In this document: piece by piece, positions 1-64,000 of the stretch
How positions within the stretch are numbered: the first letter of the stretch is position 1
How the letters are laid out: each line of letters opens with the position of its first letter
Source: Candidatus Staskawiczbacteria bacterium RIFOXYB1_FULL_38_37
GTDB lineage: Bacteria; Patescibacteriota; Minisyncoccia; Minisyncoccales; Staskawiczbacteraceae
Assembly (NCBI GenBank): GCA_001822075.1
Contig: MHPK01000002.1
Coordinates: forward strand, 75,872-139,871
Reading direction: 5' to 3'
Length of the DNA: 64,000 bases
The notes under the pieces: model-generated
Seen by the model: the letters and a program-made list of their open reading frames with translations, nothing else
Told to the model about the DNA's origin: nothing
Databases searched by the model: none
Made by a program: the position numbers and the translations under genes

Positions 1-1
1 T

Positions 2-292
2 TTCAATGTTATTTGTCACATAAAAATATTGCTAAGAAACGAGCCCCATGACGGCGACCACATTAAAGAATTTTCACGTCCGGAATTGTCAAAGTTATTA
101 AAAGATTATCTTTTGGTAGAAAAATATGGCTATACAAACTATTTTCCTTTAATGGCACCCTCTTTCTTAGAAAAGTTTATAAAATTTGGAAGCGCTAAAA
201 AATTTATGGAAACCACAGAGAAAATTTTATCTAAAATTCCCTTAATAAAAGAGCAAGGGTTAGTGTTTTATATTAAAGCAAAGAAGCTATGA
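2..292 (+). CDS. 3' part of a CDS running off the left edge (possible methyltransferase-like tail)
   Basis: Frame open from base 2 to stop 290-292; ATGA overlap with next gene; no diagnostic motif. Confidence 0.35.
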   Translation, partial: FNVICHIKILLRNEPHDGDHIKEFSRPELSKLLKDYLLVEKYGYTNYFPLMAPSFLEKFIKFGSAKKFMETTEKILSKIPLIKEQGLVFYIKAKKL

Positions 293-1068
293 ATTTAGAC
301 AGAGAAGCATTTATTGATAAAACAAAAAAAGATTACAAAAGATTTATTTCAAAAGAGAATAAAGAGGGTCTTGAAGAGTGGTGGAGGGAAACATTTAACC
401 AAGCTGCTAAAACAGGAAAAAAAGAACATGAAGTTTTATTACTTTCAGAATCTGGCCCAAAAAACCACCAAAGGTATTTTTCAGAGTATTTAAGAAAAAT
501 AAATTTTTCAGAAAGCGCCAAAGGTTTGGATGCCGGTTGCGGAATTGGAAGTTTTGCCTTTCTTTTAGAGCAAAAAGGAATTGAGGTGTTTGGTGTGGAT
601 TTTTCTGAGGAAATGATAGCTTTGGTAAAGAAAAACCCAAAATCAAAAAACATAGATTTTAGGATAGCCAATGTTTGCAACCTTCCATTCAAAGATAGTT
701 TCTTTGATATAGTGATTTGTATGAGCACCTTTCAAAGCATTTTGTATTCAGAAAAAGCCTTAAAAGAGCTTAAAAGAGTGTTAAAAAAGAAGGGCTTGAT
801 TATTATCACAACCCTTAACAAGTCTGCCATTAATTTTTGGTTTAAAAGAAATGACCCATTTTTAAGAAACCCCTACAGGTTTAAATCTTTAATGGAACAA
901 CAAGGATTTTCAGATTTTAAGTTAAGGGGCATTTATTCTTTTCCAAGCCGCTTTGATTTTCTAACAGACCTTATTTTAAAGCATAAAATTTTTAACTTTT
1001 TAAATTTATTTTTTCCTTTTTTCAGGATTTTTTCATCCAGTTTTTATATTGAAGCAATAAAAAAATGA
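289..1068 (+). CDS. class I SAM-dependent methyltransferase
   Basis: SAM-binding motif I LDAGCGIGSFAF, then VFGVDFSEEM and NLPFKDSFFDIV. Confidence 0.8.
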   Translation: MNLDREAFIDKTKKDYKRFISKENKEGLEEWWRETFNQAAKTGKKEHEVLLLSESGPKNHQRYFSEYLRKINFSESAKGLDAGCGIGSFAFLLEQKGIEVFGVDFSEEMIALVKKNPKSKNIDFRIANVCNLPFKDSFFDIVICMSTFQSILYSEKALKELKRVLKKKGLIIITTLNKSAINFWFKRNDPFLRNPYRFKSLMEQQGFSDFKLRGIYSFPSRFDFLTDLILKHKIFNFLNLFFPFFRIFSSSFYIEAIKK

Positions 1069-1673
1069 GTTCAAAAATCAAAAGATTATTCGATTTTTTT
1101 ATTTCATTAATAGCCTTAATTATAACAAGTCCTCTGTTTTTGATTATTGTTGTTGCAATTAAAATAGATTCAAAAGGACCAGTGTTTTTTATCCAAGAAA
1201 GGGTGGGGAAAAACGGGAAGCCGTTTAAATTTATAAAATTCAGGACAATGGTTGAAAATGCAGAATCAATGGGACTAAAAGAATCAGCTCATGAGAATGA
1301 CCCTCGCATAACAAGAATCGGTAAATTTTTAAGAGAATGGACAATTGATGAGGCGCCCCAATTTATAAATGTTTTAAAGGGAGATATGAGCTTGGTGGGC
1401 CCAAGGCCCTTGTCAGCTTATAATTCAGGAAACACGCCCGAAATGAAAACAATGTGGCAGAAAAGAATTTCAGTAAAACCAGGATTGGTTAGTTTGGTTG
1501 ATATGAAAGGCAGAAATTTGGTGCCTTGGGAAAAAAGGTTTGAGTATGACCTTTGGTATATAGATAACCAGTCTTTTTGGCTGGACTTGAAAATTTTAGT
1601 TTTAGGATTTTTTTCTGTGCTTTCTCGCAAAGGAGTTTACGGGGAAGAGGGGATGAACAAGCCAAACAATTGA
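1065..1673 (+). CDS. small bacterial sugar transferase (polyprenyl-phosphate sugar-1-phosphate transferase, WbaP/PglC-like)
   Basis: N-terminal hydrophobic helix, KFRTM and GPRP motifs; ATGA overlap with upstream gene. Confidence 0.85.
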   Translation: MSSKIKRLFDFFISLIALIITSPLFLIIVVAIKIDSKGPVFFIQERVGKNGKPFKFIKFRTMVENAESMGLKESAHENDPRITRIGKFLREWTIDEAPQFINVLKGDMSLVGPRPLSAYNSGNTPEMKTMWQKRISVKPGLVSLVDMKGRNLVPWEKRFEYDLWYIDNQSFWLDLKILVLGFFSVLSRKGVYGEEGMNKPNN

Positions 1674-1749
1674 CATATATTTTTTTTAGCGTATTATGAG
1701 GACAGCGTGTTTTACAATCAAAAATGGTCCGATGAATGGAGGTTATGAC

Positions 1750-2622
1750 ATGAGAATTCTTGCAATGCATGATTTTGCAGACGATTGTCTTCATCCAGAA
1801 GACGATAATGCATGGTTTGTTTCCGAGCAGGGCGTGTTTGCCCTTGTTGCAGACGGATGCTCAGAACCTTACTTTGGCAAGCAGTTTATGTATCCTGGCG
1901 GCCTTACGGGTGGCCAAAAGGTTGTGCGAACCATAAGGCAGGCTTTTTCTTCTGCCAATCCAGAGGATGACTTGGGAGATGTTGTTATCAGAGCCAACGA
2001 AGAAATTTGGAACATCCAGCAAAAGCATAGGGGCAATGAAGTCCATCGCGATGACCCTGCAACTCTTGCCAATGCCAGCTTTTCCTGCCTTAAGTTTGAC
2101 AGGAAAGCAAGAATAATGGAGGTTATTTGGGGGGCAGACGTTTTTACCATTTGGGTAACTAGGTCAGGCAAGGTGAACATTGTTGGCGGCGACAACAGAG
2201 ATGCTGAAATGGAGAGAGAGCGCCGTTACGTCGAGCTTGTGGCTGATGCCCATAGCGATCACGAAAAGGAGAAAGCAGCCCAAAAGCGCTACTGGCTTGA
2301 AGAATTTCCCCGTCTGAAAAGGAAACATGACAACGTTGAATATTCTATTCTTAACGGTTCTCTAGATGTTGCAACACACTGGCACAGGGAGGTTGTTAAG
2401 GAGCCAATTGACTTTATTGTGGTCGTGTCTGACGGCGCATGGATTCCCATGGAAGACTGGGGCAAGAACCCCGTGAAGGCGAAATATTTCGTGCAGTTGC
2501 TAAAGAATGGTGGCGGTTGGGATAGCGCCTTGCCTTGGATCCGTGAACAGCAGAATCACGGCCTGACCAATCAAAGAGTTAAGAGGCCCGAAGCTGCCGG
2601 CCTCGCCATTTTTGCCGAGTAA
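1750..2622 (+). CDS. divergent PP2C/SpoIIE-like (PPM-fold) domain protein
   Basis: ALVADGCSE and VVVSDGAW resemble PPM metal-binding Asp motifs; GGAGG 7 nt before ATG 1750; visibly higher G+C than flanks. Confidence 0.4.
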   Translation: MRILAMHDFADDCLHPEDDNAWFVSEQGVFALVADGCSEPYFGKQFMYPGGLTGGQKVVRTIRQAFSSANPEDDLGDVVIRANEEIWNIQQKHRGNEVHRDDPATLANASFSCLKFDRKARIMEVIWGADVFTIWVTRSGKVNIVGGDNRDAEMERERRYVELVADAHSDHEKEKAAQKRYWLEEFPRLKRKHDNVEYSILNGSLDVATHWHREVVKEPIDFIVVVSDGAWIPMEDWGKNPVKAKYFVQLLKNGGGWDSALPWIREQQNHGLTNQRVKRPEAAGLAIFAE

Positions 2623-2651
2623 AGGCAAAAAAATCTCCGAACAATCGGCGC

Positions 2652-2683
2652 AACCGCTTGTGGGCGACATGAGCGGTTTTTTT
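2652..2683 (+). terminator. rho-independent terminator
   Basis: AACCGCT / AGCGGTT stem followed by T-run. Confidence 0.6.
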
Positions 2684-2764
2684 ATGCAGGAGGTAACGTT
2701 GGGGGTTATGGGGCGTAACTGATCGTGATATTGATTTTGACTAAAAATCTGGTAATATAATAAA

Positions 2765-3460
2765 ATGATAGTTACAATACATCAACCCGAATACCTGCCT
2801 TATATTGGATTTTTTGAAAGGTTGGCTGAAACTGATATTTTTGTTATTTTAGACGATGTTGGTTACCAAAAAAACGGTTTTATAAATAGAAATAAAATTA
2901 AGGCAGAAAAAGGCCAAAAATGGATTACAGTTCCTGTTGTCGGCAGGTCTCCCAATTTAAAAATAAACGAGGTTTTAATAGATAACAGCCAGAGTTGGCA
3001 GGAAAGCATTCTAGATAAAATAAAATTCAACTATAAAAAATCGCCATATTTTGGGGATTATTATCCTTTTTTAGAAAACGCGCTGGACAAGAAGTGGGAC
3101 AAAATATGTGATTTGGATATTTATTTAATAGAAAACATAAGCAAGGATTTGGGGTTTAAATTTAAAATGATAAAGTCTTCTGATTTAAAAGTTGAGGGAA
3201 AGGGCACAGAAAGATTAATTAATATATGCAAAGAATTAAAAGCCAGCCAATATTTGTCCGGCCCCGGAACAGAAAAAGGGCACGGCGTAGAAAAACAGGA
3301 GTTTGAGAAGCATGGCATAAAGATAAAAATAAAAGAGTTTTCAAATCCAAAATATAAACAGCAATTTTCAGAGCAGGGATTTCTGCCTTATATGTCAATA
3401 ATTGATTTATTATTTAACGAAGGCCCAAATAGCCCAAAAATATTAATAAGCAATGAATAA
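2765..3460 (+). CDS. WbqC-family protein (glycan biosynthesis)
   Basis: N-terminus MIVTIHQPEYLPYIGFFERL is typical of WbqC-like proteins. Confidence 0.7.
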   Translation: MIVTIHQPEYLPYIGFFERLAETDIFVILDDVGYQKNGFINRNKIKAEKGQKWITVPVVGRSPNLKINEVLIDNSQSWQESILDKIKFNYKKSPYFGDYYPFLENALDKKWDKICDLDIYLIENISKDLGFKFKMIKSSDLKVEGKGTERLINICKELKASQYLSGPGTEKGHGVEKQEFEKHGIKIKIKEFSNPKYKQQFSEQGFLPYMSIIDLLFNEGPNSPKILISNE

Positions 3461-4133
3461 AATTTTAATTATAGCTCCGCATCCAGATGACGAAGTTTTG
3501 GGGTGCGGAGGGACAATTAAAAAACATATAAAATTTGGCGACGAGGCGTATTTGTGTTTGGTGACAAAGCCTTTGGTTGGAGAAAACGATTGGACAGCAG
3601 AATATGTTGAGAATAAAGATAAGGAAATAAAAGCCTCAAACGATTTTATGGGCTTTAAGCAAGTATTTTTTTTAGACTTGCCTGCTTTGCGGTTAGACAC
3701 AGTTCCCAAAAAAGATTTAAATGATAAAATTTCAAATGTTATTGAAAAAGTAAAGCCAGATGTTTTATATGCGCCGTTTTTTGGAGACATTAATCATGAC
3801 CACAGAATAGTTTTTGAGGCTTGTTTGGTAGCCTCAAGAATAAGACCTGACGTTATGGTAAATAAAATTTTAGCTTATGAAATTTCTCCCACAACAGAAC
3901 AGGGCGGAATATCAGGCCAAAAATCAGATGTTTTTTTGCCAAATTATTTTGAAGATATTTCAGATTATTTAGATGATAAGCTAAAGGCAATGGAGTGTTA
4001 TAAATCAGAGTTAAAAGAGCGCGAGCACCCAAGGTCTTTAAAGGGAATTGATGTTTTAGCTAAAAAGCGGGGTTCAGAATCCGGAGTTAAGGCAGCAGAA
4101 GCTTTCATGCTGATAAGAGAAATTAAGTTCTAA
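3453..4133 (+). CDS. PIG-L/LmbE-family N-acetylglucosaminyl deacetylase
   Basis: APHPDDEVLGCGGTI motif, later HxDH (INHDH). Confidence 0.85.
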   Translation: MNKILIIAPHPDDEVLGCGGTIKKHIKFGDEAYLCLVTKPLVGENDWTAEYVENKDKEIKASNDFMGFKQVFFLDLPALRLDTVPKKDLNDKISNVIEKVKPDVLYAPFFGDINHDHRIVFEACLVASRIRPDVMVNKILAYEISPTTEQGGISGQKSDVFLPNYFEDISDYLDDKLKAMECYKSELKEREHPRSLKGIDVLAKKRGSESGVKAAEAFMLIREIKF

Positions 4134-4140
4134 TAATTAT

Positions 4141-4539
4141 ATGGCAGGCAGATTTAAAAATTGGAAAAAACCAGTTATTAAAGAAATGAAGCTCACAAAA
4201 TACAGCTGGCTGGTTCAGCATGTCAAAAACCTTGATTTAGGCTACAAAACAGATATTGGCGCCTTTACCTATATAAACGCAAAGAACAAGGTTGTGATTG
4301 AAGATTATGCGCAAATAGGCTCTCATTGCTCAATTTATTCTTTTTCCTCCATAGGAGAAAAAAACGGAAAAGTTGTTTTAAAAAAGAATTGCAAAATAGG
4401 CGCGCATTCCACGGTTATGCCGGGAGTTACTGTGGGCGAGAATTCTATTATTGGAGCGCACAGTTTTGTGGACAAAAGCATGCCCAACAATGTTTTGGCT
4501 TTTGGGGTTCCGGCAAAAATAATTAAAAAACTTAATTAA
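4141..4539 (+). CDS. hexapeptide-repeat (left-handed beta-helix) acyl/acetyltransferase
   Basis: Repeated [LIV]-G-x4 hexapeptides (IGSHCSIYS, KIGAHSTVMPGVTVGENSIIGAHS). Confidence 0.75.
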   Translation: MAGRFKNWKKPVIKEMKLTKYSWLVQHVKNLDLGYKTDIGAFTYINAKNKVVIEDYAQIGSHCSIYSFSSIGEKNGKVVLKKNCKIGAHSTVMPGVTVGENSIIGAHSFVDKSMPNNVLAFGVPAKIIKKLN

Positions 4540-4544
4540 TTTTT

Positions 4545-5660
4545 ATGATTCCGCTTTCAAAAGCTGATATCACAAAAGCTGAAATAAATGGAGTTTTAAA
4601 GGTTTTAAAATCAAACCAGCTTTCTATTGGGCCAAAATTAACAGAGTTTGAAGAGGCAGTTGCCAAGTATGTTGGCGTAAAATATGCGGTTGCGGTAAAT
4701 TCTGGAACCAGCGCTTTGCATTTAATAATAAGAGCCATAGGAGTCAAAGAAGGAGATGAAGTAATCACCAGCCCGTTTTCTTTTATTGCTTCTGCTAACT
4801 GTATTTTATTTGAGGGAGCTAAGCCGGTTTTTGTTGATATTAAACCAGATACTCTTAATATCAATCCTAAGCTTGTTGATAAAGCCGTTACTTCCAAAAC
4901 CAAAGCTATTTTAGCGCCGGATATGTTTGCTCATCCTGCTAATTGGGGAGAATTGCAGAAAATTGCTAAAAAGCACGAACTTTTTTTAATTGAAGATTCA
5001 GCAGAATCTTTGGGCACTTTGTATAAAGGAAAAAAATGCGGCAGTTTCGGAGACGTTTCCATTTTTGCTTTTTCTCCCAATAAACAAATTACTACTGGGG
5101 AAGGGGGAATGATTTTGACAGATGATAAAAATTTTGCCGGCTTATGCCGCAGCATGGCTAGCCATGGCAGAAAGATTAAGGGCGGAAAATGGCTAGAACA
5201 TGTAAGATTGGGGTATAATTACAGATTAAATGAAATGAGTTGCGCTGTTGGTTTGTCTCAAGTTAAGAGAATAGAAACTATAATCAAAAAAAGAAGCAGT
5301 ATCGCTAATTTATATAATAAAAAACTAAAAGAGATTGATAATATAGAAGTTCCTTATGTGGCTAAAGATGTTAGGATAAACTGGTGGGTATATGTTATTA
5401 AATTAATAGGCGGGCTCGGCGACAAGAGAGATATAATTATGAGAAAACTTTTAAAAAGAGGCATAGGATGCAGAGATTATTTTCAGCCAATACATTTGCA
5501 GCCGTTTTACAAAGAATTATTCGGCTATAAAAAAGGAGATTTTCCGATTGCTGAAAACATCAGTAAAAGAACACTTGCCCTTCCTTTTTTCAGCGACTTG
5601 TCAGAGAAGGAAATTGATTTTGTTGTCAAAAATCTGAAAGAAGTGTTAAAAACAGTTTAA
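4545..5660 (+). CDS. DegT/DnrJ/EryC1/StrS-family sugar aminotransferase
   Basis: 371 aa; AVNSGTSALHL, PLP-lysine region FSPNKQITTGEGG, GYNYRLNEM. Confidence 0.9.
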   Translation: MIPLSKADITKAEINGVLKVLKSNQLSIGPKLTEFEEAVAKYVGVKYAVAVNSGTSALHLIIRAIGVKEGDEVITSPFSFIASANCILFEGAKPVFVDIKPDTLNINPKLVDKAVTSKTKAILAPDMFAHPANWGELQKIAKKHELFLIEDSAESLGTLYKGKKCGSFGDVSIFAFSPNKQITTGEGGMILTDDKNFAGLCRSMASHGRKIKGGKWLEHVRLGYNYRLNEMSCAVGLSQVKRIETIIKKRSSIANLYNKKLKEIDNIEVPYVAKDVRINWWVYVIKLIGGLGDKRDIIMRKLLKRGIGCRDYFQPIHLQPFYKELFGYKKGDFPIAENISKRTLALPFFSDLSEKEIDFVVKNLKEVLKTV

Positions 5661-5673
5661 ACTTGTTTTTTTG

Positions 5674-5706
5674 AATGCCCCCCCCTTTTAAGGGGTATTT
5701 TTTTGT
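5674..5706 (+). terminator. rho-independent terminator
   Basis: AATGCCCC / GGGGTATT stem plus T-run after the aminotransferase gene. Confidence 0.6.
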
Positions 5707-5729
5707 GATAGGATAAAATAAATACCGTT

Positions 5730-7430
5730 ATGAACGCAACTTTATTTAAAAAAAATATTTTTCTGTGCGCGGTTTTTTTTCTTTTTTCAGTTCAAGGAGC
5801 TTTTGCCGCCAATTTTTCAGATGTGGTTAACTTTAATGTTGAAGAAAGTTTTGACGCTTCAGGCAGAGAGCGCGTTGAAGCGACTTTGGTTAAAACAACA
5901 AACAAGCTTTATTTTTATGTAGAAAAGTCATGGTGGGATTCGCAACCCCATGCGAAACAGGATCAGATTTTGTCTAATTTAAATAATTTATCCCAAGAAT
6001 TTGATAATAAAATTTACCCTGTTTTAACTTCGGTTTTCGGCTCTGAATGGAAACCAGGGGTTGACGGAGACAGCAGAATAACAGTTTTGTTTGAAGCTAT
6101 GAACAGCAATGAGGGCGGTTATTTTCGCACAGCTGACGAATATATAAAACTGCAAATTCCAGCTTCAAATGAAAGAGAAATGGTTTATTTGGCATTAGAC
6201 AGGATAGACGACCCGAGGCTGAAAGTTTTTTTGGCCCACGAGTTTATGCACTTAATTACGTTTAACCAAAAAAATAAAATTTTTGGGGCAGATGAGGAAG
6301 TGTGGCTAAACGAGGCAAGAGCAGACTATTCTTCCACTATTTTAGGCTATGATGACGTTTATTCAGGGTCTAACTTGCAGCAAAGAGTAAAAGATTTTAT
6401 AGAAAACCCTTCAGATTCTATAACCGAATGGACGGGCACAAAATATGATTATGCCAACGTAAGCTTGTTTATGCATTATGTTTTAGACCATTACGGCATA
6501 ACTATTTTGTCTGACTCTTTGCAATCAAAATATGCAGGAATAGAAAGCATAAATTACGCCCTAAGAAAAACAGGATATAAAGAAAGTTTTTCTGAAATTT
6601 TTACAGATTGGACCGTAGCCTCTGTTCTTAATAATTGTTCGTTCAATTCAAAATATTGCTATTTAAATGAAAAGCTTAAAAATTTCAGAATATCTCCGGC
6701 GCTTAATTTTCTTCCGCTCACCGGAAACGTTTCTTTGTCTGTAAGCAATGTGACAAAAAATTGGCAGGGAAATTGGCTAAAATTTATAGGCGGCAACGGA
6801 GATTTGCAGCTGGATTTTTCCAGCATAAAGGGGCTTGAATTTTCAGTGCCTTATATAATAGAGGATTCAGCTTCAAGCCAGGCGTTAAAGTTTTTACAAC
6901 TAGATGAAAACCAAAAAGGCGGGATTAGCATAGAGAAGTTCGGCGCAGATTATAAATCGCTTATAATTTTGCCCTCTCTGCAGAGCAAATTATCAGGCTT
7001 TGATGGAGCCGAATTTACTTATCCCTTTACCTATAAAGTTTCTATTAAGGGGTCGGCTGAAACAGAAGACCAGGATTTAATCCAGCAGTTGTTAGATAAA
7101 ATAGCTTACTTAAAGTCTGAAATCGAAAGGCTCCAGCAGGGGAATGCAAATGGCCAAAATTTTTGTTCTGAACTGAACAATAACCTTTATTATGGCCTGT
7201 TAAACAATGAGCAGGTAAAATGCCTTCAATCATTTTTAAAGTCACAGGGGCCAGATATTTATTCTGCAGGATATGTAACAGGAAATTTTTTGGCCATGAC
7301 GAGATTAGCTGTAATAAGATTTCAGGAAAAGTATGCTTCAGAAATTTTAGCTCCTTTGGGCCTTTCTTCTGGCACAGGATTTGCGGGGCCCTCAACCAGG
7401 GCAAAAATAAACCAAATTTTGAGCTTGTGA
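5730..7430 (+). CDS. secreted HExxH metallopeptidase-like protein with C-terminal peptidoglycan-binding-like module
   Basis: Signal peptide (FLFSVQGAFA), HEFMH zinc motif; C-terminal FQEKYASEILAPLGL..TRAKINQIL module shared with the ORFs at 57406 and 59079. Confidence 0.55.
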   Translation: MNATLFKKNIFLCAVFFLFSVQGAFAANFSDVVNFNVEESFDASGRERVEATLVKTTNKLYFYVEKSWWDSQPHAKQDQILSNLNNLSQEFDNKIYPVLTSVFGSEWKPGVDGDSRITVLFEAMNSNEGGYFRTADEYIKLQIPASNEREMVYLALDRIDDPRLKVFLAHEFMHLITFNQKNKIFGADEEVWLNEARADYSSTILGYDDVYSGSNLQQRVKDFIENPSDSITEWTGTKYDYANVSLFMHYVLDHYGITILSDSLQSKYAGIESINYALRKTGYKESFSEIFTDWTVASVLNNCSFNSKYCYLNEKLKNFRISPALNFLPLTGNVSLSVSNVTKNWQGNWLKFIGGNGDLQLDFSSIKGLEFSVPYIIEDSASSQALKFLQLDENQKGGISIEKFGADYKSLIILPSLQSKLSGFDGAEFTYPFTYKVSIKGSAETEDQDLIQQLLDKIAYLKSEIERLQQGNANGQNFCSELNNNLYYGLLNNEQVKCLQSFLKSQGPDIYSAGYVTGNFLAMTRLAVIRFQEKYASEILAPLGLSSGTGFAGPSTRAKINQILSL

Positions 7431-7459
7431 TTTCAGATTACTATTTAAAATTAAAAGAG

Positions 7460-8398
7460 ATGTTGCCGGAGGCGCAGAGAAATGTTTTGATGAAGGAACA
7501 CACTAGCTATAAAATTGGCGGGCCAGCCAAATATTTTTTTATTGCAAGAGACAAGGAGGGTCTAATCTCTGCATTAGAAGTTGCAAAAGATTTGAATATT
7601 CCCGTATATGCGATAGGCGGGGGGAGCAATATTTTATTTTCCGATAAAGGATATAAGGGCTTGGTTGTAAAAATGAATATTGATGATACAATTTTTAACG
7701 GCAATATGGCAAAAGCTGGCGCTGGCGCAGGTTTGTCAAAATTGGCCTATTTGGCAGCTGACAAAGGGCTTTCCGGACTAGAGTGGTCCGCTGGTATTCC
7801 CAGCGCGACCGTTGGCGGAGCTATATATGGGAACGCTCAGGCTTTTGACGTTAAAATGTCAGATACAGTTAAAAACGTTGAGGCCTTAAATCTTAAAACC
7901 CTGAAAATGAAAACTTTTTCAAAAAAGCAATGCCAGTTTTCTTTGAAAAACAGCATTTTTAAAAAGAAGAAAAACCTTGTGGTTATTTCTGTTATTTTAG
8001 AATTTACAAAAAAAGATAAAAAAGAAATTAAAAAAACAATTGAGCAGTTTTTATCTTATAGAAAAAAAGGGCATCCGCTAAAATTTTTTTCGGCAGGGTC
8101 TGTATTTATTAATCCAGAGTTAGAAATAAAAGATAAAAAACTTTTGGAAAAATACCCCGAGTTTTTAAAGTTTAATGAGGCAGGAATTATACCAGCTGGA
8201 TTTTTAATACAGAAATCGGGCTTGGCTGGAAAAAAAATAGGAGATGCCAAAATTTCAGAACTGCATTGCAATTTTATAGTTAATTTGGGCAGAGCTAATG
8301 CAAAAGATGTTATTTCGCTAATAAAATTAGCTCAAAAAAAAGTAAAAAATAATTTTGGCATACATTTGGAAACAGAAATCCAATTTGTAGGTTTTTGA
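7460..8398 (+). CDS. murB: UDP-N-acetylenolpyruvoylglucosamine reductase
   Basis: YKIGGPAKYFF, AIGGGSNILF, GLEWSAGIPSATVGGAIYGNA; start trimmed from the track ORF (7220); GTG 7427 is an alternative. Confidence 0.85.
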   Translation: MLPEAQRNVLMKEHTSYKIGGPAKYFFIARDKEGLISALEVAKDLNIPVYAIGGGSNILFSDKGYKGLVVKMNIDDTIFNGNMAKAGAGAGLSKLAYLAADKGLSGLEWSAGIPSATVGGAIYGNAQAFDVKMSDTVKNVEALNLKTLKMKTFSKKQCQFSLKNSIFKKKKNLVVISVILEFTKKDKKEIKKTIEQFLSYRKKGHPLKFFSAGSVFINPELEIKDKKLLEKYPEFLKFNEAGIIPAGFLIQKSGLAGKKIGDAKISELHCNFIVNLGRANAKDVISLIKLAQKKVKNNFGIHLETEIQFVGF

Positions 8399-8401
8399 TA
8401 T

Positions 8402-8782
8402 ATGAGGATTACAATTAAAACTAAAAATATAATCTTATCTAATGAACTTTCACTTTTTATTGAAAGAAAAATAGGAGTTTTGAAGAAGTTTATTAACATT
8501 TTAAAACAAGATATTCCCGAAGGCAAAAAAACATTGGCAGAAGTTTTGGTAGAAGCAGAAAAAGAAACAATGCATCATAAAAAAGGAAAAGTTTTCAAAA
8601 GCAGAATAGAAATAACTTTGCCCGGCAAGAAATTAATGGCAGAAGCGAGAGGCGACAATTTAGAAGGCGCCATCGTTGATGTAAAAGAACAAATAAAAAA
8701 AGAGATTAATAAATATAAGTTTAAAAAAATCGACAAAAACCGCAGGAAGCAAAGAAAATTAAAAAAAGAATTTAAAATATAG
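8402..8782 (+). CDS. hpf: ribosome hibernation promoting factor / RaiA family
   Basis: MRITIKTKNI..LS..L..FIERKI..L.KF N-terminus and size typical of HPF/YfiA. Confidence 0.7.
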   Translation: MRITIKTKNIILSNELSLFIERKIGVLKKFINILKQDIPEGKKTLAEVLVEAEKETMHHKKGKVFKSRIEITLPGKKLMAEARGDNLEGAIVDVKEQIKKEINKYKFKKIDKNRRKQRKLKKEFKI

Positions 8783-8856
8783 ACTATTTTTTGTGTGTCT
8801 TGCAATATTTTTTTAAAATTATATTATTAAAAAATATAATTTTAAATTAACCACGC

Positions 8857-10029
8857 ATGGCAAAAACAAAAAGAAAATACGACTTTTTAATTTTCGGGGC
8901 AGGAGGCATGCAAGGAAAAATAGTCATTAAAGATTTGCTGAAAAAAAAATACAGGCTTTTTATTTCAGATATTTATCAAAACCACATAGACGCGCTTCAA
9001 GAAGAGTTTGACCTTCCTGACCACGAGATATTAGATTTAAGAAAAAAAAGAAAAATTTATTCTTTAATAAAAAAGGCGGATCCTTTTTGCGTGATTAACT
9101 GCGCAGAGGCAGATTGGAACGTGGATGTTTATAAAGCTTGCTTAAAAAATGGTTCGCATGTGATTGACCTTGGGTCTGATGACGGCGTTATGACAGAAAC
9201 CCAGCTGAAAATGGATGCTGATTTCAGGAAGAAAAAACTAATAGCTATTACTGGCTGCGGGTCCACGCCCGGCGTAAACAATATAATGCTAGATTATGCT
9301 GTCGGGCTTTTAGATTCTGTTCATACTGTTGAGGCGGGTTTTGCGTGGAATTCAAACATAAAAGAATTCGTTGTTCCTTTTTCAATGCCGAGCATTGCAG
9401 AAGAATTTACAGACAATGTCACTTACTTAAAAAATAATAAGTGGTTGAAAAAATTACCATTAGATACAGTTAAGGGCAAGCGCTACCAGGAAATTGGCAG
9501 AAACAAGTGTTTTTTGGTAAGGCATCCAGAGCCTTTTACTTTTCACTATTATTATAAAGACAAAGGGTTAAAAAATATCAAATTTTATGCTGGATTTCCA
9601 AGCCATTCTTTTTCAACAATTCATAATTTTATAAAGCTGGGTTTGGCTTCAAAAGAAAAAATTAAGATAAATGGATGTGAAATCCAGCCTATGAATTTTT
9701 TAGCGGAAACATTAAGGCGAGGAGCGAAGATGCCAGAAGGCTACGAAGAAAAAGAAGTTTTGTGGGTTGACGTAATAGGCAAGAAAGCAAATGAAAGAAA
9801 AGAGATATTTATGGAGTGTATTGCAGGCACTTTGCCAGGATGGGAATTTGCAGGCTGCAATGTTGATACAGGCATCCCGGCATCAATTATAGCCCAAATG
9901 ATAATTAAAAAGAGGATAAAAGCATGGGGCTCTTTTGCGCCAGAAGCCGTAGTTCCGCATGAAGAGTTTTTTAAGGCTTTGAGGGATAAAGACATGGATG
10001 TTTATATGAACGGACGTCTTATAAATTAA
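8857..10029 (+). CDS. saccharopine dehydrogenase-like NAD(P)-binding oxidoreductase
   Basis: N-terminal Rossmann motif FLIFGAGGMQGK, 390 aa. Confidence 0.6.
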   Translation: MAKTKRKYDFLIFGAGGMQGKIVIKDLLKKKYRLFISDIYQNHIDALQEEFDLPDHEILDLRKKRKIYSLIKKADPFCVINCAEADWNVDVYKACLKNGSHVIDLGSDDGVMTETQLKMDADFRKKKLIAITGCGSTPGVNNIMLDYAVGLLDSVHTVEAGFAWNSNIKEFVVPFSMPSIAEEFTDNVTYLKNNKWLKKLPLDTVKGKRYQEIGRNKCFLVRHPEPFTFHYYYKDKGLKNIKFYAGFPSHSFSTIHNFIKLGLASKEKIKINGCEIQPMNFLAETLRRGAKMPEGYEEKEVLWVDVIGKKANERKEIFMECIAGTLPGWEFAGCNVDTGIPASIIAQMIIKKRIKAWGSFAPEAVVPHEEFFKALRDKDMDVYMNGRLIN

Positions 10030-10034
10030 TGTAT

Positions 10035-10068
10035 AAAAAAACAACCCCGCCTAGGCGGGGTTGTTTTT
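10035..10068. terminator. bidirectional terminator between convergent genes
   Basis: A-run, CAACCCCGC / GCGGGGTTG stem, T-run. Confidence 0.85.
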
Positions 10069-10080
10069 AAGACTCAGTAA

Positions 10081-10257
10081 TTATCTGCTGAATCTTGGAG
10101 GCCTTTTCTTCTGCCAGCATTCGCGGCAGTAAATTGGCCTGTCAGGAGCTGGTTCAAAAGGAAGCTCTGAAATTTCTACTCCGCATTCGGAGCATTTCCA
10201 GTTTCCTTTGATCATCTCTCTTGGAGCAAAGCCCCTGTTTTGATTTCTGTCAAACAT
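10081..10257 (-). CDS. small CxxC-x17-CxxC zinc-ribbon protein (58 aa; below the ORF-track cutoff)
   Basis: Hand translation: MFDRNQNRGFAPREMIKGNWKCSECGVEISELPFEPAPDRPIYCRECWQKKRPPRFSR; two CxxC pairs, basic tail. Confidence 0.7.
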   Translation of the reverse strand: MFDRNQNRGFAPREMIKGNWKCSECGVEISELPFEPAPDRPIYCRECWQKKRPPRFSR

Positions 10258-10430
10258 TTTTTTTAAACTATTTACTAAATAAAGCGACCTTTCTAATAGT
10301 CGCCCTACTTATTTAATTAAGATACCTCGACTTATTAGTTAATTCTATTATACTCCTTATTTAAGCTATGTCAAGGTTGATAGGCACAGCGCTTATGGTA
10401 TGCTAAATTAATTAATAAATAAAAAATAAT

Positions 10431-11264
10431 ATGAATAAAAATATTTTAATTTCTATAGTAATAATACTTGCCGCAATAATTGTTATTTTAGGCGCTGTTT
10501 TATTATGGCCAGTTGAACTCAATCGTTCGCAGCTACAGCAAAGCTCTGATGTTAAAGTTTTTTCTTTAACTGCCGGGGAAAAAATTTCAAATCCATTTAT
10601 AGCAGAGGGGGAAGCCAAAGGAACATGGTTTTTTGAAGCAAGTTTTCCTATTAAAATTACAGACGAACAGGGAAATGTTTTAGGCGCATCTTTTGTTCAG
10701 GCTCAGTCAGATTGGATGACAGAGAATTTTGTTCCCTTTAGGGGAGAAATATCCTTTGTATCGCCAATTGCCCAAAAAGGATATTTAGTTTTGTCAAAAG
10801 ATAATCCGTCGGGATTGCCTGAAAATGACAAGGAAATTAAAATACCCGTAGAAATTCCAAAGACCGCAGAAACAATGAAAATAAAAGTTTATTTTAATAA
10901 CAATAAAATGGATCCGGAATTTTCATGCAATAAAGTTTTTCCAGTTGAAAGAGAAATACTAAAAACAGAGTCAACTGGTTCTGCTGCCTTGGCAGAGCTT
11001 TTCAAAGGGCCTACGGAGGACGAAAAAAATCAAGGGTTTTTTACCAGCATAAACGACGGAGTGCTGCTTCAAAGCTTAATGATTGGAATGGAAAGCGGCA
11101 CGGCATGGGCTGATTTTAATGAGCAATTAGAATATCAGGTTGGAGGTTCTTGCAGGGTGTCAGCTATAAGGGCGCAGATAGAGCAGACATTAAAACAGTT
11201 TTCAACAATAAAAAATGTTGTTATTTCAATAGACGGCAGAACAGAAGACATATTGCAGCCATAA
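10431..11264 (+). CDS. membrane-anchored protein with Ig-like (Gmad2-type) and GerMN-like domains
   Basis: N-terminal TM helix; ISNPFIAEGEAKGTWFFEASFPIKITDEQGN; C-terminal GSAALAELFKGPT..EDILQP pattern. Confidence 0.55.
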   Translation: MNKNILISIVIILAAIIVILGAVLLWPVELNRSQLQQSSDVKVFSLTAGEKISNPFIAEGEAKGTWFFEASFPIKITDEQGNVLGASFVQAQSDWMTENFVPFRGEISFVSPIAQKGYLVLSKDNPSGLPENDKEIKIPVEIPKTAETMKIKVYFNNNKMDPEFSCNKVFPVEREILKTESTGSAALAELFKGPTEDEKNQGFFTSINDGVLLQSLMIGMESGTAWADFNEQLEYQVGGSCRVSAIRAQIEQTLKQFSTIKNVVISIDGRTEDILQP

Positions 11265-11275
11265 CAATAAATATA

Positions 11276-12424
11276 ATGGATTTTAAGATATTAAAAAAGT
11301 CAAAATTGAGCCGCGCGAGATTGGGTTTTTTGGAAACAAGCCACGGAGTTGTTGAAACTCCGTGTTTGGTTCCTGTGGCAACGCAGGCTGTTGTAAAAAC
11401 TTTAGATTCAGAGGAGGCCCATGAAACAAAGTCGCAGATTTTAATTGCCAATACATTTCATTTGCATTTAAAGCCTGGCGAAAAAATTGTTGAAAAAGCC
11501 GGAGGGCTACATAAGTTTATGAACTGGAGAAAACCATTAATGACAGACTCTGGCGGATATCAAGTTTTTTCTTTAGGTTTTGGCAGAGATTATGAAGTGG
11601 GGAAAGTTTTAAAATTTTTCCCGGGAAAGAAGGGCGAAGCAATTAAAGAAGGCCAGCAGCCACAGCATATTAAAATAGGGCTTGATGGCGTAATATTTCG
11701 TTCTCCAATAAATGGAGACGAATTATTTTTGGGGCCTAAAGAATCAATTAAAATACAAGAAAAGCTGGGAGCTGATATTATTTTTGCTTTTGACGAATGC
11801 ACAGCCCCATTAGCTGATTTAAAATATGTTAAGAAATCTTTGGAAAGAACTCATAACTGGGCAAAAATTTGTTTAAAGGCGCGTTCAAAACGGACCAAGC
11901 AGGCTATGTTTGGCATTGTTCAGGGCTCAAGATTTAAAGCTTTAAGAGAAGAAAGCTCAAAATTTATTGATTCTTTAGGGTTTGAGGGTTATGGCATAGG
12001 CGGGGATTTAGGAACTAATAAACAAACAACAAAAAAAATTTTAGACTGGACAATGCCTAACTTAAATGAAAAAAAACCAAGGCATCTTTTGGGCATCGGG
12101 TATTTAGAAGACATGGAAATGATAATAAAATCAGGAGTTGATTTGTTTGACTGCACGGTTCCCACGCATTATGCGAGAAGAGGAATTGCTTTTACCAGCC
12201 AAGGAAAGTTAGATTTAAAAGATAAAAAGTTTTTTAAAAAAAATGAGGCATTAGATAAGGGGTGCGTTTGTAAAATTTGTTTAAATTATAAAAAAGATTA
12301 TATATCTCACCTGTTAAGGGCAGGGGAGATAACGGCATTAAAGCTTATTACATTTCATAACCTTTGGTATTTTAATACTTTCGTTGAAGAGTTGAGAACG
12401 AAAATTAAAAATGGTAAAATGTAA
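11276..12424 (+). CDS. tgt: queuine/guanine tRNA-ribosyltransferase
   Basis: TPCLVPVAT, MTDSGGYQVFSL, FAFDECT, zinc site CVCKIC..H; start trimmed from 11150. Confidence 0.9.
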   Translation: MDFKILKKSKLSRARLGFLETSHGVVETPCLVPVATQAVVKTLDSEEAHETKSQILIANTFHLHLKPGEKIVEKAGGLHKFMNWRKPLMTDSGGYQVFSLGFGRDYEVGKVLKFFPGKKGEAIKEGQQPQHIKIGLDGVIFRSPINGDELFLGPKESIKIQEKLGADIIFAFDECTAPLADLKYVKKSLERTHNWAKICLKARSKRTKQAMFGIVQGSRFKALREESSKFIDSLGFEGYGIGGDLGTNKQTTKKILDWTMPNLNEKKPRHLLGIGYLEDMEMIIKSGVDLFDCTVPTHYARRGIAFTSQGKLDLKDKKFFKKNEALDKGCVCKICLNYKKDYISHLLRAGEITALKLITFHNLWYFNTFVEELRTKIKNGKM

Positions 12425-12428
12425 ATAT

Positions 12429-12692
12429 ATGGGAGCAATAACAAGCAAAATAAAAGAGGAACAAGAGAGAATCAGGAAAGAGGCGATAGAAAAAACAATA
12501 GGCTATATTTTGGCCGCCTTTGGCTTGGTGGCAGGCCTTGCCTGGAACGAGGCGATAAAAGGCTTAATAGATACATTTTTTCCTTTAGATAAAAACGGGC
12601 TTGTTATAAAATTTGTTTATGCTATTTTAGTAACGGTTATCGTTGTTATTGCAACGATTATTTTTGTCAGAAAAGAAAATAAAGAGGTATAA
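12429..12692 (+). CDS. small membrane protein
   Basis: Two hydrophobic helices; ATG 12429 just after the tgt stop. Confidence 0.45.
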   Translation: MGAITSKIKEEQERIRKEAIEKTIGYILAAFGLVAGLAWNEAIKGLIDTFFPLDKNGLVIKFVYAILVTVIVVIATIIFVRKENKEV

Positions 12693-12771
12693 AATTTTAG
12701 TGTAATATAAATTATAGCAGGGAGCCCGATGCTCTGCTGTTTTTGTTTTAAGTTATCCACAGGGTGAAGGG

Positions 12772-12800
12772 TTGACGCGGATTCTTATTAGTAATACTAT
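12772..12800 (+). promoter_or_regulatory. sigma70-like promoter of Fur-like gene 1
   Basis: TTGACG - 17 nt - TACTAT; followed by ATTAGGAATAATTATTA, containing the palindrome AATAATTATT at 12810-12819. Confidence 0.5.
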
Positions 12801-12834
12801 TTAATTAGGAATAATTATTATCAATAAAATAAAC

Positions 12835-13233
12835 ATGAACGGAAAAAATATTGCAGAGGAAGAGCGCATGACATCTCAGAAAGAAATAGTTTTAGACTAT
12901 GTAAAAAATACAAAATGCCACCCTTCTGCCCAAAAAGTTTATACAGAAACAAAAAGATTGCTCCCGCGCATAAGCAAAGCCACTGTTTACAGAATTCTGA
13001 ATAATTTTAAAGATAAGGGAGAAATTCAAGAAATAGCCACAAAAAATATCACTTTTTTTGATGGGGATTTATCAAGCCACAGCCACTTTATATGTCAGGC
13101 ATGCGGAACTGTTTTTGATATTTTTGACGAATGCTCAAAATGCAATATTATAAAAAACAAAAAATTAAAGGTCGGAAAAATTAACAATTATAGAATTTAC
13201 TTTTATGGAATCTGCAAAAAGTGCAAAAAATAA
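12835..13233 (+). CDS. Fur-family transcriptional regulator (copy 1)
   Basis: Winged-helix region ISKATVYRILNNF, HSHFICQACG and CxxC pairs; alternative start at Met 12868. Confidence 0.8.
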   Translation: MNGKNIAEEERMTSQKEIVLDYVKNTKCHPSAQKVYTETKRLLPRISKATVYRILNNFKDKGEIQEIATKNITFFDGDLSSHSHFICQACGTVFDIFDECSKCNIIKNKKLKVGKINNYRIYFYGICKKCKK

Positions 13234-13516
13234 TAATTTTTGCCATGACTGCCAAAAAGAAATAGAGCTTGAGGGAGATGATATAAAAAATGGAGTTTTG
13301 CTTGTATATGACGATAACGGAGAAAAAATAAATATTTTAAAATGTAATGAGTGTTTTACTGAAAATAAGGCTTTGAATAATTTTAGAAAATGCGAGGTTT
13401 ATTCAAGGGTTGTAGGCTACATAAGGCCTGTTGAGCAGTGGCACAAAGGCAAAAAGCAGGAGTTTGGCGAAAGGCAGGAGTATATAATGCCCGAGAGCAA
13501 TTCTTTCTGCTGTTGA
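13205..13516 (+). CDS. free-standing NrdD C-terminal-like protein (Zn ribbon plus glycyl-radical-loop-like motif), copy 1
   Basis: CHDC..CNEC then CEVYSRVVGYIRPVEQWHKGKKQEFGERQEY, resembling the class III RNR C-terminus; overlaps the Fur-like gene by 29 nt. Confidence 0.55.
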   Translation: MESAKSAKNNNFCHDCQKEIELEGDDIKNGVLLVYDDNGEKINILKCNECFTENKALNNFRKCEVYSRVVGYIRPVEQWHKGKKQEFGERQEYIMPESNSFCC

Positions 13517-13526
13517 AAAGTAATAT

Positions 13527-13706
13527 ATGAAAAACATAAAAACTAGGAAAAATACAGAAAAAAAGAATATTCAGTGCGTTCTTTGCCATGCAAACTTTGA
13601 AGTATGGCTTGATAACCTAAAACCCGGTTCAGAAAGAGAAGAAAAACTGCGCGGACATCTTTTAAGTTATTGCCCGGCTTGCGCCAGAGAAGACAATCAA
13701 AATTAA
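13527..13706 (+). CDS. small zinc-ribbon protein (59 aa; below the ORF-track cutoff)
   Basis: Hand translation MKNIKTRKNTEKKNIQCVLCHANFEVWLDNLKPGSEREEKLRGHLLSYCPACAREDNQN; CxxC..CxxC. Confidence 0.4.
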   Translation: MKNIKTRKNTEKKNIQCVLCHANFEVWLDNLKPGSEREEKLRGHLLSYCPACAREDNQN

Positions 13707-13712
13707 TTTTAA

Positions 13713-13748
13713 TAATATTCTCGCATTTTTTGTAATGCGAGAATATTA
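13713..13748. promoter_or_regulatory. 15-bp perfect inverted repeat abutting the sod start codon
   Basis: TAATATTCTCGCATT-TTTTGT-AATGCGAGAATATTA ends 5 nt before ATG 13754; no T-run after it. Confidence 0.4.
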
Positions 13749-13753
13749 AATAT

Positions 13754-14353
13754 ATGGAAAAATATAAATTGCCAAACTTGCCGTATGGCTATAAAGATTT
13801 AGAGCCGTATATGTCAGAAGAAGTTTTAACTTTACACCATACGAAACACCATAAAGCATATGTTGAATCAGCCAATGCTTTATTGGATAAAATTAAGGAT
13901 GCTAGAGATAAAAATTCAGAATTGGATTTTAAGTCAGTTTTAAAATCTTTTTCTTTTAATGTAGCCGGCCACATTTTGCATGAGATATTTTGGAAAATTA
14001 TGGCCCCTGCTGAAGCTTCGGCAGGCAAGCCTAATGGCGAATTAGCAAAAATGATAGAAAAAGAATTCGGAAGTTTTGAACGGTTTAAAACAGAATTTTC
14101 AGAAACCGCAAAATCAGTTGAGGGTTCGGGCTGGGCTGTTTTAGCCCTCCACAAAGAACACGGGAATCTTAATATAATACAGATTGAAAAGCACAATGTT
14201 AACTTTTATCCGGAACAAAAAATTATTTTATGCCTGGATGTCTGGGAGCACGCATATTATTTGGATTATAAAAACGACAGAGCAAAATTTATTGAAAACT
14301 GGTGGAACATAGTTAATTGGGAAGAAGTAGAGAGCCGTTTTAAAAGTACGTAA
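13754..14353 (+). CDS. sod: Fe/Mn superoxide dismutase
   Basis: HHTKHHKAYV and DVWEHAYYLDYKNDR signatures. Confidence 0.95.
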   Translation: MEKYKLPNLPYGYKDLEPYMSEEVLTLHHTKHHKAYVESANALLDKIKDARDKNSELDFKSVLKSFSFNVAGHILHEIFWKIMAPAEASAGKPNGELAKMIEKEFGSFERFKTEFSETAKSVEGSGWAVLALHKEHGNLNIIQIEKHNVNFYPEQKIILCLDVWEHAYYLDYKNDRAKFIENWWNIVNWEEVESRFKST

Positions 14354-14372
14354 TCAACAATCATCAACTAGT

Positions 14373-14405
14373 AAACGCCCCAGACAGTGTCTGGGGCGTT
14401 TGTTT
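14373..14405 (+). terminator. rho-independent terminator
   Basis: 13-bp stem AAACGCCCCAGAC / GTCTGGGGCGTTT plus T-rich tail. Confidence 0.85.
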
Positions 14406-14457
14406 GTCTACTTTAAATTAATTTGATTTTTATGATAAAAAGTATAAGATTATTTGA

Positions 14458-14910
14458 ATGAAAGAGTTTTACGTTATATGCGATAATATAAGGAGTTTGG
14501 AGAATATCGGGTCAATTTTTAGAACTGCCGATGCTTTGGGTGTTTTAAAGATTTTTCTGTGCGGGATTTCGGGAAAGCCGCCTCATCATAAAATTTCTAA
14601 AACAGCTTTGGGAGCCGAAAAAACAATTGCTTTTGAATATTACAAACAGATAGGACGCTTGATAGACAAGCTTAAAAAAGATAAAATAAGTATAATAGCA
14701 TTAGAGCAGTCAAAAGATGCAATTTCTTGCCTGAAATTCAAGCCAAGGTTTCCTTTAGCCTTAATATTGGGAAACGAAGTAAAAGGAATTTCAAAAGCTA
14801 TATTGAAAAAGTGCGATAAGGTTATAGAACTGCCTATGGCAGGAAAAAAAGAGTCGTTAAATGTTTCAGTGGCCTTTGGGGTCGCAGGCTACCACATTAT
14901 TAATTTTTAA
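14458..14910 (+). CDS. SpoU/TrmH-family RNA 2'-O-methyltransferase
   Basis: NIGSIFRTADA, LILGNEVKGIS, ELPMAGKKESLNVSVA motifs. Confidence 0.8.
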   Translation: MKEFYVICDNIRSLENIGSIFRTADALGVLKIFLCGISGKPPHHKISKTALGAEKTIAFEYYKQIGRLIDKLKKDKISIIALEQSKDAISCLKFKPRFPLALILGNEVKGISKAILKKCDKVIELPMAGKKESLNVSVAFGVAGYHIINF

Positions 14911-14926
14911 TTTAAAGTTTAAAAAA

Positions 14927-15178
14927 ATGACAGAAAAAGATTTACAAGAAATTACGCAATTTTTACAATGGATGGAAAACCCATGGATAATATCACTGTT
15001 TATTGCTTTAACCATATGGGCTCTTGTCTGGAAGGGAATTGCTTTGTGGAAGGCCGCTGAAAATGGAAGCAAGCCGTGGTTTGTGGCGCTTTTAATTGTA
15101 AACACCCTTGGCATTTTGGAAATAATCTATATTTTTTATTTCAGCAAGAAAAAAAGTTTATTAGAAGAACGGGGTTGA
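14927..15178 (+). CDS. small two-helix membrane protein
   Basis: Start trimmed to ATG 14927; two hydrophobic helices. Confidence 0.45.
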   Translation: MTEKDLQEITQFLQWMENPWIISLFIALTIWALVWKGIALWKAAENGSKPWFVALLIVNTLGILEIIYIFYFSKKKSLLEERG

Positions 15179-15241
15179 CACGACTTTTTGATTTTGGTAA
15201 GATAAGCCCGACAAGATTAGTCGGTTTTTTAATTCTCTAAA

Positions 15242-15634
15242 ATGATAAAAATTTCTAAAAAATCACAATACGGATTAAGGGCAATGGTTTGTTTGGCAAA
15301 ACATTATAGAAAAAAAGAAGTGTGCTCGACAAAATTAATCTCTGAAATTGAAGGGATTCCTTTTGATTTTTTAGAAAAAATAATTTCGCAATTAGAAAGA
15401 GCCAAGCTGGTCAAAGGAAAAAAAGGAGTTCAGGGCGGATATATTCTTTCAATGCCCCCTAAAAAAATTAGCGTTAATGATGTGGTGTCTGTTTTGGAAG
15501 AAAACAAAAAACCGGTTAATTGCGCGCTATGCGCAAGAATTAAAAAATGTTCTGCAAAAAACGTATGGTCAAAACTCAATGATTCTTTAAACAAAACATT
15601 AAATTCAATAAAATTATCAGATTTAATAAAATGA
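15242..15634 (+). CDS. Rrf2-family transcriptional regulator (IscR-like)
   Basis: MIKISKKSQYGLRAMVCLA N-terminus; three C-terminal Cys (CALCARIKKC); precedes the Fe-S genes. Confidence 0.85.
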   Translation: MIKISKKSQYGLRAMVCLAKHYRKKEVCSTKLISEIEGIPFDFLEKIISQLERAKLVKGKKGVQGGYILSMPPKKISVNDVVSVLEENKKPVNCALCARIKKCSAKNVWSKLNDSLNKTLNSIKLSDLIK

Positions 15635-16929
15635 AAAAAATATATTTAGATTATGCGGCCACAACTCCTGTTGATAAAAGGGTTCAAAAAGCCATGATGC
15701 CCTATTTTGGCAGCCTGCCTGCCTCAAGGCAGGAAAAATTTGGCAACACAATGTCTTTGCACTCTTTTGGCCAGGAAGCAAAATTGGCTCTTGAAAACAG
15801 CAGGGCTGTTTTGGCCGATTTAATAAACGCCAAACCCAACGAAATAATTTTTACCAGCTCTGCCACAGAAAGCAACAACACGGCTTTAAAAGGAATTGCT
15901 TTTGCTTCGGCCCGCCGCAGCCCTGCCTTGCTGGCAGGCAGGCTTGGCGAAGGCGGCCATATTATAATTTCTCCCATTGAGCATCCCTGTATAATGGAGT
16001 CTTCAAAATGGTTAAAATCTAATGGGTTTGAAATAACTAAAATTCCGGTTGATAAATATGGAATGGTAAACCCGGAAGATGTCAGAAAAGCTATTACCGA
16101 CAAAACTATTTTGGTTTCTGTAATACACGCTTCAAATGAAATAGGCACGATTGAGCCTATTGAAGAAATCGGAAAAATTTGTCGAGAAGAAAAAATATAT
16201 TTTCATACTGATGCTTCGCAATCATTCGGCAAAATTCCAATTGATGTTAAAAAAATGAATATTGATTTGCTTACTGCTTCTTCCCATAAAATTTACGGTC
16301 CCAAGGGAGCAGGCCTTTTATATATAAGAGAGGGAATAAAACTTGCGCCATTATTGCACGGCGGCGGGCAGGAAAACGGATTAAGGTCGTCAACATCCAA
16401 TGTCTCCGCAATAGTCGGTTTTGCCAAAGCTGCAGAAATTTGCCAGAAGGAAATGAGGAAACCCGACAAAAGCCGAAGGCATTTTGACGGGTCCTCCACA
16501 ATTTTGCCAAAGACGAATTTGGGCGGGGAACAAAAAAGACAGGAAAAATTAAGGGATTATTTAATTAAAAATTTGTTAAAAATTAAAGGCAGTTATCTAA
16601 ACGGTCCGCCTCCAGCGAGGCAAAGCCATTCCGCGCAAAGGCTGGCAAACAATGTTAATGCAAGGTTTGATTTTATTGAAGGCGAGGCTTTAATAATACA
16701 GTTGGATATGCGAGGCATCGCTTGCTCAACTGGTTCCGCTTGCTCTTCAGCTTCACTTGAGCCAAGCCACGTTTTGTTGGCAATTGGATTGAGGCCTGAG
16801 CAAGCCCATGGGTCTTTAAGAATTTCTTTAGGCAGGCAGACAACCAAAAAAGACATTGATTATCTTTTGAAAGTTCTGCCAAAAATCATAAAACAATTAA
16901 GAGACATTTCACCATATGGCAAAAAATAA
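15631..16929 (+). CDS. cysteine desulfurase (NifS/IscS type) carrying in-frame G+C-rich insertions
   Basis: YLDYAATTP, SSHKIYGPKG (PLP-Lys), STGSACSS active-site loop; extra segments at about 15714-15733, 15908-15958, 16459-16530 and 16600-16640. Confidence 0.9.
   Translation: MKKIYLDYAATTPVDKRVQKAMMPYFGSLPASRQEKFGNTMSLHSFGQEAKLALENSRAVLADLINAKPNEIIFTSSATESNNTALKGIAFASARRSPALLAGRLGEGGHIIISPIEHPCIMESSKWLKSNGFEITKIPVDKYGMVNPEDVRKAITDKTILVSVIHASNEIGTIEPIEEIGKICREEKIYFHTDASQSFGKIPIDVKKMNIDLLTASSHKIYGPKGAGLLYIREGIKLAPLLHGGGQENGLRSSTSNVSAIVGFAKAAEICQKEMRKPDKSRRHFDGSSTILPKTNLGGEQKRQEKLRDYLIKNLLKIKGSYLNGPPPARQSHSAQRLANNVNARFDFIEGEALIIQLDMRGIACSTGSACSSASLEPSHVLLAIGLRPEQAHGSLRISLGRQTTKKDIDYLLKVLPKIIKQLRDISPYGKK
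16459..16530 (+). repeat. 72-bp G+C-rich double-hairpin element, copy A (inside the cysteine desulfurase gene)
   Basis: AAACCCGACAAAAGCCGAAGGCATTTTGACGGG... ; all 5 differences from copy B are A or T in this copy. Confidence 0.9.
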
Positions 16930-17419
16930 TAATGTTTGCGGGGGTCTGTATACGTCAAAAGTTATGGAAACTTTTAAAAACCCCCACAACTTTGGAAAAA
17001 TTAAAAATCCAGACGGCACAGGAAAAGTCGGAAATATTGTATGCGGTGACGTAATGCACCTTTATATTAAAGTAGGCCGCAACAAGAAAAATCAGGACAT
17101 TATAAAAGACGTAAGGTTTGAAACTTTTGGCTGCGTGGCAGCCATTTCAACCAGCAGCATTATTACTGATATGGCAAAAGGAAAAACAATAAACAGGGCT
17201 TTGAAAATTACAAAAGATAATGTTATTAAATCTTTAGGAGGTTTGCCTAAAATAAAATACCACTGCTCTGTTTTGGCTGTTGATGCTTTGACAGAAGCTA
17301 TTTTTGACTATTTAACAAAAAATAAAATGCCTATTTCAGAAGAGTTTAAAAAAAGACACGAAATTATTAAAAAATCAGAAGAAATAATAAATGAAAGATA
17401 CAAGAAGTGGGAAAACTAA
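16916..17419 (+). CDS. Fe-S cluster scaffold protein (IscU/NifU N-terminal type)
   Basis: GNIVCGDVM, FETFGCVAAISTSS, YHCSVLAVDAL cysteine motifs. Confidence 0.85.
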   Translation: MAKNNNVCGGLYTSKVMETFKNPHNFGKIKNPDGTGKVGNIVCGDVMHLYIKVGRNKKNQDIIKDVRFETFGCVAAISTSSIITDMAKGKTINRALKITKDNVIKSLGGLPKIKYHCSVLAVDALTEAIFDYLTKNKMPISEEFKKRHEIIKKSEEIINERYKKWEN

Positions 17420-18437
17420 AAAGGTTTTTGTGGCAATGTCGGGGGGAGTAGACAGCTCGGTTTCAGCTGCCTTGTTAAAGCAAGCTGGGTTTGATGTATC
17501 GGGGGTTTATATGCGCCAGTGGAGCCCTAAAGTTTTAGGGCAGGAATGCATTTGGCGAGGAGAGCGTCAAGATGCTATGAGAGTGGCTCAAAAGCTTGGC
17601 ATTAAATTTTTGACTTGGGATTTTTCAAAAGAATATGAAAAAGAGGTGGGTAAATATATGATTAACTCTTATAAAAATGGCGTTACCCCAAACCCCGATG
17701 TTATGTGCAACAAAATTATAAAATTCGGATTATTCTTCGACAAAGCCATAAAATCCGGAGCTGATTTTATTGCAACGGGCCACTACGCAAAAATAAAAAA
17801 TAGCAAACTTTTAGAAGCAAAAGATAAAAACAAAGACCAAACATATTTTTTATGGACTCTAAATAAAAATCAGCTTTCAAAAATTTTGTTTCCGGTGGGC
17901 GGCATCACAAAGCCAGAAGTCAGAAAATTGGCTAAAAAATTCAAACTGCACATAGCTGGAAAAAAAGACAGCCAGGGAATTTGCTTTATAGGGCCGCTTG
18001 ATATGAAAAATTTTTTGAAATCATATATCAAGCCTAAAAAAGGGCAGATATTATCTTTGAGCGGAGAACCAATCGCTGAACATGACGGAGTATATTATTA
18101 CACAATAGGCCAGAGGCATGGATTAGATATTAAAAACGGCAAAGGCCCTTATTTTGTTATAAAAAAAGATGTTAAAAAAAACATAATATATGTTGGCAAA
18201 GAAAAGGATTTGCTTTCAAAAAGGGCAGTAATAAAAAACATTCACTGGATTGAAAAGCCCAAAGGGTTTCCGGTTCAGCTTTCAGCCAAAATGCGTTATC
18301 GCGCGCCATTAGCGAAAGCAAAACTTTTTAAAAACAGAGAGTTAATTTTTCAAAAACCCCAGAGGGCTATAGCCCCTGGGCAATCGGCTGTTTTTTATAA
18401 GGCGAATAATGTGCTGGGCGGAGGAATTATAGAATAA
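17391..18437 (+). CDS. mnmA: tRNA 2-thiouridine(34) synthase
   Basis: VAMSGGVDSSV PP-loop, NPDVMCN, KDQTYFL, SQGICFIG. Confidence 0.9.
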   Translation: MKDTRSGKTKKVFVAMSGGVDSSVSAALLKQAGFDVSGVYMRQWSPKVLGQECIWRGERQDAMRVAQKLGIKFLTWDFSKEYEKEVGKYMINSYKNGVTPNPDVMCNKIIKFGLFFDKAIKSGADFIATGHYAKIKNSKLLEAKDKNKDQTYFLWTLNKNQLSKILFPVGGITKPEVRKLAKKFKLHIAGKKDSQGICFIGPLDMKNFLKSYIKPKKGQILSLSGEPIAEHDGVYYYTIGQRHGLDIKNGKGPYFVIKKDVKKNIIYVGKEKDLLSKRAVIKNIHWIEKPKGFPVQLSAKMRYRAPLAKAKLFKNRELIFQKPQRAIAPGQSAVFYKANNVLGGGIIE

Positions 18438-18452
18438 AAATTTCTTCAGCTA

Positions 18453-18480
18453 TTGACAAGGTTTTTTATTTTGCTACAAT
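18453..18480 (+). promoter_or_regulatory. sigma70-like promoter of the copper operon
   Basis: TTGACA - 16 nt - TACAAT. Confidence 0.6.
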
Positions 18481-18482
18481 AG

Positions 18483-18503
18483 ACCTATACCATAGGTATA
18501 GGT
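18483..18503. promoter_or_regulatory. candidate CsoR operator (perfect palindrome)
   Basis: ACCTATACC-ATA-GGTATAGGT immediately after the -10, upstream of an operon encoding a CsoR-family repressor. Confidence 0.55.
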
Positions 18504-18524
18504 GTTAACGCAATTTTATCAATT

Positions 18525-18881
18525 ATGAAAAAACATATTTATATAATTTTATTTTCAATTATTTTTACTGTTATTTTTCTGCCGGTGTTTTCTGCTTTTG
18601 CCCATGGGATAATGGGTTATGGCGATGACGACTATGGCATAATGGGCTACGGAATGATGGGATATGGGATTTTGCCCTTCGGCTGGATAGGATTTATTTT
18701 GATGGCTTTTTTCTGGGTTTTGATTGCGGTTATTATTTTTGCTGTTGCGAGGTGGGTTGTCAGCGCCTTAAGCCACAAAGACGAAAGCCGCAATTCAGCG
18801 CTGGATATTTTGAAAGAAAGATATGCTAAAGGCGAAATTAATAAAGAGGAATTTGAAGATAAAAAAAGAGATTTGTCATAA
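18525..18881 (+). CDS. membrane protein with Met/Gly-rich repeats and C-terminal SHOCT-like motif
   Basis: GIMGYG repeats, TM helix, LDILKERYAKGEINKEEFEDKKRDL. Confidence 0.55.
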   Translation: MKKHIYIILFSIIFTVIFLPVFSAFAHGIMGYGDDDYGIMGYGMMGYGILPFGWIGFILMAFFWVLIAVIIFAVARWVVSALSHKDESRNSALDILKERYAKGEINKEEFEDKKRDLS

Positions 18882-18944
18882 ATATCAAAAGGTCAGAGCA
18901 AAAAATAAAAAATCAATAATAATAATTTTTAATAACTACCTTAT

Positions 18945-19217
18945 ATGACAATTAACAAACAAAAATCTTTGATAAATTTTAAGAAAGCCCACAGCCTTTT
19001 GGCTAAAATTGCAGATATGACAGAAAAAAACGATTACTGCATTGATATTATGCAGCAAAATTTGGCTGCAATAGGGCTTTTGAGGTCAGCCCACGAAATG
19101 CTGATGGAAAATCATTTAAACTCGTGTTTCAAGACAGCCATGGCATCAAAAAATGAAAAGAAGAAAAAAGAAATGACGGACGAGATATTAAAAGTCACAA
19201 AATTATTTAATAAATAA
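18945..19217 (+). CDS. csoR: CsoR/RcnR-family metal-sensing repressor
   Basis: 90-aa helical protein; CIDIMQQ..AHE..H..C pattern of the DUF156 family. Confidence 0.75.
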   Translation: MTINKQKSLINFKKAHSLLAKIADMTEKNDYCIDIMQQNLAAIGLLRSAHEMLMENHLNSCFKTAMASKNEKKKKEMTDEILKVTKLFNK

Positions 19218-19234
19218 TAACCAATATTAAACTT

Positions 19235-20749
19235 ATGAATAAAGAACATATATATAAGGTTGAGGGCATGCACTGCGCTTCATGCGAAATTTTAATTGAA
19301 AAAAAGCTTTTGGATTTGCAGAATATCAAATCGGTTGACGCTTCAACCGCCAAAGGAGAGGTTATTATAGAATATGAAGGCGGCAGGCCGAATCCTGAAA
19401 GATTGAGCAGAATTTTCAAAGAGGAAAATTATATCTTTTCTGATAAATCTGTTGATGCAAAGATAATTTCTTCTGAAAAGAAAACTAATGCAACTTTAGT
19501 CGCCTTTAACATAGCCATTTTCATAATTATCGCCTTTTTATTGCTGCAGAAAATGGGCATTGCTAATTTTATCAGCCTGGACTCAACGTCATCTTTATTC
19601 GCATTTCTGGGATTTGGGTTCTTGGCCGGAATGTCCAGTTGCGCGGCGCTGGTTGGCGGAATTGTTTTATCAATGTCAAAGCAATGGAATAATCTTTATT
19701 CAGAAGACCAGTCAGCTTCAAAAAAGCTTCAGCCTCATATAATGTTTAATACAGGAAGAGTTATTTCTTATATCGTTTTAGGCGGAGTTTTGGGAATGAT
19801 AGGGAGCCGGCTGCAAATTTCTCCTCAATTCACGGCATTTTTAATTGTTGCTGTTTCTCTGTTAATGGTTGCTTTAGGCTTGCAGATGCTCGGGGTAAAA
19901 GCATTTAGAAAGTTCCAAGTTTCAGCTCCAAAAACAGCAACAAGATATATTGCCGATGAAAATAATTTTCAGGGAAAGCATATGCCGTTTATTATGGGAG
20001 CTTTAACCTTCTTTTTGCCCTGCGGATTTACAATAACCGCGCAAAGTTTGGCCCTGCTTTCCGGAAATGTTTTTCAGGGCGCATTAATAATGGGAGCATT
20101 TGCTTTAGGAACAGTTCCTTCGCTTTTATTTATCGGATTGTCTAGCGTGAAATTTTCTTCAAAACCTCATTTAGCAGAAAGATTCTCAAAGGTTGCAGGA
20201 TTTTTAGTCATATTTTTTGCATTATTCAATATATCCTACCAAGCAAATGTTTTAGGATTTACCGGATTCAGCAATATTGTTGGCCAAAGCCAGACACAAA
20301 ATGTTGTTGATGAAAAAGACTTGCCTCCGATTGTTGGCGGCAAGCAGGTTATAAAAATGACAGCTTACAGCTCAAAAGATGTTCCAAATTATTTTAAAGT
20401 AAGGGTGGGGGTTCCTGTAAGATGGGAAATAACCGCAGACAGTTCGGCCGGAGGATGCAATAGCTCAATTATTTCTGGCAGTTTGTTTTCGGGAGCGATT
20501 CCTTTAACTCCGGGACAAATTTCAATAAAAGAATTTACTCCGCAGAAGACAGGTAAATTTAGATTCAGCTGCCAAATGGGCATGATTTCAGGGATTATAG
20601 AGGTTGTAAATGTCAGTAATGCGAGCAGTAATTCGGGGATAGAGACGGCTTCTGCCGCCTCCAGCGCAGCTAATGATCAAGTTGTTCCATCGGGGGCAAG
20701 CGGGTGTGGCTGTGGCGGAGGTGGCGGTAACGCCTGCGGGGCAAAATAG
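19235..20749 (+). CDS. fusion protein: HMA metal-binding domain, TauE/DsbD-like permease, cupredoxin-like domain and Cys/Gly tail
   Basis: GMHCASCE; about 6 TM helices; C-terminal VRVGVPVRWEITA..FRFSCQMGMISG; tail GCGCGGGGGNACG. Confidence 0.6.
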   Translation: MNKEHIYKVEGMHCASCEILIEKKLLDLQNIKSVDASTAKGEVIIEYEGGRPNPERLSRIFKEENYIFSDKSVDAKIISSEKKTNATLVAFNIAIFIIIAFLLLQKMGIANFISLDSTSSLFAFLGFGFLAGMSSCAALVGGIVLSMSKQWNNLYSEDQSASKKLQPHIMFNTGRVISYIVLGGVLGMIGSRLQISPQFTAFLIVAVSLLMVALGLQMLGVKAFRKFQVSAPKTATRYIADENNFQGKHMPFIMGALTFFLPCGFTITAQSLALLSGNVFQGALIMGAFALGTVPSLLFIGLSSVKFSSKPHLAERFSKVAGFLVIFFALFNISYQANVLGFTGFSNIVGQSQTQNVVDEKDLPPIVGGKQVIKMTAYSSKDVPNYFKVRVGVPVRWEITADSSAGGCNSSIISGSLFSGAIPLTPGQISIKEFTPQKTGKFRFSCQMGMISGIIEVVNVSNASSNSGIETASAASSAANDQVVPSGASGCGCGGGGGNACGAK

Positions 20750-20755
20750 TAAAAT

Positions 20756-20956
20756 ATGACAAAGATTACATCAAAAACTATACTAAAAGAAATATTGGAG
20801 AAGAAAAGAGGCGCAGAAATTTTAATGAAAAATAACGTGCCTTGTTTGTCTTGCCCCATGGCTTCATTTGAAATTGATAAACTGAAAATTGGCGAAGTTT
20901 GTAAAATGTATGGATTAAATTTGGAAAAAATATTAAAAGAGCTGAATAGAAAATGA
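20756..20956 (+). CDS. DUF1858-like small redox/disulfide domain protein
   Basis: 66 aa; PCLSCP motif; overlaps the copA start. Confidence 0.5.
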
Positions 20957-23256
20957 ATCAAAAAATAACTTTAAAAATTCAGGGAATGGACTGCGCTTCA
21001 TGCGCGGCTGTTATTGAACATAGTTTAAAAAAAACAAAAGGAGTTGTTTCGGCTTCCGTTAATTTTGCAACAGAAAAAGCGTATTTAGAATTTGATTCTG
21101 AAAAGACAAATACAGATGGTCTTAAAAAAATTGTTAAAGATTTAGGTTATAAGGCATTAGATGAAGATGAAGATAATGCTTCAACTGATGTTAAAACCGA
21201 TGACCATTCCGACCATCATAAAACAGAAAAAGACCTGCCTGCCGGCAGGCAGGACAGTGAAATTAAAAAGTTAAAACTTCGTTTTGTTTTATCATTGGTT
21301 TTTAGTTTGCCGGTTATTTATATGGTTATGGGCGGCATGTTGGGATTTCCAATGCCTGAAGTTTTTGAAAAATATGGTATTTTAATACAGGCGATTTTAT
21401 CAACAGCCGTGATTTTAGCTTCTTTTAATATTTGGCAATCCGGATTTAAAAAACTTTTGCGATTGGCTCCCAATATGGACTCTTTAATTCTTATTGGCAC
21501 AGCCACTGCTTATTTTTATAGTTTAGTAAATGCAGAATTTTTGCTGGCAGGAAGAGAAATAAGCATGGAAAATTTTTATTTTGAATCAGCCGCTTTTATT
21601 TTAGTTTTTATTTCTTTAGGCAAATATTTAGAAGCAGTTACAAAGGGAAAGACTTCGGCGGCGATTAAAAGTTTAATCGGATTGCAGCCTAAATTTGCGA
21701 TAATTATAAAAGACGGCAGGGAGCTGGAAGTTCCTATTTCCGAAGTGGCGGCAGGAGATATAATTTTGGTAAAGCCCGGTCAGAAGATTCCTGTTGACGG
21801 AATTGTGATTGACGGCTATTCCGGTGTTGATGAAAAAGCAATTACAGGAGAATCAATCCCGGTTGAAAAGAAAAAGGGAGACGAAGTTATCGGGGCCACA
21901 ATAAATAAAACCGGAGTTTTGCAATTTAAAGCAACAAGAGTTGGTAAAAATACCATGCTGGCCCAAATAATAAAAATAGTGGAAGAGGCTATGGGCTCTA
22001 AAGCGCCGATACAGCTGTTAGCAGATAAAGTTTCATTTTATTTTGTTCCGGCTGTGATAGCAATCGCTTTAATTTCTGGATTAGTTTGGTTTTTAGCCTT
22101 AGGCCAAGTTCCTATGGCTCTTACAATTTTTGTGGCGGTTTTAATTATTGCTTGTCCATGCGCATTGGGATTGGCAACTCCAACAGCAGTTATGATGGGC
22201 GCGGGCTTGGCCGCAGAAAGAGGAATTTTAATTAAATCCAGCAAGGCGTTAGAAATCGCCAAAGATGTGAATATGGTTGTTTTTGATAAAACTGGCACCC
22301 TAACAAAGGGCGAGCCGGTTGTTACGGAAATTATTTCTGTTGATAAAAAAATAAATGAAAAAATTATACTGGAAATTGCAGCTTCTCTGGAAAAAAATTC
22401 TGAACATCCCTTGGCTCAGGCAATTGTCAACAAAGCCAAGGAGGAAAAGCTTGCCCTGAGTAAAGTCGAAGGGTTTCAGGCAGTTCCAGGCAAGGGAGTG
22501 GAAGCAATGCTGAAAGCTGAAGCCACCTTCGCCAAGGCTTCGGCGAGCCAAAGAAAGATTTTGTTGGGGACAAGAATGCTTATGAAGGATAGCAAAATTT
22601 CTGCTGATTTTATTGAAGATAAAATGATAATCCTTGAAGACCAGGGAAAAACAGCCATGATTTTGGCTGTCGGTAAAAAAATTGTCGGGATTATTGCTGT
22701 TGCAGATGTTTTGAAAGAAAATTCCAAAGAAGCAGTTGATATTTTGCATAAAATGGGAAAACAAGTGGCGATTATTACAGGAGACAACAGAAGAGTTGGA
22801 GAGGCAATTGCCAAGCAATTAGGGATTGACAGGGTTTTAGCCGAAGTTTTACCGCAAGGAAAATCTGATGAAATAAAAAAATTGCAGAATGAAGGAAATA
22901 TCGTGGCAATGGTTGGAGACGGCATAAATGATGCTCCGGCTTTAGCTCAGGCAGATTTGGGCATTGCTTTGGGCTCTGGAACTGATGTGGCAATGGAAAC
23001 CGGAGAAATTGTTTTAATAAAAGACGACTTAAGAGATGTTGTAAAATCAATGGATTTGAGCAAATATACTTTGAATAAAATAAAACAAAATTTATTTTGG
23101 GCGTTTTTTTATAATATAGTTGGAATTCCAATTGCGGCTGGCGCCTTATATCCTCTCACTGGTTGGCTTTTAAATCCGTCTATCGCGGCAGGAGCTATGG
23201 CTTTTTCATCAGTCAGCGTTGTGCTGAACGCTTTGTCTATGAAAAGATATAAATAA
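20953..23256 (+). CDS. copA: copper-translocating P1B-type ATPase
   Basis: [26 protein letters not shown]; in-frame palindrome at 21234-21253. Confidence 0.95.
21234..21253. repeat. perfect 20-bp palindrome CCTGCCTGCCGGCAGGCAGG inside copA
   Basis: Read directly; encodes LPAGRQ. Confidence 0.9.
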
Positions 23257-23325
23257 AACTCACTGGTCAAGGATTGATTTTATATAATTTTTAGTGTTTA
23301 ATAAATATATCTTAATTTGAAAATA

Positions 23326-23721
23326 ATGGATAAAACAGCAATACTTATTGTAGTTATAGTGATATTAGCGGCAGCCGGATTTTGGGCATGGCAGTCCGGT
23401 TTTTTTACAGACACTTTTAAGCAAATTCCTATTTCCGAGGGAATAATTTTGTTTTATAGAGAGGATTGTTCTCATTGTAAAAATGTTGAAGATTTTGTAA
23501 CCCAGAATAATATAGAAGAAAAAGTTGAATTTACCCGGCTTGAAGTTTTGAAAAGCGCAGATAATCAGAATATTTTGGCTCAAGTTGTAGGCAAATGTAA
23601 ATTAAATCCAAAGGAAGTTGGAGTTCCATTTTTATGGGATGGACAAAATTGTTTAATAGGAGATACGGATATTATAAACTTTTTTTCAAAATACATAACA
23701 AGCAATGAAGAAAGCAAATAA
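23326..23721 (+). CDS. membrane-anchored thioredoxin/glutaredoxin-fold protein
   Basis: TM helix then FYREDCSHCKNVE (CxxC). Confidence 0.55.
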   Translation: MDKTAILIVVIVILAAAGFWAWQSGFFTDTFKQIPISEGIILFYREDCSHCKNVEDFVTQNNIEEKVEFTRLEVLKSADNQNILAQVVGKCKLNPKEVGVPFLWDGQNCLIGDTDIINFFSKYITSNEESK

Positions 23722-24217
23722 AATTTTAATTTTTTTAAGCTTTTCGACTATGGCATTAAGCGCAGCAAAAATTGCAAATGCCGTATGCCCGGTTTGCGTT
23801 GTGGCTGTGGGAGCAGGACTTGGTTTTTCAAGGTGGATTGGAATTGATGACGCAATTTCTTCTATGTGGATTGGCGCCTTGCTGGTTTCTTTAAGCATTT
23901 GGACAATAATTTGGCTTGATAAAAAGGGATGGGGATTCAAATATAAAAAAATTATTGTTCCTGCCGCCTATTATCTGCTTACGTTTCTGCCTCTTTGGTA
24001 CTATGGCATAATAGGCCATCCTTTTAATATAATTTTTGGCATTGATAAAATAACGTTCGGCATAATTTTTGGCACAGCAGTTTTTCTGGCAACCGTATGG
24101 TTTCATAATTATTTAAAGCAAAAAAATAACGGCAAATCTTTTTTTCCTTATCAGAAAGTTGTTTTGCCGGTTGTAATTTTATTAATTTTTAGCACAATAT
24201 TATGGACAATAATATAG
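23705..24217 (+). CDS. integral membrane protein with CPVC motif
   Basis: Signal/TM segments; AVCPVCVVAVGAG. Confidence 0.45.
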   Translation: MKKANKILIFLSFSTMALSAAKIANAVCPVCVVAVGAGLGFSRWIGIDDAISSMWIGALLVSLSIWTIIWLDKKGWGFKYKKIIVPAAYYLLTFLPLWYYGIIGHPFNIIFGIDKITFGIIFGTAVFLATVWFHNYLKQKNNGKSFFPYQKVVLPVVILLIFSTILWTII

Positions 24218-24720
24218 ATAATTTTATAAAAAAAGTCCAGGCAAGCAAAAAGCAGGAGCTTGATTTGTCTTCTGACGAGGATTTGTCAATTGCCATAATG
24301 AATTTAATTTCCATTGAAGAACATTTTTTCTTTACCGGGGCAAAAACAGGAAAGCCAGAATATTTTGATTTGCTAAAACAGGCGCGGGAAATGCGAAAAG
24401 AATTATTAAAAAGAATTATAAAAGATTATGAGGGCGAGGTTTGGTGCATTTCAAAACACTTGCTGTCTGCCTCAATGAGGTTAATGGAAGTGGGAACCAA
24501 GGCCTTAGGGCAAGGCAACAATAAAGACGCAGAAGAAATGTTTAAAAAAGCATACGAGCTTTACTCATTATTTTGGGGCATAAATTTAAAATTAGTTGAC
24601 TTGGGCGACGTAAAAAAAATTGACGAAAACCAGATTGATAAAAAAGATGAAGACAAAAAAGGTATAATGGCAAAACTGGGAAAAATGGTTCAGTATGTAA
24701 TTGATTGCTGCAAAGAGTAA
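24202..24720 (+). CDS. hypothetical helical protein
   Basis: 172-aa ORF overlapping the upstream gene end; no recognisable motif. Confidence 0.4.
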   Translation: MDNNIDNFIKKVQASKKQELDLSSDEDLSIAIMNLISIEEHFFFTGAKTGKPEYFDLLKQAREMRKELLKRIIKDYEGEVWCISKHLLSASMRLMEVGTKALGQGNNKDAEEMFKKAYELYSLFWGINLKLVDLGDVKKIDENQIDKKDEDKKGIMAKLGKMVQYVIDCCKE

Positions 24721-24734
24721 TCAGTTATAACATA

Positions 24735-24761
24735 AAAAAGCCGGGATATGCCCGGCTTTTT
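24735..24761 (+). terminator. rho-independent terminator of the copper operon
   Basis: AAAAAGCCGGG-ATATG-CCCGGCTTTTT. Confidence 0.85.
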
Positions 24762-24799
24762 ATTTGTTTTGCATAAAAGTTTGTCTGAGTATAAAACTA

Positions 24800-24828
24800 T
24801 TGACAATGTTTGTGTTAGGTGATATAAT
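24800..24828 (+). promoter_or_regulatory. sigma70-like promoter of the G+C-rich island
   Basis: TTGACA - 17 nt - TATAAT. Confidence 0.6.
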
Positions 24829-24952
24829 TGAAATATTATAATCGCACTTTTAAAAATTATTGTTTGGCTGTATCTTTGAAGGAATTTTTTGTTTTTTCAA
24901 AGATGCAGCCAATTTCAGAGTTGCAGAAACTATAGCATGGGAGAGAAAATCC

Positions 24953-25426
24953 ATGCCAGGGACGAATGTGTGGAGCGTGGTTTTTACTGTTGCAGCTGCG
25001 ATCATTATGGTGCTTTTGATAGCGCCAATGGTCAACATGTGGCGCAGGTATGTTCAAAACGCCGATAAGGCGATTGAGAAAGGGGTTGAACCTCCTTCTT
25101 GGACAGGGCCTGCAGTGATGACCATTGTGGCCATTGGCATTTATGCCCTTGCGATAACGCTGGGGTGGAATGCCATGGTTAACACGACTGCAAGCACCGA
25201 GGTTAAGCAGAAGAATCCGGCAGCGGTTCAAGAACAGAAGAAAGTTCAAGAATCGCAAGTGCCGAGTTCAGAAGAGCTTAACAAAGCTCGCGCAGAACAG
25301 AAGGAAACCCAGCAAGTTAAGCCTCACAAGGAAGCTCTTGATTCGTTTGACGAGTCAATGAAGCGCGAGGCAGAAAAAATCAGGCAGAGGTCGCTGAACG
25401 AGCCAGCCTCGCCGGAAAAAAAGTAG
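24953..25426 (+). CDS. two-helix membrane protein with charged C-terminal tail
   Basis: GGGAGAG 7 nt before ATG 24953; two TM helices; Lys/Glu/Gln-rich tail. Confidence 0.5.
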   Translation: MPGTNVWSVVFTVAAAIIMVLLIAPMVNMWRRYVQNADKAIEKGVEPPSWTGPAVMTIVAIGIYALAITLGWNAMVNTTASTEVKQKNPAAVQEQKKVQESQVPSSEELNKARAEQKETQQVKPHKEALDSFDESMKREAEKIRQRSLNEPASPEKK

Positions 25427-25483
25427 CGTTTTGGATTGTTTGTTTTACCAATTTTCTGCAAGATGCGAAGGGAGAAAGTAGCT

Positions 25484-26485
25484 ATGTTCAAGAAGCTGAT
25501 GGTTTTGTGTGTTGCGCTTTCCTTTGCCTGCATGGCTGGCTGTAACGCCAATGTGCCGGCTGGAAAGCTGGGACGTGTCAAGACAGCGAGCGGGTGGTCC
25601 AACGAGATTCTCAAGCCCGGCCTGCACAATTGTTGGGGCAGGGATCAGATGTATCTCATTGACGGCACTAACCTCACCAGCAAGGAGTCGTTGAATATTC
25701 TTGTTGGCGGAAAGGTCAACCTGAAGCTTGATGTCACTATCAGATGCAAGGCCAACACGGCAGAGGACGAGGCCTTAAAGGCCGCTCTTGAAAGCGTGCC
25801 GGCAGTAAAGGGCGAAGATGGATCGCTCGAGATTTCAAGCAAGAGTATGTACGAGACCTTCATTCAGATGAAGGCTCTAGCAATTCCGAGAGCGATCTAC
25901 GAGGTTCAGCCAGATATTCAAACAGCGGTTGCCAACAGCCCGAAACTGGCTATGGAAGTCCGCAAACAGATTATGGAGGCGGCGCAAGGCACGCCCTTAG
26001 TTGTTGAGGACGCTCAAATCACCAATTATGATTGGCCGCCGTCAATTACGGAGGCCCAGAATGATTTGGTGAAGATCCAGCTCAAAGAGGCCTCTGCGGA
26101 AGCGCAGGTTAAAGCTGATTTGAAGAAAGCCGAGGGCGACCTCAAAGTTAAAGAAGCCGAAAAGCTTGTTCAACTCAAAGAGGCCGAAGCGATAAGCGAG
26201 TCGATTGGTATCATCAAAGAGAAACTCGCCGGTTCGCCCGAGTATTTGATGTGGCATCAGATCAAGGTGATGGGGCAAGCGGCCATGGGGCCGAACAATT
26301 GTTTCATCTTGTATCCGTATTCTACGGACTCGGGCCAGGTGCGCGGCATGCTCAACAATGCTAACTTGGTGCAGATGCTAAAGCCGGATGGACCACATCC
26401 TGAGCTGAAAGAAAATCCCTCGCCGATTACAGAAATCGACGGGCTCGGGAATCTTTCTCCGAAGGCCGAGAAAGCCGAGAAATAG
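25484..26485 (+). CDS. SPFH (band-7/stomatin/prohibitin-like) domain lipoprotein
   Basis: Lipobox FACMAG-C, GGGAG SD; SPFH-like beta region then long charged coiled-coil (AEAQVKADLKKAEGDLKVKEAEK). Confidence 0.6.
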   Translation: MFKKLMVLCVALSFACMAGCNANVPAGKLGRVKTASGWSNEILKPGLHNCWGRDQMYLIDGTNLTSKESLNILVGGKVNLKLDVTIRCKANTAEDEALKAALESVPAVKGEDGSLEISSKSMYETFIQMKALAIPRAIYEVQPDIQTAVANSPKLAMEVRKQIMEAAQGTPLVVEDAQITNYDWPPSITEAQNDLVKIQLKEASAEAQVKADLKKAEGDLKVKEAEKLVQLKEAEAISESIGIIKEKLAGSPEYLMWHQIKVMGQAAMGPNNCFILYPYSTDSGQVRGMLNNANLVQMLKPDGPHPELKENPSPITEIDGLGNLSPKAEKAEK

Positions 26486-26516
26486 AGTAGAACGCCAGTC
26501 GGCAGTTCTGCTAGGT

Positions 26517-26558
26517 CCAGCTTTTTCCACTTTGGAAAAAGCTGGGCTCTTTTTTTAC
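26517..26558 (+). terminator. rho-independent terminator
   Basis: CCAGCTTTTTCCA / TGGAAAAAGCTGG stem then T-run. Confidence 0.8.
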
Positions 26559-26614
26559 AATTTTTTATTTATTTGACTTTGTTTTATAATAGAGCCAAAA
26601 TTAGATAATAATAA

Positions 26615-26636
26615 AATACGTATTACAATACGTATT
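26615..26636. promoter_or_regulatory. two tandem copies of the palindrome AATACGTATT
   Basis: 26615-26624 and 26627-26636, ending 8 nt before the AbrB-like start. Confidence 0.45.
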
Positions 26637-26644
26637 AAAAAATT

Positions 26645-26821
26645 ATGACAACAAGAAAATTAGAAGATAAAAATATACGCAAACTGACTCGCGTTGGGCA
26701 AACAAGTTTAGCGGTTACAATTCCCGTTGAAATAGTGGGAAAGCTGGGCTGGAAAGAGCGGCAGAAAGTTGTTGTGCGCCAGTCGGGAAAGAAAATCATT
26801 ATTGAGGACTGGAAGAAATAA
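26645..26821 (+). CDS. AbrB/MazE/SpoVT-type DNA-binding protein (58 aa; below the ORF-track cutoff)
   Basis: Hand translation MTTRKLEDKNIRKLTRVGQTSLAVTIPVEIVGKLGWKERQKVVVRQSGKKIIIEDWKK; swapped-hairpin pattern. Confidence 0.65.
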   Translation: MTTRKLEDKNIRKLTRVGQTSLAVTIPVEIVGKLGWKERQKVVVRQSGKKIIIEDWKK

Positions 26822-26977
26822 TTTATAAGCACGATTAAAAACAAATTAACTCAGAGATTATCAAAGGGTTTTTTTGTTTGTGTTGATTTTTTGGGCAATG
26901 CGTGGTAAAAAGATTTTAGAGTCTTTGACAATTCGTTAACCCCTATTTCGTTAACCACTGTAATGAGGAGTGGAAAA

Positions 26978-27673
26978 ATGTTATACGAAAGGTTTACTGA
27001 CCAGGCGCGGAAAGTTATGTTGCTTGCCAACCAAGAGGCGCAGAGGTTTAATCACGAATTTATTGGTTCAGAACATGTTTTGCTTGGCCTTATTAAAGAG
27101 GGTTCGGGCGTGGCAGCTATTGTTTTGAAAAATTTGGGTATTAGTTTGGAAAGAGCGCACATGGAAGTAGAAAGAATAGTTCCGGAAGGACCTGATATGG
27201 TTACTATGGGCCAGCTTCCCCAAACACCGAGAGTAAAAAAAGTTATTGAATATGCAATGGATGAAGCCCTGAAATTGGGCCACGATTATATTGGCACAGA
27301 ACATATTCTTTTGGGCCTTTTGCGCGAGACAGACAGCGTGGCAGCTACTGTTTTGAAAAATTTGGGGGTAGATGCGGGTTTTATTCTTGAAAGCGCGACT
27401 GAAACAGGTTTTATCCTTGAAAAAATAAGGGAAAATGTTTTGGAACTTTTGGGAATATGCCAAGCAAAGCCCTCGGAAAAAAATGAGCTTCCGCTTAAAT
27501 GCACATCCTTTGTCATTTTAGGCGAAGAAGTTCCTCGCCGAGATATACTGGCGGCAACAAAAAATCCGCAAATAGAAAAATTTCTTGGAGCCTGCGATGA
27601 AATTATAGAACTTTCTATAACTTCAACTGCTCAAGGCACGTGCGTCAATGTTTTCCATAAAAACAAAAAATAG
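26978..27673 (+). CDS. stand-alone Clp N-terminal (double Clp-R repeat) domain protein with unknown C-terminal region
   Basis: MLYERFTDQARKV..EFIGSEHVLLGL and DYIGTEHILLGLL repeats; no AAA+ motifs follow. Confidence 0.7.
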   Translation: MLYERFTDQARKVMLLANQEAQRFNHEFIGSEHVLLGLIKEGSGVAAIVLKNLGISLERAHMEVERIVPEGPDMVTMGQLPQTPRVKKVIEYAMDEALKLGHDYIGTEHILLGLLRETDSVAATVLKNLGVDAGFILESATETGFILEKIRENVLELLGICQAKPSEKNELPLKCTSFVILGEEVPRRDILAATKNPQIEKFLGACDEIIELSITSTAQGTCVNVFHKNKK

Positions 27674-27781
27674 AAGTCCAGAGGCCCGCAGGTACAAACC
27701 TAAGGGCTTTTTTGTTGCTATGGTTGCTATAATATGATGGGCAAGGTATAATATAATAATAAAAAATTAAATAACCAAAAT

Positions 27782-28558
27782 ATGTCAAATTCAAAATTTT
27801 GCGATTTAAGAGGCAAGGTGGCAATTGTTACCGGAGCCGGAAAAGGAATGGGCGAGGCAGATTCAATAAAGCTTGCAAATGCCGGAGCTAAAGTTGTTTT
27901 AGTTGATATTTCAAAAGATGATTGCGAAAAGGTTGCCGACGAAATTAAAAAAAATAATGGCGAAGCAATTGTTGTAAAATGCGATGTAAGTAAAAAATCA
28001 GAAGTTGAAAATGTTGTAAAAGAAGCTTTATATGCTTTTGGTAAAATTGATATTCTGGTAAATAATGCCGGGATTTTTCCCTTTGAGCCGTTTTTAGAAA
28101 TGGCGGAAGAAAATTTTGAGAAAGTGATTGATGTAAACTTAAAAGGATATTTTTTAATGGCTCAGGCCTGCGCTAAGGAAATGGTAAAACAAAAATCAGG
28201 AGTTATTGTAAATATATCATCTATTGCAATGGGACAGGTTGGAGTTGGGTTTGCGGGGTTAACGCATTATTGCGCGTCAAAGGGCGGAATTATTGCGATG
28301 TCGCAAGCTATGGCTTTGGAATTGGCTCCTTTTGGAATAAGAGTAAATTGCATTGCCCCGGGAGCTATTGATACTCCGGGAGCCAGCGCAATAAAAATGG
28401 ATGCAAAAGCTATGGAGGCGATGTTAGCTCCCATTCCAATGAAAAGAAAAGGAAAATCAGAGGAAATTGCCAATGCAGTTTTGTTTTTAGTGTCAGATGA
28501 ATCTTCTTATATGACAGGAAGCACTATGGTGGTAGACGGAGGTTGGGTTGCCGGATAA
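27782..28558 (+). CDS. short-chain dehydrogenase/reductase (FabG-like)
   Basis: TGAGKGMG, NNAG, catalytic YCASK. Confidence 0.9.
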   Translation: MSNSKFCDLRGKVAIVTGAGKGMGEADSIKLANAGAKVVLVDISKDDCEKVADEIKKNNGEAIVVKCDVSKKSEVENVVKEALYAFGKIDILVNNAGIFPFEPFLEMAEENFEKVIDVNLKGYFLMAQACAKEMVKQKSGVIVNISSIAMGQVGVGFAGLTHYCASKGGIIAMSQAMALELAPFGIRVNCIAPGAIDTPGASAIKMDAKAMEAMLAPIPMKRKGKSEEIANAVLFLVSDESSYMTGSTMVVDGGWVAG

Positions 28559-28569
28559 TCAAAAAATCA

Positions 28570-28597
28570 TTGACAAGCCCTTTTGATGGGCTAAAAT
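28570..28597 (+). promoter_or_regulatory. sigma70-like promoter
   Basis: TTGACA - 16 nt - TAAAAT. Confidence 0.55.
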
Positions 28598-28603
28598 GGG
28601 GTA

Positions 28604-28761
28604 ATACTTGAAAACAATTAAATCCGAAGCACGAAATTCTAAATCCGAAACAAATTCAAATTTCTAAAGCCCAAACCCCAAAACATGTTTTGAGCATTGG
28701 AAAATTGGAAGTTAGATATTGTTTCGAATTTCGATATTCGAATTTCGAGTTTCTAAAAGTT
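28604..28761 (+). repeat. long imperfect leader hairpin (AAATCCGAA-type arm versus TTCGAATTTCGA-type arm)
   Basis: CA-rich left arm 28620-28688 and TG-rich right arm 28689-28755; CGAAATTC / GAATTTCG complementarity. Confidence 0.5.
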
Positions 28762-28923
28762 ATGCCAGAAGGTTATTGCGTAAAATGCAAAACAAAAAGA
28801 GAAATGAAAGACGCAAAAGAGGTTGAGATGAACGGCAAGGGCGGAAAAAAGAGGTCAGCTATGAAAGGAGTGTGCCCCGTGTGCGGAACAGGAATGTACA
28901 AGATATTAGGGCTGAAAAAATAG
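28762..28923 (+). CDS. small zinc-ribbon protein
   Basis: MPEGYCVKCKTK..GVCPVCGTGMYKILG; start trimmed from 28690. Confidence 0.55.
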   Translation: MPEGYCVKCKTKREMKDAKEVEMNGKGGKKRSAMKGVCPVCGTGMYKILGLKK

Positions 28924-28934
28924 TTTTTTATTTA

Positions 28935-28967
28935 AAAACGCCGGTTGATTGCAGACAGGCGTTTTTT
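28935..28967 (+). terminator. rho-independent terminator
   Basis: AAAACGCC / GGCGTTTT stem plus T-run. Confidence 0.8.
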
Positions 28968-28972
28968 CTTAT

Positions 28973-29842
28973 ATGAAAAATAGATATATTTTGTTGTTTG
29001 CAGGGTTTTTGCTTTTGCTGAACGTTTTTTGCTGGCAAGAGGTTTTTATTTTAGTTCAAAGCCAAAATTTGTCTGTTTATTTTTTAGATGTGAGGCAGGG
29101 CGATTCAATTTTTATTGAAACTCCGCAAATGCACCAGATTTTAATTGATGGCGGTCCGGATTCGTCTGCATTAAGAGAATTGTCTTCTTTTATGCCTTTT
29201 TTTGACAGGACAATTGATTTAGTTATTTTAACGCACCCCGAAAAAGACCACATGCAAGGCTTAATAGACATTTTGCAAAGGTATAAAGCAGATTATATTT
29301 TATGGACAGGAATAAAAAAAAACGCGTCAGAGCATTCAGCTTGGCTGGATATTTTGCAAGAACAAAAAAATATGGGAGCTAAAATAATAATTGCAGAATC
29401 GGGCCAAAGGATAGTTGCAGGAAACGTTTCAATTGATACGTTGCATCCTCTAACAAATTTAGAAAACCAAGAGCCAAAATCTACCAATAACACTTCTGTT
29501 GTATCTCGTTTAATTTTTGAAGAAAACTCTTTTCTTTTTACAGGAGATATTTCAAGCAGTTTAGAAAAAAAGCTAGTTGTCCAAAATGTTAATTTAAGGT
29601 CAAATGTTTTAAAAATTGCCCACCACGGATCTAAGTATTCAACTTCTGAAGAATTTTTACAAAGTGTTAGTCCAAAAATTGCTGTAATCTCTGTTGGCAA
29701 AAATTCTTACGGACATCCCACACCCGAGGTTTTGCAAAAATTGGAAAATTTTGGTATACATATATTGAGAACAGACAAAGACGGGACAATAAGAATAGAG
29801 AGCGACGGCAATAGCATTAAAATTTTAAATAACAAATTTTAA
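28973..29842 (+). CDS. ComEC-C-terminal-like metallo-beta-lactamase-fold hydrolase
   Basis: TM helix, VYFLDVRQGDSIFIE..ILIDGG, THPEKDHMQG, AHHGSKYS. Confidence 0.75.
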   Translation: MKNRYILLFAGFLLLLNVFCWQEVFILVQSQNLSVYFLDVRQGDSIFIETPQMHQILIDGGPDSSALRELSSFMPFFDRTIDLVILTHPEKDHMQGLIDILQRYKADYILWTGIKKNASEHSAWLDILQEQKNMGAKIIIAESGQRIVAGNVSIDTLHPLTNLENQEPKSTNNTSVVSRLIFEENSFLFTGDISSSLEKKLVVQNVNLRSNVLKIAHHGSKYSTSEEFLQSVSPKIAVISVGKNSYGHPTPEVLQKLENFGIHILRTDKDGTIRIESDGNSIKILNNKF

Positions 29843-29865
29843 ATTTTAATTGAAAGACCTAATTT

Positions 29866-29928
29866 TAAATTTTAAAATTTAAACATTTAGATTTCATTTA
29901 AAATTTAGAATTTAAAATTAAAAATTAT
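29866..29928 (+). repeat. 63-nt AT-only element, copy 1 (identical to 32769-32831)
   Basis: Base-by-base identical; ends 3 nt before ATG 29932. Confidence 0.9.
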
Positions 29929-29931
29929 AGT

Positions 29932-31035
29932 ATGAAAGATTTAGATTTTCCGTTATTTAAAACAAAGCAAGAGCCATACAAAAAGTTTAATTTAACTGAC
30001 CAAAAACAACGTCAGGAATATTTTGAGTACAAAGCAGGCGAGGAAATCAAAAAATTAAGGGAGTATTTAAAAGAAAACACTTTTATTGCATATTTAATGG
30101 GTAAAAAATCTTCTGGCAAAGGAACTTACGCTAAAATGTTGGCTGAGGTTGTAGACAAGGACAAAATTGCTCATTTTTCAATTGGGGACATGGTGAGGTC
30201 TTTTGACGAAGTTATAAAAGACCCGGAAAAAAGAAAGGGAATTAAAGAATATTTGGGAAAAAATTACAGGGGTTTTATGCCTTTAGAAAAAATAATGGAA
30301 TCTTGGGACAACCGGAGCACAAAAACTCTTTTGCCGTCAGAATTGATTTTAGCTTTGATAAAAAGAGAAATAGCAAAATTAGGCAGAAAAGCAATTTTTA
30401 TAGATGGATTTCCGCGCGATGTTGACCAGGTTTCTTATTCTTTGTTTTTCCGCGACTTGATAAATTACAGGGAAGACCCCGATGTGTTTGTTTTAATAGA
30501 CGTGCCAAGCTCTGTAATTGACGAGCGCATAAAATATAGGGTTGTCTGCCCTGCCTGCAACACTTCAAGGAATTTAAAGCTTTTGGCAACAAAGGTAGTT
30601 GAGTATGATAAAAAAGAAAAAAAATTCCATTTGCTTTGCGACAATTCTGCATGCCCGTCGCTAAAAACCGGAAAACCAGCCAGAATGGTTACAAAAGAGG
30701 GAGATGAACAGGGTATTGGCCCCATAAAAGAAAGGCTGGATAAAGACGAGATGCTGATAAAAGAAGCTTATAAATTACAGGGGATTCCAAAAGTGCTTTT
30801 AAGAAACTCAATCCCGGTTAATAAAGCAAAAGATTTTGCAGATGATTATGAAATAACTCCCGAGTATGTTTATAAATTTGATGAAAAAGAAAATCCGCCT
30901 GCTGGCGGAAAAGTTGAAATTTTAGAAAAGCCGTGGGAAATAAAAGACGACGAGGGAGTTTTATCAAACTCATTGATGCCTCCTCCAGTTGTTGTTTCTT
31001 TAATAAGGCAATTAGTGTCTGCGCTAAACATTTAA
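29932..31035 (+). CDS. adenylate-kinase-family protein with N- and C-terminal extensions
   Basis: P-loop GKKSSGKGT, FIDGFPRDVDQV, zinc-lid-like CPACN..C..C. Confidence 0.55.
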   Translation: MKDLDFPLFKTKQEPYKKFNLTDQKQRQEYFEYKAGEEIKKLREYLKENTFIAYLMGKKSSGKGTYAKMLAEVVDKDKIAHFSIGDMVRSFDEVIKDPEKRKGIKEYLGKNYRGFMPLEKIMESWDNRSTKTLLPSELILALIKREIAKLGRKAIFIDGFPRDVDQVSYSLFFRDLINYREDPDVFVLIDVPSSVIDERIKYRVVCPACNTSRNLKLLATKVVEYDKKEKKFHLLCDNSACPSLKTGKPARMVTKEGDEQGIGPIKERLDKDEMLIKEAYKLQGIPKVLLRNSIPVNKAKDFADDYEITPEYVYKFDEKENPPAGGKVEILEKPWEIKDDEGVLSNSLMPPPVVVSLIRQLVSALNI

Positions 31036-31072
31036 ATCTTGACCTTGTTGTTTGGGGTATTATAATAAAGAT

Positions 31073-31229
31073 AGCTCTGATGTTGAAATAGATTCTACAC
31101 GAACTTTTTATAGGGAGCCCAATTATTTGTTGCGGCCGTGGCCGCAACGTGAGGGCACCCACTTTAATTTTGCTAGAATCTTACCTAATATCAGAGCAAC
31201 TAAAAAACGCTTAGCAAGGCGTTTTTTAG
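31073..31229 (+). ncRNA. candidate small structured RNA of unknown class
   Basis: TTGACC-16-TATAAT at 31039-31066; closing helices GCUCUGAU/AUCAGAGC and AGAUUCUA/UAGAAUCU; apical GUUGCGGCC/GGCCGCAAC stem; ends at the terminator. Confidence 0.3.
31202..31227. terminator. bidirectional terminator
   Basis: AAAAAACGC-TTAGCAAG-GCGTTTTTT. Confidence 0.8.
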
Positions 31230-31235
31230 TTGGAT

Positions 31236-31306
31236 TCGGGGAAGGGAGAATCGAACTCCCGCCGCACGCACCCCATGCGTGAATCCTGCCATTGGACCAT
31301 TCCCCG
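31236..31306 (-). tRNA. tRNA-Pro (GGG)
   Basis: Hand-folded cloverleaf: CGGGGAA/TTCCCCG acceptor, anticodon loop AUGGGGU, T-arm GGGAG-UUCGAUU-CUCCC. Confidence 0.9.
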
Positions 31307-31323
31307 CCTCGCTTTTCATCGCG

Positions 31324-31509
31324 CTATACCCTTGAGAGCCTTTTAATACACTTGGCGCATGCTAAAACTCTTTTGCCAGACGCTAATCTAACCCACTGCA
31401 AATTCGGGTACTTTCTTTTTTTGGAAGTAGGATTGTATTTTCCCCTCAATTTAACAAGAGTCCTTCCCATTGAAGATTTTTTCTTGCAGATTGCGCAAAC
31501 TTTCTCCAT
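31324..31509 (-). CDS. rpmB: 50S ribosomal protein L28
   Basis: MEKVCAICKKKSSMGRTLV..NPTSKKRKYPNLQ..CAKCIK; start trimmed from 31539. Confidence 0.8.
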   Translation of the reverse strand: MEKVCAICKKKSSMGRTLVKLRGKYNPTSKKRKYPNLQWVRLASGKRVLACAKCIKRLSRV

Positions 31510-31573
31510 AAAACATAAAACACAAAACATAAAACACAAAACAAGTTTGTTATGTGTTCCATGTTATGTGCTG
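31507..31573 (-). repeat. CA-arm/TG-arm imperfect hairpin with the rpmB start codon at its 3' foot
   Basis: Minus strand reads CACATAACATGGAACACATAACAAAC-TT-GTTTTGTGTTTTATGTTTTGTGTTTTATGTTTTATG. Confidence 0.5.
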
Positions 31574-31645
31574 TAATTATTTTTTATTTTATCACATCTT
31601 TGTATTTTTTACAAGACGTGTTATGATAGATAAAAAAGATAATAT

Positions 31646-32287
31646 ATGTTTACAGCAACGGTTATCACAATTTTTTCTCTGATTGTTTTATTATTTTCTG
31701 TGATAATCCATGAATTAGCTCACGGCTATGTGGCTTTCTCTTTGGGCGACCCTACAGCAAAATATGCGGGCAGGCTTACCTTAAACCCCTTAAAACACTT
31801 AGACCCTTTGGGCTCTGTTATTGTCCCGCTTTTGTTGTTGTTTGCCACAGCCGGTCAGGGCCCGATTTTTGGCTGGGCAAAGCCAGTTCCCATAAACCCG
31901 TATAATTTCAAAGACCAGAAATGGGGTTCTTTAAAAGTTGCAGTTTCAGGCCCTGCCGCAAATTTTGCAATTGCAATATTTTTTGGCTTGTTAACAAGAA
32001 TGATAAATTTGCCTGCCACAGTTCCCTTTATCGAACTGATTGGAATTATAACAATATATAATTTTTTGTGGGCAATATTTAATTTGGTGCCAATACCTCC
32101 GCTTGACGGCTCATGGATTCTTTTCAGATTTTTGCCATTAGGTTCTGAAAAAGTGAAGATATTCTTGCAGCAATACGGGCTTTTTATTTTGATATTTTTT
32201 ATATTTTTCGGCGGACTTTCATGGCTGGTGCAACTTTCTCAAATACTATACAGCCTGGTTGTGGGGGCACCATTTTTGTTTATTTAA
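31646..32287 (+). CDS. site-2 protease family (M50) membrane metalloprotease
   Basis: HELAHG motif in the first TM region, LNPLKHLDP, multiple TM helices. Confidence 0.8.
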   Translation: MFTATVITIFSLIVLLFSVIIHELAHGYVAFSLGDPTAKYAGRLTLNPLKHLDPLGSVIVPLLLLFATAGQGPIFGWAKPVPINPYNFKDQKWGSLKVAVSGPAANFAIAIFFGLLTRMINLPATVPFIELIGIITIYNFLWAIFNLVPIPPLDGSWILFRFLPLGSEKVKIFLQQYGLFILIFFIFFGGLSWLVQLSQILYSLVVGAPFLFI

Positions 32288-32294
32288 AAAATTA

Positions 32295-32323
32295 TTGACA
32301 ATAAGAAAATTATTTGCTAACAT
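32295..32323 (+). promoter_or_regulatory. str-operon promoter
   Basis: TTGACA - 17 nt - TAACAT. Confidence 0.55.
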
Positions 32324-32360
32324 TGTACTTACATAAGCGCTTTGCGCTTTTTCAATTGAT

Positions 32361-32771
32361 ATGCCTACAATACACCAATTAATCAAAAAACCAAGAAGGA
32401 ATAAAAAAAAAGCAAAGAAGACTGTTGCCTTGCAGTTTGGTTTTAACGTGCTTAAAAACAGAACGTCTTATTATCCTTCTCCATTCAAAAGGGGAGTATG
32501 CGTAAAAGTTTTTACCCAAACTCCTAAAAAGCCGAACTCAGCTGTAAGAAAGGTGGCCAGAGTAAAGCTTTCAAACGGCATGGAAGTTACAGCCTACATA
32601 CCAGGAGAAGGCCATAATTTGCAAGAGCACTCTATTGTTTTAATAAGGGGCGGAAGGGTTAAAGATTTGCCTGGAGTAAGGTATCATATTGTAAGAGGGG
32701 TTTTAGATACCGCCGGAGTTGAAAACAGAAAACAAACAAGAAGCAAATACGGAACTAAACGCGCGAAATAA
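32361..32771 (+). CDS. rpsL: 30S ribosomal protein S12
   Basis: [31 protein letters not shown]. Confidence 0.97.
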
Positions 32772-32831
32772 ATTTTAAAATTTAAACATTTAGATTTCAT
32801 TTAAAATTTAGAATTTAAAATTAAAAATTAT
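32769..32831 (+). repeat. 63-nt AT-only element, copy 2
   Basis: Identical to 29866-29928; overlaps the rpsL stop and ends 2 nt before ATG 32834. Confidence 0.9.
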
Positions 32832-32833
32832 CG

Positions 32834-33304
32834 ATGAGGAGAGCATATAAAAAACACAAAATAGCCCCCGACAGACTTTATAACGATGTTTTAGTTTCTC
32901 AGTTTATAAACAAAGTTATGGAAAGGGGAAAAAAAACAGTTGCGCAAAAAATTGTGTATTCAGCTTTTGATATTATAAAAGAAAAAACCAAAAAAGAGCC
33001 GATTGAGGTTTTTAAGCTGGCAATTGAAAATGCTTCTCCAATTTTGGAAGTAAAGCCAAAAAGAATTGGGGGAGCCACTTATCAAGTGCCAATGGAAGTA
33101 AGGGGAGAAAGAAGGCTGGCTCTAGCAATCAGGTGGATTTTAGAGGGAGCCAGAAGCAAAAAAGGAAAACCAATGTCAGAAAAATTAGCTGAAGAGTTGA
33201 TTGATGTTTCAAACAACCAAGGAAACGCAATAAGAAAGAAAAACGACACCCACAGAATGGCAGAAGCCAACAAGGCCTTTGCCCACTTCGCCAGGTCCCG
33301 CTAA
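32834..33304 (+). CDS. rpsG: 30S ribosomal protein S7
   Basis: Position after rpsL; [29 protein letters not shown]. Confidence 0.97.
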
Positions 33305-33320
33305 TCACATATAAGTTTAA

Positions 33321-33349
33321 TTGACTGTTAAGCAATTTTTTGGTATTAT
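33321..33349 (+). promoter_or_regulatory. promoter in front of hicBA
   Basis: TTGACT - 17 nt - TATTAT. Confidence 0.5.
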
Positions 33350-33374
33350 TGAAGTGTAAATATATAATATAAAT

Positions 33375-33596
33375 ATGACACACAAGTTAACTATTGTTAT
33401 AAATAAGGAAAAGAAAGGATATGTTGCCACATCTGTTGATTTGGGCGTGGTTAGCCAAGGAAAAACAATTGAAGAAGCTCAAAATAACTTGAAAGAAGCA
33501 GTTGAACTTTATTTGGAAGATAATCCTAGGGCCAAATCAGAGTTGAGAGGAGCGTCGGCCCCATTAGTGACAACTCTTGAGCTGAAATATACATAA
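33375..33596 (+). CDS. hicB: HicB-like (UPF0150) antitoxin
   Basis: 73 aa; KGYVATSVDLGVVSQGKTIEEAQNNLKEAVELYLE. Confidence 0.7.
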   Translation: MTHKLTIVINKEKKGYVATSVDLGVVSQGKTIEEAQNNLKEAVELYLEDNPRAKSELRGASAPLVTTLELKYT

Positions 33597-33820
33597 TGGC
33601 CAAACCTCTTTCCGCAAAATTGGTTATAAAGGTTTTGTGCAAGGAGTTTGGTTTTTATTTTGTATCTCAGAAAGGCAGCCATGTAAAATTAGCCAGGAAA
33701 GAAAAAGGGAGAGAAATAATAACAGTTGTGCCGCTTAAAAAGGAATTATTGGAAGGTACCTTAAAAGGAGTTTTAAAACTCGCAAAAGTGGAAGAAAAAG
33801 AATTCAGAAAAAAAATATAA
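33596..33820 (+). CDS. hicA: HicA-like mRNA interferase toxin
   Basis: 74 aa; QKGSHVKL motif; TAATG overlap with hicB. Confidence 0.7.
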   Translation: MAKPLSAKLVIKVLCKEFGFYFVSQKGSHVKLARKEKGREIITVVPLKKELLEGTLKGVLKLAKVEEKEFRKKI

Positions 33821-33912
33821 AAAAAGACCCCGAGTCCTTCTTCTGGTCAAGTTAATGAGTGTTAACCTGCCGGCCGGAAAGTAGGCCTGAAGAGTTTGAG
33901 AAATTGAAAATT

Positions 33913-35985
33913 ATGAGACAACATCCTTTAGATAAACTTAGAAACATTGGGATTATTGCCCACATTGACGCAGGAAAAACAACTTTTTCCGAGCGGCTTT
34001 TGTTTTATACAGGAGTTTCCCACAAAATAGGAGAAGTGCACGAGGGAGAAGCTGTTATGGACTGGATGGTCCAGGAAAGGGAAAGGGGAATTACAATTAC
34101 TTCAGCTGCCACAACAATGTATTGGAAAGACCACCAGATAAACTTGATTGATACTCCCGGCCACATTGACTTTACAGCAGAAGTGCAGAGGTCTTTGCGT
34201 GTTTTAGACGGAGCTGTTGTTGTTTTTGACGGAGTAGCAGGCGTTGAGCCCCAGTCTGAAACCGTGTGGCGCCAGGCAGACAAATACAAAGTTCCAAGAA
34301 TGTGCTTTATAAACAAGCTCGACAGAATGGGAGCTTCTTTTGAAAAAAGCTTTAATTCAATTTTAAAAAAGCTCACGAAAAATGCGGTAGCTGTGCAAAT
34401 TCCAATAGGCCTTGAAGAAAAGCTGGAAGGAGTAATTGATTTAATAAAAATGAAAGCAATTTATTTTGAAAGCGAAAAAGGCATGCAAGTTGCAGAAAAA
34501 GAAATTCCGGAAGATTTTAAAAAAGAAGCTGAAGTCTGGCGCCACAAAATGGTAGAAAAAATTGCAGGAGAAGATGATTCTTTGACAGAAAAATTTTTAG
34601 AAGGCAAGGATATTCCAGCGCAAGAGCTTAAAAAAGTTTTAAGAAAAGCCGTATTAGATTACAAATTAATTCCTGTTTTGTGCGGGTCAGCTCTAAAAAA
34701 CAAAGGAGTTCAGCCCGTTTTAGACGCTGTTGTTGAATATCTGCCCTCGCCTCTGGAGGTTCCTTCTCAGCAGGGAACTGACCCTAAAACAGCAGCTGTA
34801 ATAGAAAAAAAGTCATCTGATGAAGAGCCGTTTGCAGCTTTGGTTTTTAAAGTTGCAACAGATCCTTATGTTGGAACTTTAACCTTTTTTAGGGTATATT
34901 CTGGAGTTTTGAGAAAGGGCTCTTATGTTTTGAACGCAAACACAGGCGAGCAGGAAAGAATTGCCAGAATTTTAAGAATGCACGCTGACTCGCGCCAGGA
35001 GCTTGATATTTTGTATGCAGGAGAAATAGGAGCTACCGTGGGTTTGAAAGCCACAAGCACGGGACATACTTTGTGCGACAAAGAGCGCCCTGTTGTTTTA
35101 GAAAAAATTGTTTTTCCGGAGCCTGTTATTTCAATTCGCGTGGAGCCAAAAACAAAAGCTGACCAGGAAAAGCTTATTATGTCTATTAGAAAACTTACAG
35201 ATGAAGACCCGACCTTCAGAATTAAAGAAGATTTAGAAACCGGCGAAACTATTATTTCCGGAATGGGCGAATTGCATTTAGATATTATAGCTGACAGATT
35301 AAGAAGAGAATTTAATGTTGAGGCAAATTATGGCAGGCCCCAGGTGGCTTATAAAGAAACAATCACAGGAGAAGCAGAAGCCGAAGAAAAATATGTCAGA
35401 CAGTCTGGAGGAAAAGGACAATACGGACACGTGCTGTTAAGAGTTAAGCCGAAAGAAAGGGGAGCTGGCTTTGAATTTATTGATGAAATTAAAGGAGGCG
35501 CCATTCCAAAAGAATTTATTAAGCCGGTTGAAAAAGGAGTTGTGGAGGCAATGGACAAAGGAATTGTTGCGGGCTATCCTATGGTTGATGTTGAAGTTAC
35601 TCTTTACGATGGAAGCTATCACGATGTTGACTCGTCTGAATTTGCCTTTAAAATTGCAGGGTCTATGGCTTTTCAGGCAGCAGCTAAAAGAGCAAAGCCT
35701 GTTATTTTAGAGCCGATAATGAAAATAGAAGTTGTTACTCCGCCTGATTTTTTCGGGCAGGTTATTTCTGATTTAAGTTCAAGAAGAGGAAAAATTGAAG
35801 AAACCTCAGAAAGGCTTGAAATGAAAGTTATTGATGCTTTGGTTCCTTTGTCTGAAATGTTTGGATATGTTACAGCATTAAGGTCTTTAACAGAAGGCAG
35901 GGCATCTTCAACAATGGAATTTAACAGCTACGAACAAGTTCCTTCAAACATTGCCCAAGAAATTATTGACGGAAAAAGGCAGTAA
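33913..35985 (+). CDS. fusA: elongation factor G
   Basis: [21 protein letters not shown]; start trimmed from 33859. Confidence 0.97.
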
Positions 35986-35992
35986 AAAAAGA

Positions 35993-36025
35993 GCGCCACG
36001 GTAAAACATAGTTTTGCCGAGGCGC
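35993..36025 (-). terminator. terminator of the antisense micro-operon (hairpin shared with the fusA 3' end)
   Basis: GCGCCACGGTAAAAC-ATA-GTTTTGCCGAGGCGC; the U-run follows only on the minus strand. Confidence 0.7.
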
Positions 36026-36033
36026 ATGATGTA

Positions 36034-36309
36034 TTATGCCCAGCCGCCGTAATCGGTGGAATGGGCAGAGTCCACGTTTCCGCCGTGCGGATTTGTGATT
36101 GCGCTTAGTGCAACATGGTCCAGTTGATTAACTGGTTTTTGCTCTGCCGGCTCTTCGGGAATTTCCCGTTTCAGATAAGCCCTTCTGCATAAAGGTAAGC
36201 TGACAACGCTTACCAATTCCCAGCCCCTTTCAGAAAGGACAGACAGCGTTATACTTTCGTTTGATGTATCTCCCTTAATGTCAATTACAGTAATTTGCCA
36301 CTTTTTCAT
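36034..36309 (-). CDS. small soluble protein, DUF4177-like
   Basis: MKKWQITVIDIKG..ERGWELVSVV; AAGGAG SD; ATGA overlap with the upstream mini-ORF. Confidence 0.5.
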   Translation of the reverse strand: MKKWQITVIDIKGDTSNESITLSVLSERGWELVSVVSLPLCRRAYLKREIPEEPAEQKPVNQLDHVALSAITNPHGGNVDSAHSTDYGGWA

Positions 36310-36416
36310 GACTTTTTCTCCTTTGTTACTGGTTGAAGGCACAAAAGCAAAAAGAGAAATGCTATCAAAAACAAGATGATAGCAATGTTCCCGATGACTT
36401 TAACAGCGGACTTCAT
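36306..36416 (-). CDS. 36-aa single-TM peptide (not in the ORF track)
   Basis: Hand translation MKSAVKVIGNIAIILFLIAFLFLLLCLQPVTKEKKS; AAGGAGAA SD; ATGA overlaps on both sides. Confidence 0.45.
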   Translation of the reverse strand: MKSAVKVIGNIAIILFLIAFLFLLLCLQPVTKEKKS

Positions 36417-36517
36417 AGGCGGTTCTCCTTATCCTTCTTCTTCGGAATTTGGCCTTGAAAAAATAAGAAGATAGCTATCGCTCCTACGAACAGGACGAAG
36501 ATTACATCAAATGACAT
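36413..36517 (-). CDS. 34-aa single-TM peptide (not in the ORF track)
   Basis: Hand translation MSFDVIFVLFVGAIAIFLFFQGQIPKKKDKENRL; TAGGAGAA SD. Confidence 0.45.
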   Translation of the reverse strand: MSFDVIFVLFVGAIAIFLFFQGQIPKKKDKENRL

Positions 36518-36578
36518 AGCAGTTTCTCCTATTTTAGGGACAGTAAATTGTCAAAAAGCAAAAACGAACGATGTTGTT

Positions 36579-36607
36579 TTTATATCATTTAAAAACCAAT
36601 AAGTCAA
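36579..36607 (-). promoter_or_regulatory. promoter of the antisense micro-operon
   Basis: Minus strand TTGACT - 17 nt - TATAAA with TG-extended -10 (TGATATAAA). Confidence 0.5.
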
Positions 36608-36646
36608 TGCCATTGCATAAAATTTTGATATTTGTTAATATAAAAC

Positions 36647-36675
36647 TTGACTATTGTAAAAAAATAGAATACAAT
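36647..36675 (+). promoter_or_regulatory. promoter in front of tuf
   Basis: TTGACT - 17 nt - TACAAT. Confidence 0.6.
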
Positions 36676-36739
36676 AAAAACACTAATAAATAATCTAATA
36701 CGCTGGCGCCTGGCAAATGGCGCGGCGGAAAAATAAAAA

Positions 36740-37936
36740 ATGTCAGCAGAAAAATTTGAGAGGTCAAAACCTCACGTAAACATTGGCACCATTGGCCACG
36801 TTGACCATGGAAAAACCACTTTGTCAGCCGCAATTATGAAAATTTCAAAATTGCGCGGTTTTATGGCGTCAGACAAAAACGTTGACCAGATTGACGCTTC
36901 TCCCGAAGAAAAGAAAAGGGGAGTCACAATTTCTATTACGCATTTGGAATGCGAAACTCCAAAAAGACACTATGCTTTAATTGACTGCCCGGGCCACGCA
37001 GACTACATTAAAAACATGATTACGGGAGCAGCTCAAATGGACGGCGGAATTTTGCTTGTGTCAGCTCCAGACGGGCCTATGCCCCAGACAAGAGAGCATA
37101 TTCTTTTGGCAAGGCAGGTAGGTTTACCTTCATTGGTTGTATTTATGAACAAATGCGACATGGTTGACGACCCTGAAATTTTAGACCTTGTTGAATCTGA
37201 AGTAAGGGAATTGTTAAAGAAAAACAAATACCCGGGCGACGAAACTCCAATTATAAGAGGTTCAGCTTTGAAAGCTTTGGACGCAACATCTGTTGATGAT
37301 GCGGCCGCCAAGCCAATTGTTGAATTGCTTGATGCAGTAGACAACTATGTTCCAGAGCCTGAAAGAGATTTAGACAAGCCATTTTCAATGGCAATTGAAG
37401 ACGTATTTTCAATTGAAGGAAGAGGAACAGTAGCCACAGGCAGAATCAGTAGAGGAATAATAAAAGCAAACGATGAAGTTGAAATTGTGGGAATAAGGCC
37501 TACACAAAAAACAATTGCAGTGTCTGTTGAAATGTTCCAAAAATCTTTGGATCAGGGGCAGGCAGGCGACAACGTTGGAATTTTGTTAAGAGGCTTGAAA
37601 AAAGAAGATGTTGAAAGAGGCCAGGTAATCTGCAAGCCAGGTTCAATTTCTCCTCACACTGAATTTGAGGCAGAAGTTTATGTTTTGACAAAAGAGGAAG
37701 GCGGAAGGCATACTCCATTCTTTTCAGGGTATAAGCCGCAGCTTTATATTGGAACCTCTGACATAACAGGAGACGTAACTTTAGCTGAAGGAACTGAAAT
37801 GGTTATGCCTGGAGACACAGCCAACTTAAAAATTAAATTGATAGCCCCTGTAGCTTTAGAGGAAAACCAAAGGTTTGCAATCAGGGAGGGCGGAAAAACA
37901 GTTGGCGCTGGAGTAGTAACAAAGATAGCCAAGTAA
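36740..37936 (+). CDS. tuf: elongation factor Tu
   Basis: [28 protein letters not shown]. Confidence 0.98.
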
Positions 37937-37958
37937 TTAAGGAAAAGTCTGTAATCAA

Positions 37959-38366
37959 ATGCCCGTTAAAAAATCAACTGCTACAAAGAAAAAAGCCAGC
38001 CTGCCTGCCGGCAGGCAGGCAAAAAAGGCAGCAAAAACAGAACAAAAGCCTGCTGAGCAGGCTTTGCCAAAGCTTCGCATAAAATTGCGCGCCTATGACC
38101 ACAAAATAATTGATAACTCAGCTCGCCAGATAATTGACATTGCAAACAGATACGGAGTTGAGGTTATAGGGCCTGTTCCTCTGCCAACAGAGGTGCTAAA
38201 GTTCACTGTAAACAGGTCAAGCTTTGTGCATAAAAACGCAAGAGAGCAGTTTGAAATGCGGGTGCACAAAAGGGTTATAGACATTTTGAATCCCAGCCAA
38301 GAAATAGTAGAAGCCCTGAGAGATTTAAATCTTCCTTCAGGTGTTGACATTACGGTTAAAATATAA
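37959..38366 (+). CDS. rpsJ: 30S ribosomal protein S10 with an apparent 38-aa N-terminal extension
   Basis: Core LRIKLRAYDHKIID..; the extension contains the palindrome at 37999-38020; a later non-ATG start cannot be excluded. Confidence 0.85.
   Translation: MPVKKSTATKKKASLPAGRQAKKAAKTEQKPAEQALPKLRIKLRAYDHKIIDNSARQIIDIANRYGVEVIGPVPLPTEVLKFTVNRSSFVHKNAREQFEMRVHKRVIDILNPSQEIVEALRDLNLPSGVDITVKI
37999..38020. repeat. perfect 22-bp palindrome GCCTGCCTGCCGGCAGGCAGGC in the rpsJ 5' region
   Basis: Read directly; encodes LPAGRQ in the same frame as in copA. Confidence 0.9.
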
Positions 38367-38456
38367 TAACATATAAAATAACAAAAAAAACGAGCGATAG
38401 TTAACTTTTATGGATATTTTTAACCAATAAAATATTCGTAATAACAACATTGCCAG

Positions 38457-38482
38457 AAAAATCGGGCAATTGCCCGATTTTT
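38457..38482 (+). terminator. perfect 26-nt palindrome, terminator/attenuator-like, between rpsJ and rplC
   Basis: AAAAATCGGGCAATTGCCCGATTTTT. Confidence 0.55.
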
Positions 38483-38502
38483 CATTATCAATAATATCAA
38501 TA

Positions 38503-39099
38503 ATGAAGTTTATATTAGGTAAAAAAATTGGAATGTCTCAAATGTTTGATAAAGACGGAAATTTAGTTCCGGTCAGCTTAATATCCGCCGGACCCTGTTA
38601 TTTGCTGCAGCAAAAGAATAAAGAAAAAGATGGATATGACGCTTTGCAGATTGGTTTTGAAAAAATAGAAAAAAAATCGAAAATAAAAAAAACAATGAAA
38701 GGCAAAGAATACAGATATATTCGCGAAATCCGAAATCCGAAATCCGAAATCCGAAATATTGGTGACGAGGTAAATGTGTCTGAATTTCAAGAAGGAGATT
38801 TTGTGAAGGTTTCTGGCATGTCTAAAGGAAAAGGTTTTCAGGGCGGAGTAAAAAGGCATGGGTTTTCAGGCAGGAACGCCACTCACGGAGTAAAGCACGA
38901 ACACAGAACATTAGGTTCTACGGGCAGAAGGTTTCCCCAACATGTGCAAAAAGGAAGAAAAATGCCAGGCCGCATGGGATACGAAAAAGTAAACGTAAAA
39001 AATTTAGAAATAATCAAGGTTGATAAAGAAAATAATTTATTAGTAATAAGAGGGGCGGTTCCGGGAGTAAAGGGAGCATTGCTGGAAATTAGAGCATAA
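38503..39099 (+). CDS. rplC: 50S ribosomal protein L3
   Basis: GKKIGMSQMFD, GKGFQGGVKRHGF; contains a (GAAATCC)n repeat. Confidence 0.95.
   Translation: MKFILGKKIGMSQMFDKDGNLVPVSLISAGPCYLLQQKNKEKDGYDALQIGFEKIEKKSKIKKTMKGKEYRYIREIRNPKSEIRNIGDEVNVSEFQEGDFVKVSGMSKGKGFQGGVKRHGFSGRNATHGVKHEHRTLGSTGRRFPQHVQKGRKMPGRMGYEKVNVKNLEIIKVDKENNLLVIRGAVPGVKGALLEIRA
38725..38757 (+). repeat. tandem heptanucleotide (GAAATCC) x about 4.7 inside rplC
   Basis: Read directly; encodes EIRNPKSEIRN. Confidence 0.9.
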
Positions 39100-39118
39100 A
39101 TATGAAAATTGATTTGTA

Positions 39119-39147
39119 CCCGACAAAAGCTAAAACATTTTGACGGG
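39119..39147 (+). repeat. hairpin CCCGACAAAAGC-TAAAA-CATTTTGACGGG (half copy of the 72-bp element)
   Basis: Both 12-nt arms identical to those at 16462-16491 and 39871-39900. Confidence 0.8.
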
Positions 39148-39163
39148 CAAGCAACTAAAAGAA

Positions 39164-39793
39164 ATGAAATATCCTGTTTATAATATTGATGGGAAAGAAA
39201 TTGAAAGCACAAATTTACCCAAAAAGATATTTGAGGTTGCTTTTAACGCTGATTTGGTGCATCAAGTTGCTGTTTCTCAAATGGCAAATAAAAGGCAGAT
39301 TTCAGCTCACGCAAAAACCAGGGCGGAAGTAAGGGGCGGAGGCAGAAAGCCATGGCGCCAGAAAGGAACAGGAAGAGCAAGGCACGGTTCAAGCCGTTCG
39401 CCAATCTGGAGAGGGGGCGGAATAACTTTTGGGCCAAGAAATGACAAAGTGTATGCAAAAAATCTGCCCAAAAAAATGAGAAGAAAAGCTTTGTTTATGG
39501 CGCTTTCAGAAAAAGCCAGAAACAGCCAATTAATTATTTTAGATAAAATAGAATTAGAAAAAGGAAAAACAAAAGAAATGGCAAAAATTATTTCAGCTCT
39601 TCCTTGCAAAAATCAAAGCTGTTTGCTTGCTTTGCCAAATCACGACAAGAAAATATTTTTAGCTTCAAGAAACATTAAAAAAACAAATATTGAAGACGCA
39701 AGAAATTTAAATGTGCTCGACGTGCTGAATTCAAAGTATTTATTAATAATAAAAGAAAGCATTAAAACAATCGAAAAAACTTTTGTAAAATAA
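39164..39793 (+). CDS. rplD: 50S ribosomal protein L4
   Basis: KTRAEVRGGGRKPWRQKGTGRAR. Confidence 0.95.
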   Translation: MKYPVYNIDGKEIESTNLPKKIFEVAFNADLVHQVAVSQMANKRQISAHAKTRAEVRGGGRKPWRQKGTGRARHGSSRSPIWRGGGITFGPRNDKVYAKNLPKKMRRKALFMALSEKARNSQLIILDKIELEKGKTKEMAKIISALPCKNQSCLLALPNHDKKIFLASRNIKKTNIEDARNLNVLDVLNSKYLLIIKESIKTIEKTFVK

Positions 39794-39795
39794 CT

Positions 39796-40269
39796 ATGGC
39801 TTTATTTGATTTTTTAAAAAGAAAAAAAGAGATAGAAAAGTCCAAAGAAGTCAGGAAGACCGCAAAAAAACCCGACAAAAGCCGAAGGCATTTTGACGGG
39901 CCCGCCACAATTTCGCCGAAGGCGAATTTGGGCGGGGAAGAAAAGCCAGAAACCGTTGTCCAAAAGCCAGTTGCAAGACCAAAAAAGAACGTTAAATTTT
40001 CATATGAGGCCATAACAAAGCCGCACATATCAGAAAAAGCCACATATTTGGCAGAAAAAAATCAATATATTTTTGTAGTTCCCGTTTCCTATAATAAAAA
40101 AGAAATTAAAAATTCTGTAGAAGGGATTTACAATGTGGATGTGCTGTCTGTCAACAAAGTTAAAATTCCAGCAAAAAAAAGAAGGATAGGCGCTACGCAG
40201 GGGTTTAAAAAAGGATTTGTGAAAGCAATAGTAAAAATAAAGGAAGGTCAAAAAATAGAGGTTTTGTAA
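39796..40269 (+). CDS. rplW: 50S ribosomal protein L23 with a long N-terminal extension
   Basis: Core ITKPHISEKATYL..; the roughly 65-aa extension contains the repeat at 39868-39939. Confidence 0.85.
   Translation: MALFDFLKRKKEIEKSKEVRKTAKKPDKSRRHFDGPATISPKANLGGEEKPETVVQKPVARPKKNVKFSYEAITKPHISEKATYLAEKNQYIFVVPVSYNKKEIKNSVEGIYNVDVLSVNKVKIPAKKRRIGATQGFKKGFVKAIVKIKEGQKIEVL
39868..39939 (+). repeat. 72-bp G+C-rich double-hairpin element, copy B
   Basis: 67/72 identical to 16459-16530, same reading frame. Confidence 0.9.
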
Positions 40270-40273
40270 TATT

Positions 40274-41101
40274 ATGAAAGTATATAAGCCAACAACTCCA
40301 TCTCGCAGAGGCATGACAGGCATAGACTTTTCCGAGCTTTCTAATAAAAGGCCAGAAAAGAGCCTTTTGAAATATGTGAAAAGGCAGCAAGGCAGGTCAG
40401 CGTCTTCTGGCAGAATAACAACAAGGCACAAGGGAGGAGGAGTAAAAAAGCTTTACAGAATAATTGAATTTTCACAAACAAAAAAAGACATTCCAGCAAA
40501 AGTGATAGCTTTAGAATACGACCCAAATAGAACAGCATTCATTGCTTTAATTGAATATAAAAATAACGGAAAGCAATACATTATAGCTCCTCAAGGGTTG
40601 AAAATTGATGATGAGGTTGTTTTTTCAGATGCTGGATTTTTAAATCCAGGCAACAGAATGAAATTAAAAAATATTTTAGTGGGAACCATGGTTTATAATG
40701 TTGAGTTAGAACCCGAAAAAGGCGGAAAAATAGTAAGATCGGCTGGCAGTTCGGCCCAAGTTTTAGCTCATGACGGGGATTACACAAATTTGAAAATGCC
40801 TTCTGGAGAAATAAGAAAATTCAGAGGTGAGTGCTTTGCATCAATTGGCATGGTTTCAAATCCAGAAAACAGGTTTTATAATACAGGAAAAGCAGGCAGG
40901 AACAGAAAAAGAGGAATAAGGCCCACAGTAAGGGGTTCCGCTATGAATCCAGTTGACCATCCTCACGGAGGTGGCGAGGGCAGGCAGCCGATTGGATTAA
41001 AGCATCCAAAGACTCCTTGGGGGAAGCCGGCCTTGGGAGTAAAAACAAGAAAAAGGAACAAGTGGTCAAATAAATTAATAATTCAAAGAAGGAAGAAATA
41101 A
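40274..41101 (+). CDS. rplB: 50S ribosomal protein L2
   Basis: GRNRKRGIRPTVRGSAMNPVDHPHGGGEG. Confidence 0.97.
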   Translation: MKVYKPTTPSRRGMTGIDFSELSNKRPEKSLLKYVKRQQGRSASSGRITTRHKGGGVKKLYRIIEFSQTKKDIPAKVIALEYDPNRTAFIALIEYKNNGKQYIIAPQGLKIDDEVVFSDAGFLNPGNRMKLKNILVGTMVYNVELEPEKGGKIVRSAGSSAQVLAHDGDYTNLKMPSGEIRKFRGECFASIGMVSNPENRFYNTGKAGRNRKRGIRPTVRGSAMNPVDHPHGGGEGRQPIGLKHPKTPWGKPALGVKTRKRNKWSNKLIIQRRKK

Positions 41102-41107
41102 ATCATC

Positions 41108-41437
41108 ATGTCAAGAAGTTTAAAAAAAGGACCATATATAGATGAAAAGCTTTTGAAAAAGATTTTGAATTTGAGAGCAGGCCAAAAAACCATTATAAAA
41201 ACATGGGCAAGGAGTTCTTCAATTGCGCCGGAAATGGTGGGCCACACCTTTGGAGTGCATAACGGAAAGGAGTTCGTGCCGGTTTATGTTTCAGAAGATA
41301 TGGTGGGCCACAAGCTTGGCGAGTTTGCGCCTACGACAAAATTCGTAAGGCACGGAGGCAAGATGCAAAGGGAATTGGAAGCGGGGGCTGAACAAAAAGA
41401 AGCTGCAAAAATAGAAGCAGAAAAGCCAAAACAATAA
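41108..41437 (+). CDS. rpsS: 30S ribosomal protein S19
   Basis: [23 protein letters not shown]. Confidence 0.95.
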
Positions 41438-41449
41438 AGATTTAATAAT

Positions 41450-41902
41450 ATGGAAGTAAAAGTAAAATTAAACAATTTAAGAGTAGCTCCGCGCAAGTCA
41501 AGGCTTGTCGCAGATTTAGTAAGGGGAAAAACTTTATTTGAGGCAAGGACTATTCTTTCTTTTACAACAAATAAATCAGCAAGAAATTTGTTAAAGCTTT
41601 TAAATTCAGCTGCAGCTTCCGCAAAAAACGATTTTAAGATTGATGAAAACACTTTATCTATTGCCAAGATTTGCGTTGATGAAGGCCCGAAATTGAAGAG
41701 GTGGCACCCTATGTCGCGCGGAAGGGCATACCCTATAATAAAACGCACTTCAAACATAACTTTAGTTCTTGGAGAAATTAACAAGACAGAGAAAAAAGCA
41801 GGCAAAAAAATCTTAAATTCTAAATCCAAAATCAAAAACAAATCCCAATCGCCAAAAACTAATCTTAAAAAAAGCCGTCGTGTTTTAAAAACTAAAAATT
41901 AG
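41450..41902 (+). CDS. rplV: 50S ribosomal protein L22 with a low-complexity basic C-terminal tail
   Basis: RVAPRKSRLVADLVRGK; tail encoded by CA-rich low-complexity DNA 41808-41905. Confidence 0.9.
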   Translation: MEVKVKLNNLRVAPRKSRLVADLVRGKTLFEARTILSFTTNKSARNLLKLLNSAAASAKNDFKIDENTLSIAKICVDEGPKLKRWHPMSRGRAYPIIKRTSNITLVLGEINKTEKKAGKKILNSKSKIKNKSQSPKTNLKKSRRVLKTKN

Positions 41903-41915
41903 AAATTTCACAGAT

Positions 41916-42584
41916 ATGTCACACAAGGTTCATCCAAAAGCATATAGAATAAAAGGAATAGAAGATTGGAATATCAGGGGTTTTTATGGTAAAAAAATGC
42001 CACGTTATCTTGCGGAAGATTTTTTGATAAAAGATTTTTTAAGAAAAAAATTAAAGGAAGCTTCTGTGGCTAATATAGAAATAGAACATTCAGCCAACAA
42101 ATTAAATATAATTATTTATACTGCAAGGCCAGGACTTATAATCGGCAGAGGCGGAGAAGGAATTGAATTGTTGAAATTGGAAATAGAAAAGAAAGTTAGA
42201 AAAAAAAATACAAAAAAACAAGCCAAAGCTGAGGGCGAAAGGGAAATTAAAATAGAAATTAAGGAAGTAAAAAATCCATGGATAAGCGCCTCTTTGGTAG
42301 CTCAAATGGCTGCCCAGCAAATAGAAAAAAGAATACCTTTCAGGCAAGTTTTGAAAAAGTCTATAGATAGAGTTATTACTAACAGAGAGGTCAAGGGAAT
42401 AAGAATGGAAGTTGCAGGAAGGCTTAATGGCATTGAGATTGCAAGAAGAGAGTGGCTTGCCCAAGGCAGGCTTCCCAGAAGCACATTAAGAGCTGACATT
42501 GATTATGCACAGGACGAAGCTTTTTGCACTTATGGAAAAATAGGAATAAAGGTCTGGATATATAAAGGAGATAAATTTGATTAA
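41916..42584 (+). CDS. rpsC: 30S ribosomal protein S3
   Basis: MSHKVHPKAYRI, RPGLIIGRGGEGIE, GRLNGIEIAR. Confidence 0.95.
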   Translation: MSHKVHPKAYRIKGIEDWNIRGFYGKKMPRYLAEDFLIKDFLRKKLKEASVANIEIEHSANKLNIIIYTARPGLIIGRGGEGIELLKLEIEKKVRKKNTKKQAKAEGEREIKIEIKEVKNPWISASLVAQMAAQQIEKRIPFRQVLKKSIDRVITNREVKGIRMEVAGRLNGIEIARREWLAQGRLPRSTLRADIDYAQDEAFCTYGKIGIKVWIYKGDKFD

Positions 42585-42594
42585 TTTATAAAAT

Positions 42595-43017
42595 ATGGCT
42601 ATATTAATGCCCAAAAAAGTAAAGCACAGAAAATGGCACAAAGGAAGAGGAAGATCCCGGGTTTCTATAGAAACAAGGGCAACCGAATTGAACTTCGGCA
42701 GCTTTGGGTTAAAATCTTTGGGAACAAAATGGATAACAGCCCGCCAGCTTGAATCTGCAAGGCGCCATATCATAAGATATATGAAAAAAGGAGGAAAACT
42801 TTGGGTAAGAATTTTTCCGGACAAGCCCGTTACTTTTAAAGGAGCTGAAGTCGGCATGGGCGGCGGGAAGGGAGGCGTTGACCATTATGTTTACCCTATA
42901 AAGCCAGGCAGAATGATTTTTGAGATAGACGGATTAAAAGAGGAAATTGCCAAAGAAGCGCTTGAAGGGGCTGCAAAAAAATTGCCTATTAAGACAAAAT
43001 TTGTAAAAAGACAATAA
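42595..43017 (+). CDS. rplP: 50S ribosomal protein L16
   Basis: MPKKVKHRKWHKGR, RIFPDKPVT.K..EV.MG.GKG. Confidence 0.95.
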   Translation: MAILMPKKVKHRKWHKGRGRSRVSIETRATELNFGSFGLKSLGTKWITARQLESARRHIIRYMKKGGKLWVRIFPDKPVTFKGAEVGMGGGKGGVDHYVYPIKPGRMIFEIDGLKEEIAKEALEGAAKKLPIKTKFVKRQ

Positions 43018-43022
43018 ATATC

Positions 43023-43211
43023 ATGAAAGCTGAAGAATTAAGAAAAAAAGATAAAAAGGAGCTTGAAAAAACAGTTAGCGACCTTAGGAAAAGACTGGGC
43101 GACCTCAGGTTTAAATTTTCGTCCAACAAGCTAAAAAATGTCAAAGAAATAAGCAATACAAAAAAAGAAGTGGCAAGAATATTAACAATATTAAGCGAAT
43201 ATGGCAAATAA
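43023..43211 (+). CDS. rpmC: 50S ribosomal protein L29
   Basis: 62 aa; [19 protein letters not shown]; position. Confidence 0.9.
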
Positions 43212-43434
43212 AAAATTACAAGGCATTGTGGTTTCAGATAAGATGGAAAAAACAGTTGTAGTGCAGGTTGAAAGGATAAAAGAACACCCCAAATACAAGA
43301 GGAGATATAAAATCCACAAAAAATATAAGGCGCACGACCAAGCCAACCAATACCATGTTGGAGACAAGGTTGTAATACAAGAAACAAAACCCATTTCAAA
43401 AGATAAAAGGTGGAAAGTTATAGAAAAAATTTAA
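43201..43434 (+). CDS. rpsQ: 30S ribosomal protein S17
   Basis: [19 protein letters not shown]...HPKY.KR. Confidence 0.93.
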
Positions 43435-43443
43435 TAAATTACC

Positions 43444-43812
43444 ATGATACAAACAAGGTCAATGTTAAAAGTGGCAGACAATACTGGAGCTAAAATTATC
43501 CAGGTGATTAATGTGCCCGGAGGAACCCGCAAAAGATACGCTCAGCTGGGAGACATTGTGGTGGCTGCTGTAAAAAAAGCAGAACCCAGAAAGATTGTTA
43601 AAAAGCATGACAAAGTAAAGGCTGTAATTATAAGGCAGAAAAAAGAATATAAGAGAGCTGACGGCTCATACATAAGGTTTGACGACAATGCAGCTGTGAT
43701 TTTAGGAGACGGCAAATTGCCAAAAGGCGGAAGAGTTTTTGGGCCGACAGCAAGAGAAGTAAAAGAAAAAGGTTTTGATAAAATAGCTATGATGGCGTCA
43801 GAACTTTTATAA
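43444..43812 (+). CDS. rplN: 50S ribosomal protein L14
   Basis: MIQTRSMLKVADNTGAK. Confidence 0.97.
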   Translation: MIQTRSMLKVADNTGAKIIQVINVPGGTRKRYAQLGDIVVAAVKKAEPRKIVKKHDKVKAVIIRQKKEYKRADGSYIRFDDNAAVILGDGKLPKGGRVFGPTAREVKEKGFDKIAMMASELL

Positions 43813-43816
43813 AAAA

Positions 43817-44122
43817 ATGAAAGTAAAAAAAGGCGATACAATTTTAGTAATATCAGGCAAAGACAAGGGCAAGGTAGCTAAGATATTAAAATCTCTCCCA
43901 AGAGAGCGGAAGGTTTTAGTTGATGGGGTTAATTTAAAGAAAAAGCACGTTAGGCCGAAAAGAGAAGGAGAAAAAGGCCAGGTAGTGCAGGTGCCGGCTC
44001 CATTGGAGGTTTCTAATATAAAAATAGTATGTCCAAAATGCGGAAAGCCCGTCAGAATAGGCTATAAAGTCGAAAAAGACATTAAATCAAGAATTTGTAA
44101 AAAATGCGGCCAGGCTATTTAA
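43817..44122 (+). CDS. rplX: 50S ribosomal protein L24 (with C-terminal CxxC..CxxC ribbon)
   Basis: MKVKKGDTILVISGKDKGK; CPKCG..CKKCG. Confidence 0.9.
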   Translation: MKVKKGDTILVISGKDKGKVAKILKSLPRERKVLVDGVNLKKKHVRPKREGEKGQVVQVPAPLEVSNIKIVCPKCGKPVRIGYKVEKDIKSRICKKCGQAI

Positions 44123-44137
44123 GCTTCTTATTGAATT

Positions 44138-44692
44138 ATGAAAAAATTAGCAGAAACATATAAAAAAGAAGTAATTCCTGCTATGATGGAGAAATTCGGA
44201 TACAAGAATCCGATGGCTGTTCCTTCTATTAAAAAAGTTGTTGTAAACAGCTCTTTTGGAAAAAGTATCGCAGGAAAAACAGGCGGAGAAAGAACAAAAA
44301 TACAAGATTTGATAATGCAAGACATTGCCCTTATAACAGGCCAAAAGCCAAAACTGGTGAAGTCAAAAAAATCAATAGCAGGCTTTAAGCTAAGAGAGGG
44401 CTTAGAAATTGCGGCTGTTTCAACTTTAAGAAAAAAAAGAATGTGGGACTTTTTAGAAAGGTTTATATATTTGTCTTTGCCAAGGTCCCGCGACTTTAAA
44501 GGAATCGACCAAAAATCAATAGACAGCCATGGAAATTTGAACTTAGGCTTCAAAGAGCACATTTCTTTCCCAGAGATTTTTACAGAAAAAGAAAAAACTA
44601 TTTTTGGGCTTGAGATTACAATATCTGTTAACGCAAAAAGCAAAGAACAAGGATTAGAATTATATAAATTATTAGGATTTCCAATTAAATAA
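44138..44692 (+). CDS. rplE: 50S ribosomal protein L5
   Basis: NPMAVPSIKKVVVN, RMWDFLERFI, LPRSRDFKG. Confidence 0.95.
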   Translation: MKKLAETYKKEVIPAMMEKFGYKNPMAVPSIKKVVVNSSFGKSIAGKTGGERTKIQDLIMQDIALITGQKPKLVKSKKSIAGFKLREGLEIAAVSTLRKKRMWDFLERFIYLSLPRSRDFKGIDQKSIDSHGNLNLGFKEHISFPEIFTEKEKTIFGLEITISVNAKSKEQGLELYKLLGFPIK

Positions 44693-44695
44693 GTT

Positions 44696-44881
44696 ATGGC
44701 AAAAACATCCCAAGAAGTAAAAGCAAAAAGAAAACCGAAATATTCCACCAGAAATGTGAGGCGCTGTTTTAAATGCGGAAGAAGAAGGGGGTTTATGAGA
44801 AAATTCGGGCTTTGCAGAATATGTTTTAGAGAATTGGCAAACAAAGGAGAAATACCGGGAATTAAAAAATCAAGTTGGTAA
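44696..44881 (+). CDS. rpsN: 30S ribosomal protein S14, zinc-binding (type Z)
   Basis: 61 aa; [20 protein letters not shown]. Confidence 0.93.
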
Positions 44882-44901
44882 TATAACCTAAAACCAAAAA
44901 A

Positions 44902-45291
44902 ATGACAGATCCAATAACAGATATGTTAAATCAAATAAAAAATGCCCAGGCTGTTGAAAAGCCGGAAGTTTTGATTCCTCTTTCAAATATAAAATATGAA
45001 ATTGCCAGAATTTTGTCTGAACGGCATTTTATTGGGGAAATCAAAAAATCTGTAAAAGGAAAGCATAAAATTATAAAAATAGCCTTGAAATACGAAAATG
45101 GAAGCCCTAAAATATCAGGATTAAAAAGAGTTTCAAAGCCAGGCCAAAAGATTTATGAAAAATCTTCTGAGATTAAGAGGGTGCATGGAGGATTTGGAAT
45201 ATCAATAATCTCAACATCAAAGGGGCTTATGACAAACATAGAAGCAAGAAAACAGAAGTTAGGAGGAGAAGTAATATGCGAAGTCTGGTAG
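44902..45291 (+). CDS. rpsH: 30S ribosomal protein S8
   Basis: MTDPITDMLNQIKNA; C-terminal GGEVICEVW. Confidence 0.95.
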   Translation: MTDPITDMLNQIKNAQAVEKPEVLIPLSNIKYEIARILSERHFIGEIKKSVKGKHKIIKIALKYENGSPKISGLKRVSKPGQKIYEKSSEIKRVHGGFGISIISTSKGLMTNIEARKQKLGGEVICEVW

Positions 45292-45331
45292 AACAAATTT
45301 TAAAAATTAAAAATTACAAAATTAAAAACTC

Positions 45332-45880
45332 ATGTCAAGGATAGGCAAAAAACCAATTAAAATTCCAGAAGGCCTGAAAATAGAAATTTCAGAATCCGAG
45401 GTAAAAATTAAAGGCCCTAAAGGAGAGTTAAGCCAAAAAATCCACCCTGAAATAAAAATTGAAACAAAAGATGGAGAGGTTTTTGTTTTACCTAAAAATA
45501 ATCAATTTACTAAAAAGGGGCGCGGATTATGGGGCTTATACAGGGCGCTTTTAGCCAACATGGTAGAGGGATGCAGCAAAGGATTTGAGAAAAAGCTTGA
45601 AATAGAGGGGGTTGGATTTAAGGCTGCAGTTGAAGGAGATAATTTGATTTTAAACCTTGGATTTGTGAATCCGGTCAAGATTAAAAAGCCAGAAGACATT
45701 AGTTTTTTAGTTGAAAAAAACGTAGTAACAGTTTCTGGCATAGACAAGCAAAAAGTGGGAGAAATGGCTGCTATAATAAGAAAAGCCAAAAAAGTTGAGC
45801 CCTATAAAGGCAAGGGAATAAGATATCAAGGCGAAAAGGTCAGGAGAAAAGAAGGTAAAAAAGTTGTGGCATCAAAATAA
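45332..45880 (+). CDS. rplF: 50S ribosomal protein L6
   Basis: MSRIGKKPIKIPEG, EPYKGKGIRY.GE. Confidence 0.95.
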   Translation: MSRIGKKPIKIPEGLKIEISESEVKIKGPKGELSQKIHPEIKIETKDGEVFVLPKNNQFTKKGRGLWGLYRALLANMVEGCSKGFEKKLEIEGVGFKAAVEGDNLILNLGFVNPVKIKKPEDISFLVEKNVVTVSGIDKQKVGEMAAIIRKAKKVEPYKGKGIRYQGEKVRRKEGKKVVASK

Positions 45881-45884
45881 ACTT

Positions 45885-46235
45885 ATGTCAGTAAAACAAG
45901 AAAAAAGAGCAAGAAGGCAAAAAAAGATAAGGTCAAAAATTCACGGCACAAAAGAAAGGCCAAGGCTTTGTGTTTTTAGGTCTCAAAACCATATTTACGC
46001 ACGGCTTATAGATGATGCAGAATCTAAGGTTTTATTGTCTGTGTCAGATATGGAAATAAAATCAGCTAAAAAATCAGCTAAGTCAGAAAGCGCAAAAGAG
46101 GTTGGGAAATTAATTGCTAAAAAGGCGCTTGAGAAAAAAATTGAAAAAGTTGTTTTTGACAGGGCTGGGTTTGTTTTTCACGGCAGGATAAAAGCATTGG
46201 CCGAAGGCGCCCGCGAAGGAGGATTAAAATTTTAA
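45885..46235 (+). CDS. rplR: 50S ribosomal protein L18
   Basis: RPRLCVFRSQNHIYA, FDRAGFVFHGRIKALAEGAREGGL. Confidence 0.93.
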   Translation: MSVKQEKRARRQKKIRSKIHGTKERPRLCVFRSQNHIYARLIDDAESKVLLSVSDMEIKSAKKSAKSESAKEVGKLIAKKALEKKIEKVVFDRAGFVFHGRIKALAEGAREGGLKF

Positions 46236-46250
46236 AATAATAATAAAAAA

Positions 46251-46805
46251 ATGGCAGAAGAAATAAAACAAAAAGACACATCAGCTGAGCCCGCGAAAGA
46301 AGGCGGTTTTCAGAGACGTCCGAGAAGGCCTGGTTTTGGCAGAGCCGGAGTTGGAAGGGCTGCTGCAAGAGACGAATTTGAATCAAAACTTTTGGATTTA
46401 GCCAGAGTGACAAGGGTTACGGGCGGCGGAAAACGTTTGAGGTTCAGGGCAGTGGTTATAGCTGGCAACAAAAAAGGGAAAGTTGGAATTGGCATAGATA
46501 AAGGAAGAGACGTTTCTCAGGCAATAGAAAAAGCCACAAGAATGGCTAAAAAGAATTTGATAGAAGTTGTAATTGTGAATGAAACCATTCCCCATGAAGT
46601 TCAAGCAAAATCAGGACCTGCAAGATTGCTTTTAAAGCCCCAAAAAAAGGGAAGAGGTTTGGTTGCAGGGGGAGCTGTAAGAACTATCTGCGAGTTAGCC
46701 GGCATTAAAAATATTTCTTCAAAAATTTTATCTGGTTCAAAAAATAAGTTAAATAATGCAAGAGTCACGATGGAGGCTTTCAAAAAACTTAAAGAAAAAA
46801 AATAA
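46251..46805 (+). CDS. rpsE: 30S ribosomal protein S5
   Basis: VTRVTGGGKRLRFRAVV, GNKKGKVG.G.DK. Confidence 0.95.
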   Translation: MAEEIKQKDTSAEPAKEGGFQRRPRRPGFGRAGVGRAAARDEFESKLLDLARVTRVTGGGKRLRFRAVVIAGNKKGKVGIGIDKGRDVSQAIEKATRMAKKNLIEVVIVNETIPHEVQAKSGPARLLLKPQKKGRGLVAGGAVRTICELAGIKNISSKILSGSKNKLNNARVTMEAFKKLKEKK

Positions 46806-46806
46806 T

Positions 46807-47238
46807 ATGCAGATACACCAATTAGCGCCAAAACATAAAAATAGGAGCAAAAAAAGAATCGGCAGGGGCGGGAAGAAAGGCACATATTCTGGCAAAGGCA
46901 TAAAAGGCCAGAAATCGAGAGCCGGCAGAAAAGTGGTTCCTATAATAAGGGAATTAATCAAAAAATATCCGAAGCTAAAGGGATACAGGAGAGTTGCTTT
47001 AAAAGATTATAAGGCAGTCGTTAACCTTGATACTTTAGAAAAAATTTCAAAAGACGGGGATATAATCAGCCCCCAGAATTTGATTAAAAAGGGAATTATC
47101 CGTATTATAAAAGGCAAGAAGCCGAGAGTTAAAATACTTGGCAGCGGAAAATTGACAAAAAAGGTGGTTATAGAGAATTGCGATATTTCAAAGTCTGCAA
47201 AAGAAGCTGTAGAAAAGGCGGGTGGCACAATACGATAA
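46807..47238 (+). CDS. rplO: 50S ribosomal protein L15
   Basis: MQIHQLAPKHKNRSKKRIGRGGKKGTYSGKG; follows rpsE directly (no L30 gene). Confidence 0.93.
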   Translation: MQIHQLAPKHKNRSKKRIGRGGKKGTYSGKGIKGQKSRAGRKVVPIIRELIKKYPKLKGYRRVALKDYKAVVNLDTLEKISKDGDIISPQNLIKKGIIRIIKGKKPRVKILGSGKLTKKVVIENCDISKSAKEAVEKAGGTIR

Positions 47239-47275
47239 TTTAAAATTTTAAATTTAAAATTAAAAATTTCCGTTG

Positions 47276-48553
47276 ATGTGGTACGATAAAATATTATTTT
47301 TCTTCAAAAATAAAGAGCTTAGGAATAAATTTTTATTTGTTCTTTTTTTGCTTGTAGTTTCCAGGGTGGCAGCAAACATACCTATACCCGGAATCGGAGT
47401 TGAAAATTTAAAGAAATTTTTTGACCAAAACCAAGTTTTCGGTCTTTTAAATATATTTACAGGAGGGGCTTTGAGCAATTTTTCAGTAGCATTGCTTGGT
47501 TTGGGGCCTTATATTACAGCTACAATTATTTTGCAGCTGCTTACAATGATTTTTCCAGCCCTGGAAAGATTATACAAAGAAGAAGGGGAAGCGGGTAGAA
47601 AAAAATTCAACCAATATGCAAGGCTGTTCACAATTCCCTTGGCAGCTTTTGAGGGATATGGAATGCTGATGGTGTTTCAAAGGCAGGGCGTAATTTCAGC
47701 TTTTTCTTTGCCTATTTTGATAAGCTCTATTATAACTATCACAGCTGGAGCTATGTTTTTGATGTGGCTTGGAGAAATTATTTCTGAACAGGGGCTGGGA
47801 AACGGTATTTCGCTTTTAATTTTTGCCGGAATAGTCGCCCATGTTCCAATTAATATTTTTCAGACGTTTGCGGCATGGGACCCATCAAAAATCCCTTCTT
47901 ACTTGGTGTTTGCAATTTCGTCTATAATTATAATAGCTGGAGTTGTTTTGATTACAGAAGCTCGCAGAAATATTCCGGTTTCTTACGCAAAGAGGGTCAG
48001 GGGCATGAAAATGTATGGCGGAACTTCAACATACCTTCCTTTAAGCGTAAATCCGGCTGGAGTTATGCCTATAATTTTTGCGCTTTCCATACTTTTATTC
48101 CCAAGCATAATAGCCAGTTATTTTGGAACTTTTTCAGGAATTGTTGGAAGCGCGGCCACAGCTATCGGGTTATTTTTTAATAATCCATGGGTGAACGGAA
48201 TATTTTATTTTTTGCTGGTGATACTTTTTACTTACTTTTATACAGCGGTAACATTTGACCCTAAAACAATTTCTGACAATCTGCAAAAAATGGGAGGATT
48301 CGTTCCTGGCGTAAGGCCAGGCAGGCCGACATTAGAATTTTTAAAGCATATTTTAAACAGGGTTTTGTTTACAGGAGCTATATTTTTAGGCTTGATAGCT
48401 GTTTTGCCTTCAGTTGTGGCTGGGGCCACAGGAGTTACCGGCTTTACCTTTTTGATTGGCGGCACTTCTTTGCTGATTATTGTAAGCGTTGTTTTAGACA
48501 CAATGCGCCAGGTTAACGCCCAGCTCCAAATGAGAGAATACGAAACCTTTTAA
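47276..48553 (+). CDS. secY: preprotein translocase subunit SecY
   Basis: 10-TM pattern, IPIPGI, GLGPYITATIILQLL, GNGISLLIFAGI. Confidence 0.95.
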   Translation: MWYDKILFFFKNKELRNKFLFVLFLLVVSRVAANIPIPGIGVENLKKFFDQNQVFGLLNIFTGGALSNFSVALLGLGPYITATIILQLLTMIFPALERLYKEEGEAGRKKFNQYARLFTIPLAAFEGYGMLMVFQRQGVISAFSLPILISSIITITAGAMFLMWLGEIISEQGLGNGISLLIFAGIVAHVPINIFQTFAAWDPSKIPSYLVFAISSIIIIAGVVLITEARRNIPVSYAKRVRGMKMYGGTSTYLPLSVNPAGVMPIIFALSILLFPSIIASYFGTFSGIVGSAATAIGLFFNNPWVNGIFYFLLVILFTYFYTAVTFDPKTISDNLQKMGGFVPGVRPGRPTLEFLKHILNRVLFTGAIFLGLIAVLPSVVAGATGVTGFTFLIGGTSLLIIVSVVLDTMRQVNAQLQMREYETF

Positions 48554-48555
48554 AT

Positions 48556-48630
48556 CACATAATACATAACATAGAACACATAACAACTACGTTTTCGTTT
48601 TGTTTCATGTTTTATGTTTCATGTTCTATG
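48556..48630 (+). repeat. CA-arm/TG-arm imperfect hairpin with the adk start codon at its 3' foot
   Basis: CACATAATACATAACATAGAACACATAACAAC-TAC-GTTTTCGTTTTGTTTCATGTTTTATGTTTCATGTTCTATG. Confidence 0.5.
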
Positions 48631-49320
48631 CAAAAACAAGTTATTATTTTATTTGGACAGCCGGGAGCCGGCAAAGGCACGCAAGCAGAAATTCTGTCGG
48701 ATAAAACCGGATATTATCATTTTGAATCAAGTAAAGTTATTGAGGCTTGTTTTGAAAACGAAAATCCGGAGAAAGTTTTTGAAATTGAGGGCAATTCCTA
48801 TAAAGTTGACGATGAAAGAAAACGATGGGAGGCAGGATTATTAAACAGTCCGCCTTTCGTCGTTTTTTTAATGGCTGAAAAAATAAAAGATTTGGCAGAA
48901 GACGGAAAATCAATTATTTTTTCGGGTTCTCCCAGAACCGTGTATGAAGCAGAAAGGGAAATACCTCTTTTAAAAGAATTATACGGAAAAAAAAATATAC
49001 ATTTTATAATGCTTGAGATAACCGCTGAAACTACAATTTTTAGAAATTCGCACAGAAGAATTTGCGAGCTGATACGTCATTCAATATTGTTTTCTCCGGA
49101 AACAGAAAAACTGACAAAATGCCCGTTGGACGGATCAGACCTTGTAAAAAGAAAAGGACTTGATGATTTAGAAACAATAAAAAAACGTATAGAAATTTAT
49201 AAAGAGCAGACATATCCTGTTTTGGAAATTATTGAAAAACAAGGCTTAAAATTGCAGAAAGTAAACGGCGAACAATCTGTCGCAGATGTTCATAAAGACG
49301 TTTTTAAATCTTTAGAATGA
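48628..49320 (+). CDS. adk: adenylate kinase
   Basis: GQPGAGKGTQ P-loop, FSGSPRT; position after secY. Confidence 0.85.
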   Translation: MQKQVIILFGQPGAGKGTQAEILSDKTGYYHFESSKVIEACFENENPEKVFEIEGNSYKVDDERKRWEAGLLNSPPFVVFLMAEKIKDLAEDGKSIIFSGSPRTVYEAEREIPLLKELYGKKNIHFIMLEITAETTIFRNSHRRICELIRHSILFSPETEKLTKCPLDGSDLVKRKGLDDLETIKKRIEIYKEQTYPVLEIIEKQGLKLQKVNGEQSVADVHKDVFKSLE

Positions 49321-50063
49321 TTATTATAAAAACCGAGGATGAAATTAAAATAATGGCAGAGGCGGGAAAAATCTTGGCTAATGTTTTGAAAGAAATTGAA
49401 AGGCTCGTAAAGCCGGGAATTGCCACCATTGAATTAGACAGGGCGGCTGAAGCCCTTATTTTATTGCGCAAAGCAAAGCCGGGATTTAAAGGATACGATG
49501 GGTTTCCCTATTCTTTGTGCGTTTCTGTAAATGAGAATGTTGTGCACGGCTTGCCTTCAGAATATATTTTAAAAGAAGGAGATGCAGTAAGCCTGGACCT
49601 TGGAGTCCTGTATAGGGGGTATTATTCTGATATGGCCGCGACTGTCCCTGTTGGTAAAGTTTCATTTGAAGCCAAAAGGCTTATTCAAGCTGCAAAAAAA
49701 GCTTTAAAGCGCGGAATTAAAAAAGCAAAAGCTGGCAATACAGTAGGCGACATAGGAAATACCATACAAAGATATATTGAAAGCCAGGGCTACGGAGTTA
49801 TCAGAGATTTATGCGGCCACGGAATCGGCAAAGATTTACACGAAGACCCCAAAATTCCTAATTTTGGCAAAAGGGGAGAGGGCGACAAATTAGTTGAAGG
49901 AATGGTAATTTGCATAGAGCCTATGCTGTCTCAGGGCAACTGGCAATTAAAAAAATCAGAAGACGGATATGGATATTCAACAAAAGACGGCTTGCTTTCA
50001 GCCCATTTTGAACATACAATAGCAATTACCAAAAAAGGCCCCGTTGTTTTAACTGAATTATAA
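49317..50063 (+). CDS. map: type I methionine aminopeptidase
   Basis: VHGLPS, DLG..Y.GYYSD, GHGIG, ICIEPM, FEHT. Confidence 0.95.
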   Translation: MIIIKTEDEIKIMAEAGKILANVLKEIERLVKPGIATIELDRAAEALILLRKAKPGFKGYDGFPYSLCVSVNENVVHGLPSEYILKEGDAVSLDLGVLYRGYYSDMAATVPVGKVSFEAKRLIQAAKKALKRGIKKAKAGNTVGDIGNTIQRYIESQGYGVIRDLCGHGIGKDLHEDPKIPNFGKRGEGDKLVEGMVICIEPMLSQGNWQLKKSEDGYGYSTKDGLLSAHFEHTIAITKKGPVVLTEL

Positions 50064-50104
50064 AATATGTTAAAATAAAAAAATTTAATTAAAATATTTA
50101 GCAT

Positions 50105-50821
50105 ATGAAAAATTTAATTGCAGGCAATTGGAAATTAAATCCAACAAATCAAAAAGAGGCAAAAGAGATTTTTGATGAAATTAAGGCAGGAATAAAAAAT
50201 GCAACTGCGGAAGTTGTTGTTTGTCCGCCGTTTGTGTACCTCGCCCTCCGTAGCTTCAGCGAAGGAGGGTTCGCCTTGGGCGCTCAGAATTTATTTTGGG
50301 AAGAAAAGGGCGCTTTCACCGGAGAAATTTCCGGAGCAATGTTAAAAGACATAGGGGCAGAATATGTGATAATCGGCCATTCAGAGCGCAGAAAATATTT
50401 TTCAGAAACAGATGAAATTATAAACCAAAAAATAAAAAAAGCATTAGATGCCGGCTTAAAAATTATTTTTTGCGTAGGGGAAACAGAAGAAGAAAAAACA
50501 GGCGGCAAAAGAGAAGAAGTTTTACAAAGGCAGATTCAGGAAGGATTAAAAGATGTTTTAGATATTGATAACATAAACGTTGCTTATGAGCCAGTATGGG
50601 CTATTGGAACTGGAAATAATTGTTCGGTTGAGGAGACAAAAGAATCAATAGAATTTATAAGAAAATTTGTAAAAAAAGACACTAGAGTTCTTTATGGCGG
50701 AAGCGTAAAAAGCGAAAATTCAGGAGTTTATATTAAAGAAGCCGGGAGCAATGGTTTGTTAGTTGGCGGAGCGTCGCTTGACGGAAAAGAATTTATTAAA
50801 ATTATCCAGTCAGCAGAGTAA
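50105..50821 (+). CDS. tpiA: triosephosphate isomerase
   Basis: AGNWKLN, IIGHSERR, AYEPVWAIGTG, GGASL. Confidence 0.95.
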   Translation: MKNLIAGNWKLNPTNQKEAKEIFDEIKAGIKNATAEVVVCPPFVYLALRSFSEGGFALGAQNLFWEEKGAFTGEISGAMLKDIGAEYVIIGHSERRKYFSETDEIINQKIKKALDAGLKIIFCVGETEEEKTGGKREEVLQRQIQEGLKDVLDIDNINVAYEPVWAIGTGNNCSVEETKESIEFIRKFVKKDTRVLYGGSVKSENSGVYIKEAGSNGLLVGGASLDGKEFIKIIQSAE

Positions 50822-50841
50822 AAAGTTATTAAAAATAAAAA

Positions 50842-50870
50842 ACAGTCACGCCAAGGCGGGACTGTTTTTT
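50842..50870 (+). terminator. rho-independent terminator after tpiA
   Basis: ACAGTCACGCC-AA-GGCGGGACTGT plus T6. Confidence 0.8.
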
Positions 50871-50874
50871 ATTT

Positions 50875-51272
50875 GTCCTAATAAGACCGTAAGCCGAATT
50901 CTGTTTTATGCAACCATCTGTCTTGGCTTAGAATTACTCCTAAGCTCTGGCGAACTACTTTGCTCCCTCATCAAGCTTTAAAATTCATAAATGAATTTTC
51001 CAGGCTTTACCCTGAGCTTGTCGAAGGGTTTGTTCTTGCGCCCAATAAGGATTTAGCCGTTTCATTTTTACATTGCTGTAAAATTATCCCATGAAGGGAT
51101 GCTGAACCTTTCGGTCCAAGCCGTTTCTGTTCGCACCTCGTCCGCCCGCAACTGCGTAGCTGTTGGCGGAGACGGCTGTTAGCCGCTATTATTTTATCCC
51201 GCCATAGGCGGGAGGGTGTTCGGACTTTCCTCTCTTCATTAAATAAAGAGCGATTGCTCGTCTTATTAGGAC
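50875..51272 (-). ncRNA. rnpB: RNase P RNA (bacterial type)
   Basis: Minus strand has GAGGAAAGUCCGAACACC (CR-I), 3' ACAGAAUUCGGCUUACGGUCUUAUUAGGAC pairing with 5' GUCCUAAUAAGACGAGC (P1); about 398 nt. Confidence 0.85.
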
Positions 51273-51278
51273 ATTTTT

Positions 51279-51306
51279 ATTATAGTAAATATGGGCTCTT
51301 TGTCAA
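51279..51306 (-). promoter_or_regulatory. rnpB promoter
   Basis: Minus strand TTGACA - 16 nt - TATAAT, 6 nt before the P1 5' end. Confidence 0.65.
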
Positions 51307-51369
51307 GAGTTGGAAGAACAGCAAAAAAATAGTAATATAAATATATTGTTTAACAAATTTAATTGATAG

Positions 51370-53016
51370 ATGATACAAAGATTTCTTAACTCGCAGGCAA
51401 AATCAATCAGTTCGGCATCTTTAATTTTAGCAGCTTCTTATTTGGCAAGCGCTTTTTTAGGTTTGTTCAGAGACAGGCTTTTGGCAGGAACTTTTGGAGC
51501 AGGAAATGAGCTCGATGTTTATTACACAGCTTTTACTGTGCCAGATTTTATCGCCTTAATTTTAATTTTTGGGGCAATTTCAGCGGCTGTAATTCCAATT
51601 TTCAGTTCATACATAATAAAATCAAAAGAGCAGGCATGGGAATATGTTTCAGCTTTATTTAACATTTTTTTGGGGTTTTTAATTTTAGTTTGCATTGTTT
51701 TAATAATTTTTACTCCGCTTATAATTTCTTTAGTGGCTCCCGGATTTTCAGGAGATAAAAAAGAAATGGCAGTTTTACTAATGCGCATTATGTTTTTGAG
51801 CCCTATTATTCTAGGCGCCTCAAACATGATAAGCGGAATTTTGCAGGTATTTCACAGGTTTTTGGTAACAGCTTTGGCTCCTGTAATGTATAACTTGGGA
51901 ATTATCACAGGCATTTTATTTTTTGTGCCAAAGTTCGGCATATCGGGGCTTGCGTGGGGAGTAGTTTTGGGAGGAGTTTTACATTTGGCAATTCAAGTGC
52001 CCGCCTTTATTTTTTCTGGGTTTAAATATAAGTTAAATTTTAATTTCAGGCACGAGGGCGTGATAAAAACAATAAAGCTGATGGCGCCAAGGTCATTGGG
52101 TTTGGCTGCCGGCCAGTTAAACACAATTGTTATTACAGCAATTGCCTCAACCTTAATGGCAGGCTCAATTGCTGTTTTTAATTTAGCAAACAATTTGTCA
52201 GCCATTTTGGTAAACACCGTTGCTCTTTCTCTTTCAACTGCAATTTTTCCTTCAATGTCTATGGCATTTTTGCAGGCAGAAGAGGAAAAGTTTTTGCAAA
52301 AATTTTCCAATGTTTTCAGGCAGACTCTTTTTTTAATAATTCCAATAAGTATTTTAATTTTAATTTTACGAGCTCAGATTGTAAGGGTAATTTTAGGAGC
52401 TGGAAAATTCGGCTGGGTAGACACAAAACTTACCATTGCCTGCCTTGGCATATTCAGCGCAAGCTTATTTGCACAGGGCCTTATTTTTATACTTTCTAAA
52501 ACATTTTATGCTTCCCATAATACAAAAATTCCTGCTATCATAAGCGGATTAACAGTGGCTTTTAATATTATTTTTAGCTTAATTCTTGTCTGGCTTATAA
52601 ATTTTTCTGTTGGATTTTCTCTTTTTGTGCAAATGTTTTTCAGATTAGAGGGTGTAAAAAATCTTGACGTTGTCTGCCTGGCTTTGTCATATTCTGTAAG
52701 CGTGATATTGCAGGTTTCTCTGCTTTTATATATGCTTTATAAAAAATTTCCAAATCTAAAAGTTAAAGAGATTTCCGATTCTCTGCAAAAAATAATTATT
52801 GCATCTGTAATTATGGCGCTTTCAACATTTTTAATAAGGCAGCTGCTTGGCTCTTCTGTAAGTTTGCAAACCTTTTGGGGCATATTTTTTCAGTTAGTTT
52901 TATCCGGCATTGCTGGAATTGCAATTTATACCGCAGCAACATTCTATTTAAAATCCCAGGAACTAAAAACAATATCAGACTCATTCCTTAAAAAATTCCT
53001 TTACCCTGACAAATAG
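51370..53016 (+). CDS. murJ: lipid II flippase MurJ (MviN family)
   Basis: 548 aa, about 14 TM helices; N-terminal FGAGNELDVYYTAF pattern. Confidence 0.85.
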   Translation: MIQRFLNSQAKSISSASLILAASYLASAFLGLFRDRLLAGTFGAGNELDVYYTAFTVPDFIALILIFGAISAAVIPIFSSYIIKSKEQAWEYVSALFNIFLGFLILVCIVLIIFTPLIISLVAPGFSGDKKEMAVLLMRIMFLSPIILGASNMISGILQVFHRFLVTALAPVMYNLGIITGILFFVPKFGISGLAWGVVLGGVLHLAIQVPAFIFSGFKYKLNFNFRHEGVIKTIKLMAPRSLGLAAGQLNTIVITAIASTLMAGSIAVFNLANNLSAILVNTVALSLSTAIFPSMSMAFLQAEEEKFLQKFSNVFRQTLFLIIPISILILILRAQIVRVILGAGKFGWVDTKLTIACLGIFSASLFAQGLIFILSKTFYASHNTKIPAIISGLTVAFNIIFSLILVWLINFSVGFSLFVQMFFRLEGVKNLDVVCLALSYSVSVILQVSLLLYMLYKKFPNLKVKEISDSLQKIIIASVIMALSTFLIRQLLGSSVSLQTFWGIFFQLVLSGIAGIAIYTAATFYLKSQELKTISDSFLKKFLYPDK

Positions 53017-53018
53017 AC

Positions 53019-53046
53019 GAATAACTCAACAGCCGTTGAGTTATTC
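53019..53046 (+). repeat. 28-bp hairpin direct repeat, left copy
   Basis: GAATAACTCAACAGCCGTTGAGTTATTC, identical to 55369-55396. Confidence 0.9.
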
Positions 53047-53050
53047 AAAC

Positions 53051-53071
53051 CAGCCCAAAAGGGCTGTTTTT
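53051..53071 (+). terminator. rho-independent terminator
   Basis: CAGCCC-AAAA-GGGCTG plus T5. Confidence 0.8.
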
Positions 53072-53127
53072 GTTTTGACTACTCTATGGTAAAATTATAT
53101 GATTAGTTAATAAGCCCATAAATAAGT

Positions 53128-54264
53128 ATGAAAAAACAACTTGGACAATTTTTTACAACGAAAGCAGATGCCGTTCTTTTGGGTTTTGAAAATTTTGTCA
53201 AAAATAAATATGTTGTTGACCCCTTTGCCGGCAATAAAGATTTGATAAATTGGGCGAAAAAAAATAATTGCAAAGAGGTTGTTGGTTTTGATTATGATAA
53301 AAATTATATTGATAATAAAGAAGTTTTTTTGAACGATTCGATAAATCAGGCGCAGAAATATAGATTTGTTTGTACTAATCCGCCATATCTGCATAAGAAC
53401 AAGGCAGACAAAACAACTAAAGATAAATTTTTTAATGGATTTAATTCAAAATTTGAGGATTTATATCAAATATCAATTAATTCAGTTTTAAATAGCGAAG
53501 AAGGTATTTTAATTGTCCCCTTAAATTTTCTTTGCGCTGAAAATTCAAAAAAAATTAGGGATTTATTTTTTGATAAATTTGAAATTATAAAATTGAATAT
53601 TTTTTCTTCTCAAATTTTTAAAGATACAACCTATAATGTAGTGTCATTTTATTTTAAAGAAAAGAAAGATGATTCCTCTAAAAATAAAATTTCAGCCACA
53701 ATTTTTCCAGATAATAAAAATATTACATTTACAATTCAAAAAGAATTTAATTGGCAATTAGGAGGGGATTTTATTAATAGAATAAAAAATACGAAAAATT
53801 ATCTCGGAATTTTTCGCCTTACAGAGGATTATTTAAAATCCGGTGAGTATGAAGTGGAAATGGCGTTGCAAAACATAAAAGATAGAAAAATTTTTCATAT
53901 TAGCTCTGGGATTAAAGAGAAACTGAAAAAAAATATTTTGTTTCTTAGGGCAATAGACAGCAAGAGTGGCAAAAAAATTCAAATAGAAGATATAAGGGAC
54001 TATGGTATCGCGGGGCTTGCAGGAAAAAATACTTCGCGAAATATGGCCCACTTAATTTTTGATAAAGATATCCCGATAAACGAGCAAGTAGGGCTGATGA
54101 CGCAATTTAATAAAGAATTGAATGAAAACAGAGATAAATATTTTTCGTATTTTTTAACAAATTTCAGGGATAATAATAGAAAAAGAATTTCTTTTGACTT
54201 AGTTTATAAATTTTTAAATTATATTTATCATGAAAAAAAGTCTAAACAACCAACACTATTTTAA
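53128..54264 (+). CDS. N6-adenine DNA methyltransferase (gamma-class order of motifs)
   Basis: LGQFFT, VVDPFAGNKDL (motif I-like), CTNPPYL (motif IV). Confidence 0.75.
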   Translation: MKKQLGQFFTTKADAVLLGFENFVKNKYVVDPFAGNKDLINWAKKNNCKEVVGFDYDKNYIDNKEVFLNDSINQAQKYRFVCTNPPYLHKNKADKTTKDKFFNGFNSKFEDLYQISINSVLNSEEGILIVPLNFLCAENSKKIRDLFFDKFEIIKLNIFSSQIFKDTTYNVVSFYFKEKKDDSSKNKISATIFPDNKNITFTIQKEFNWQLGGDFINRIKNTKNYLGIFRLTEDYLKSGEYEVEMALQNIKDRKIFHISSGIKEKLKKNILFLRAIDSKSGKKIQIEDIRDYGIAGLAGKNTSRNMAHLIFDKDIPINEQVGLMTQFNKELNENRDKYFSYFLTNFRDNNRKRISFDLVYKFLNYIYHEKKSKQPTLF

Positions 54265-55141
54265 AATATCTATGGAAAATCCAGAAGGCATTTTAGATGA
54301 ATTTTATGTTTTTGACGAAAAACACCCTCAATTGGAAAAGTATGTTTCTAATACAAAAGATATTAAAAATCTTTTGATTACGATAAAGACATTAAAAGAA
54401 CGGGGAGAAGATAAAGCAACTACTAAAAAATATTTGATAGAACTTTCTAATATCCTAAATAAATTTTCTAATTGTTCAGAGTTCGGTTGTTTTATAAATG
54501 CTTGTGATAGTTTTTTAGATTTTGCAAAAACTGATTTAAATTTACTCGGGAAAATAGCGGACAAATATTTTGAGAAAAGAATTTTGAATGAATCAATCCC
54601 CGAAGAGTGGATACAGGCGATACTAGACTCAAATTCGTCTAGAAAAAAAAGCAAATGCGGAGAAGAAAAACTAATATATATCTTAAAACATAATGGTTTT
54701 CAGGAAATTAAAAAATGGAACGATTTTTTCAAAAAAGAAAAATGTGTCGCTAAATTTTCTAAAAATTTTAGCGTTAAAAATATTAGAAGAAAATTGAATA
54801 TTAAATTATCTACTAAAAAGCAGAATAAAAATTTAGATTTAATTATCAAAAGCGGGGACAAAATCTTTATGTGTGAAGCAAAGCATTTAAACACTTCTGG
54901 GGGAGGACAAGATAAGCAGATATCAGAATTAATTGAGATAGTTAATTTAAGAGAAAATAATAAAAATATTTATTATATAGCCTTTTTAGATGGCATTTAT
55001 TCTAATGTTCTCTTAAATAGCGCTGATGGAGGAAGTAAATTAAAGCAACAACAAAACGAGATTAAAAAATATTTGTCCATTAATTATAATAATTTTTGGG
55101 TAAATACAGCAGGATTTAAACAGTTGGCTTCTGATATGTAA
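54230..55141 (+). CDS. putative type II restriction endonuclease (PD-(D/E)xK-like)
   Basis: Overlaps the methyltransferase gene end; LDLIIKSGDKIFMCEAKH fits D..(E/C)xK; alternative start ATG 54272. Confidence 0.5.
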   Translation: MKKSLNNQHYFKISMENPEGILDEFYVFDEKHPQLEKYVSNTKDIKNLLITIKTLKERGEDKATTKKYLIELSNILNKFSNCSEFGCFINACDSFLDFAKTDLNLLGKIADKYFEKRILNESIPEEWIQAILDSNSSRKKSKCGEEKLIYILKHNGFQEIKKWNDFFKKEKCVAKFSKNFSVKNIRRKLNIKLSTKKQNKNLDLIIKSGDKIFMCEAKHLNTSGGGQDKQISELIEIVNLRENNKNIYYIAFLDGIYSNVLLNSADGGSKLKQQQNEIKKYLSINYNNFWVNTAGFKQLASDM

Positions 55142-55163
55142 AAATTAATTGAGAAATAAAAAT

Positions 55164-55370
55164 ATGGTTAGTTTAGTCATTATTTTAGCCGTTGCTGTTA
55201 TTGCAGTTTTTGTTATTAGCGGGATTGTTTGGGCTGTGCGGAAAGATTCAAAAGATGAGAAAAAAGAGAAAACAATGCCAGCGCTGGTGCAAAGGCAGGC
55301 GGCGGAAAAACAGGGAGTTTTAAAACAGGTGGGTGATATTGGGCAGGGAGTTTATTATACAAAAACATGA
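55164..55370 (+). CDS. small single-TM protein
   Basis: MVSLVIILAVAVIAVFVISGIVWAV then charged tail; stop lies inside the right repeat. Confidence 0.4.
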   Translation: MVSLVIILAVAVIAVFVISGIVWAVRKDSKDEKKEKTMPALVQRQAAEKQGVLKQVGDIGQGVYYTKT

Positions 55371-55396
55371 ATAACTCAACAGCCGTTGAGTTATTC
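55369..55396 (+). repeat. 28-bp hairpin direct repeat, right copy
   Basis: Identical to 53019-53046. Confidence 0.9.
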
Positions 55397-55400
55397 GGTA

Positions 55401-55424
55401 AAAGCCCTATTTTAGGGTTTTTTG
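55401..55424 (+). terminator. rho-independent terminator
   Basis: AAAGCCCTA-TTT-TAGGGTTTT plus T-run. Confidence 0.7.
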
Positions 55425-55490
55425 CTTGTCCTGAGGAACTTGAAGGAATTGAAAAAAGAGGGTTTTTTTGGTAAGATTACATTAAATTCT

Positions 55491-57338
55491 ATGCAAGAAA
55501 ATATCAGGAATTTTTCTATCATTGCTCACATTGACCACGGCAAGTCCACATTGGCTGACCGGCTTTTGGAGTTGACGGGCACAATAGACCCTAAAAAAAT
55601 GATGCCTCAATTTTTAGATTCAATGGATTTGGAAAGAGAAAAAGGAATTACCATAAAACTAAAAGCCATCAGAATGGAACTAGACCCATTGAAAATTGAA
55701 AATTTAAAATTGAAAATTCCAGTTCAGAACTATGTTCTGAATCTGGTGGATACTCCCGGCCACGTTGATTTTTCTTATGAGGTTTCAAGGTCTATGGAAG
55801 CTGTTGAAGGAGCTGTTTTATTGGTTGACGCAACGCAGGGAATTCAGGCGCAAACTTTGGCAAATTTGGAACTGGCAAAACAACAGAACTTGAAAATTAT
55901 TCCTGTAATAAATAAAATTGATTCGCCCATAGCAAAAGTTGAAGAGTCAGTTGAAGAGCTGTCAAATCTTTTGGATATTTTGCCCGATGAAATTATAAAA
56001 ATTTCTGCAAAAGACGGCACAAATGTTGCGCAAGTTTTAGAAACTATTATACGAGAAGTACCTGGACCCGCCCAAAGCCCTGCGGGCATTGAGGCGGGTG
56101 AACGCCCCTTCAGGGCGCTCATTTTTGATTCAGAGTACGATTCTTTCAAAGGCGTAATTGCTTTTGTGCGCGTTATTGACGGTGAAATTTCAAACGGAGA
56201 AAAAATTGAATTAATGGCAACAGACGCGCCAGCTGAAATAAAAGAGCTTGGTTATTTAAATCCTGATTTTTCTCCAAAAGAAAAATTAACGGCGGGCGAT
56301 ATAGGATATATTGCAACAGGAATTAAGGAGCCTGGCAAAGTTACAGCGGGTGATACCATTATCAAACAGCAATCTTTGGCAACAAAAGGCAGTATTAAAC
56401 CTTTACCAGGATACCAAGAGCCAAAGCCAATGGTGTTTGCTTCATTGTACCCCGAAAATCCCGATGACTTCGGCGATTTAAAAGTTGCCTTGTCAAAATT
56501 AAAATTAAATGACCCTGCATTGATTTTTGAGCAGGAAATGAAAGAGGCTTTGGGAAGGGGGTTTAATTGCGGGTTTTTGGGCACCTTGCATATTGAAATT
56601 ATTTCAGAAAGATTGCAAAGAGAATTTGGCTTAAACCTGGTAATTTCAACGCCGTCTGTTGTCTATAAAATAATAGACAATAAAGACAAAGAAATTTTGA
56701 TTTATTCAGCTTCTGATTGGCCCGACCAGTCAAAAATAAAAAGCTCCGAAGAGCCATGGGTGTCATTAGAAGTTATAGCTCCGTCTAGCCAAATAGGAAA
56801 GCTGATGGAAATTCTAAAAAGTTTGAAAGGCAATTATGTGGACACAAATTATTTGAGCCCCGAAAGAGCTGTCATAATTTTTGAAACTCCTTTGCGGGGA
56901 ATTATTGCCAATCTATACGACAAAATAAAAACAGCCAGCCAGGGGTATGCTTCAATGAATTATAAAATTTTAGGATATAGGCCGGCAAAATTAGTAAAAA
57001 TGGAAATTTTAATTGCAGGGCATAAAGAAGAGGCGCTTTCAAAAATTGTGGCAGAAGAAGAAGCTTATTTTGAGGGTAAAAAAGTTGTTGAAAAATTAAA
57101 AGATGTTTTGCCAAAGCAAATGTTTTCTGTTGCCTTGCAGGCGGCTGTCGGAGGAAAAATTATTGCCAGAGAAACAATTAGGGCTTATATGAAAGATGTT
57201 GCGGGATATCTTTACGGGGGAGATATAACTAGAAAAAATAAATTGCGCGAAAAACAAAAAAAGGGCAAAAAGCTTATGAAGCAAAAAGGCCAGATAAATG
57301 TGCCAACAAAAGCATTTTTAGAAGTATTCAGGGCTTAG
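55491..57338 (+). CDS. lepA: translation elongation factor 4
   Basis: IIAHIDHGKSTLADRLL, DTPGHVDF, NKID; C-terminal LepA-specific region; start trimmed from 55422. Confidence 0.95.
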   Translation: MQENIRNFSIIAHIDHGKSTLADRLLELTGTIDPKKMMPQFLDSMDLEREKGITIKLKAIRMELDPLKIENLKLKIPVQNYVLNLVDTPGHVDFSYEVSRSMEAVEGAVLLVDATQGIQAQTLANLELAKQQNLKIIPVINKIDSPIAKVEESVEELSNLLDILPDEIIKISAKDGTNVAQVLETIIREVPGPAQSPAGIEAGERPFRALIFDSEYDSFKGVIAFVRVIDGEISNGEKIELMATDAPAEIKELGYLNPDFSPKEKLTAGDIGYIATGIKEPGKVTAGDTIIKQQSLATKGSIKPLPGYQEPKPMVFASLYPENPDDFGDLKVALSKLKLNDPALIFEQEMKEALGRGFNCGFLGTLHIEIISERLQREFGLNLVISTPSVVYKIIDNKDKEILIYSASDWPDQSKIKSSEEPWVSLEVIAPSSQIGKLMEILKSLKGNYVDTNYLSPERAVIIFETPLRGIIANLYDKIKTASQGYASMNYKILGYRPAKLVKMEILIAGHKEEALSKIVAEEEAYFEGKKVVEKLKDVLPKQMFSVALQAAVGGKIIARETIRAYMKDVAGYLYGGDITRKNKLREKQKKGKKLMKQKGQINVPTKAFLEVFRA

Positions 57339-57405
57339 CCCATACTTATCCACAGGCTTTACTATAGCCGTTAGTATATAATTATATAATATAAAAATTT
57401 ATCAT

Positions 57406-59025
57406 ATGAAAATTAAATCATTTGCAATAATATCAGCATTATTTTTAGTTTTATTAATAATTCCAGGTGCCAGTTATGCGCAGACTTGGTGCCATACTTT
57501 TAATAAAAATTTAGGCGTTGCAGATTCTGGCTCAATTGATGTGGCATATCTTCATGTCGCTCTTTTATCAGAGGGCATTTCATATGGAAATGACGGTCTT
57601 ATTGCTTATTCAGATGGAACGATTGCCGGCGTAATCGTATTTCAGGAAAAATATGCTTCTGAAATTTTAGCTCCATGGGGCCTCACAAAAGGCACAGGAT
57701 ATGTTGGCACAACAACAAGGGCAAAACTAAACCAGCTTTATGGATGTTCAAGCTCTTCGGGCAATTCAGGGACACCCACTTGCGCTGTAAACTGGCAGTG
57801 CACAAATTGGGGCAATTGCTACAGCAACCAGCAAATAAGAGTTTGCACTGACTACAATTTCTGCGGCACAACTTCTGGCAAGCCAGTTGAAACCCAATCC
57901 TGCGCTTCTTCAACCTGCGCTCCAAGTTGGCAGTGCACGGGTTGGAGCGCATGTTCTGGCGGCCAGCAAACTAAAACTTGCACAGATTATAACTTCTGCG
58001 GCACAACTTCTGGCAAGCCGGCAACAACGCAGTTTTGTTCTTCTACTAATACAAATAACACAAACAATACAAACACTTGCCAGGCGACCTGCATAACTCA
58101 GACAGATGGAGTTTATGCCATTGACTGCTATGGAAATCCGACAAAGTGCAGTTCAACTCAAATTTGCGAAAAAACTTTTGACACAAGCTATAACTATTCA
58201 AGCGGGTATGTGCAGACTATACAAACTTTAACAGGGGCCCACTGCGCATACAGCAGTAGCAGCAACACAAATAATACAAGTTGCACGCCAAATTGGCAGT
58301 GCGCTGGTTGGGGCGCATGCTATAACGGTTATCAAACACAAACTTGCACAGATTACAACTTCTGCGGCACAACATATAACAAACCTGCAACAAGCCGGAG
58401 TTGTTGTACCGAAGATTGGGAGTGCGGTAATTGGTCAGCTTGCGCTAACAACCAACAAACGCGTACCTGCGCAGATTTAAATAGTTGCGGAATTGCAACT
58501 AAAACTGAAAGCCAGTATTGTTGTGTTGAAAATTGGGACTGCGGTGACTGGAGTAGCTGCAACAATGAACAACAGACAAAAACCTGCGTAGATTTAAATA
58601 ATTGCGGCACAACTTTAAATAAGCCCGCAACCTCGCAATATTGTTGCGAGCCCAATTGGTTTTGCAGTCTCTGGGGAGTTTGTTCAGCTTATGGCCAGCA
58701 AACAAGAACCTGCGCCGATTCAAATAGTTGCGGAACTCCAGAAGGCAAGCCAGAAACAACGCGATCTTGCGCCTGCGTTGAAAAATGGCAATGCGGAGCT
58801 TTTAGTGCTTGCTACAATAGTCAGCAGACGCGCTTTTGCTATGATGCAAATCACTGCGGAACTACAACAAACAAACCCTATACTAAGCAGTCATGCACCT
58901 CAACTTGCAGTCCAAATTATGTATGCAGCCAACAGCCCGCCTGCAAAAACAGCCAGATACAGAGCTACTGCTATGATTTAAATGCGTGCTTTAGCCAGTC
59001 TGAATTTAGAATCTGCGCATTTTAA
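57406..59025 (+). CDS. secreted protein: peptidoglycan-binding-like module plus about 8 six-Cys repeats
   Basis: Signal peptide; FQEKYASEILAPWGL; repeats C-x3-W-x-C-x2-W-x2-C-x4-5-Q-x-(R/K)-x-C-x-D-x-N-x-CGT. Confidence 0.7.
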   Translation: MKIKSFAIISALFLVLLIIPGASYAQTWCHTFNKNLGVADSGSIDVAYLHVALLSEGISYGNDGLIAYSDGTIAGVIVFQEKYASEILAPWGLTKGTGYVGTTTRAKLNQLYGCSSSSGNSGTPTCAVNWQCTNWGNCYSNQQIRVCTDYNFCGTTSGKPVETQSCASSTCAPSWQCTGWSACSGGQQTKTCTDYNFCGTTSGKPATTQFCSSTNTNNTNNTNTCQATCITQTDGVYAIDCYGNPTKCSSTQICEKTFDTSYNYSSGYVQTIQTLTGAHCAYSSSSNTNNTSCTPNWQCAGWGACYNGYQTQTCTDYNFCGTTYNKPATSRSCCTEDWECGNWSACANNQQTRTCADLNSCGIATKTESQYCCVENWDCGDWSSCNNEQQTKTCVDLNNCGTTLNKPATSQYCCEPNWFCSLWGVCSAYGQQTRTCADSNSCGTPEGKPETTRSCACVEKWQCGAFSACYNSQQTRFCYDANHCGTTTNKPYTKQSCTSTCSPNYVCSQQPACKNSQIQSYCYDLNACFSQSEFRICAF

Positions 59026-59078
59026 AATTATTCCGTTCAAAATTATAATTTTTAAAAGTATTAATAGATTTTAATTTT

Positions 59079-61013
59079 ATGAAAATAAAAATATTTTTAA
59101 TAGCAGTTTTGTTTTTATCTTTGCTGATAATTCCCGGAGTAATTTTGGCGCAAGAGTGGTGTCACACCTTTAAGGTTGGTTTAAGAAAAGGCGACCAAAG
59201 CCAGGAAGTTTCTGAACTACAAAGAGCTTTGATGAAAGAAGGACTTTTATTTATTCCCCAGCCCACTGGCTTTTTTTGGAATGCTACATTTGACGCTGTT
59301 GTTGCTTTTCAGGAAAAATATGCTTCTGAAATTTTAGCTCCTTGGGGATTAACTCGCGGGAATGGCGTGGTGAGCTTTAAAACAAGAGAAAAATTAAATC
59401 AACTCTATGGATGTTCAACAATTTCCACCTGTACTCCGAGTTGGCAATGCGCAGATTGGAATATGTGTTCAAACAATCAGCAGACCCGAACCTGCGCAGA
59501 TTCTAATAATTGCGGAACAACGGCAAACAAACCCATAACAACTCAGTCGTGTTCTTCAACTTGCACTCCAAACTGGCAATGTTCAGATTGGAGCGCGTGC
59601 GTTACAGGCGGCCGGCAGACCCGAGCCTGTACTGATTCTAATAATTGCGGAACAACTCAACCAGAAACAGCTAGGTTTTGCCCTTGTACTCCGGATTGGG
59701 AATGTATCCAATGGAGCCCCTGTTGGAATGGCGAGAGAGCCCGCGCATGTCACGATAAAAATAATTGCGGTGATAACACAAACAGACCCGAGATAAGACA
59801 ATCCTGCGCGTATACTTGTGAGCCAAATTGGTCTTGCACAGATTGGAGTAATTGTATTCCTACTGGTTTAACGAGCGGTATAAAATATAGAAATTGTGTA
59901 GATGAGGGCAATTGCGGAACAACCGCAAATAAACCTTTAACAACGCAAGTTTGTTCTACTGGAGCTCCTGCTCCAGTTCCTGAATGCACATCAGCCGATT
60001 GGTCTTGCACAGACTGGTCAGATTGTTCTGTTTCCGGCGCTGTTCCTTTGAGCAGCACCCAGACTTTGACTGGCACTCAAACCCGCACCTGTAGTAGAAA
60101 ATCAGGTAATAATTGTTATGGTGGCAATCCCGCAACAAGCCAGTCTTGCACCGTGGAAGTAGAGGTTCCAACACCAACTCCAACCCCGACGCCTACGCCA
60201 ACACCAACTCCAACCCCGACCCCGACTCCGATTGAACCAACGCCGACCCCGACCCCGACTCCAACGCCAATAGGGATAGCTCCTACACCAGGATGTACCA
60301 TGTCTGCTCAACCTACTATAGGTTGGAGTAGTTGCGTTTGTGGCGAGAAATATAAAACAAATTATGTCGTTCAATATTGTCCTGATGGAACAACTGAAAG
60401 CCTCAGCGAGACAATGCAAGAAGCTCAATGCGGTTATAAAGTAGGAACGAAAACATATTGCTATGAAGGTTCAAAAGATCCCCAAAATAATAGCAAGAGT
60501 AAGGAAGTGTGCGCTGTTAATAATTGGAATGGTACGTTAGGAGATACTTGGCTGATCGGCTACAAAGATCAAGGAGCTCAGTGTGTTGTTAAAAACGGAG
60601 TGATAGGCGGTACATGTGGTTATAATTGTTATTTTAGTGGAGGAGAACAAATACATTATCCAGACACAAAGCCTCATTGCAGTTCAGAGTGTAAACAAGA
60701 TAATAATGGAAGACTATGGGCCGTCAATGAGGGGGGTAATGTGTCACCACATTCAAGGGTAAATTGCGGATATGTATCAAGCGGAGCTAAATGTACACTT
60801 CAAGATGGCACTTATTGTAAAAAAGCTGTCTGTTTGAGTAATCTTGCCACCGCTCCTAAGCCATCTGGCGGCAGTTCGGGGTCGTCTCTAACACCTCTTA
60901 ATTCTACTCCAACTCCAACACCGATCCGGACCCTGACTCCAACTCTTGACGATATCCAAAATCAGCTGGCATCTATTGCGAGTGTAATTTATAATTTATT
61001 GAATCCTCAATAA
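59079..61013 (+). CDS. secreted paralogue: peptidoglycan-binding-like module, about 5 six-Cys repeats, (PT)n linker and Cys-rich C-terminal domain
   Basis: Same N-terminal architecture; PT-rich linker encoded at 60167-60270. Confidence 0.7.
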   Translation: MKIKIFLIAVLFLSLLIIPGVILAQEWCHTFKVGLRKGDQSQEVSELQRALMKEGLLFIPQPTGFFWNATFDAVVAFQEKYASEILAPWGLTRGNGVVSFKTREKLNQLYGCSTISTCTPSWQCADWNMCSNNQQTRTCADSNNCGTTANKPITTQSCSSTCTPNWQCSDWSACVTGGRQTRACTDSNNCGTTQPETARFCPCTPDWECIQWSPCWNGERARACHDKNNCGDNTNRPEIRQSCAYTCEPNWSCTDWSNCIPTGLTSGIKYRNCVDEGNCGTTANKPLTTQVCSTGAPAPVPECTSADWSCTDWSDCSVSGAVPLSSTQTLTGTQTRTCSRKSGNNCYGGNPATSQSCTVEVEVPTPTPTPTPTPTPTPTPTPTPIEPTPTPTPTPTPIGIAPTPGCTMSAQPTIGWSSCVCGEKYKTNYVVQYCPDGTTESLSETMQEAQCGYKVGTKTYCYEGSKDPQNNSKSKEVCAVNNWNGTLGDTWLIGYKDQGAQCVVKNGVIGGTCGYNCYFSGGEQIHYPDTKPHCSSECKQDNNGRLWAVNEGGNVSPHSRVNCGYVSSGAKCTLQDGTYCKKAVCLSNLATAPKPSGGSSGSSLTPLNSTPTPTPIRTLTPTLDDIQNQLASIASVIYNLLNPQ

Positions 61014-61044
61014 AAATTTATTAAATTTTTGCGCAAAACATATC

Positions 61045-61072
61045 AAGCAGCCTCGCCATGGAGGGGCTGCTT
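61045..61072 (+). terminator. hairpin terminator
   Basis: AAGCAGCC / GGCTGCTT stem, short T-run. Confidence 0.6.
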
Positions 61073-61084
61073 TGATTGGCTGGC

Positions 61085-61112
61085 TTGATTATAATGATTT
61101 TTATGTTAAAAT
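61085..61112 (+). promoter_or_regulatory. promoter of the tRNA array
   Basis: TTGATT - 16 nt - TAAAAT. Confidence 0.45.
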
Positions 61113-61143
61113 GTAGAGTATATCGTTTAAATCGATATATCAT

Positions 61144-61498
61144 CGCGCCTTGGAGGAGTAGTACCTCGACAGTCTCATATTGTAGCCTCGTGCGATTCGA
61201 GGCAAAATGTGACCCCGAGCGGTAACGCTCGGCGGAAAAATTCCTTAAATTGCTGGAAACCCTGCAAGCATCCTAAAATACTACTATGCGTAGTAGCATG
61301 GTAGTGATAATTTTTAGGCGATGCAGACAATCAGCAGCCAAATCCACGAAAGTGGAGAGGTTCAGAGACTATAATAGGAATTACCAATTCGTGTGCCTGC
61401 CGGTAGGCAGGAATTGGTAAGTGGTATAGTCCATTCCTTTTAGCGATAAAAGGTAAAAAAAGAAGCTGTAGGCCCTGGTGCAATTCCAGGAGGCGCAA
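61144..61498 (+). tRNA. intron-containing tRNA (CAU), initiator-like; exons 61144-61178 and 61463-61498
   Basis: Cloverleaf forms only after removing 61179-61462; C1xA72 mismatch, A11:U24, U8, U33, anticodon CAU. Confidence 0.7.
61179..61462 (+). ncRNA. group I intron in the anticodon loop (no ORF)
   Basis: Core elements AAAUUGCUGGAAACCC, GCAGCCAAAUCC, GUUCAGAGACUAUA, GGUAUAGUCC; 5' exon ends in U, intron ends in G. Confidence 0.75.
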
Positions 61499-61511
61499 CA
61501 TTTTTAAATCG

Positions 61512-61585
61512 GCCGGGGTAGCTCAGTTGGTAAGAGCGTTGCACTCATAACGCAAAGGTCGGGAGTTCGAATCTCCCCCTCGGCA
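61512..61585 (+). tRNA. tRNA-Met or tRNA-Ile2 (CAU), elongator type
   Basis: GCCGGGG/CCTCGGC acceptor, loop CUCAUAA, T-arm GGGAG-UUCGAAU-CUCCC; CCA not encoded. Confidence 0.9.
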
Positions 61586-61589
61586 CAAT

Positions 61590-61665
61590 GCGGGCGTAGT
61601 CCAGCCTGGTTTAAGACGCCTCCCTGTCACGGAGGAGATCAGGGGTTCAAATCCCCTCGCCCGCG
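61590..61665 (+). tRNA. tRNA-Asp (GUC)
   Basis: GCGGGCG/CGCCCGC acceptor, loop CUGUCAC, T-arm AGGGG-UUCAAAU-CCCCU. Confidence 0.9.
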
Positions 61666-61734
61666 CATGAAGCTTTCAATACGAGAGACCTGATTTCCCG
61701 ACTGAGAATTTTTCTCCCGTTTTTGGTTATTCAC

Positions 61735-61763
61735 TTGACAGACTTCTGGATTAGGAATATTAT
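61735..61763 (+). promoter_or_regulatory. promoter of Fur-like gene 2
   Basis: TTGACA - 17 nt - TATTAT, overlapped by ATTAGGAATATTATTA (the same motif as upstream of copy 1). Confidence 0.5.
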
Positions 61764-61809
61764 TAAAATAATAATTAAACTCAAATAGGAATCACTACTA
61801 AACTTATAG

Positions 61810-62172
61810 ATGATTACATCACAGAGAAAAATTATCTCGGATTATCTAAAAAATGTTGCTTCTCATCCTTCGGCCGAGAAAATTTATCTTGAAGTCAGGA
61901 AGATATTGCCGAGAATAAGCAAAGGGACAGTTTACAGAAACTTGAAGACCCTAAAAGAGAATGGAGAAATTCAGGAGATTTCTATAGGCGAATCGCGTTA
62001 TGACGGCAACATTTCCTCGCACGCTCATTATATCTGTCAAAAGTGCGGCAGGATATTTGATATTTTTGAAGACTGCCGGAATTGTAAAATCCTAAAGCAT
62101 AAAAGAACAAAGGTCGGGAAAATAAATCAATATCAAATTAATTTCTACGGTATCTGCAAAAAATGTGGATAA
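61810..62172 (+). CDS. Fur-family transcriptional regulator (copy 2)
   Basis: Clearly paralogous to 12835-13233 when aligned by eye over the whole length: ISKGTVYRNLKTL, HAHYICQKCG, FYGICKKCG. Confidence 0.8.
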   Translation: MITSQRKIISDYLKNVASHPSAEKIYLEVRKILPRISKGTVYRNLKTLKENGEIQEISIGESRYDGNISSHAHYICQKCGRIFDIFEDCRNCKILKHKRTKVGKINQYQINFYGICKKCG

Positions 62173-62461
62173 CCAAAATAAAACCATGCAAGAAACAAAT
62201 AATATCTGCCACGACTGTGGCGCAAACATAAAAATCAACGGGGAGGAAATAGAGAACGGTGTGTGTTTAATTTATGAGAACGTCAGCGAGAAAATAGGTA
62301 TTTTAAAATGCAATGATTGCTACGCGAAAGATTCTGCTTTGAGAAATTTTCAAGAGTGCGAGGTTTATTCAAGAGTAGTCGGCTACCTGAGGCCGGTTGA
62401 ACAATGGAACAGAGGTAAAAAAACAGAGTATTCAGAGAGAAAAGAATATGTCGTTAAGTAA
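62165..62461 (+). CDS. free-standing NrdD C-terminal-like protein, copy 2
   Basis: CHDC..CNDC then CEVYSRVVGYLRPVEQWNRGKKTEYSERKEY; overlaps the Fur-like gene end; alternative start Met 62186. Confidence 0.55.
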   Translation: MDNQNKTMQETNNICHDCGANIKINGEEIENGVCLIYENVSEKIGILKCNDCYAKDSALRNFQECEVYSRVVGYLRPVEQWNRGKKTEYSERKEYVVK

Positions 62462-62485
62462 AACTAATTAAATAATTAAAATATC

Positions 62486-62911
62486 GTGAACAAAAAAATT
62501 ATTATTCCAGCAATTATTATTGGTATCTTTGCGGTAGCAGCTGTAATTGCGTTTAATAAAACCGACCAGACCGCTGAAAATCCAGTTGTGGCAGAAAACA
62601 AAGAATCAACGGTGAAGGAATTTACCATGACCTCTTTTTATGAAATTGTCGACGACCAGCCAAAACCGCAATACTCTCTCAAAGAAATTAATGTTAATAA
62701 AGGAGATTTAGTAAGGATTAAAATCACTGTAACCAAAGGTATGCATGATTTTAAAATTGACGAGTTTAATGTATTTGCGGACACCAAAGAACTCAACAAA
62801 GAATATGTGGTTGAATTTGTAGCCGATAAAGCTGGGGAGTTTATTTATTATTGCACTAAACCAGGACATCGGGCAAACGGACATTGGGGAACCCTGATAG
62901 TAACCGAATAA
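62486..62911 (+). CDS. membrane-anchored cupredoxin-fold protein
   Basis: TM helix; GMHDF and YYCTKPGHRANGHWG ligand-like pattern; GTG start. Confidence 0.65.
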   Translation: MNKKIIIPAIIIGIFAVAAVIAFNKTDQTAENPVVAENKESTVKEFTMTSFYEIVDDQPKPQYSLKEINVNKGDLVRIKITVTKGMHDFKIDEFNVFADTKELNKEYVVEFVADKAGEFIYYCTKPGHRANGHWGTLIVTE

Positions 62912-62914
62912 ATA

Positions 62915-64000
62915 ATGACTTTATGGTTTCAATCACCCGAATTATTTTATAGTTTAGGCAGATGGGCAGGATTTACTGGTTTTATATGCTTGTCCCTTCT
63001 TATCTTCTCTGGTGATACTGCTAAGTTTTTTGATAGATATTTTGGCTTAAACAGAATTATTATATTTCAAAGAAAGTTTTCGCTTTTTATCGCGGTTTTT
63101 GTTTTTTTGCATCCATTATTTTTTGTTCTTTCGGACAGTTCATTTATAAGATATTTGATCATTCCCGACTTTACAGCATTCCCCTTTGCAGCAGGAGCCA
63201 TATCTTTTTATATTTTTATAGTTGTTATGATTGCTTCTAAAATATATAAAAAAATCTCTTATGTAGTTTGGCAGTACATCCATATTCTCATTTATACGTT
63301 ATTCTTTTTCAGTTTATATCACGTTGTAAATTGGGGCTCTAGCAGTAATATTATTTTTTATAAAATAATATACGGAATTTTACTGCTTGCTGTAAGCGTT
63401 GGGATAATTTACAGAACGCAGTATAAAATAAGAAAAAGACATGCGGGCAAGTTCTATGTTAAAGAGATAAAAATAGAAACGAAAGACGTTTTTACATTAG
63501 CGCTAAATCCGGATAAAAAATTTACATTCAAGGCTGGGCAATTCTGTTTTCTAAGATTGAACAAAAATAAATTACACTCCAGGCATCCATTTACCATATC
63601 AAGCTCTCCTTACGAACAAGATTTGCGTTTTACTATTAAAAATACGGGAAGATTCACGAAGACAGCATTTGAACTGGAAAAAGGGGAAGAAGTTATCATA
63701 GACGGGCCCTTCGGCATTTTTACCTTAAAAGACAGCGACAAAGATGTTGTTTTCATTGCCGGAGGAGTCGGGGTTGCCCCATTTTTGAGCATGATAAGAG
63801 ACAATTTATTTGATAAAAAAGATAAAGATATTCTTTTGCTTTATGGCGCAAAGACAAAGGAGGAAATAATATCCAAAGAAGAATTAGACAGCATTAAAGA
63901 GCAACATTTTAGGAAAATATATGTGTTAAGCAATGAGGCCGTTTCTCAGGAAGGATATGAGAATGGTTATATTGATAAGGCCTTGGCTGAGAAGTATGTT
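62915..64000 (+). CDS. ferric-reductase/NOX-like flavocytochrome (FRD membrane domain plus FAD and NAD(P)H domains), 3'-truncated by the window edge
   Basis: Hand translation: TM His residues (LHPLFF, YIHILIY, LYHVVN), RHPFTISS FAD motif, VVFIAGGVGVAPF NAD(P)H motif; absent from the ORF track because it has no stop in the window. Confidence 0.75.
   Translation, partial: MTLWFQSPELFYSLGRWAGFTGFICLSLLIFSGDTAKFFDRYFGLNRIIIFQRKFSLFIAVFVFLHPLFFVLSDSSFIRYLIIPDFTAFPFAAGAISFYIFIVVMIASKIYKKISYVVWQYIHILIYTLFFFSLYHVVNWGSSSNIIFYKIIYGILLLAVSVGIIYRTQYKIRKRHAGKFYVKEIKIETKDVFTLALNPDKKFTFKAGQFCFLRLNKNKLHSRHPFTISSSPYEQDLRFTIKNTGRFTKTAFELEKGEEVIIDGPFGIFTLKDSDKDVVFIAGGVGVAPFLSMIRDNLFDKKDKDILLLYGAKTKEEIISKEELDSIKEQHFRKIYVLSNEAVSQEGYENGYIDKALAEKYV

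Follow-up and report, generated by a model that had tools for sequence, protein, structure and literature searches.

The 64-kb stretch of Staskawiczbacteria DNA analysed here (the window), from an ultra-small member of the CPR/Patescibacteria, contains two genes, coding for a cysteine desulfurase of the NifS/IscS type and for ribosomal protein L23 (rplW), each of which carries in frame a full copy of the same G+C-rich double-hairpin element, and two partial units of this element lie elsewhere in the window (Table 1). A direct repeat of 77 nt (repeat family D12) links positions 16459-16535 with 39868-39944 at 92% identity; the repeat is real and chance is excluded, and the 30-nt hairpin 1 (CCCGACAAAAGCCGAAGGCATTTTGACGGG) alone occurs exactly twice in the window, with 0.00 occurrences expected. 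The initial annotation had found 67 of 72 positions identical between 16459-16530 and 39868-39939, and a recount gave the same figure, with mismatches at positions 16492, 16495, 16505, 16509 and 16513 of the NifS copy, all of them T or A there and C or G in its L23 counterpart. The proposed unit of 72 bp, however, had to be shortened, since comparison with an empty site (see below) delimits exactly 66 bp and assigns the flanking AAA and GAA to the target. The G+C content of the element is 53-61%, compared with 37% for the window, and both full copies are read in the same frame, as KPDKSRRHFDG(S/P)(S/A)TI(L/S)PK(T/A)NLGGE.

Table 1. Element copies, partial units, encoded peptides and host genes in the window.
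Feature	Position	Strand	Remarks
Host gene 1, cysteine desulfurase NifS/IscS, 432 aa	15631..16929	+	
Element copy A, 66 bp	16462..16527	+	in frame in NifS/IscS gene; model R1 65.3 bits, E 4.7e-13
Copy A hairpin 1	16462-16491	+	intact
Copy A hairpin 2	16492-16527	+	weakened by five G/C-to-A/T changes
Copy A peptide, PDKSRRHFDGSSTILPKTNLGG	NifS residues 278-299		
Solo hairpin 1, CCCGACAAAAGC-TAAAA-CATTTTGACGGG, loop GCTAAAAC	39119..39147	+	rplC-rplD spacer
Host gene 2, ribosomal protein L23 (rplW), 157 aa	39796..40269	+	lineage-typical N-terminal extension
Element copy B, 66 bp, intact	39871..39936	+	L23 N-terminal extension, in frame; model R1 80.2 bits, E 1.7e-16
Copy B hairpin 1	39871-39900	+	
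Copy B hairpin 2	39901-39936	+	
Copy B peptide, PDKSRRHFDGPATISPKANLGG	L23 residues 26-47		
Partial hairpin-2-type unit, CCCGCCTCAATGCCC-GCA-GGGCTTTGGGCGGG	56067..56098	-	lepA (EF-4) ORF; putative insertion
Predicted tryptic peptides from element			L23 HFDGPATISPK, ANLGGEEKPETVVQK; NifS HFDGSSTILPK

The two adjacent hairpins described in the initial annotation were recovered when the L23 copy was folded as RNA (-39.1 kcal/mol, z = -6.4); in the fold of the NifS copy hairpin 1 is kept and hairpin 2 is weakened (-23.1 kcal/mol, z = -2.2), and within the window an intact hairpin 2 is present in the L23 copy only. Hairpin 1 measures 30 nt and hairpin 2 36 nt, the loops being mostly of 3 nt and C-G closed (e.g. 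GAA, TTC). In hairpin 1, an A.A mismatch and a bulged A are conserved. Hairpin 2 is approximately an inverted copy of hairpin 1: its CCCGTC...GGTCGGG variant (19/59 sequences) contains a T.T mismatch and resembles the reverse complement of hairpin 1 with its A.A, and the commoner CCCGCC variant is fully paired at this position. Hence the whole double-hairpin unit is quasi-symmetric; it is found in both orientations, and its termini, CCCGMC... and ...GKCGGG, are mutually inverted repeats. The hairpins are maintained by compensatory change: 12 of the 15 pairs of hairpin 2 show changes on both sides, and 95% of cells pair in the proposed structure versus 33-49% with slid partners. Neither a gathering search of the whole window nor a permissive search of positions 39080-39990 matched the element to an Rfam family. 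Two other readings of hairpin 1 were dropped, that of a K-turn because it has no tandem G.A pairs and that of a terminator because no T-run follows the hairpins.

The NifS protein matches IscS2 of A. fulgidus (4eb5/4r5f) with an E value of 1e-109 and displays four short G+C-rich insertions relative to the solved structures (residues 23-29, 97-107, 279-299 and 328-334), the segment encoded by copy A having no counterpart in the solved IscS/NifS structures. Its nearest homologue (P0001, ∼92% identical over aligned positions; locus L147) shows an exact 66-nt gap opposite copy A. The empty site reads ..GGTAAAA|GAGCAA.. and the filled one ..AGGAAA[66 bp]GAACAA.., and no bases are duplicated at this single filled/empty pair. 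Since the nearest NifS relative has such a precise empty site, the insertion is, judging by the alignment, lineage-specific; an insertion had been claimed for this gene from the start, with an alignment of orthologues as the check, and the closest homologue indeed lacks the segment. Alignments A1 and A3 rule out that the segment is ancestral sequence. An assembly artefact is likewise ruled out, as several projects have yielded the exact NifS protein with its insert, on a total of at least 24 contigs (including GCA_001820325.1 / MHPG01 and GCA_003518025.1 / DOZL01). A more distant NifS (P0036, locus L152) harbours an independent element copy of a different subfamily, 4 codons away. The site of insertion corresponds to the junction of the large and small domains, and in an AlphaFold model of poor quality (17 sequences, mean pLDDT 55) residues 276-297 appear as a coil between two helices. 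That all five differences run from G/C to A/T is consistent with decay of copy A in a genome of 37% G+C, and the decay suspected in the initial annotation agrees with these changes as well as with the weaker folding of hairpin 2.

The L23 protein is 100% identical to a protein named after Candidatus Staskawiczbacteria and present on 43 contigs (P0121). Copy B, whose boundaries were set by homology to copy A, had been placed in the 5' region of rplW; it actually lies within the coding region, where the insertion site is a lysine-rich linker in the N-terminal extension. As the conserved N-terminal motif MALFDFLKRKK precedes copy B and the L23 core follows it, copy B would have to be translated. 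L23 proteins with and without the element interleave in a neighbour-joining tree, and an orthologous copy is retained in at least one sister lineage (L151), with 35 of the 36 positions of hairpin 2 identical, one outer pair of hairpin 1 changed compensatorily and the flanks diverged. The L23 copy is thus common to a sister lineage yet better preserved than the younger-looking NifS copy, which hints at some selection on structure or at repeated conversion. Preservation of this kind is not predicted by purely neutral decay.

In-frame translation of the element copies, suggested initially by the shared frame of the two full copies, is supported by the constraint on length and frame together with the motif upstream in L23. 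The length is divisible by 3 in 14 of the 16 coding copies versus 16 of the 38 non-coding ones (Fisher p = 0.002), and the frame giving PDKS is used by 12/16 coding copies. At least 16 of 61 full copies are situated inside long ORFs, and the NifS and L23 ORFs both stay intact around their insertions.

A third copy of hairpin 1, reported at 39119-39147 in the initial annotation, was confirmed; the spacer that holds it measures 64 nt and extends from the rplC stop (39099) to the likely start of rplD (ATG, 39164). The copy matches the hairpin 1 part only of covariance model R1 (27.7 bits, E 2.3e-4) and folds with -10.5 kcal/mol (z = -2.8), and its loop variant recurs in locus L061. The partial unit in lepA is found by the same model with 29.0 bits (E 1.2e-4), in the peptide context GPAQSPAGIEAG. 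Further copies had been predicted, and both this partial relative and a scan of other contigs bear the prediction out. The scan required an exact match to hairpin 1, and all loci were thus ascertained via hairpin 1. It led to the identification of at least 125 non-redundant copies in the 146 public contigs listed, nearly all of them from CPR, with 30 loci from GTDB species genomes and at least 116 from metagenomes. The named hosts include Staskawiczbacteria, Woesebacteria, Gottesmanbacteria, Parcubacteria, Saccharibacteria and Patescibacteria. A match in Marinilabiliaceae (L018) is probably due to chance, as the distal stem is absent and ∼0.4 chance matches are expected for the pattern. Host proteins assigned by Pfam comprise Dus, an aldolase, a TrxB-like protein, MiaA, TatD, Mfd, the N-terminus of a Cu-ATPase and a TrwB-like ATPase, and GyrA, GyrB, DnaG and FtsZ were assigned by eye. 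In four RNase P RNA genes confirmed by Rfam, helix P3 is formed by hairpin 1 (three sense, one antisense), which is also present in a 16S insertion and within a group I intron; in RNA genes, a peripheral helix is either extended by the element or exchanged for it.

No viral carrier was matched by blastn of phage records or by a hairpin-1 pattern scan of IMG/VR viral contigs. At the protein level, a word-indexed search with two concatenated element peptides gave 2 candidates, and HMMER with the 31-aa window peptide gave 2 matches among 1.84 billion representatives, namely an unrelated repeat protein and, carrying the element, an ORF of 82 aa whose C-terminal zinc motif is SecA-like; these counts are uninformative on abundance because a 22-aa peptide is too short for such databases. 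A full-text literature search returned no description of the element or of the CPR hairpin-GIY-YIG-tRNA cassettes described below, the nearest report being that of group I introns in Patescibacteria tRNA genes (10.1101/2025.07.03.662931). Insertion sequences in CPR rRNA genes are another neighbouring topic in the literature.

Among the matches listed, 23 of the 125 non-redundant copies (18%) lie within 600 nt of an ORF for a GIY-YIG protein (PF01541, E 1e-14 to 1e-16), a linkage in loci picked by hairpin 1 that denotes an association rather than a direction of cause. In 19 of the 23 cases the element is located between a tRNA 5' fragment and the start of the ORF, the cassette consisting, in this order, of the tRNA 5' fragment, the double hairpin, GAGC, a GIY-YIG ORF of ∼85 aa and a complete tRNA. 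The double hairpin makes up the constant left module, at one end only, of these cassettes and is present in both orientations relative to the GIY-YIG ORFs, which are the sole enzyme genes recurrently next to the element among the loci listed. The window itself gave no GIY-YIG gene in a tblastn search with four cassette ORFs. As for the target, A|GA or its reverse complement is found in 35 of 61 flank pairs compared with ∼4% expected, a preference that is partly a matter of flank statistics, with tRNA cases contributing heavily and one empty site only. The flank consensus, G-N-W-A|G-A-R-C, resembles a tRNA D-loop/D-stem, and at the NifS empty site the sequence is GGTAAAA|GAGC.

Taken as a whole, the element is probably a selfish, mobile, G+C-rich double-hairpin module of ∼66 bp, widespread in CPR/Patescibacteria and linked to GIY-YIG genes. 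Insertion, wide distribution, maintenance of the hairpins, the frame constraint and the tight linkage to GIY-YIG cassettes are the observed parts of this explanation. According to it, the element would insert at sites that are mostly A|GA, leaving the target unduplicated at the single empty site available, and copies would persist only where the harm is small. In protein genes the survivors would be those with a length that is a multiple of 3 and a position in a linker, usually in the frame that yields the peptide PDKS..HFDGPATISPKA.LGG, hydrophilic and rich in proline and glycine; once inserted, a copy would be translated within its host protein and would decay because mutation in the genome is biased towards A+T. 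From the cassettes we infer that the double hairpin may act in cis as the end module of tRNA-resident GIY-YIG cassettes, and that the solo 66-bp copies, such as those in nifS and rplW, would be non-autonomous derivatives placed at breaks made by the nuclease in trans, at sites similar to the tRNA D-loop/D-stem GGTA|GAGC. A bolder version, which we consider conceivable but somewhat doubtful, is that the double hairpin is the cis end of an undescribed, MITE-like mobile element with a minimal GIY-YIG nuclease of ∼85 aa and a tRNA-resident autonomous form. Such a form would keep the tRNA functional by duplicating its 5' part, the candidate nuclease would cut D-loop-like A|GA sites, and non-autonomous 66-bp doublets would be copied into the breaks throughout CPR genomes, those in genes for essential proteins and for RNase P RNA among them. 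An alternative to mobilisation by GIY-YIG is that the hairpins are an independent parasite targeting the same tRNA site.

Movement might also be due to a different enzyme. The anatomy of the element, with two imperfect palindromes in approximately inverted arrangement, conserved asymmetric mismatches (A.A, bulged A, T.T) and 3-nt loops mostly closed by C-G (GAA, TTC), is REPIN-like, and Y1 transposases read such mismatches on single-stranded DNA. The element could accordingly be moved as single-stranded hairpin DNA by a RAYT or IS200/IS605-type Y1 transposase, the GIY-YIG association being incidental and explained by a shared preference for tRNA genes. We regard this as unlikely: REPINs are extragenic, yet long ORFs hold many of the full copies, GIY-YIG is the only recurrent neighbouring enzyme gene, and a tblastn search of the window and ∼0.9 Mb of element-bearing loci with IS200 TnpA, an approximate and therefore weak query, gave nothing at E ≤ 1. 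Somewhat less probable still is that selection for a benefit to the host, at the level of RNA or DNA, maintains the hairpins as a structural module that has spread by recruitment; a stabiliser or processing signal of mRNA, a translational pause site and a protein-binding hairpin are possible roles. The compensatory changes in hairpin 2, the high preservation of the L23 copy amid diverging flanks (with its one compensatory pair in hairpin 1), the use of hairpin 1 as the structural helix P3 of RNase P RNA and the fixed place upstream of GIY-YIG ORFs, where an mRNA could gain stability from a 5' stem-loop, all speak for such a benefit. Covariation, however, is equally expected of a parasite that needs the hairpin to propagate, close relatives differ in whether one and the same gene has the element, and the NifS copy is decaying, with hairpin 2 weakened by its five A/T-ward changes. 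A strand-specific RNA signal is hard to reconcile with the occurrence of both orientations, seen in P3 of RNase P as well as with respect to the GIY-YIG ORFs, and an Rfam match is absent.

The segment might, finally, be left untranslated in effect, either because the RNA loses it, as it would a tiny intron, or because the protein does. CPR genomes are unusually intron-rich, a group I intron splits a tRNA-Met gene in the window itself, others are reported in Patescibacteria tRNA genes (10.1101/2025.07.03.662931), and the element is found inside tRNA-derived sequences and rRNA insertions as well. Yet an excised segment needs neither a frame nor the avoidance of stops, whereas the 14 coding copies with a length divisible by 3 (of 16) are also open, and a single frame prevails in 12/16. 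Moreover, no intron model of Rfam matched, and 66 nt with two simple hairpins leave room for no known ribozyme core. Excision thus seems highly improbable.

To our knowledge, palindromic elements that invade proteins in frame have for 25 years been a curiosity of Rickettsia, with their mode of spread still unexplained. The same behaviour is now seen in a far larger and very different group, the CPR/Patescibacteria, in which one conserved element crosses class borders and is found in gyrase, primase, FtsZ, L23, NifS and the RNase P ribozyme. Many odd G+C-rich peptides in CPR proteins, both of the PDKS type and of the LPAGRQ and KASAGQ types nearby, are probably insertions derived from such elements and ought to be masked before sequences are aligned, trees built or structures predicted, and the combination of tRNA fragment, hairpins and small ORF may confuse the annotation of tRNA genes. 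The GIY-YIG linkage offers a cloneable candidate enzyme together with a candidate target (A|GA, D-loop-like), by which movement becomes testable. If the GIY-YIG-driven reading is true, the element would represent a MITE-like system in which mobilisation depends on a GIY-YIG enzyme, and CPR proteins would steadily gain new peptide segments from it.

The closest behavioural parallel is provided by the Rickettsia palindromic elements (RPEs), which the summary of Ogata et al. 2000 in PMC10969869 presents as palindromic repeats lying in frame in Rickettsia genes. Both are short palindromic repeats in small A+T-rich genomes of host-dependent bacteria, both are found in frame in many unrelated, intact housekeeping genes, where they encode a conserved peptide at tolerant surface positions, and for neither is a transposase known. 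RPEs, however, measure ∼100-150 bp and are confined to one genus of Alphaproteobacteria, in contrast to an element of ∼66 bp present in many classes of CPR, which moreover is a two-hairpin doublet, enters structured RNA genes and is linked to GIY-YIG. Of the resemblance proposed in the initial annotation, the in-frame palindromic insertion therefore stands, but membership of the RPE family does not, given the length of 66 bp and the CPR hosts; the element is an analogue of RPEs, set apart from RPE-1 to RPE-10 by size and host.

With REP sequences and REPINs the element shares a G+C-rich imperfect palindrome of ∼30 nt with conserved mismatches, and many dispersed copies in which the hairpin is kept by compensatory change; its two units form a doublet whose roughly inverted arrangement would be REPIN-like in the CCCGTC variant of hairpin 2, the commoner CCCGCC variant being fully paired there. 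REPINs are extragenic, whereas the element is often intragenic and translated, as are both full copies in the window, and the enzyme gene adjacent to it is that of GIY-YIG, with no Y1/RAYT gene near the copies according to the approximate, weak query. MITEs have terminal inverted repeats as well, but at the single site available the element shows no target-site duplication. Mitochondrial G+C-rich hairpin elements, namely those of Allomyces, fission yeasts and sponges and the GC clusters of yeast, are treated in passages of PMC5910586 and PMC2800124, where mobility is proposed for them, as is an association with mobile endonuclease genes and with lateral transfer. They too are G+C-rich two-hairpin modules in compact A+T-rich genomes, and they occupy spacers, introns, variable rRNA regions and occasionally protein genes. 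Their setting, however, is the organelle and not a free bacterial genome, and the analogy implies no homology. We know of no description, for the mitochondrial elements, of a systematic in-frame occupation of many proteins or of a fixed position in a tRNA-GIY-YIG cassette.

For the cassettes themselves the nearest parallel is SegB of phage T4, a free-standing GIY-YIG homing endonuclease gene in a tRNA gene cluster (PMC2330249). In both cases tRNA genes surround or contain a small GIY-YIG gene, and break-and-repair copying probably passes it on together with its flanks. The ORF described here, however, consists of the catalytic domain alone (∼85 aa) and is a putative nuclease by sequence; upstream of it lies a duplicated tRNA 5' fragment with the double hairpin in its D-loop, and the hairpin module is also found by itself at many other sites.

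The initial annotation described a repeat pair in the cysteine desulfurase (NifS) and ribosomal protein L23 (rplW) genes. The pair is genuine, with 67/72 identity across its 72 nt, and, as stated there, the NifS copy has T or A at all five mismatches (16492, 16495, 16505, 16509, 16513); the L23 copy has C or G at these positions. Hairpin 1 (30 nt) has two exact occurrences in the window against 0.00 expected from shuffles, and the intact 37-nt form of hairpin 2 is matched exactly at the L23 copy only. Folded as a single strand, the L23 copy forms two adjacent hairpins (-39.1 kcal/mol, z = -6.4, equalled by 0 of 200 shuffles); in the NifS copy hairpin 1 is kept and hairpin 2 is weakened (-23.1 kcal/mol, z = -2.2). 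The G+C content of the two elements is 61% and 53%, that of the window 37%. The previously noticed partial third copy is also present. When 59 distinct full copies were used to build a covariance model, it scored the full copies in the window at 80 and 65 bits, gave the solo hairpin 28 bits, and revealed a fourth, partial relative.

Compared with solved IscS/NifS structures (best match A. fulgidus IscS2, 4eb5/4r5f, E 1e-109), the NifS of the window contains four extra segments (residues 23-29, 97-107, 279-299 and 328-334), the third of which is the element. The nearest of 17 aligned homologues, P0001 (92% identical at aligned positions), shares the first two segments and lacks the element. In the DNA alignment of the window with L147, the locus encoding P0001, a single clean 66-column gap faces CCCGAC...GGCGGG; hence the insert is 66 bp long and spans 22 codons, with 30 nt in hairpin 1 and 36 nt in hairpin 2, and of the 72-bp insertion initially proposed the insertion stands and the length does not. 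The empty site retains the flanking AAA and GA(A/G)C, with zero duplicated bases. The element is a lineage-specific insertion. The residues just N-terminal to it align with residue ~264 of E. coli IscS, which in that structure marks the end of the large PLP-binding domain and the start of the small one; a low-confidence AlphaFold model (mean pLDDT 55) places residues 276-297 in a coil between two helices. An assembly artefact was ruled out for the insert-bearing allele, as an identical 432-aa protein recurs on at least 24 contigs, two NCBI assemblies among them.

A more distant NifS, P0036 (75% identical, 17 contigs), harbours an intact 66-bp element of another subfamily, with the distal stem CTCGCC-AAG-GGCGAG vs TTCGCC-GAA-GGCGAA in the window subfamily. 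It lies four codons upstream of the NifS site of the window, is likewise flanked by AAA and GAA, and is best read from the alignment as an independent insertion. The three further extra segments of NifS are short G+C-rich insertions, and at these surface spots the homologues carry differing G+C-rich peptides, e.g. KASDGQS, KATARQS, SAQGGPASGW, GEPLYG and TPPRRGPRNDK...VIASEPAGERGNL, which suggests that several hairpin-element families share insertion hot spots.

In L23, the N-terminal motif MALFDFLKRKK is common to all 26 aligned Staskawiczbacteria-type proteins (D5, F6, L7, K8 and K10 invariant) and is followed by a variable lysine-rich linker and the L23 core. The element is preceded by a motif under protein-level conservation and followed by the L23 domain, so the reading frame must run through it. 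The element peptide or its decayed forms (e.g. HLGGPASIPPKADLGG) were found in 9 of the 26 proteins and are absent from the remainder; a rough neighbour-joining analysis of the core domain interleaves the two kinds. In the closest L23 relative (L151), the orthologous copy has hairpin 2 at 35/36 identity and hairpin 1 with its outermost pair changed from C-G to T-A, both sides altered, within flanking coding sequence that has diverged with indels.

Element copies and other features of the window, with RNase P RNA loci from elsewhere
Feature	Position	Orientation	Remarks
Direct repeat D12	16459-16535; 39868-39944		77 nt, 92% identity; repeat search of window
Element, NifS copy	16462-16527
Element, L23 copy	39871-39936
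Partial third copy	39119-39147		in 64-nt spacer from rplC stop to probable rplD start (ATG 39164)
Fourth, partial relative	56067-56098		inside lepA; covariance model, 29 bits
Hairpin 1 as RNase P RNA helix P3	L068 6582-6968	sense	passes Rfam gathering score
Hairpin 1 as RNase P RNA helix P3	L131 2828-3281	sense	passes Rfam gathering score
Hairpin 1 as RNase P RNA helix P3	L126 2579-3014	sense	passes Rfam gathering score
Hairpin 1 as RNase P RNA helix P3	L080 340-695	antisense	passes Rfam gathering score
RNase P RNA of window	50874-51269	-	class A, 104.5 bits
Its P3-region hairpin	51198-51212		CCCGCCATAGGCGGG
Further NifS insertions	15697-15717; 15898-15960; 16602-16627		residues 23-29, 97-107, 328-334
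Second palindrome family	15718-15733; 15927-15942; 21234-21253; 38000-38019; 61396-61411
Split tRNA (anticodon CAT)	61125-61500
Group I intron	61177-61453		RF00028, 66 bits
tRNA-Met; tRNA-Asp	61512; 61590
~126-nt repeat array	57776-60030; 60159-60273; 60888-60945		D1-D5, D14
63-nt A+T-rich segments	29866-29928; 32769-32831		100% identical, 2903 nt apart
Their A+T-rich relatives	29818; 29833; 47238; 55688		D8, D9, I1-I8, the 63-nt segments included
30-nt palindromes	53018-53047; 55368-55397		I13, 2.3 kb apart
Regulator-like segments	12964-13223; 61909-62165		D10, D15

The element is one member of a large family that is under structural constraint and extends across CPR. The hairpin 1 arms were searched for as CCGACAAAAGC-N3-8-CATTTTGACGG (22 specified bases), a pattern that, by our estimate, should occur about 0.4 times by chance in 596 Gb. 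It matched 30 loci in a one-genome-per-species collection, labelled as Staskawiczbacteria (12), Saccharibacteria (6), "Patescibacteria group" (5), Parcubacteria, Woesebacteria and Gottesmanbacteria (1 each), with other labels on three TPA bins of Gammaproteobacteria, one Clostridia bin, one unclassified bin and one Marinilabiliaceae isolate. At least 116 loci matched in metagenomes, bringing the copies outside the window to at least 125 non-redundant ones. Hairpin 2 directly follows hairpin 1 in at least 62 of the 128 copies listed (the three of the window included); the remainder were classed as solo by a classifier that overlooked some variant second hairpins. Run on 578 kb of the other loci, the covariance model added only about half a dozen diverged copies. 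Neither Rfam families, nor records of the phage collection, nor IMG/VR viral contigs matched the element.

The arms of hairpin 1 are uninformative on covariation because the search pattern fixed them; hairpin 2 and the tip of hairpin 1 were free to vary. Both-sided changes were observed in 12 of the 15 pairs of hairpin 2, columns 40-69, for example, being occupied by C-G 21, A-U 18, G-C 11 and U-A 5 times. Over the whole structure 95% of cells pair, vs 33-49% with the 3' partners slid by 1-3 columns, and the covariation was matched by 0/500 shuffles. Every copy of hairpin 1 has an A.A mismatch and a bulged A, and 19 of 59 sequences show a T.T mismatch at the mirror position of hairpin 2 (CCCGTC...GGTCGGG). 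This variant makes hairpin 2 resemble the reverse complement of hairpin 1, so that the unit is a quasi-symmetric doublet, in keeping with its occurrence in either orientation.

Such occurrence is evident in RNA genes, where hairpin 1 serves as helix P3 of RNase P RNA in four loci (Table); L008 and L037 show the same junction of hairpin 1 with P4 sequence, and further copies lie in L006, within an expanded 16S rRNA gene, and in L004, within a group I intron. That both orientations occur at one structural position argues for a DNA-level palindrome tolerated wherever a hairpin is harmless and against a strand-specific RNA signal. The RNase P RNA of the window itself has a different short G+C hairpin in its P3 region, not hairpin 1.

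The element is tightly associated with tRNA-resident GIY-YIG cassettes. For many copies the order is a tRNA 5' fragment ending in the D-loop (...TAGCTCAGTTGGTTA/; the slash marks the junction), followed by the two hairpins, GAGC (the 3' strand of the D-stem), a short leader, an ORF of ~85 aa and a complete tRNA gene, the first ~20 nt of which duplicate the upstream fragment. The ORFs encode GIY-YIG catalytic domains (PF01541, E 1e-14 to 1e-16). Among the matches listed, 23 of 125 non-redundant copies have such an ORF within 600 nt; the hairpins lie on its 5' side in 19, in either orientation, and the ORF is upstream of the hairpins in the other four. Viewed from the ORFs, nearly every cassette in the loci has the double hairpin in place, in divergent versions in L001, L069 and L129. 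The D-loop junction is the site of at least 19 of the 128 copies listed. The 64-kb window has no GIY-YIG gene. Small GIY-YIG ORFs (~85 aa) in tRNA genes, each between a duplicated tRNA 5' fragment and the intact tRNA, were seen in L042, L045, L047, L082, L117, L141, L145, L007, L013, L014, L017 and others, and in L128 and L048 a disrupted tRNA surrounds an entire second tRNA gene between long inverted repeats; these arrangements could confuse tRNA annotation in CPR.

The element is flanked by A/GA, or TC/T in the opposite orientation, in 35 of 61 distinct flank pairs, vs ~4% expected from base composition. The orientation-normalised consensus, G-N-W-A/G-A-R-C, matches the D-loop/D-stem sequence GGTA/GAGC, and the empty NifS site reads GGTAAAA/GAGC; this target preference is only suggestive, since tRNA cases weigh heavily in the consensus and a single empty site is at hand.

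Intact essential genes carry the element in frame, and the lengths and frames of coding copies support their translation. Sixteen of 61 distinct full copies were classed as coding (a frame with at least 40 open codons to either side), and 14 of these have a length divisible by 3, compared with 16 of the 38 copies that are clearly non-coding (Fisher p = 0.002); 12 of the 16 use one of the six frames, starting P-D-K-S. The hosts include, by Pfam, Dus, a class-I aldolase, a thioredoxin-reductase-like flavoprotein, MiaA, TatD, Mfd, a small methyltransferase, the HMA domain of a copper ATPase and a TrwB-like ATPase and, by eye, GyrA, GyrB (two copies within one N-terminal extension), DnaG and FtsZ. 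Were the element a "tiny intron", excised from RNA or protein, it would meet no such filter on frame and length, which is the chief argument against that explanation.

As for its spread, the double hairpin would be the cis-acting end of the tRNA-resident cassettes, and solo copies non-autonomous derivatives placed at nuclease-made breaks in D-loop-like sites. The chief competing explanation is that a Y1 transposase mobilises the element in REPIN style; the anatomy of the element favours it, but no gene for such an enzyme was found in what was a weak test. It may also be that the structure benefits the host, above all in the case of the well-preserved L23 copy; three observations, however, are more in line with a parasite: close relatives differ in whether they have the element, both orientations are used, and the NifS copy is decaying toward A/T.

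A second G+C-rich palindrome family, CCTGCC(TGCC)GGCAGGCAGG, has 5 sites in the window vs 0.11 expected. It encodes SLPASRQ and LLAGRLG in NifS, occurs also in a copper P-type ATPase (DLPAGRQD), the S10 N-terminus (SLPAGRQA) and the tRNA-Met group I intron, and the same LPAGRQ/LPAGRH peptides recur at other positions of NifS and L23 homologues. A tRNA gene (CAT) that ARAGORN did not call is apparently split by a group I intron, with a 5' half ending ...ACAGTCTCATA and a 3' half ...GCTGTAGGCCCTGGTGCAATTCCAGGAGGCGCA just preceding a second tRNA-Met, this one uninterrupted, and a tRNA-Asp. A long array of diverged ~126-nt (42-aa) Cys/Trp-containing repeats, followed by Pro/Thr-rich (ACNCCN)n linker repeats (family D7), has the appearance of a large repeat protein, either secreted or at the surface. 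The 63-nt A+T-rich segments, with relatives that include inverted ones, may be promoter/spacer repeats or borders of a 2.9-kb unit; the near-identical 30-nt palindromes (CGAATAACTCAACAGCCGTTGAGTTATTCA) resemble terminator hairpins that recur at the ends of two genes. Two segments with 71-76% identity over 70-140 nt, encoding a helix-turn-helix-like stretch ...ISKATVYRILNNFKDKGEIQE, are probably paralogous regulator genes, one at each end of the window.

No description of the element was found in full-text searches of the literature. The closest CPR studies are on tRNA group I introns (10.1101/2025.07.03.662931) and on insertion sequences of rRNA genes (PMC11270868); the latter mentions that non-intron rRNA insertions contain sparse GIY-YIG ORFs, and neither "hairpin" nor "palindrome" came up in a term search of its main text. 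The resemblance to Rickettsia palindromic elements put forward in the initial annotation holds for behaviour, as reviewed in PMC10969869; size and host lineage differ, and the element falls outside that family. Fungal mitochondria have G+C-rich double-hairpin elements (cited in PMC5910586), and sponge mitochondria hairpin elements (PMC2800124), that behave in a similar way. In anatomy it resembles REPIN doublets, yet the element is not a typical REPIN, being intragenic and with no RAYT seen (by the weak Y1 test), nor a classical MITE, as no target duplication was seen at the one empty site. The cassettes recall free-standing GIY-YIG homing genes, e.g. T4 segB amid tRNA genes (PMC2330249).

Follow-up and report, generated by a model that had tools for sequence, protein, structure and literature searches.

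A recurrent 20-bp palindrome in protein and RNA genes of a Staskawiczbacteria-like genome behaves like very small selfish DNA

Introduction

The gene for ribosomal protein S10 (rpsJ) carries, within the region that encodes the N terminus of the protein, a perfect palindrome that recurs letter for letter in copA and in decayed form elsewhere in the window, the whole stretch of 64,000 nucleotides analysed here. The genome is that of a groundwater bacterium, Staskawiczbacteria-like among the Parcubacteria. Is this palindrome, which we call PAL (CCTGCCTGCCGGCAGGCAGG), a conserved motif of the proteins, a functional site in the DNA, a mutational scar or a mobile sequence? Comparison with close relatives, with other bacterial genomes and with viral contigs favours the last answer, with PAL behaving like very small selfish DNA whose insertions into protein genes, tRNA-like genes and spacers are recent and repeated.

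Copies of PAL in the window

On re-reading the window, we recovered the palindromes at the same coordinates and with the same sequences as in the preliminary description of this DNA:

15714..15733, no strand assigned: decayed PAL CCTGCCTGCCTCAAGGCAGG in the cysteine desulfurase NifS (ORF 15631-16929), read SLPASRQ
15922..15942, no strand assigned: decayed, PAL-like 21-nt sequence CCTGCCTTGCTGGCAGGCAGG in NifS, read PALLAGR
21234..21253, no strand assigned: perfect PAL in CopA (ORF 20953-23256), in the linker that joins the HMA domain to the membrane part, read DLPAGRQD
37999..38020, no strand assigned: perfect PAL, extended here to a palindrome of 22 bp, within the N-terminal extension specific to this lineage of S10 (ORF 37959-38366), read SLPAGRQA
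61392..61411, + strand: PAL-like hairpin TGTG-CCTGCC-GGTA-GGCAGG at the tip of the P8 stem of a group I intron, immediately next to the 3' strand of that stem

The unit is 20 bp long (38000-38019 in rpsJ) and consists of two abutting 10-nt arms with no spacer, giving a perfect palindrome of 20-22 bp. The copies at 15714 and 61392 differ from it by three mismatches each, and 83 kb of this genome hold two perfect and three decayed copies. Assemblies of the Staskawiczbacteria-like population occur in more than 80 index blocks of the assembly collection. These are practically the only G+C-rich perfect hairpins of at least 8 bp within the window, with predicted folding energies of -15.7 kcal/mol for the copA segment and -21.2 kcal/mol for the rpsJ segment. 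None of 100 dinucleotide-preserving shuffles of the window yielded a match with three or fewer mismatches, which puts the motif far above chance and bears out the earlier claim that it is unlikely by chance. Two other details of that description need correction. PAL had been called 100% G+C, and with two T and two A it is 80% G+C; it had also been said always to read as LPAGRQ, which holds, as LPA(G/S)RQ, for three of the four coding copies in the window, the fourth (at 15922) having an internal 1-nt indel and being read in another frame as PALLAGR. Among PAL copies within long ORFs of other genomes, the frames are LPAGRQ (10 copies), PACRQA (7) and CLPAGR (5), while LPAGRQ accounts for about eight of nine independent insertions in bona fide proteins of this clade.

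Occupied and empty sites in close relatives

One empty site is that of copA. A relative (L162) that is 96.6% identical to the window across 6.6 kb has only three indels relative to it, one of which is a 21-nt PAL insert in CopA (21232-21252). The empty site, AAAAAGAAAGTG, holds no PAL seed, and an adjacent A-to-C change goes with the insert. CopA alignments contain relatives both with and without the insert, the latter including P0124 and P0126-131.

The same pattern is found in NifS, where the alignment again includes relatives with and without an insert (P0242 is one without) and where PAL occupies at least four or five independent sites in different lineages. At the 15714 site, L164 and L165 have CCTGCCTGCCGGTAGGCAGG and L166 has an empty site that is 21 nt shorter. 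The copy at 15922 sits in a longer G+C-rich insert (15903-15958) whose flanks are similar to those around PAL in L105. An older NifS insert, common to proteins about 75% identical, carries one to three substitutions; the 'CLPAGR' of P0262, considered as an independent insertion in another frame, proved to be a point mutation of the same NifS insert. Elsewhere too, PAL loci contain many copies changed by one to three mismatches or by small indels.

For S10, the PAL region is 24 nt longer than in L156 and 21 nt longer than in L159, the insert lengths being +18, +21 or +24 nt, and relatives without PAL include P0003-6 and P0021. The closest 120 S10 homologues are all 121-142 aa long and have a K/T/A-rich N-terminal extension of about 25-45 aa that nearly always starts with MPVKK, MPAKK or a close variant. 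PAL lies at four different positions of this extension in different lineages. Because it entered at four positions with the frame preserved as LPAGRQ every time, the alignments argue that the extension is translated. The suggestion that PAL might instead sit in a tuf-rpsJ leader, with S10 starting at a downstream non-ATG codon, is therefore rejected, both on these four independent in-frame insertions and on the conservation of the extension in the 120 homologues.

Since a near-identical relative is shorter by exactly 21 nt at copA, since LPAGRQ varies in position or is absent among S10, NifS and CopA relatives, and since old copies decay, the comparisons indicate that PAL is an insertion and not a conserved protein motif. 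The close CopA, S10 and NifS relatives named above lack it. The preliminary description had named two grounds for abandoning its view, namely a frequency explained by composition and conservation of the segment in orthologues, and the data speak against both.

Distribution among genomes and viral contigs

The exact 20-mer is present in at least 120 genome stretches, among them 36 from Patescibacteria and 38 from Bacteroidota (including seven cultured isolates), with further carriers in the Omnitrophota, Planctomycetota, Desulfobacterota, Nitrospirota, Bdellovibrionota and others, more than 10 phyla in total. The cultured carriers are Winogradskyella echinorum KCTC 22026, Flagellimonas yonaguniensis, Longitalea luteola, Aquiflexum lacus, Agriterribacter humi, Aestuariivivens sediminis and Flavivirga sp. 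It also occurs in 35 viral-contig stretches, versus 0, 0 and 0 for three control palindromes of the same composition, one of them arm-swapped. An asymmetric GGTA variant of PAL recurs in many loci and is found in 12 viral-contig stretches, 12 times as many as the single stretch with a control single-transition variant. Contigs of 60-70% G+C contain PAL as well. The copy number per genome is apparently low (mostly one stretch per genome among the matches listed). About 22 of 124 genome copies fall within long ORFs; tRNA-like genes hold others.

One ORF copy lies within ribosomal protein S6 of a Daviesbacteria genome (L047); an apparent conservation of the same site in WWE3 (L043) was dismissed, the WWE3 protein being an unrelated, glycosyltransferase-like membrane protein. 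A search of GenBank phages and PLSDB plasmids returned no exact PAL, and the best plasmid match, which reads TGLPAGR within a Runella aldehyde dehydrogenase, is a coincidence of ordinary coding sequence. A full-text literature search on the 20-mer, its 12-mer core and LPAGRQ found nothing relevant. We also asked whether another palindrome, TCCGCCAGCTGGCGGA, is a cross-phylum element of equal specificity; its case is weak, with 55 matches in viral contigs versus 24 for its arm-swapped control (2.3 times).

Insertion sites, nesting and junctions

Insertion of PAL leaves no target-site duplication: flanking direct repeats are at random expectation, and those of at least 7 nt occur at just 7 of 164 copies, all within tandem heptamer arrays. 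The apparent direct repeats of 7-14 nt reflect the position of PAL at unit boundaries of such arrays. No duplicated flanking dinucleotide was seen at PAL junctions either. The junctions do have a base preference, with T rare (9%) and A frequent (41%) before PAL, and a junction dinucleotide R^K or its reverse complement at 117 of 162 copies (versus about 71 from our own calculation with a uniform dinucleotide model).

Local secondary structure around PAL is enriched. Stems of at least 6 bp flank 18 copies (6.0 expected) and stems of at least 8 bp flank six (0.9 expected), and in 13 of the 18 copies with a flanking stem of at least 6 bp, PAL abuts a stem strand. Tolerance rather than targeting could partly account for this enrichment. 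At other loci, clean 20-nt PAL inserts are found in the D loops and variable loops of tRNA or tRNA-like genes, and L145, a phage locus, is still scored as tRNA-Met; an Agriterribacter tRNA in L085 is another that bears PAL. After deletion of PAL from the tRNA contexts, ARAGORN called only two as tRNAs, and several others are 5' fragments, not intact genes, or possibly intron-containing genes. Inserts are exactly 20 nt in tRNA contexts versus 18, 21 or 24 nt in ORFs.

PAL also nests within itself. Both cases of PAL within PAL in the unbiased set split the outer copy 11|9. The resulting 40-mer, the one offset that the metagenome scan covered, is present in 55 metagenome stretches between about 45 unrelated flanks; triple nesting and tRNA D-loops are among them. 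None of 56 40-mers is directly followed by A.

The surroundings of PAL hold no recurrent gene. All-against-all clustering of the 3,420 ORFs within 4 kb of PAL revealed no protein family, such as a transposase or endonuclease, in more than 7 of 155 neighbourhoods. An intrinsic terminator was considered and rejected, since T-runs within 8 nt of PAL are not enriched (14 of 162 copies, 16.3 expected) and the ORF copies of the window are inside genes.

Comparison with known repeats

PAL resembles three groups of elements (REP sequences, Rickettsia palindromic elements and mitochondrial GC clusters), and it fails the defining features tested for each. Like REP sequences mobilised by RAYT (Y1/HUH) proteins, it is a short (20-40 nt for REP), G+C-rich, non-autonomous hairpin repeat that leaves no target duplication and would presumably be moved in trans as single-stranded DNA. 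It differs in being a perfect palindrome without a spacer, in lying inside ORFs and RNA genes where REP sequences are extragenic, in the lack of an enriched GTAG head (GT[AG]G beside 8 of 162 copies, 7.0 expected), and in its low copy number and identity across phyla (REP sequences are species-specific, with hundreds per genome). A genome with REP sequences has a cognate RAYT gene, which REPs often flank; no RAYT gene was seen in the neighbourhoods of PAL. With Rickettsia palindromic elements it shares in-frame insertion into ORFs and presence in RNA genes (CopA +21, NifS +21 and S10 +18/+21/+24 nt; tRNA loops; intron P8 tip). Those elements are about 100-150 bp long, have family-specific consensus sequences and are restricted to Rickettsia, whereas PAL is 20 bp long and spans more than 10 phyla as well as phage contigs.

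Miniature inverted-repeat elements (Correia, ERIC, RUP and others) are likewise small non-autonomous insertions able to land in genes, but measure 50-500 bp, have terminal inverted repeats that enclose an internal segment, and duplicate a target of fixed length; PAL lacks both the internal segment and the duplication. HIP1, DUS/USS and parS are, like PAL, specific short palindromes that recur in coding regions in a preferred frame. They arise or persist through point mutation with selection or biased repair and, except for parS, are lineage-specific, whereas PAL appears as a discrete indel and then decays.

GC clusters and related hairpin elements (yeast GC42, sponge RHE, the fungal double-hairpin elements and byp) are G+C hairpins of A+T-rich genomes that move by an unknown mechanism, are sporadic among close relatives, lie in coding and RNA genes, merge or nest, and alter adjacent bases (PMC4478555; PMC2800124). 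PAL is similarly a nesting, G+C-rich hairpin sporadic among close relatives. The GC clusters and RHE are organellar and about 30-60 nt long, PAL being shorter and bacterial or phage-borne, and GC42 is flanked on both sides by an AG target dinucleotide, where PAL has no duplication.

A possible mechanism and its alternatives

We consider it probable, though far from settled, that PAL is a mobile hairpin element, ultra-small and non-autonomous, whose in-frame copies are tolerated in disordered protein segments. A unit of about 20 nt would be inserted repeatedly by a trans-acting activity encoded away from PAL, into transiently single-stranded DNA and without target-site duplication. From the flanking stems we infer a single-stranded hairpin loop as the target, and the preferred site would lie beside a stem, as in tRNA D-arms, the intron P8 tip and PAL's own CCGG loop. 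Selection would then filter the copies. A clean 20-nt insert could persist in non-coding and RNA-loop contexts; in ORFs the survivors would be those with a net length that is a multiple of three (18, 21 or 24 nt), situated in segments that are disordered or at the surface and mostly read as LPAGRQ, the frame without cysteine, a tolerance that is possible because PAL has no stop codon in any frame. An inserted copy would have no evident host function and would decay by point mutations and small indels. As to what moves PAL, our guess, offered as a candidate only, is a structure-specific enzyme of the HUH/Y1 or a similar kind, possibly phage-borne. Three features sit awkwardly with a mobile element: the low copy number looks unlike the bursts in which mobile repeats typically multiply, an element that co-evolves with a host-specific transposase would not usually show one identical 20-mer in more than 10 phyla, and the difference in length between ORF and RNA-gene inserts needs either an imprecise process or secondary indels.

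Alternatively, PAL might be made anew each time. A conserved polymerase or RT-like activity might extend a nick or break, such as one in a hairpin loop sensitive to nucleases, by an invariant tract of 10 nt, (CCTG)2CC, then snap back and copy it, so that the sequence is set by the enzyme or its template and not by an existing genomic copy. Such a repair scar would suit the same sequence in unrelated phyla at low copy number, the spacer-less palindrome without target duplication, the hairpin-loop location and the variation of a few nucleotides at junctions. Snap-back synthesis, however, would not make the asymmetric GGTA variant, with its excess over the control and its many loci (deamination of methylated C in GCCGGC could produce it), the 40-mer recurs as a unit, and no such enzyme was seen in PAL neighbourhoods. 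No enzyme is known to combine these activities, and we regard this origin as unlikely. Convergent formation in many genomes by template-switch (quasi-palindrome) mutation or by slippage of CCTG/CAGG tetramers is very improbable. Template switching can make a perfect hairpin in a single step (the subject of a preprint) and PAL is tetramer-periodic, yet copying of local sequence should give products that differ by locus, and what we find is an identical 20-mer amid dissimilar flanks; moreover, composition-matched controls are at zero, longer periodic versions are rare (an extension by CAG in three loci only), and empty sites such as that of copA have no seed. We give equally little credence to PAL as the residue of a larger, Tn10-like transposon with 10-bp ends, CCTGCCTGCC...GGCAGGCAGG. 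When excision is nearly precise, short palindromes made of the inverted ends stay behind, and some loci do have isolated half-sites, but these resemble decayed copies; no full-length element bounded by two arms was found in 1.24 Mb of PAL loci, target duplications are absent beside PAL, and the fixed 11|9 nesting would need repeated insertion and excision at one position.

Could PAL be kept for a function in its hosts? A perfect palindrome of 16-28 bp is typical of protein sites, parS is conserved in different phyla and can lie within genes, and some PAL copies (L040 and L072, for example) have an A-run on one side and a T-run on the other, as might be expected of a site for binding or recombination (parS, dif or an operator, for instance) or of a structural RNA or terminator hairpin. 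Such a function, including the restriction, recombinase or protein-binding site suggested in the preliminary description, is disfavoured because the copies are polymorphic (present or absent among relatives 96-99% identical), decay with age and occur in arbitrary ORFs, in tRNA loops and at an intron tip without keeping their position at orthologous loci. Without T-run enrichment, and with self-nesting that has no regulatory rationale, a selected cis-element is quite improbable. An artefact of assembly or sequencing would be a natural concern with matches that are mostly metagenome-assembled genomes, and its likelihood is negligible: L167 and L168 match the window at 100% identity, the same loci having been assembled in independent samples, PAL occurs in the seven cultured isolates and in assemblies that by their record names are apparently long-read or complete, and reading frames are preserved.

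If PAL is indeed a mobile hairpin element, it would be an extremely small transposable unit, two abutting 10-nt arms with an exact sequence common to several phyla. Its enzyme could reveal a new structure-directed chemistry of insertion at hairpin loops without duplication, which would bear on the long-open question of how REP-like repeats and organellar GC clusters move. It would also account for part of the unusual insertions in CPR proteins and RNAs, and would warn annotators that segments reading LPAGRQ, PACRQA or CLPAGR are parasitic inserts, not functional motifs; PAL and the 40-mer could serve as a simple sequence marker for horizontal exposure. More tentatively, and with doubt outweighing confidence, we propose that PAL, its GGTA variant and the self-nested 40-mer represent an undescribed class of minimal mobile DNA: a 20-bp spacer-less palindrome found across phyla and phages, entering hairpin loop-stem junctions (tRNA D-arms and its own loop included) without target duplication through a candidate structure-specific enzyme that is probably horizontally transferred, and acting as a measurable source of LPAGRQ insertions in essential proteins of genome-reduced CPR bacteria.

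Other inserts in this genome

Several insert families of this kind, PAL among them, exist in this genome, as a different hairpin insert in CopA demonstrates:

22515..22547, + strand: G+C-rich hairpin insert of 33 nt, AGCTGAAGCCACCTTCGCCAAGGCTTCGGCGAG, in CopA, read as 11 residues and absent from P0125-P0175
30895..30909, + strand: in-frame insert of 15 nt, CCGCCTGCTGGCGGA, read PPAGG, relative to L156

Elsewhere PAL is accompanied by TCCGCC-N4-GGCGGA hairpins, to which the 15-nt insert is related.

Copies of the palindrome in the window

The 20-nt perfect palindrome CCTGCCTGCCGGCAGGCAGG (PAL), made of two abutting 10-nt arms, lies in the window at the following positions:

21234-21253: exact 20-mer, in copA (20953-23256)
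38000-38019: exact 20-mer, in rpsJ (37959-38366), extending to a 22-bp palindrome at 37999-38020
15714-15733: copy with three mismatches, in nifS (15631-16929)
15922-15942: degenerate 21-nt copy, in nifS
61392-61411: copy with three mismatches, in a group I intron

The preliminary description had placed the exact copies in copA and rpsJ, the latter extended to 22 bp, and had judged their recurrence to exceed chance; both claims hold, with no match of three or fewer mismatches found in 100 dinucleotide-preserving shuffles of the window. Two of its details needed correction: PAL is 80% G+C, not 100%, and the coding copies are not always read as LPAGRQ, the one at 15922 giving PALLAGR. G+C content is about 37% across the window, and a scan of its 64 kb found almost no other G+C-rich perfect hairpins with stems of at least 8 bp. 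The intron copy forms the tip of P8, abutting the 3′ strand of the stem, and has the GGTA loop of an asymmetric PAL variant in a shorter, 16-nt form. The intron (Rfam RF00028, 66 bits, 61177-61453) splits a tRNA-like gene after the CAT anticodon (region 61142-61500), with tRNA-Met (61512-61586) and tRNA-Asp (61590-61666) immediately downstream. One strand of the window holds nearly all genes; only RNase P RNA (50874-51269, minus strand, Rfam 104.5 bits) and tRNA-Pro (31236-31306) are clear minus-strand genes. We rejected GGCAGGCAGG in tuf (37553-37570) as a PAL half-copy because it encodes the ordinary EF-Tu segment GQAGDN, so PAL half-sites can be coincidental.

Filled and empty sites in CopA, S10 and NifS

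Candidatus Staskawiczbacteria (Parcubacteria/Patescibacteria) supplies the closest named homologues of all three proteins and, judging from aligned relatives, PAL is an insertion rather than a conserved motif. The DNA stretch L162 is 96.6% identical to window positions 17280-23933 with only three indels across 6.6 kb, one of which is a 21-nt insert containing PAL and adjoined by an A-to-C change (window, aaaaaGACCTGCCTGCCGGCAGGCAGgacagt; L162, aaaaa-gaaagt). In CopA, the window protein and homologues P0122, P0123, P0125 and P0132 contain the insert, as HHKTEK(D/A) plus 12 further residues, whereas P0124 and P0126-P0131 read HHKTEKESEIKK without it.

For rpsJ, the suggestion that the copy sits in a tuf-rpsJ leader did not survive comparison with the best 120 S10 homologues, all of which are 121-142 aa long with a lysine-rich N-terminal extension of about 25-45 aa that nearly always starts with MPVKK, MPAKK or a close variant. 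The extension runs through the S10 homologues of the clade and so belongs to the protein itself as a conserved segment. Among these 120, only P0001 and P0002 have LPAGRQ where the window does; P0019, P0024 and P0090 have it at three other sites, and the relatives that come next in closeness (P0003-6 and P0021) lack it. The comparison of CopA and S10 orthologues that had been proposed thus finds the insert present in some close relatives and absent in others. In DNA, the window's rpsJ site is 24 nt longer than that of L156 and 21 nt longer than that of L159, and L161 exceeds L159 by 18 nt.

Window NifS has 432 aa, compared with about 385 aa in most relatives. P0241 also has its copy at 15714. 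P0243 and P0244 have SLPAGRQ at the same site, and the DNA of L164 and L165 reads CCTGCCTGCCGGTAGGCAGG there, while L166 has an empty site (TATTTT|TCAG|AAAAATTC) that is 21 nt shorter. By this comparison the copy is an older insertion that is now decaying, the window version having three substitutions. PAL-type peptides occur at four further NifS positions in other lineages (AACLPAG, LPAGRHG, LPAGRQA and LPAQAG). About eight of nine independent insertions in the CopA, S10 and NifS families use the LPAGRQ frame; the remaining two frames, PACRQA and CLPAGR, both contain cysteine, and no frame contains a stop codon. Because PAL is palindromic, either strand gives the same three peptides.

Spread across phyla and viral contigs

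Scanning 185,579 species-representative genomes for exact PAL matched at least 120 stretches, with taxa taken from record titles. Among the matches listed were 38 Bacteroidota, seven of them cultured isolates (Winogradskyella echinorum, Flagellimonas yonaguniensis, Longitalea luteola, Flavivirga sp., Aquiflexum lacus, Agriterribacter humi and Aestuariivivens sediminis), 36 Patescibacteria of many classes, 11 MAGs labelled Gammaproteobacteria, 10 Omnitrophota, 6 Planctomycetota, and one or a few each of Verrucomicrobia, Elusimicrobia, Ignavibacteria, Chloroflexi, Nitrospirota/Thermodesulfovibrionales, Desulfobacterota and Bdellovibrionota; none of those listed was from Firmicutes, Actinobacteria, Cyanobacteria or Archaea. 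IMG/VR viral contigs held 44 PAL copies in 35 stretches, and zero copies of each of three control palindromes of identical arm composition (GGCAGGCAGGCCTGCCTGCC, arm-swapped; CCGTCCGTCCGGACGGACGG; CCTCGCCTGCGCAGGCGAGG). The 29.5-kb viral contig IMGVR_UViG_3300037242_000417 (L141, L148 and L149) has six copies, several within longer repeats (gggtgccccatcctcgcggttttt-PAL-cgagggtgggtctg...) in both orientations. Exact PAL was absent from 50,697 GenBank phage records and 72,556 plasmids, the best plasmid match being an ordinary coding coincidence, and a full-text literature search returned nothing relevant on the sequence or its peptide.

Insertion contexts

We analysed 164 distinct copies, 162 of them in tests requiring 40 nt of flank on each side. 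Long ORFs hold a minority, and at least nine copies are clean 20-nt inserts in tRNA or tRNA-like sequences. Most tRNA-context copies directly follow the last D-loop base and precede the 3′ strand of the D stem, with junctions ...TAGA|PAL|GCGC..., ...GGATA|PAL|GAGC... and ...GGTA|PAL|GAGC... (L015, L037, L085, L099, L152 and L030). In L122 and L145, PAL occupies the variable loop of a phage tRNA-Met, and L145 with PAL is still recognized as a tRNA by ARAGORN and Rfam (50 bits). In several other cases the tRNA-like sequence is a 5′ fragment that shortly precedes a complete tRNA gene; fragments bearing PAL or its 40-nt nested form (40-mer) lie 15-250 nt upstream of such genes, that of L030 duplicating the 5′ half of the downstream tRNA-Val:

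L015, 4020-4162
L030, 3617-3800
L037, 2105-2477
L301, 3205-3366

Flanking direct-repeat lengths matched those of random sites, giving no sign of target duplication; the only exceptions, seven copies flanked by repeats of 7-14 nt, each sit where two units of a tandem heptamer array meet. Pooling the two sides, A precedes PAL in 41% of cases and T in 9%. Of 162 copies, 117 interrupt a dinucleotide that is R^K or its reverse complement, against about 71 that we calculated from a uniform dinucleotide model. Pre-existing local stems of at least 6 bp surround 18 copies (6.0 expected from random sites) and stems of at least 8 bp surround six (0.9 expected); PAL abuts a stem strand in 13 of the 18, a pattern that the window's intron copy repeats. 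Neither a REP-type GTAG head nor terminator-type T-runs are enriched beside PAL, and no protein family is common to more than 7 of 155 PAL neighbourhoods.

Nesting, variants and decay

Both examples of PAL nested in itself from the unbiased set split the host 11|9 (CCTGCCTGCCG|PAL|GCAGGCAGG), inside the CCGG loop and one base ahead of the 3′ strand. A metagenome scan for this one offset found the exact 40-mer in 55 stretches with about 45 unrelated flanks and contig G+C of 32-73%, including triple nesting in L262, L275 and L292 and tRNA D-loop sites in L305/L310 and L301; A followed the 40-mer in 0 of 56 cases. PAL loci also hold many copies with one to three mismatches or small indels. The GGTA variant CCTGCCTGCCGGTAGGCAGG (CCTGCCTACCGGCAGGCAGG on the other strand) recurs in unrelated loci (L038, L086, L087 and the L164/L165 NifS site) and in 12 viral stretches, compared with one for a control single-transition variant. 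In 17 of 20 copies the base on its oriented 5′ side is G. The variant may represent either a sub-family that is propagating or a hotspot of deamination within the central GCCGGC. Hairpins of the form CCCTCTCC-N4-GGAGAGGG accompany or enclose it in L087 (~1040-1100), L173 (~940-1010) and L174 (~300-370 and ~4480-4550); L023 and L094 have hairpins of this type too, which may be another widely shared module.

A probable small mobile palindrome

Several lines of evidence together point to PAL as a selfish, non-autonomous mobile DNA unit of about 20 nt. Near-identical genomes differ in having or lacking it, single protein families hold it at many independent sites, and RNA-gene loops contain it as a clean insert. 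It nests at one offset, its junction is non-random, its copies decay once inserted, phage contigs carry it, and no gene is linked to it. PAL could instead be a fixed-sequence repair scar templated by an enzyme, the product of convergent template switching, a selected protein-binding site, the excision remnant of a larger transposon, or an artefact, but each of these fits the polymorphism, specificity and nesting data less well than a mobile element does. As such an element, PAL would enter single-stranded or extruded hairpin loops via a trans-acting structure-specific enzyme, whose nearest precedent would be the HUH/Y1-type transposase proposed for REPs. Inserts are 20 nt in non-coding contexts but multiples of three in ORFs, where survival would be limited to in-frame outcomes of 18, 21 or 24 nt. 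Within proteins, the inserts occupy stretches that are disordered or at the surface: the N-terminal extension of S10 and the CopA inter-domain linker, together with sites in NifS and ribosomal protein S6 that we take to be surface loops. Copy numbers look low, and the sequence is identical across phyla.

In behaviour PAL resembles REP sequences, Rickettsia palindromic elements (RPEs) and mitochondrial GC clusters or hairpin elements, and we classify it among small palindromic non-autonomous mobile repeats. RPEs measure about 100-150 bp; PAL, at 20 bp, is far smaller and is not in Rickettsia. Unlike REPs, it is not extragenic or species-specific and has no GTAG head; unlike MITEs, it has no internal segment or target duplication. 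Mitochondrial GC clusters and hairpin elements show sporadic distribution, altered flanking bases and cluster merging (PMC4478555). PAL differs from GC42 in not being organellar and in having no AG target pair. It lacks tested defining features of each of these known systems.

Other mini-inserts

The window holds several kinds of G+C-rich mini-insert, PAL among them, and in these reduced genomes such elements appear to contribute significantly to indels. Window NifS has further inserts; others, together with intergenic heptamer-array hairpins, are listed here for the window and L156:

22515-22547: 33-nt G+C-rich hairpin insert in CopA (11 residues), closest relatives only
30895-30909: 15-nt insert CCGCCTGCTGGCGGA, in-frame PPAGG in an ORF
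48553-48630: heptamer-array hairpin
L156, 3197-3300, 10513-10616 and 16776-16915: MITE-like inserts
L156, e.g. 12544-12611, 17808-17887 and 19144-19219: heptamer-array hairpins in spacers

NifS relatives repeatedly have inserted peptides related to that of the 33-nt insert (KASAGQ, KASDGQ and SAKASASQ), a hint of a second family of mini-inserts that contains CTTCGGCG. TCCGCC-N3-4-GGCGGA hairpins occur at 30895-30909 and in L011, L015, L016, L032, L040, L108 and L110. The exact 16-mer TCCGCCAGCTGGCGGA is found in seven PAL-containing loci of different phyla; in viral contigs it is only 2.3 times as frequent as its arm-swapped control (55 versus 24). In L156, a related genome, hairpin or MITE-like inserts of 60-140 nt occupy nearly every ribosomal protein operon spacer; the MITE-like ones (about 100-140 nt, bounded by CCCCGTTAGAA...TTCTAACGGGG) are absent from the window. 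The heptamer-array hairpins are intergenic and formed by inverted arrays of 7-nt units, (CACATAA/CATAACA)n ... (TGTTTCA/TGTTTTA)n; nearly every S10-spc operon spacer of L156 has one, the window's spacers there being compact. In other phyla, PAL is often at unit boundaries of similar arrays (L101, L129, L082 and L121).

Follow-up and report, generated by a model that had tools for sequence, protein, structure and literature searches.

Restriction-modification loci are known at which alleles can replace one another by way of homology in their flanks, in a host that is naturally competent and without a recombinase (PMC3573125, PMC3812788, PMC2853133). The locus treated here resembles the pneumococcal dpn locus, with its DpnI, DpnII and DpnIII cassettes, and the E. 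coli hsd region, at each of which unrelated restriction systems occupy one position between conserved flanks. It also recalls the core defence hotspots of P. aeruginosa (cDHS, PMC10250203) and the defence islands of E. coli (PMC10121019), in that a pair of core genes, here murJ and lepA, encloses a position that is either empty or filled with diverse cargo. The genomes of Patescibacteria are tiny and contain few recognised mobile elements, so that the turnover of their defence genes is poorly known; genes for homologous recombination and the machinery of competence are reportedly retained in these bacteria (PMC12455944).

The interval described here lies in a 64,000-nt stretch of contig MHPK01000002.1 of Candidatus Staskawiczbacteria bacterium RIFOXYB1_FULL_38_37, referred to below as the window, with coordinates counted from its first letter. 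Because related strains keep a common frame and fill it with different restriction-modification genes, we regard the site as an ordinary defence-gene swap site: the interval is probably one allele of a swappable slot for defence genes between murJ and lepA, present in a sub-clade of Candidatus Staskawiczbacteria.

Organization of the murJ-lepA interval

The features of the interval are as follows.

51370 to 53016, + strand: murJ, lipid II flippase (Pfam MurJ, E = 4.6e-81); left core gene and left homology arm
53019 to 53046, + strand: hairpin copy 1, 12-bp stem with loop AGCC; part of the conserved left frame
53051 to 53076, + strand: intrinsic terminator 1, CAGCCC-AAAA-GGGCTG followed by TTTTTGTTTT (terminator scan, fold, conserved in alignment)
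53075 to 53112, + strand: frame promoter module, TTGACT-17-TATGAT (promoter scan, 10/12)
53128 to 54264, + strand: gamma-class N6-adenine DNA methyltransferase, 378 aa, with the motif order LGQFFT, DPFAGN, TNPPYL
54230 to 55141, + strand: PD-(D/E)xK restriction endonuclease of the DpnII/Tsp45I superfamily, 303 aa
55141 to 55163, + strand: right junction motif of 23 nt, AAAATTAATTGAGAAATAAAAAT, directly 5' of the ATG of the 68-aa gene
55164 to 55370, + strand: membrane protein, 68 aa from its ATG
55369 to 55396, + strand: hairpin copy 2, as usually found at the 3' end of the membrane winged-helix gene
55397 to 55428, + strand: intrinsic terminator 2 (stem ~55400-55424), AAAAGCCCTA-TTT-TAGGGTTTTTT (fold)
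55449 to 55477, + strand: lepA promoter, TTGAAA-17-TAAGAT with a TG extension (promoter scan, conserved in alignment)
55491 to 57338, + strand: lepA (EF4; Pfam GTP_EFTU and LepA_C); right core gene and right homology arm

The true start of lepA is the ATG at 55491, since its homologues begin MQENIRNF. The frame is thus ordered murJ, hairpin, terminator, promoter, cargo, 23-nt junction, small membrane gene, hairpin, terminator and lepA. Its left side is made up of the murJ stop codon, the 28-nt hairpin, the intrinsic terminator and a sigma-70-type promoter, and its right side of the 23-nt junction motif, the winged-helix gene (crippled here), the same hairpin, the second terminator and the lepA promoter, with the variable cargo extending from 53113 to 55133. 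Transcription from the frame promoter would take in both the cargo operon and the small membrane gene.

The initial annotation had described a perfect 28-nt direct repeat, a terminator hairpin of its own after each copy and three open reading frames in between, and all of this holds. The repeat, GAATAACTCAACAGCCGTTGAGTTATTC, is found at exactly two sites, and elsewhere in the window it has no occurrence at up to three mismatches; 100 shuffles gave an expectation of 0. Folded, it forms a perfectly paired 12-bp stem and a loop of 4 nt, and the two 81-nt regions that comprise a hairpin copy and its own terminator have folding energies of -28.1 and -27.7 kcal/mol (z = -5.7 and -6.4). The two intrinsic terminators differ from each other. 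Copy 1 starts 2 nt past the murJ stop codon and copy 2 overlaps the TGA of the 68-aa reading frame by 2 nt. Identity between the copies ends at the edges of the palindrome, a 38-nt extension giving 7/10 matches, in A-rich bases.

The other frame elements recur in related genomes. Terminator 2 retains its structure in L044, L041 and L030, with changed sequence. The promoter module, which could alternatively be read as an extended -10 promoter (TGgTAAAAT), is identical at 38/38 positions in L031/L044-46 and at 36/38 in L041, and L011 has two copies of it. The 23-mer junction motif also lies 5' of genes in variable islands of L011 (twice), L015, L017, L022 and L041 (twice). A search for the promoter module and the junction motif in viral contigs gave no matches.

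The restriction-modification genes

The cargo is, by prediction, a two-gene Type II restriction-modification operon, as had been proposed at the outset, with a foreign-looking GC content (0.27 in the cassette vs. ~0.37 in the surroundings) and a variable junction. The methylase is placed in the gamma class because of the order of its motifs; it scores 21.6 bits against Pfam N6_Mtase (cut-off 20.4) and shares 68% identity with a methylase encoded in the insert of L022, and its orthologues that adjoin the nuclease in other genomes match Eco57I (PF07669).

The nuclease reading frame overlaps that of the methylase by 35 nt in the same orientation. The initial annotation could assign the protein to no known family; an assignment can in fact be made, because the protein lies above the Pfam cut-offs for both Tsp45I (30.9 bits, cut-off 25) and DpnII (29.9 bits, cut-off 23). 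The matches cover the catalytic core only, residues 166-257 (profile positions 157-246 of 278 for DpnII, PF04556), and the N-terminal 160 residues are without a match. One of the 630 homologues is named 'DpnII family type II restriction endonuclease' by NCBI, and over 64 residues the protein shares 30% identity with an L022 protein that is a strong member of the Tsp45I family. The PD-(D/E)xK-like motif noted earlier is borne out: D203 ... E216-A-K218 is invariant in 40 homologues and lies in the beta-strand core of the AlphaFold2 model (pLDDT 79.6) and inside the Pfam DpnII/Tsp45I match, and D203, E216 and K218 are the predicted catalytic residues. Foldseek gave no significant match of the model in the PDB (best E = 0.025), the weak top matches being the PD-(D/E)xK nucleases Can2, Card1, HindIII, BspD6I and NucS, and a PDB sequence search with the methylase and the nuclease returned nothing for either.

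A Dam-like (alpha-class) cognate methylase, expected for the DpnII family, is not what accompanies this nuclease, its partner being gamma-class and of the N6_Mtase/Eco57I type. No 4-mer palindrome in the window is depleted as strongly as GATC (28 observed vs. 108 expected), which is absent from the cassette, but this depletion was rejected as evidence of specificity because sister strains with other cargo are equally depleted (observed/expected 0.05 in L044); GTSAC, the site of the Tsp45I family, shows no depletion. The methyltransferase would protect host DNA and the endonuclease of the DpnII/Tsp45I superfamily is predicted to cut unmethylated invaders.

The pairing of this methylase with this nuclease is retained at three other loci in other Patescibacteria, around which no flanking repeats were found. 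The low GC content and the recurrence of the same pair at these loci indicate that the cargo is foreign and mobile.

The small membrane gene

The 68-aa protein is what remains of a membrane-anchored winged-helix gene of ~110 aa. In the alignment 126 nt are deleted in frame, the junction falling near 55304-55309, where the blastn pieces overlap, and most of the DNA-binding domain has gone with them. The full-length homologue P0121 matches HTH_24, HTH_11 and HTH_DeoR.

Alleles and empty sites in related genomes

The murJ DNA is 82% identical to that of sister strain L031 up to 53112. Homology to other alleles covers 51368-53112 and 55134-55572, with nothing alignable between, and the breakpoints at 53112/53113 and 55133/55134 fall within the interval bounded by the repeats, 66 nt from the left hairpin and 235 nt from the right one. 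In three sister alleles the two hairpins, terminator, promoter and small membrane gene are all retained around unrelated cargo. That of L031/L044-46, in which MurJ has 84% amino-acid identity and the hairpins, terminator, promoter module, junction motif and winged-helix gene are all held in common with the window, contains a HEAT-repeat N4/N6 methylase and an RE_CfrBI nuclease (one sampling project yielded both L046 and the window's contig). The cargo of L041-43 is an N6_N4 methylase with a weak PDDEXK_11 protein and a third gene, while L011 carries two tandem restriction-modification operons (an Eco57I-type methylase with a nuclease, and an N6_N4 methylase with RE_MjaI) together with a duplicated terminator-promoter module. 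At least four alternative cargoes thus occur in the frame.

Further afield, the gap between murJ and lepA is only 4-82 nt in 12 of the 21 GTDB representative genomes showing both genes; nine of the 21 have diverse inserts of 0.6-7.3 kb, including Type I and Type II restriction-modification systems, a LexA-like gene and a pair of SET-domain and ArsR-like genes. No recombinase or integrase was found in a Pfam search of 20 of the window's larger reading frames or among the genes with Pfam annotation up to 10 kb to either side. The cargo is most likely swapped by homologous recombination in the conserved frame: DNA would be taken up and would recombine in the frame and the flanking core genes, as at the pneumococcal dpn locus.

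The hairpin repeat

The stems of copy 1 are identical in L044 and L041, both of which have other cargo, and for each copy 24/24 stem bases are identical across strains. With the flanking DNA only 82-86% identical and the loops variable (AGCC, GGTC, AGCT and AGGGC), the stems are under constraint. A hairpin is found 3' of the winged-helix gene, at the stop codon or up to ~16 nt after it, in 7/7 distinct sequences; its stems differ between sequences with the changes compensated, and in the alignment of the hairpin family both sides have changed in 7/11 pairs. The right-hand copy is accordingly not a duplicated murJ terminator hairpin, as had been supposed, but the hairpin that usually ends the winged-helix gene.

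Palindromes related to the hairpin are dispersed and form a small family, three copies of which are documented at unrelated places in one genome with every stem base unchanged: 3' of murJ, 3' of the membrane winged-helix gene and, inside a gene, within the tsaD reading frame. The tsaD copy entails no change in the length of the protein and shows a compensatory synonymous change in a related strain. The palindrome may also occur in a phage virion gene. The reading as a DNA-uptake sequence was rejected, there being only two copies in 64 kb.

The hairpin may act as a 3'-end stem-loop for the gene upstream, and because a T-rich run follows it on the opposite strand it may also terminate antisense transcripts; an Rfam search gave only sub-threshold matches, to a plastid 3'-UTR hairpin. 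A structural RNA role alone does not explain the invariance of the stem sequence within the clade, or the copy in tsaD. Our reading is that the hairpin would be a structural element of the frame, neither a product nor a tool of exchange.

Alternative explanations

One alternative, compatible with a swappable slot but rather unlikely, is that the palindrome is the DNA-binding site of the adjacent membrane-anchored winged-helix protein, serving as operator or membrane tether. A perfect palindrome suits a dimeric helix-turn-helix protein, although the spacing of the half-sites differs between genomes, from 3 nt up to 8 nt or beyond. Each of the distinct sequences examined has a hairpin of the family 3' of the winged-helix gene; in the window, however, the winged-helix domain has been deleted and both palindromes are intact. 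The stems are common to the copies within a genome and different between genomes (L003, L022 and the window's clade), and within the clade it is the stem sequence itself, beyond its pairing, that is invariant, but symmetric changes in the two arms are explained at least equally well by base pairing, or by palindromes being corrected through template switching. L010 provides a parallel, with a different 12-4-12 palindrome bracketing an ArsR-like helix-turn-helix gene.

A further reading, which we think unlikely, would make the 28-mer a sequence-specific element recognised in trans rather than a passive structure, one that marks the borders of an integrase-less cassette platform in Patescibacteria. 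It would then serve as a hairpin site at which incoming single-stranded DNA is recombined or captured, or else as operator or tether for the membrane-anchored winged-helix protein, which is always found with it.

The initial annotation took the repeat for the footprint of cassette insertion or recombination. On such a view the cassette would have entered at the 3' end of murJ and the hairpin would have been duplicated as a long target duplication or as attL and attR of a site-specific integration, which now seems very unlikely. Such a reading is invited by an exact 28-nt direct repeat around low-GC restriction-modification genes beside core genes, and restriction-modification units with flanking direct repeats are a documented class (PMC2853133); the 28 nt are, however, short of the 30-bp threshold for long target duplication in the same work. 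It was also expected that relatives would show an empty site with a single copy of the repeat. Instead, the 12 empty sites carry zero copies within six substitutions, so that 12 relatives have the same gene order with no flanking repeats, an outcome that the initial annotation had named as refuting its view, and no one-copy site is present among the exact-stem matches in JGI metagenomes. Since these sites are hairpin-free and the same gene pair occurs elsewhere without repeats, the repeat is very probably not the insertion footprint of this cassette. The repeats moreover persist around three unrelated cargoes, with the breakpoints inside them; the right-hand copy is a hairpin that normally lies 3' of another gene; no integrase was found among the 20 reading frames searched or the annotated genes 10 kb to either side; and in L044 the two copies differ at 3/4 central bases, which would be poor for strand exchange. 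The terminator and promoter regions 3' of the two hairpins are weakly alike, which would suit insertion, but the similarity is not significant (z = 1.3-2.1) and for that reason the idea that hairpin, terminator and promoter were copied together in a longer, ancient duplication was rejected, though an ancient event duplicating a hairpin-terminator-promoter unit may have taken place at the origin of the frame.

It is highly improbable that the hairpins are recombination sites of a cassette array, integrase-less or with a distantly encoded enzyme, in the manner of integron attC or Xer/dif sites with capture at folded hairpins: L011 does have two serial cassettes, each after a hairpin-terminator-promoter unit, the 28-mer can be divided 11-6-11 as a dif site is, its core ACTCAAC/GTTGAGT fits on inspection the attC pattern RYYYAAC/GTTRRRY, and structure is conserved while sequence drifts, but the cargo breakpoints lie away from the hairpins, the loops of partner copies differ, one copy sits inside the essential gene tsaD, and neither the window reading frames tested nor the neighbouring gene list contains a tyrosine recombinase. 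Integron attC sites are defined by extrahelical bases and a length of 57-141 nt, and the perfect 12-bp stem found here has neither; attC was therefore rejected, only the core fitting and the length, the perfect stem, the missing integrase and the breakpoint positions not. A dif or replication-terminus site is out because GC skew is positive across the whole window, with no switch at this position.

Comparison with known systems

The slot between murJ and lepA offers a concrete, easily surveyed example of a promoter-equipped slot between two essential genes, which co-occurring strains fill with different restriction systems, apparently without a recombinase. Two further outcomes are that a widespread Patescibacterial nuclease, with its 630 homologues, is assigned to the DpnII/Tsp45I superfamily, and that a small conserved palindrome family is flagged, one copy of which lies inside tsaD.

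The nuclease resembles DpnII/MboI (PF04556) and Tsp45I (PF06300) in its PD-(D/E)xK core, which scores above both Pfam cut-offs; unlike DpnII systems, its partner is a gamma-class, Eco57I-like methylase rather than a Dam-like one. The palindrome is comparable to REP elements and the Rickettsia palindromic elements in being short and discrete and in occurring at three or more unrelated places of one genome, one of them in a coding region. REP elements, however, have numerous extragenic copies in a genome and a cognate RAYT transposase, whereas three copies of the palindrome are documented in one genome, two occur in the 64-kb window, and no transposase was seen. With the long-target-duplication insertions (Nobusato/Furuta; PMC2853133) the locus shares a restriction-modification pair, the lack of mobility genes and a direct repeat, but here the repeat is 28 nt, is absent from empty sites and outlives replacement of the cargo.

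Compared with the core defence hotspots and defence islands, the murJ-lepA site is on a scale of 0.6-7 kb in a tiny genome, and in one sub-clade it has a single-operon slot with its own expression signals. It fits the 'substitution' class of Furuta et al. 2010 (PMC2853133), in which non-homologous systems lie between homologous flanks, this being the relation of the window's allele to those of L044, L041 and L011. It differs from the dpn locus in that the flanks also contain a promoter of their own, the junction motif, the small membrane winged-helix gene and the repeated hairpin, in that the host is a Patescibacterium, and in that exchange is deduced from the comparison of alleles. The restriction-modification system and the logic of the cassette swap are nonetheless both ordinary, and current ideas about such loci stand.

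The restriction-modification pair and its recognition site

The interval between murJ and lepA holds the following elements:

51370-53016, murJ
53019-53046, first copy of the hairpin
53128-54264, N6-adenine methyltransferase, gamma-class
54230-55141, endonuclease
55141-55163, junction motif
55164-55370, 68-aa ORF
55369-55396, second copy of the hairpin
55491-57338, lepA

An exact MurJ match on an ANAN16-1 metagenome scaffold, together with the names borne by the closest genomes and by the 68-aa protein in one source, assigns the contig to Candidatus Staskawiczbacteria (Patescibacteria). The pairing of an N6-adenine methyltransferase with a PD-(D/E)xK-like nuclease, proposed in the initial annotation, is borne out. 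The methylase barely exceeds the cut-off for Pfam N6_Mtase, and its orthologues match the Eco57I methylase family. The nuclease had been thought to lack an assignable family, a view contradicted by matches of residues 166-257 to Pfam Tsp45I (30.9; cut-off 25) and DpnII (29.9; cut-off 23). It has 630 homologues, for the most part Patescibacterial, one of which carries the name DpnII-family endonuclease, and residues D203, E216 and K218 are unchanged in all 40 of the homologues compared. An AlphaFold2 model (pLDDT 79.6) places these three residues on consecutive strands of a predicted alpha/beta core. A Foldseek search of the model against the PDB gave no significant match, but the top-ranked entries are PD-(D/E)xK nucleases. 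Taken together, the Pfam matches, homologues, invariant residues, model and Foldseek ranking make the nuclease assignable to a family, though the match is limited to the catalytic core, and the window's system is predicted to be a Type II one of the DpnII/Tsp45I superfamily. In the related locus L022 (3859-5805), the gene next to a methylase 68% identical to that of the window encodes a Tsp45I-family endonuclease but carries an internal stop codon, its C-terminal part still matching the family at E = 9e-33; the nuclease partner therefore differs or is in decay, while the methylase is kept.

No 4-mer palindrome in the window is more depleted than GATC (28 observed vs. 108 expected, with none in the cassette). 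GATC is equally depleted in strains with other cargo, and is scarce throughout the clade (the window and L002-L044) regardless of what the slot holds, with observed/expected ratios of 0.26 in the window and 0.05 in L044. GTSAC is not depleted in the window. CTAG and TCGA are likewise low across the window and L002-L044.

The same pair, a 378-aa methylase and a nuclease of about 303 aa with their gene overlap kept, occurs at other loci in other Patescibacteria, in one case downstream of rpoC and in another between a cation ATPase gene and rmuC. There its promoter differs from the window's, and neither a hairpin nor a direct repeat flanks it. The cargo is mobile even where the repeats are absent. 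No recombinase turned up among the genes listed for the 10 kb to either side, nor in a Pfam search of 20 window ORFs.

The hairpin repeat and the small membrane protein

The exact direct repeat and the separate terminator after each copy, both described initially, are confirmed. The 28-mer GAATAACTCAACAGCCGTTGAGTTATTC folds into a perfect stem of 12 bp and a loop of 4 nt; a search allowing up to 3 mismatches finds no third copy in the window, and shuffling gives an expectation of zero. The first copy starts 2 nt past the murJ stop, and the second shares bases with the small ORF's stop codon. The 81-nt regions comprising each hairpin and its intrinsic terminator have folding energies of about -28 kcal/mol (z = -5.7 and -6.4). 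The two terminators differ, and repeat identity is confined to the palindrome, the adjoining 10 nt agreeing at only 7 positions. On the minus strand a T-rich run follows both hairpins, with a terminator-like score in the terminator scan. A 23-nt insertion, GCTTGTCCTGAGGAACTTGAAGG, lies at 55419-55441 between the second terminator and the lepA promoter; it is missing in L044, L041 and L030.

The 68-aa ORF and its membrane nature stand as first described, and the protein is the remnant of a membrane-anchored HTH_24/DeoR-type protein of about 110 aa, intact in sister strains, whose winged-helix part was lost through a 126-nt in-frame deletion with its junction at 55304-55309, at GGAAAA microhomology. 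In all seven distinct sequences obtained from the protein search, a hairpin lies at the stop of this gene or within about 16 nt past it, and the copy at 55369 is, by this comparison, the gene's usual 3' hairpin. The core CTCA...TGAG is conserved in these sequences (CTTCA...TGAAG in L015, only partly in L011), and differences in the outer stems are compensated. Changes fall on both sides in 7 of 11 pairs of the hairpin family alignment, a count that leans towards structure because some of the sequences were found as hairpins. Every copy in the window's sub-clade retains all 24 stem bases, while loops vary and flanks are 14-18% diverged; if sites are independent and divergence is 18%, 24 bases would stay unchanged in a given copy with a probability of about 0.01. 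Copies are more alike within one genome than between genomes (L003, L022).

An identical palindrome lies inside tsaD of the genome with the L044 allele (locus tags A2998_00990, A2998_03020). The 28-nt palindrome with loop AGCT occurs in the tsaD coding region at L028 4860-4887, L029 4582-4609 and L032 384-411, and in tsaD of L047, L048 and L049; L028 and L029 come from the genome that also holds the CfrBI-allele locus. It encodes NNSTAVELF with protein length unchanged, and in L049 a compensatory pair of synonymous changes (GAAC...GTTC) preserves the perfect 12-bp stem. A 26-nt version, AATAACTCAAC-AAGG-GTTGAGTTATT, lies in-frame in a giant phage virion structural protein (phrog_10938, E = 4e-46; IMG/VR contigs L050-L053, e.g. 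L051 6699-6724); this single independent occurrence, in one phage, has a roughly estimated chance expectation of 0.02 and may be coincidence. Very long perfect palindromes also occur in these AT-rich genomes (L028 5165-5206 and 390-439; L032 1577-1608; L018 3706-3751 and 9819-9872), among them a GC-rich one of 42 nt inside tsaD that encodes part of KARPSRVREGRAFAK, a 50-nt one with core GAATAGCTCAG, and others whose 21- and 25-bp stems have CGATCG at their centre.

The murJ-lepA junction in relatives

Among 21 GTDB representative loci with both genes visible, the gap is merely 4-82 nt in 12, nine carry diverse inserts of 0.6-7.3 kb, and the hairpin is found in none at up to 6 substitutions. 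The junction is thus a hotspot, and none of its 12 empty sites has a copy of the repeat. Closer relatives were recovered by an exact-stem scan of JGI metagenomes and by homologue look-ups.

Frame and cargo in closer relatives
L031/L044-46 (84% identity in MurJ): shared with the window are a hairpin and terminator, a promoter module identical at 38 of 38 positions, the 23-nt junction motif and winged-helix gene, then a hairpin, a terminator and lepA; cargo a HEAT-repeat N4/N6 methylase and a CfrBI-family nuclease
L041-43: frame as in the window; cargo a third methylase with a weak PD-(D/E)xK protein and one further gene
L011: frame as in the window, terminator-promoter module duplicated past the winged-helix gene; cargo two R-M operons in tandem
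L030: right half of the frame only; DUF2188 gene upstream

Homology breaks (blastn) fall at 53112/53113 and 55133/55134, inside the hairpins by 66 nt at the left and 235 nt at the right. Alleles co-occur, since L046 and the window contig share a sampling project.

The junction motif AAAATTAATTGAGAAATAAAAAT is found in the window and at L011 5303 and 7719, L015 563 and 851, L017 6159, L022 6105, L041 7460 and 7978, L003 17, L007 7358 and L009 2333, always on the coding strand and, where checked, directly 5' of an ATG. All 23 of its 23 positions agree between genomes with only about 72% identity in murJ DNA. It might be a module for translation initiation, or else a cassette junction.

A LexA-like repressor gene is the first past murJ in L007 (2970-3641) and L017 (806-1477), whose inserts hold Type I or Type II R-M genes. 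In L010 a different 12-4-12 palindrome, ATAGGACAATTC TATG GAATTGTCCTAT, at 7595-7622 and 7934-7959 with the loop inverted in the second copy, brackets an ArsR-like helix-turn-helix gene, itself after a SET-domain gene, in the murJ-lepA interval. Downstream of lepA, 57406-61013 encodes a pair of large repeat proteins rich in cysteine (539 and 644 aa, CxxWxxC-type repeats) with no match in Pfam, homologues of which come after lepA in many relatives; GC skew drops to about 0 there.

Probable replacement of cargo in a conserved frame

The best-supported mechanism, and in our judgment a probable one, is a promoter-equipped slot whose cargo would be exchanged through homologous recombination within the conserved frame and the core genes beside it, the hairpins being parts of that frame. 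The R-M cassette holds up; the repeat, which in the initial annotation looked like its insertion footprint, is not one: a target duplication or att footprint is unlikely given empty sites without a repeat copy and homology breaks inside the hairpins, and the relatives sharing the frame around other cargo settle the question. The hairpins might serve as a 3'-end stem-loop or antisense insulator, or be a candidate binding site for the winged-helix protein; they might also have arisen by template-switch correction of palindromes. An integron-like or Xer-like site, a known RNA family and a dif site (there is no skew switch) are all unlikely.

Our literature search found no paper linking Staskawiczbacteria with restriction systems. 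The conserved frame, the junction motif common to several genomes and the palindrome inside tsaD are worth following up. Competence and recombination capacity reported in Patescibacteria (PMC12455944) are consistent with the slot mechanism. By sequence comparison the slot is of a known kind, an allelic slot for defence genes at a hotspot between core genes, and the proposed mechanism matches both the pneumococcal dpn locus (PMC3573125) and Furuta et al.'s 'substitution' class (PMC2853133).
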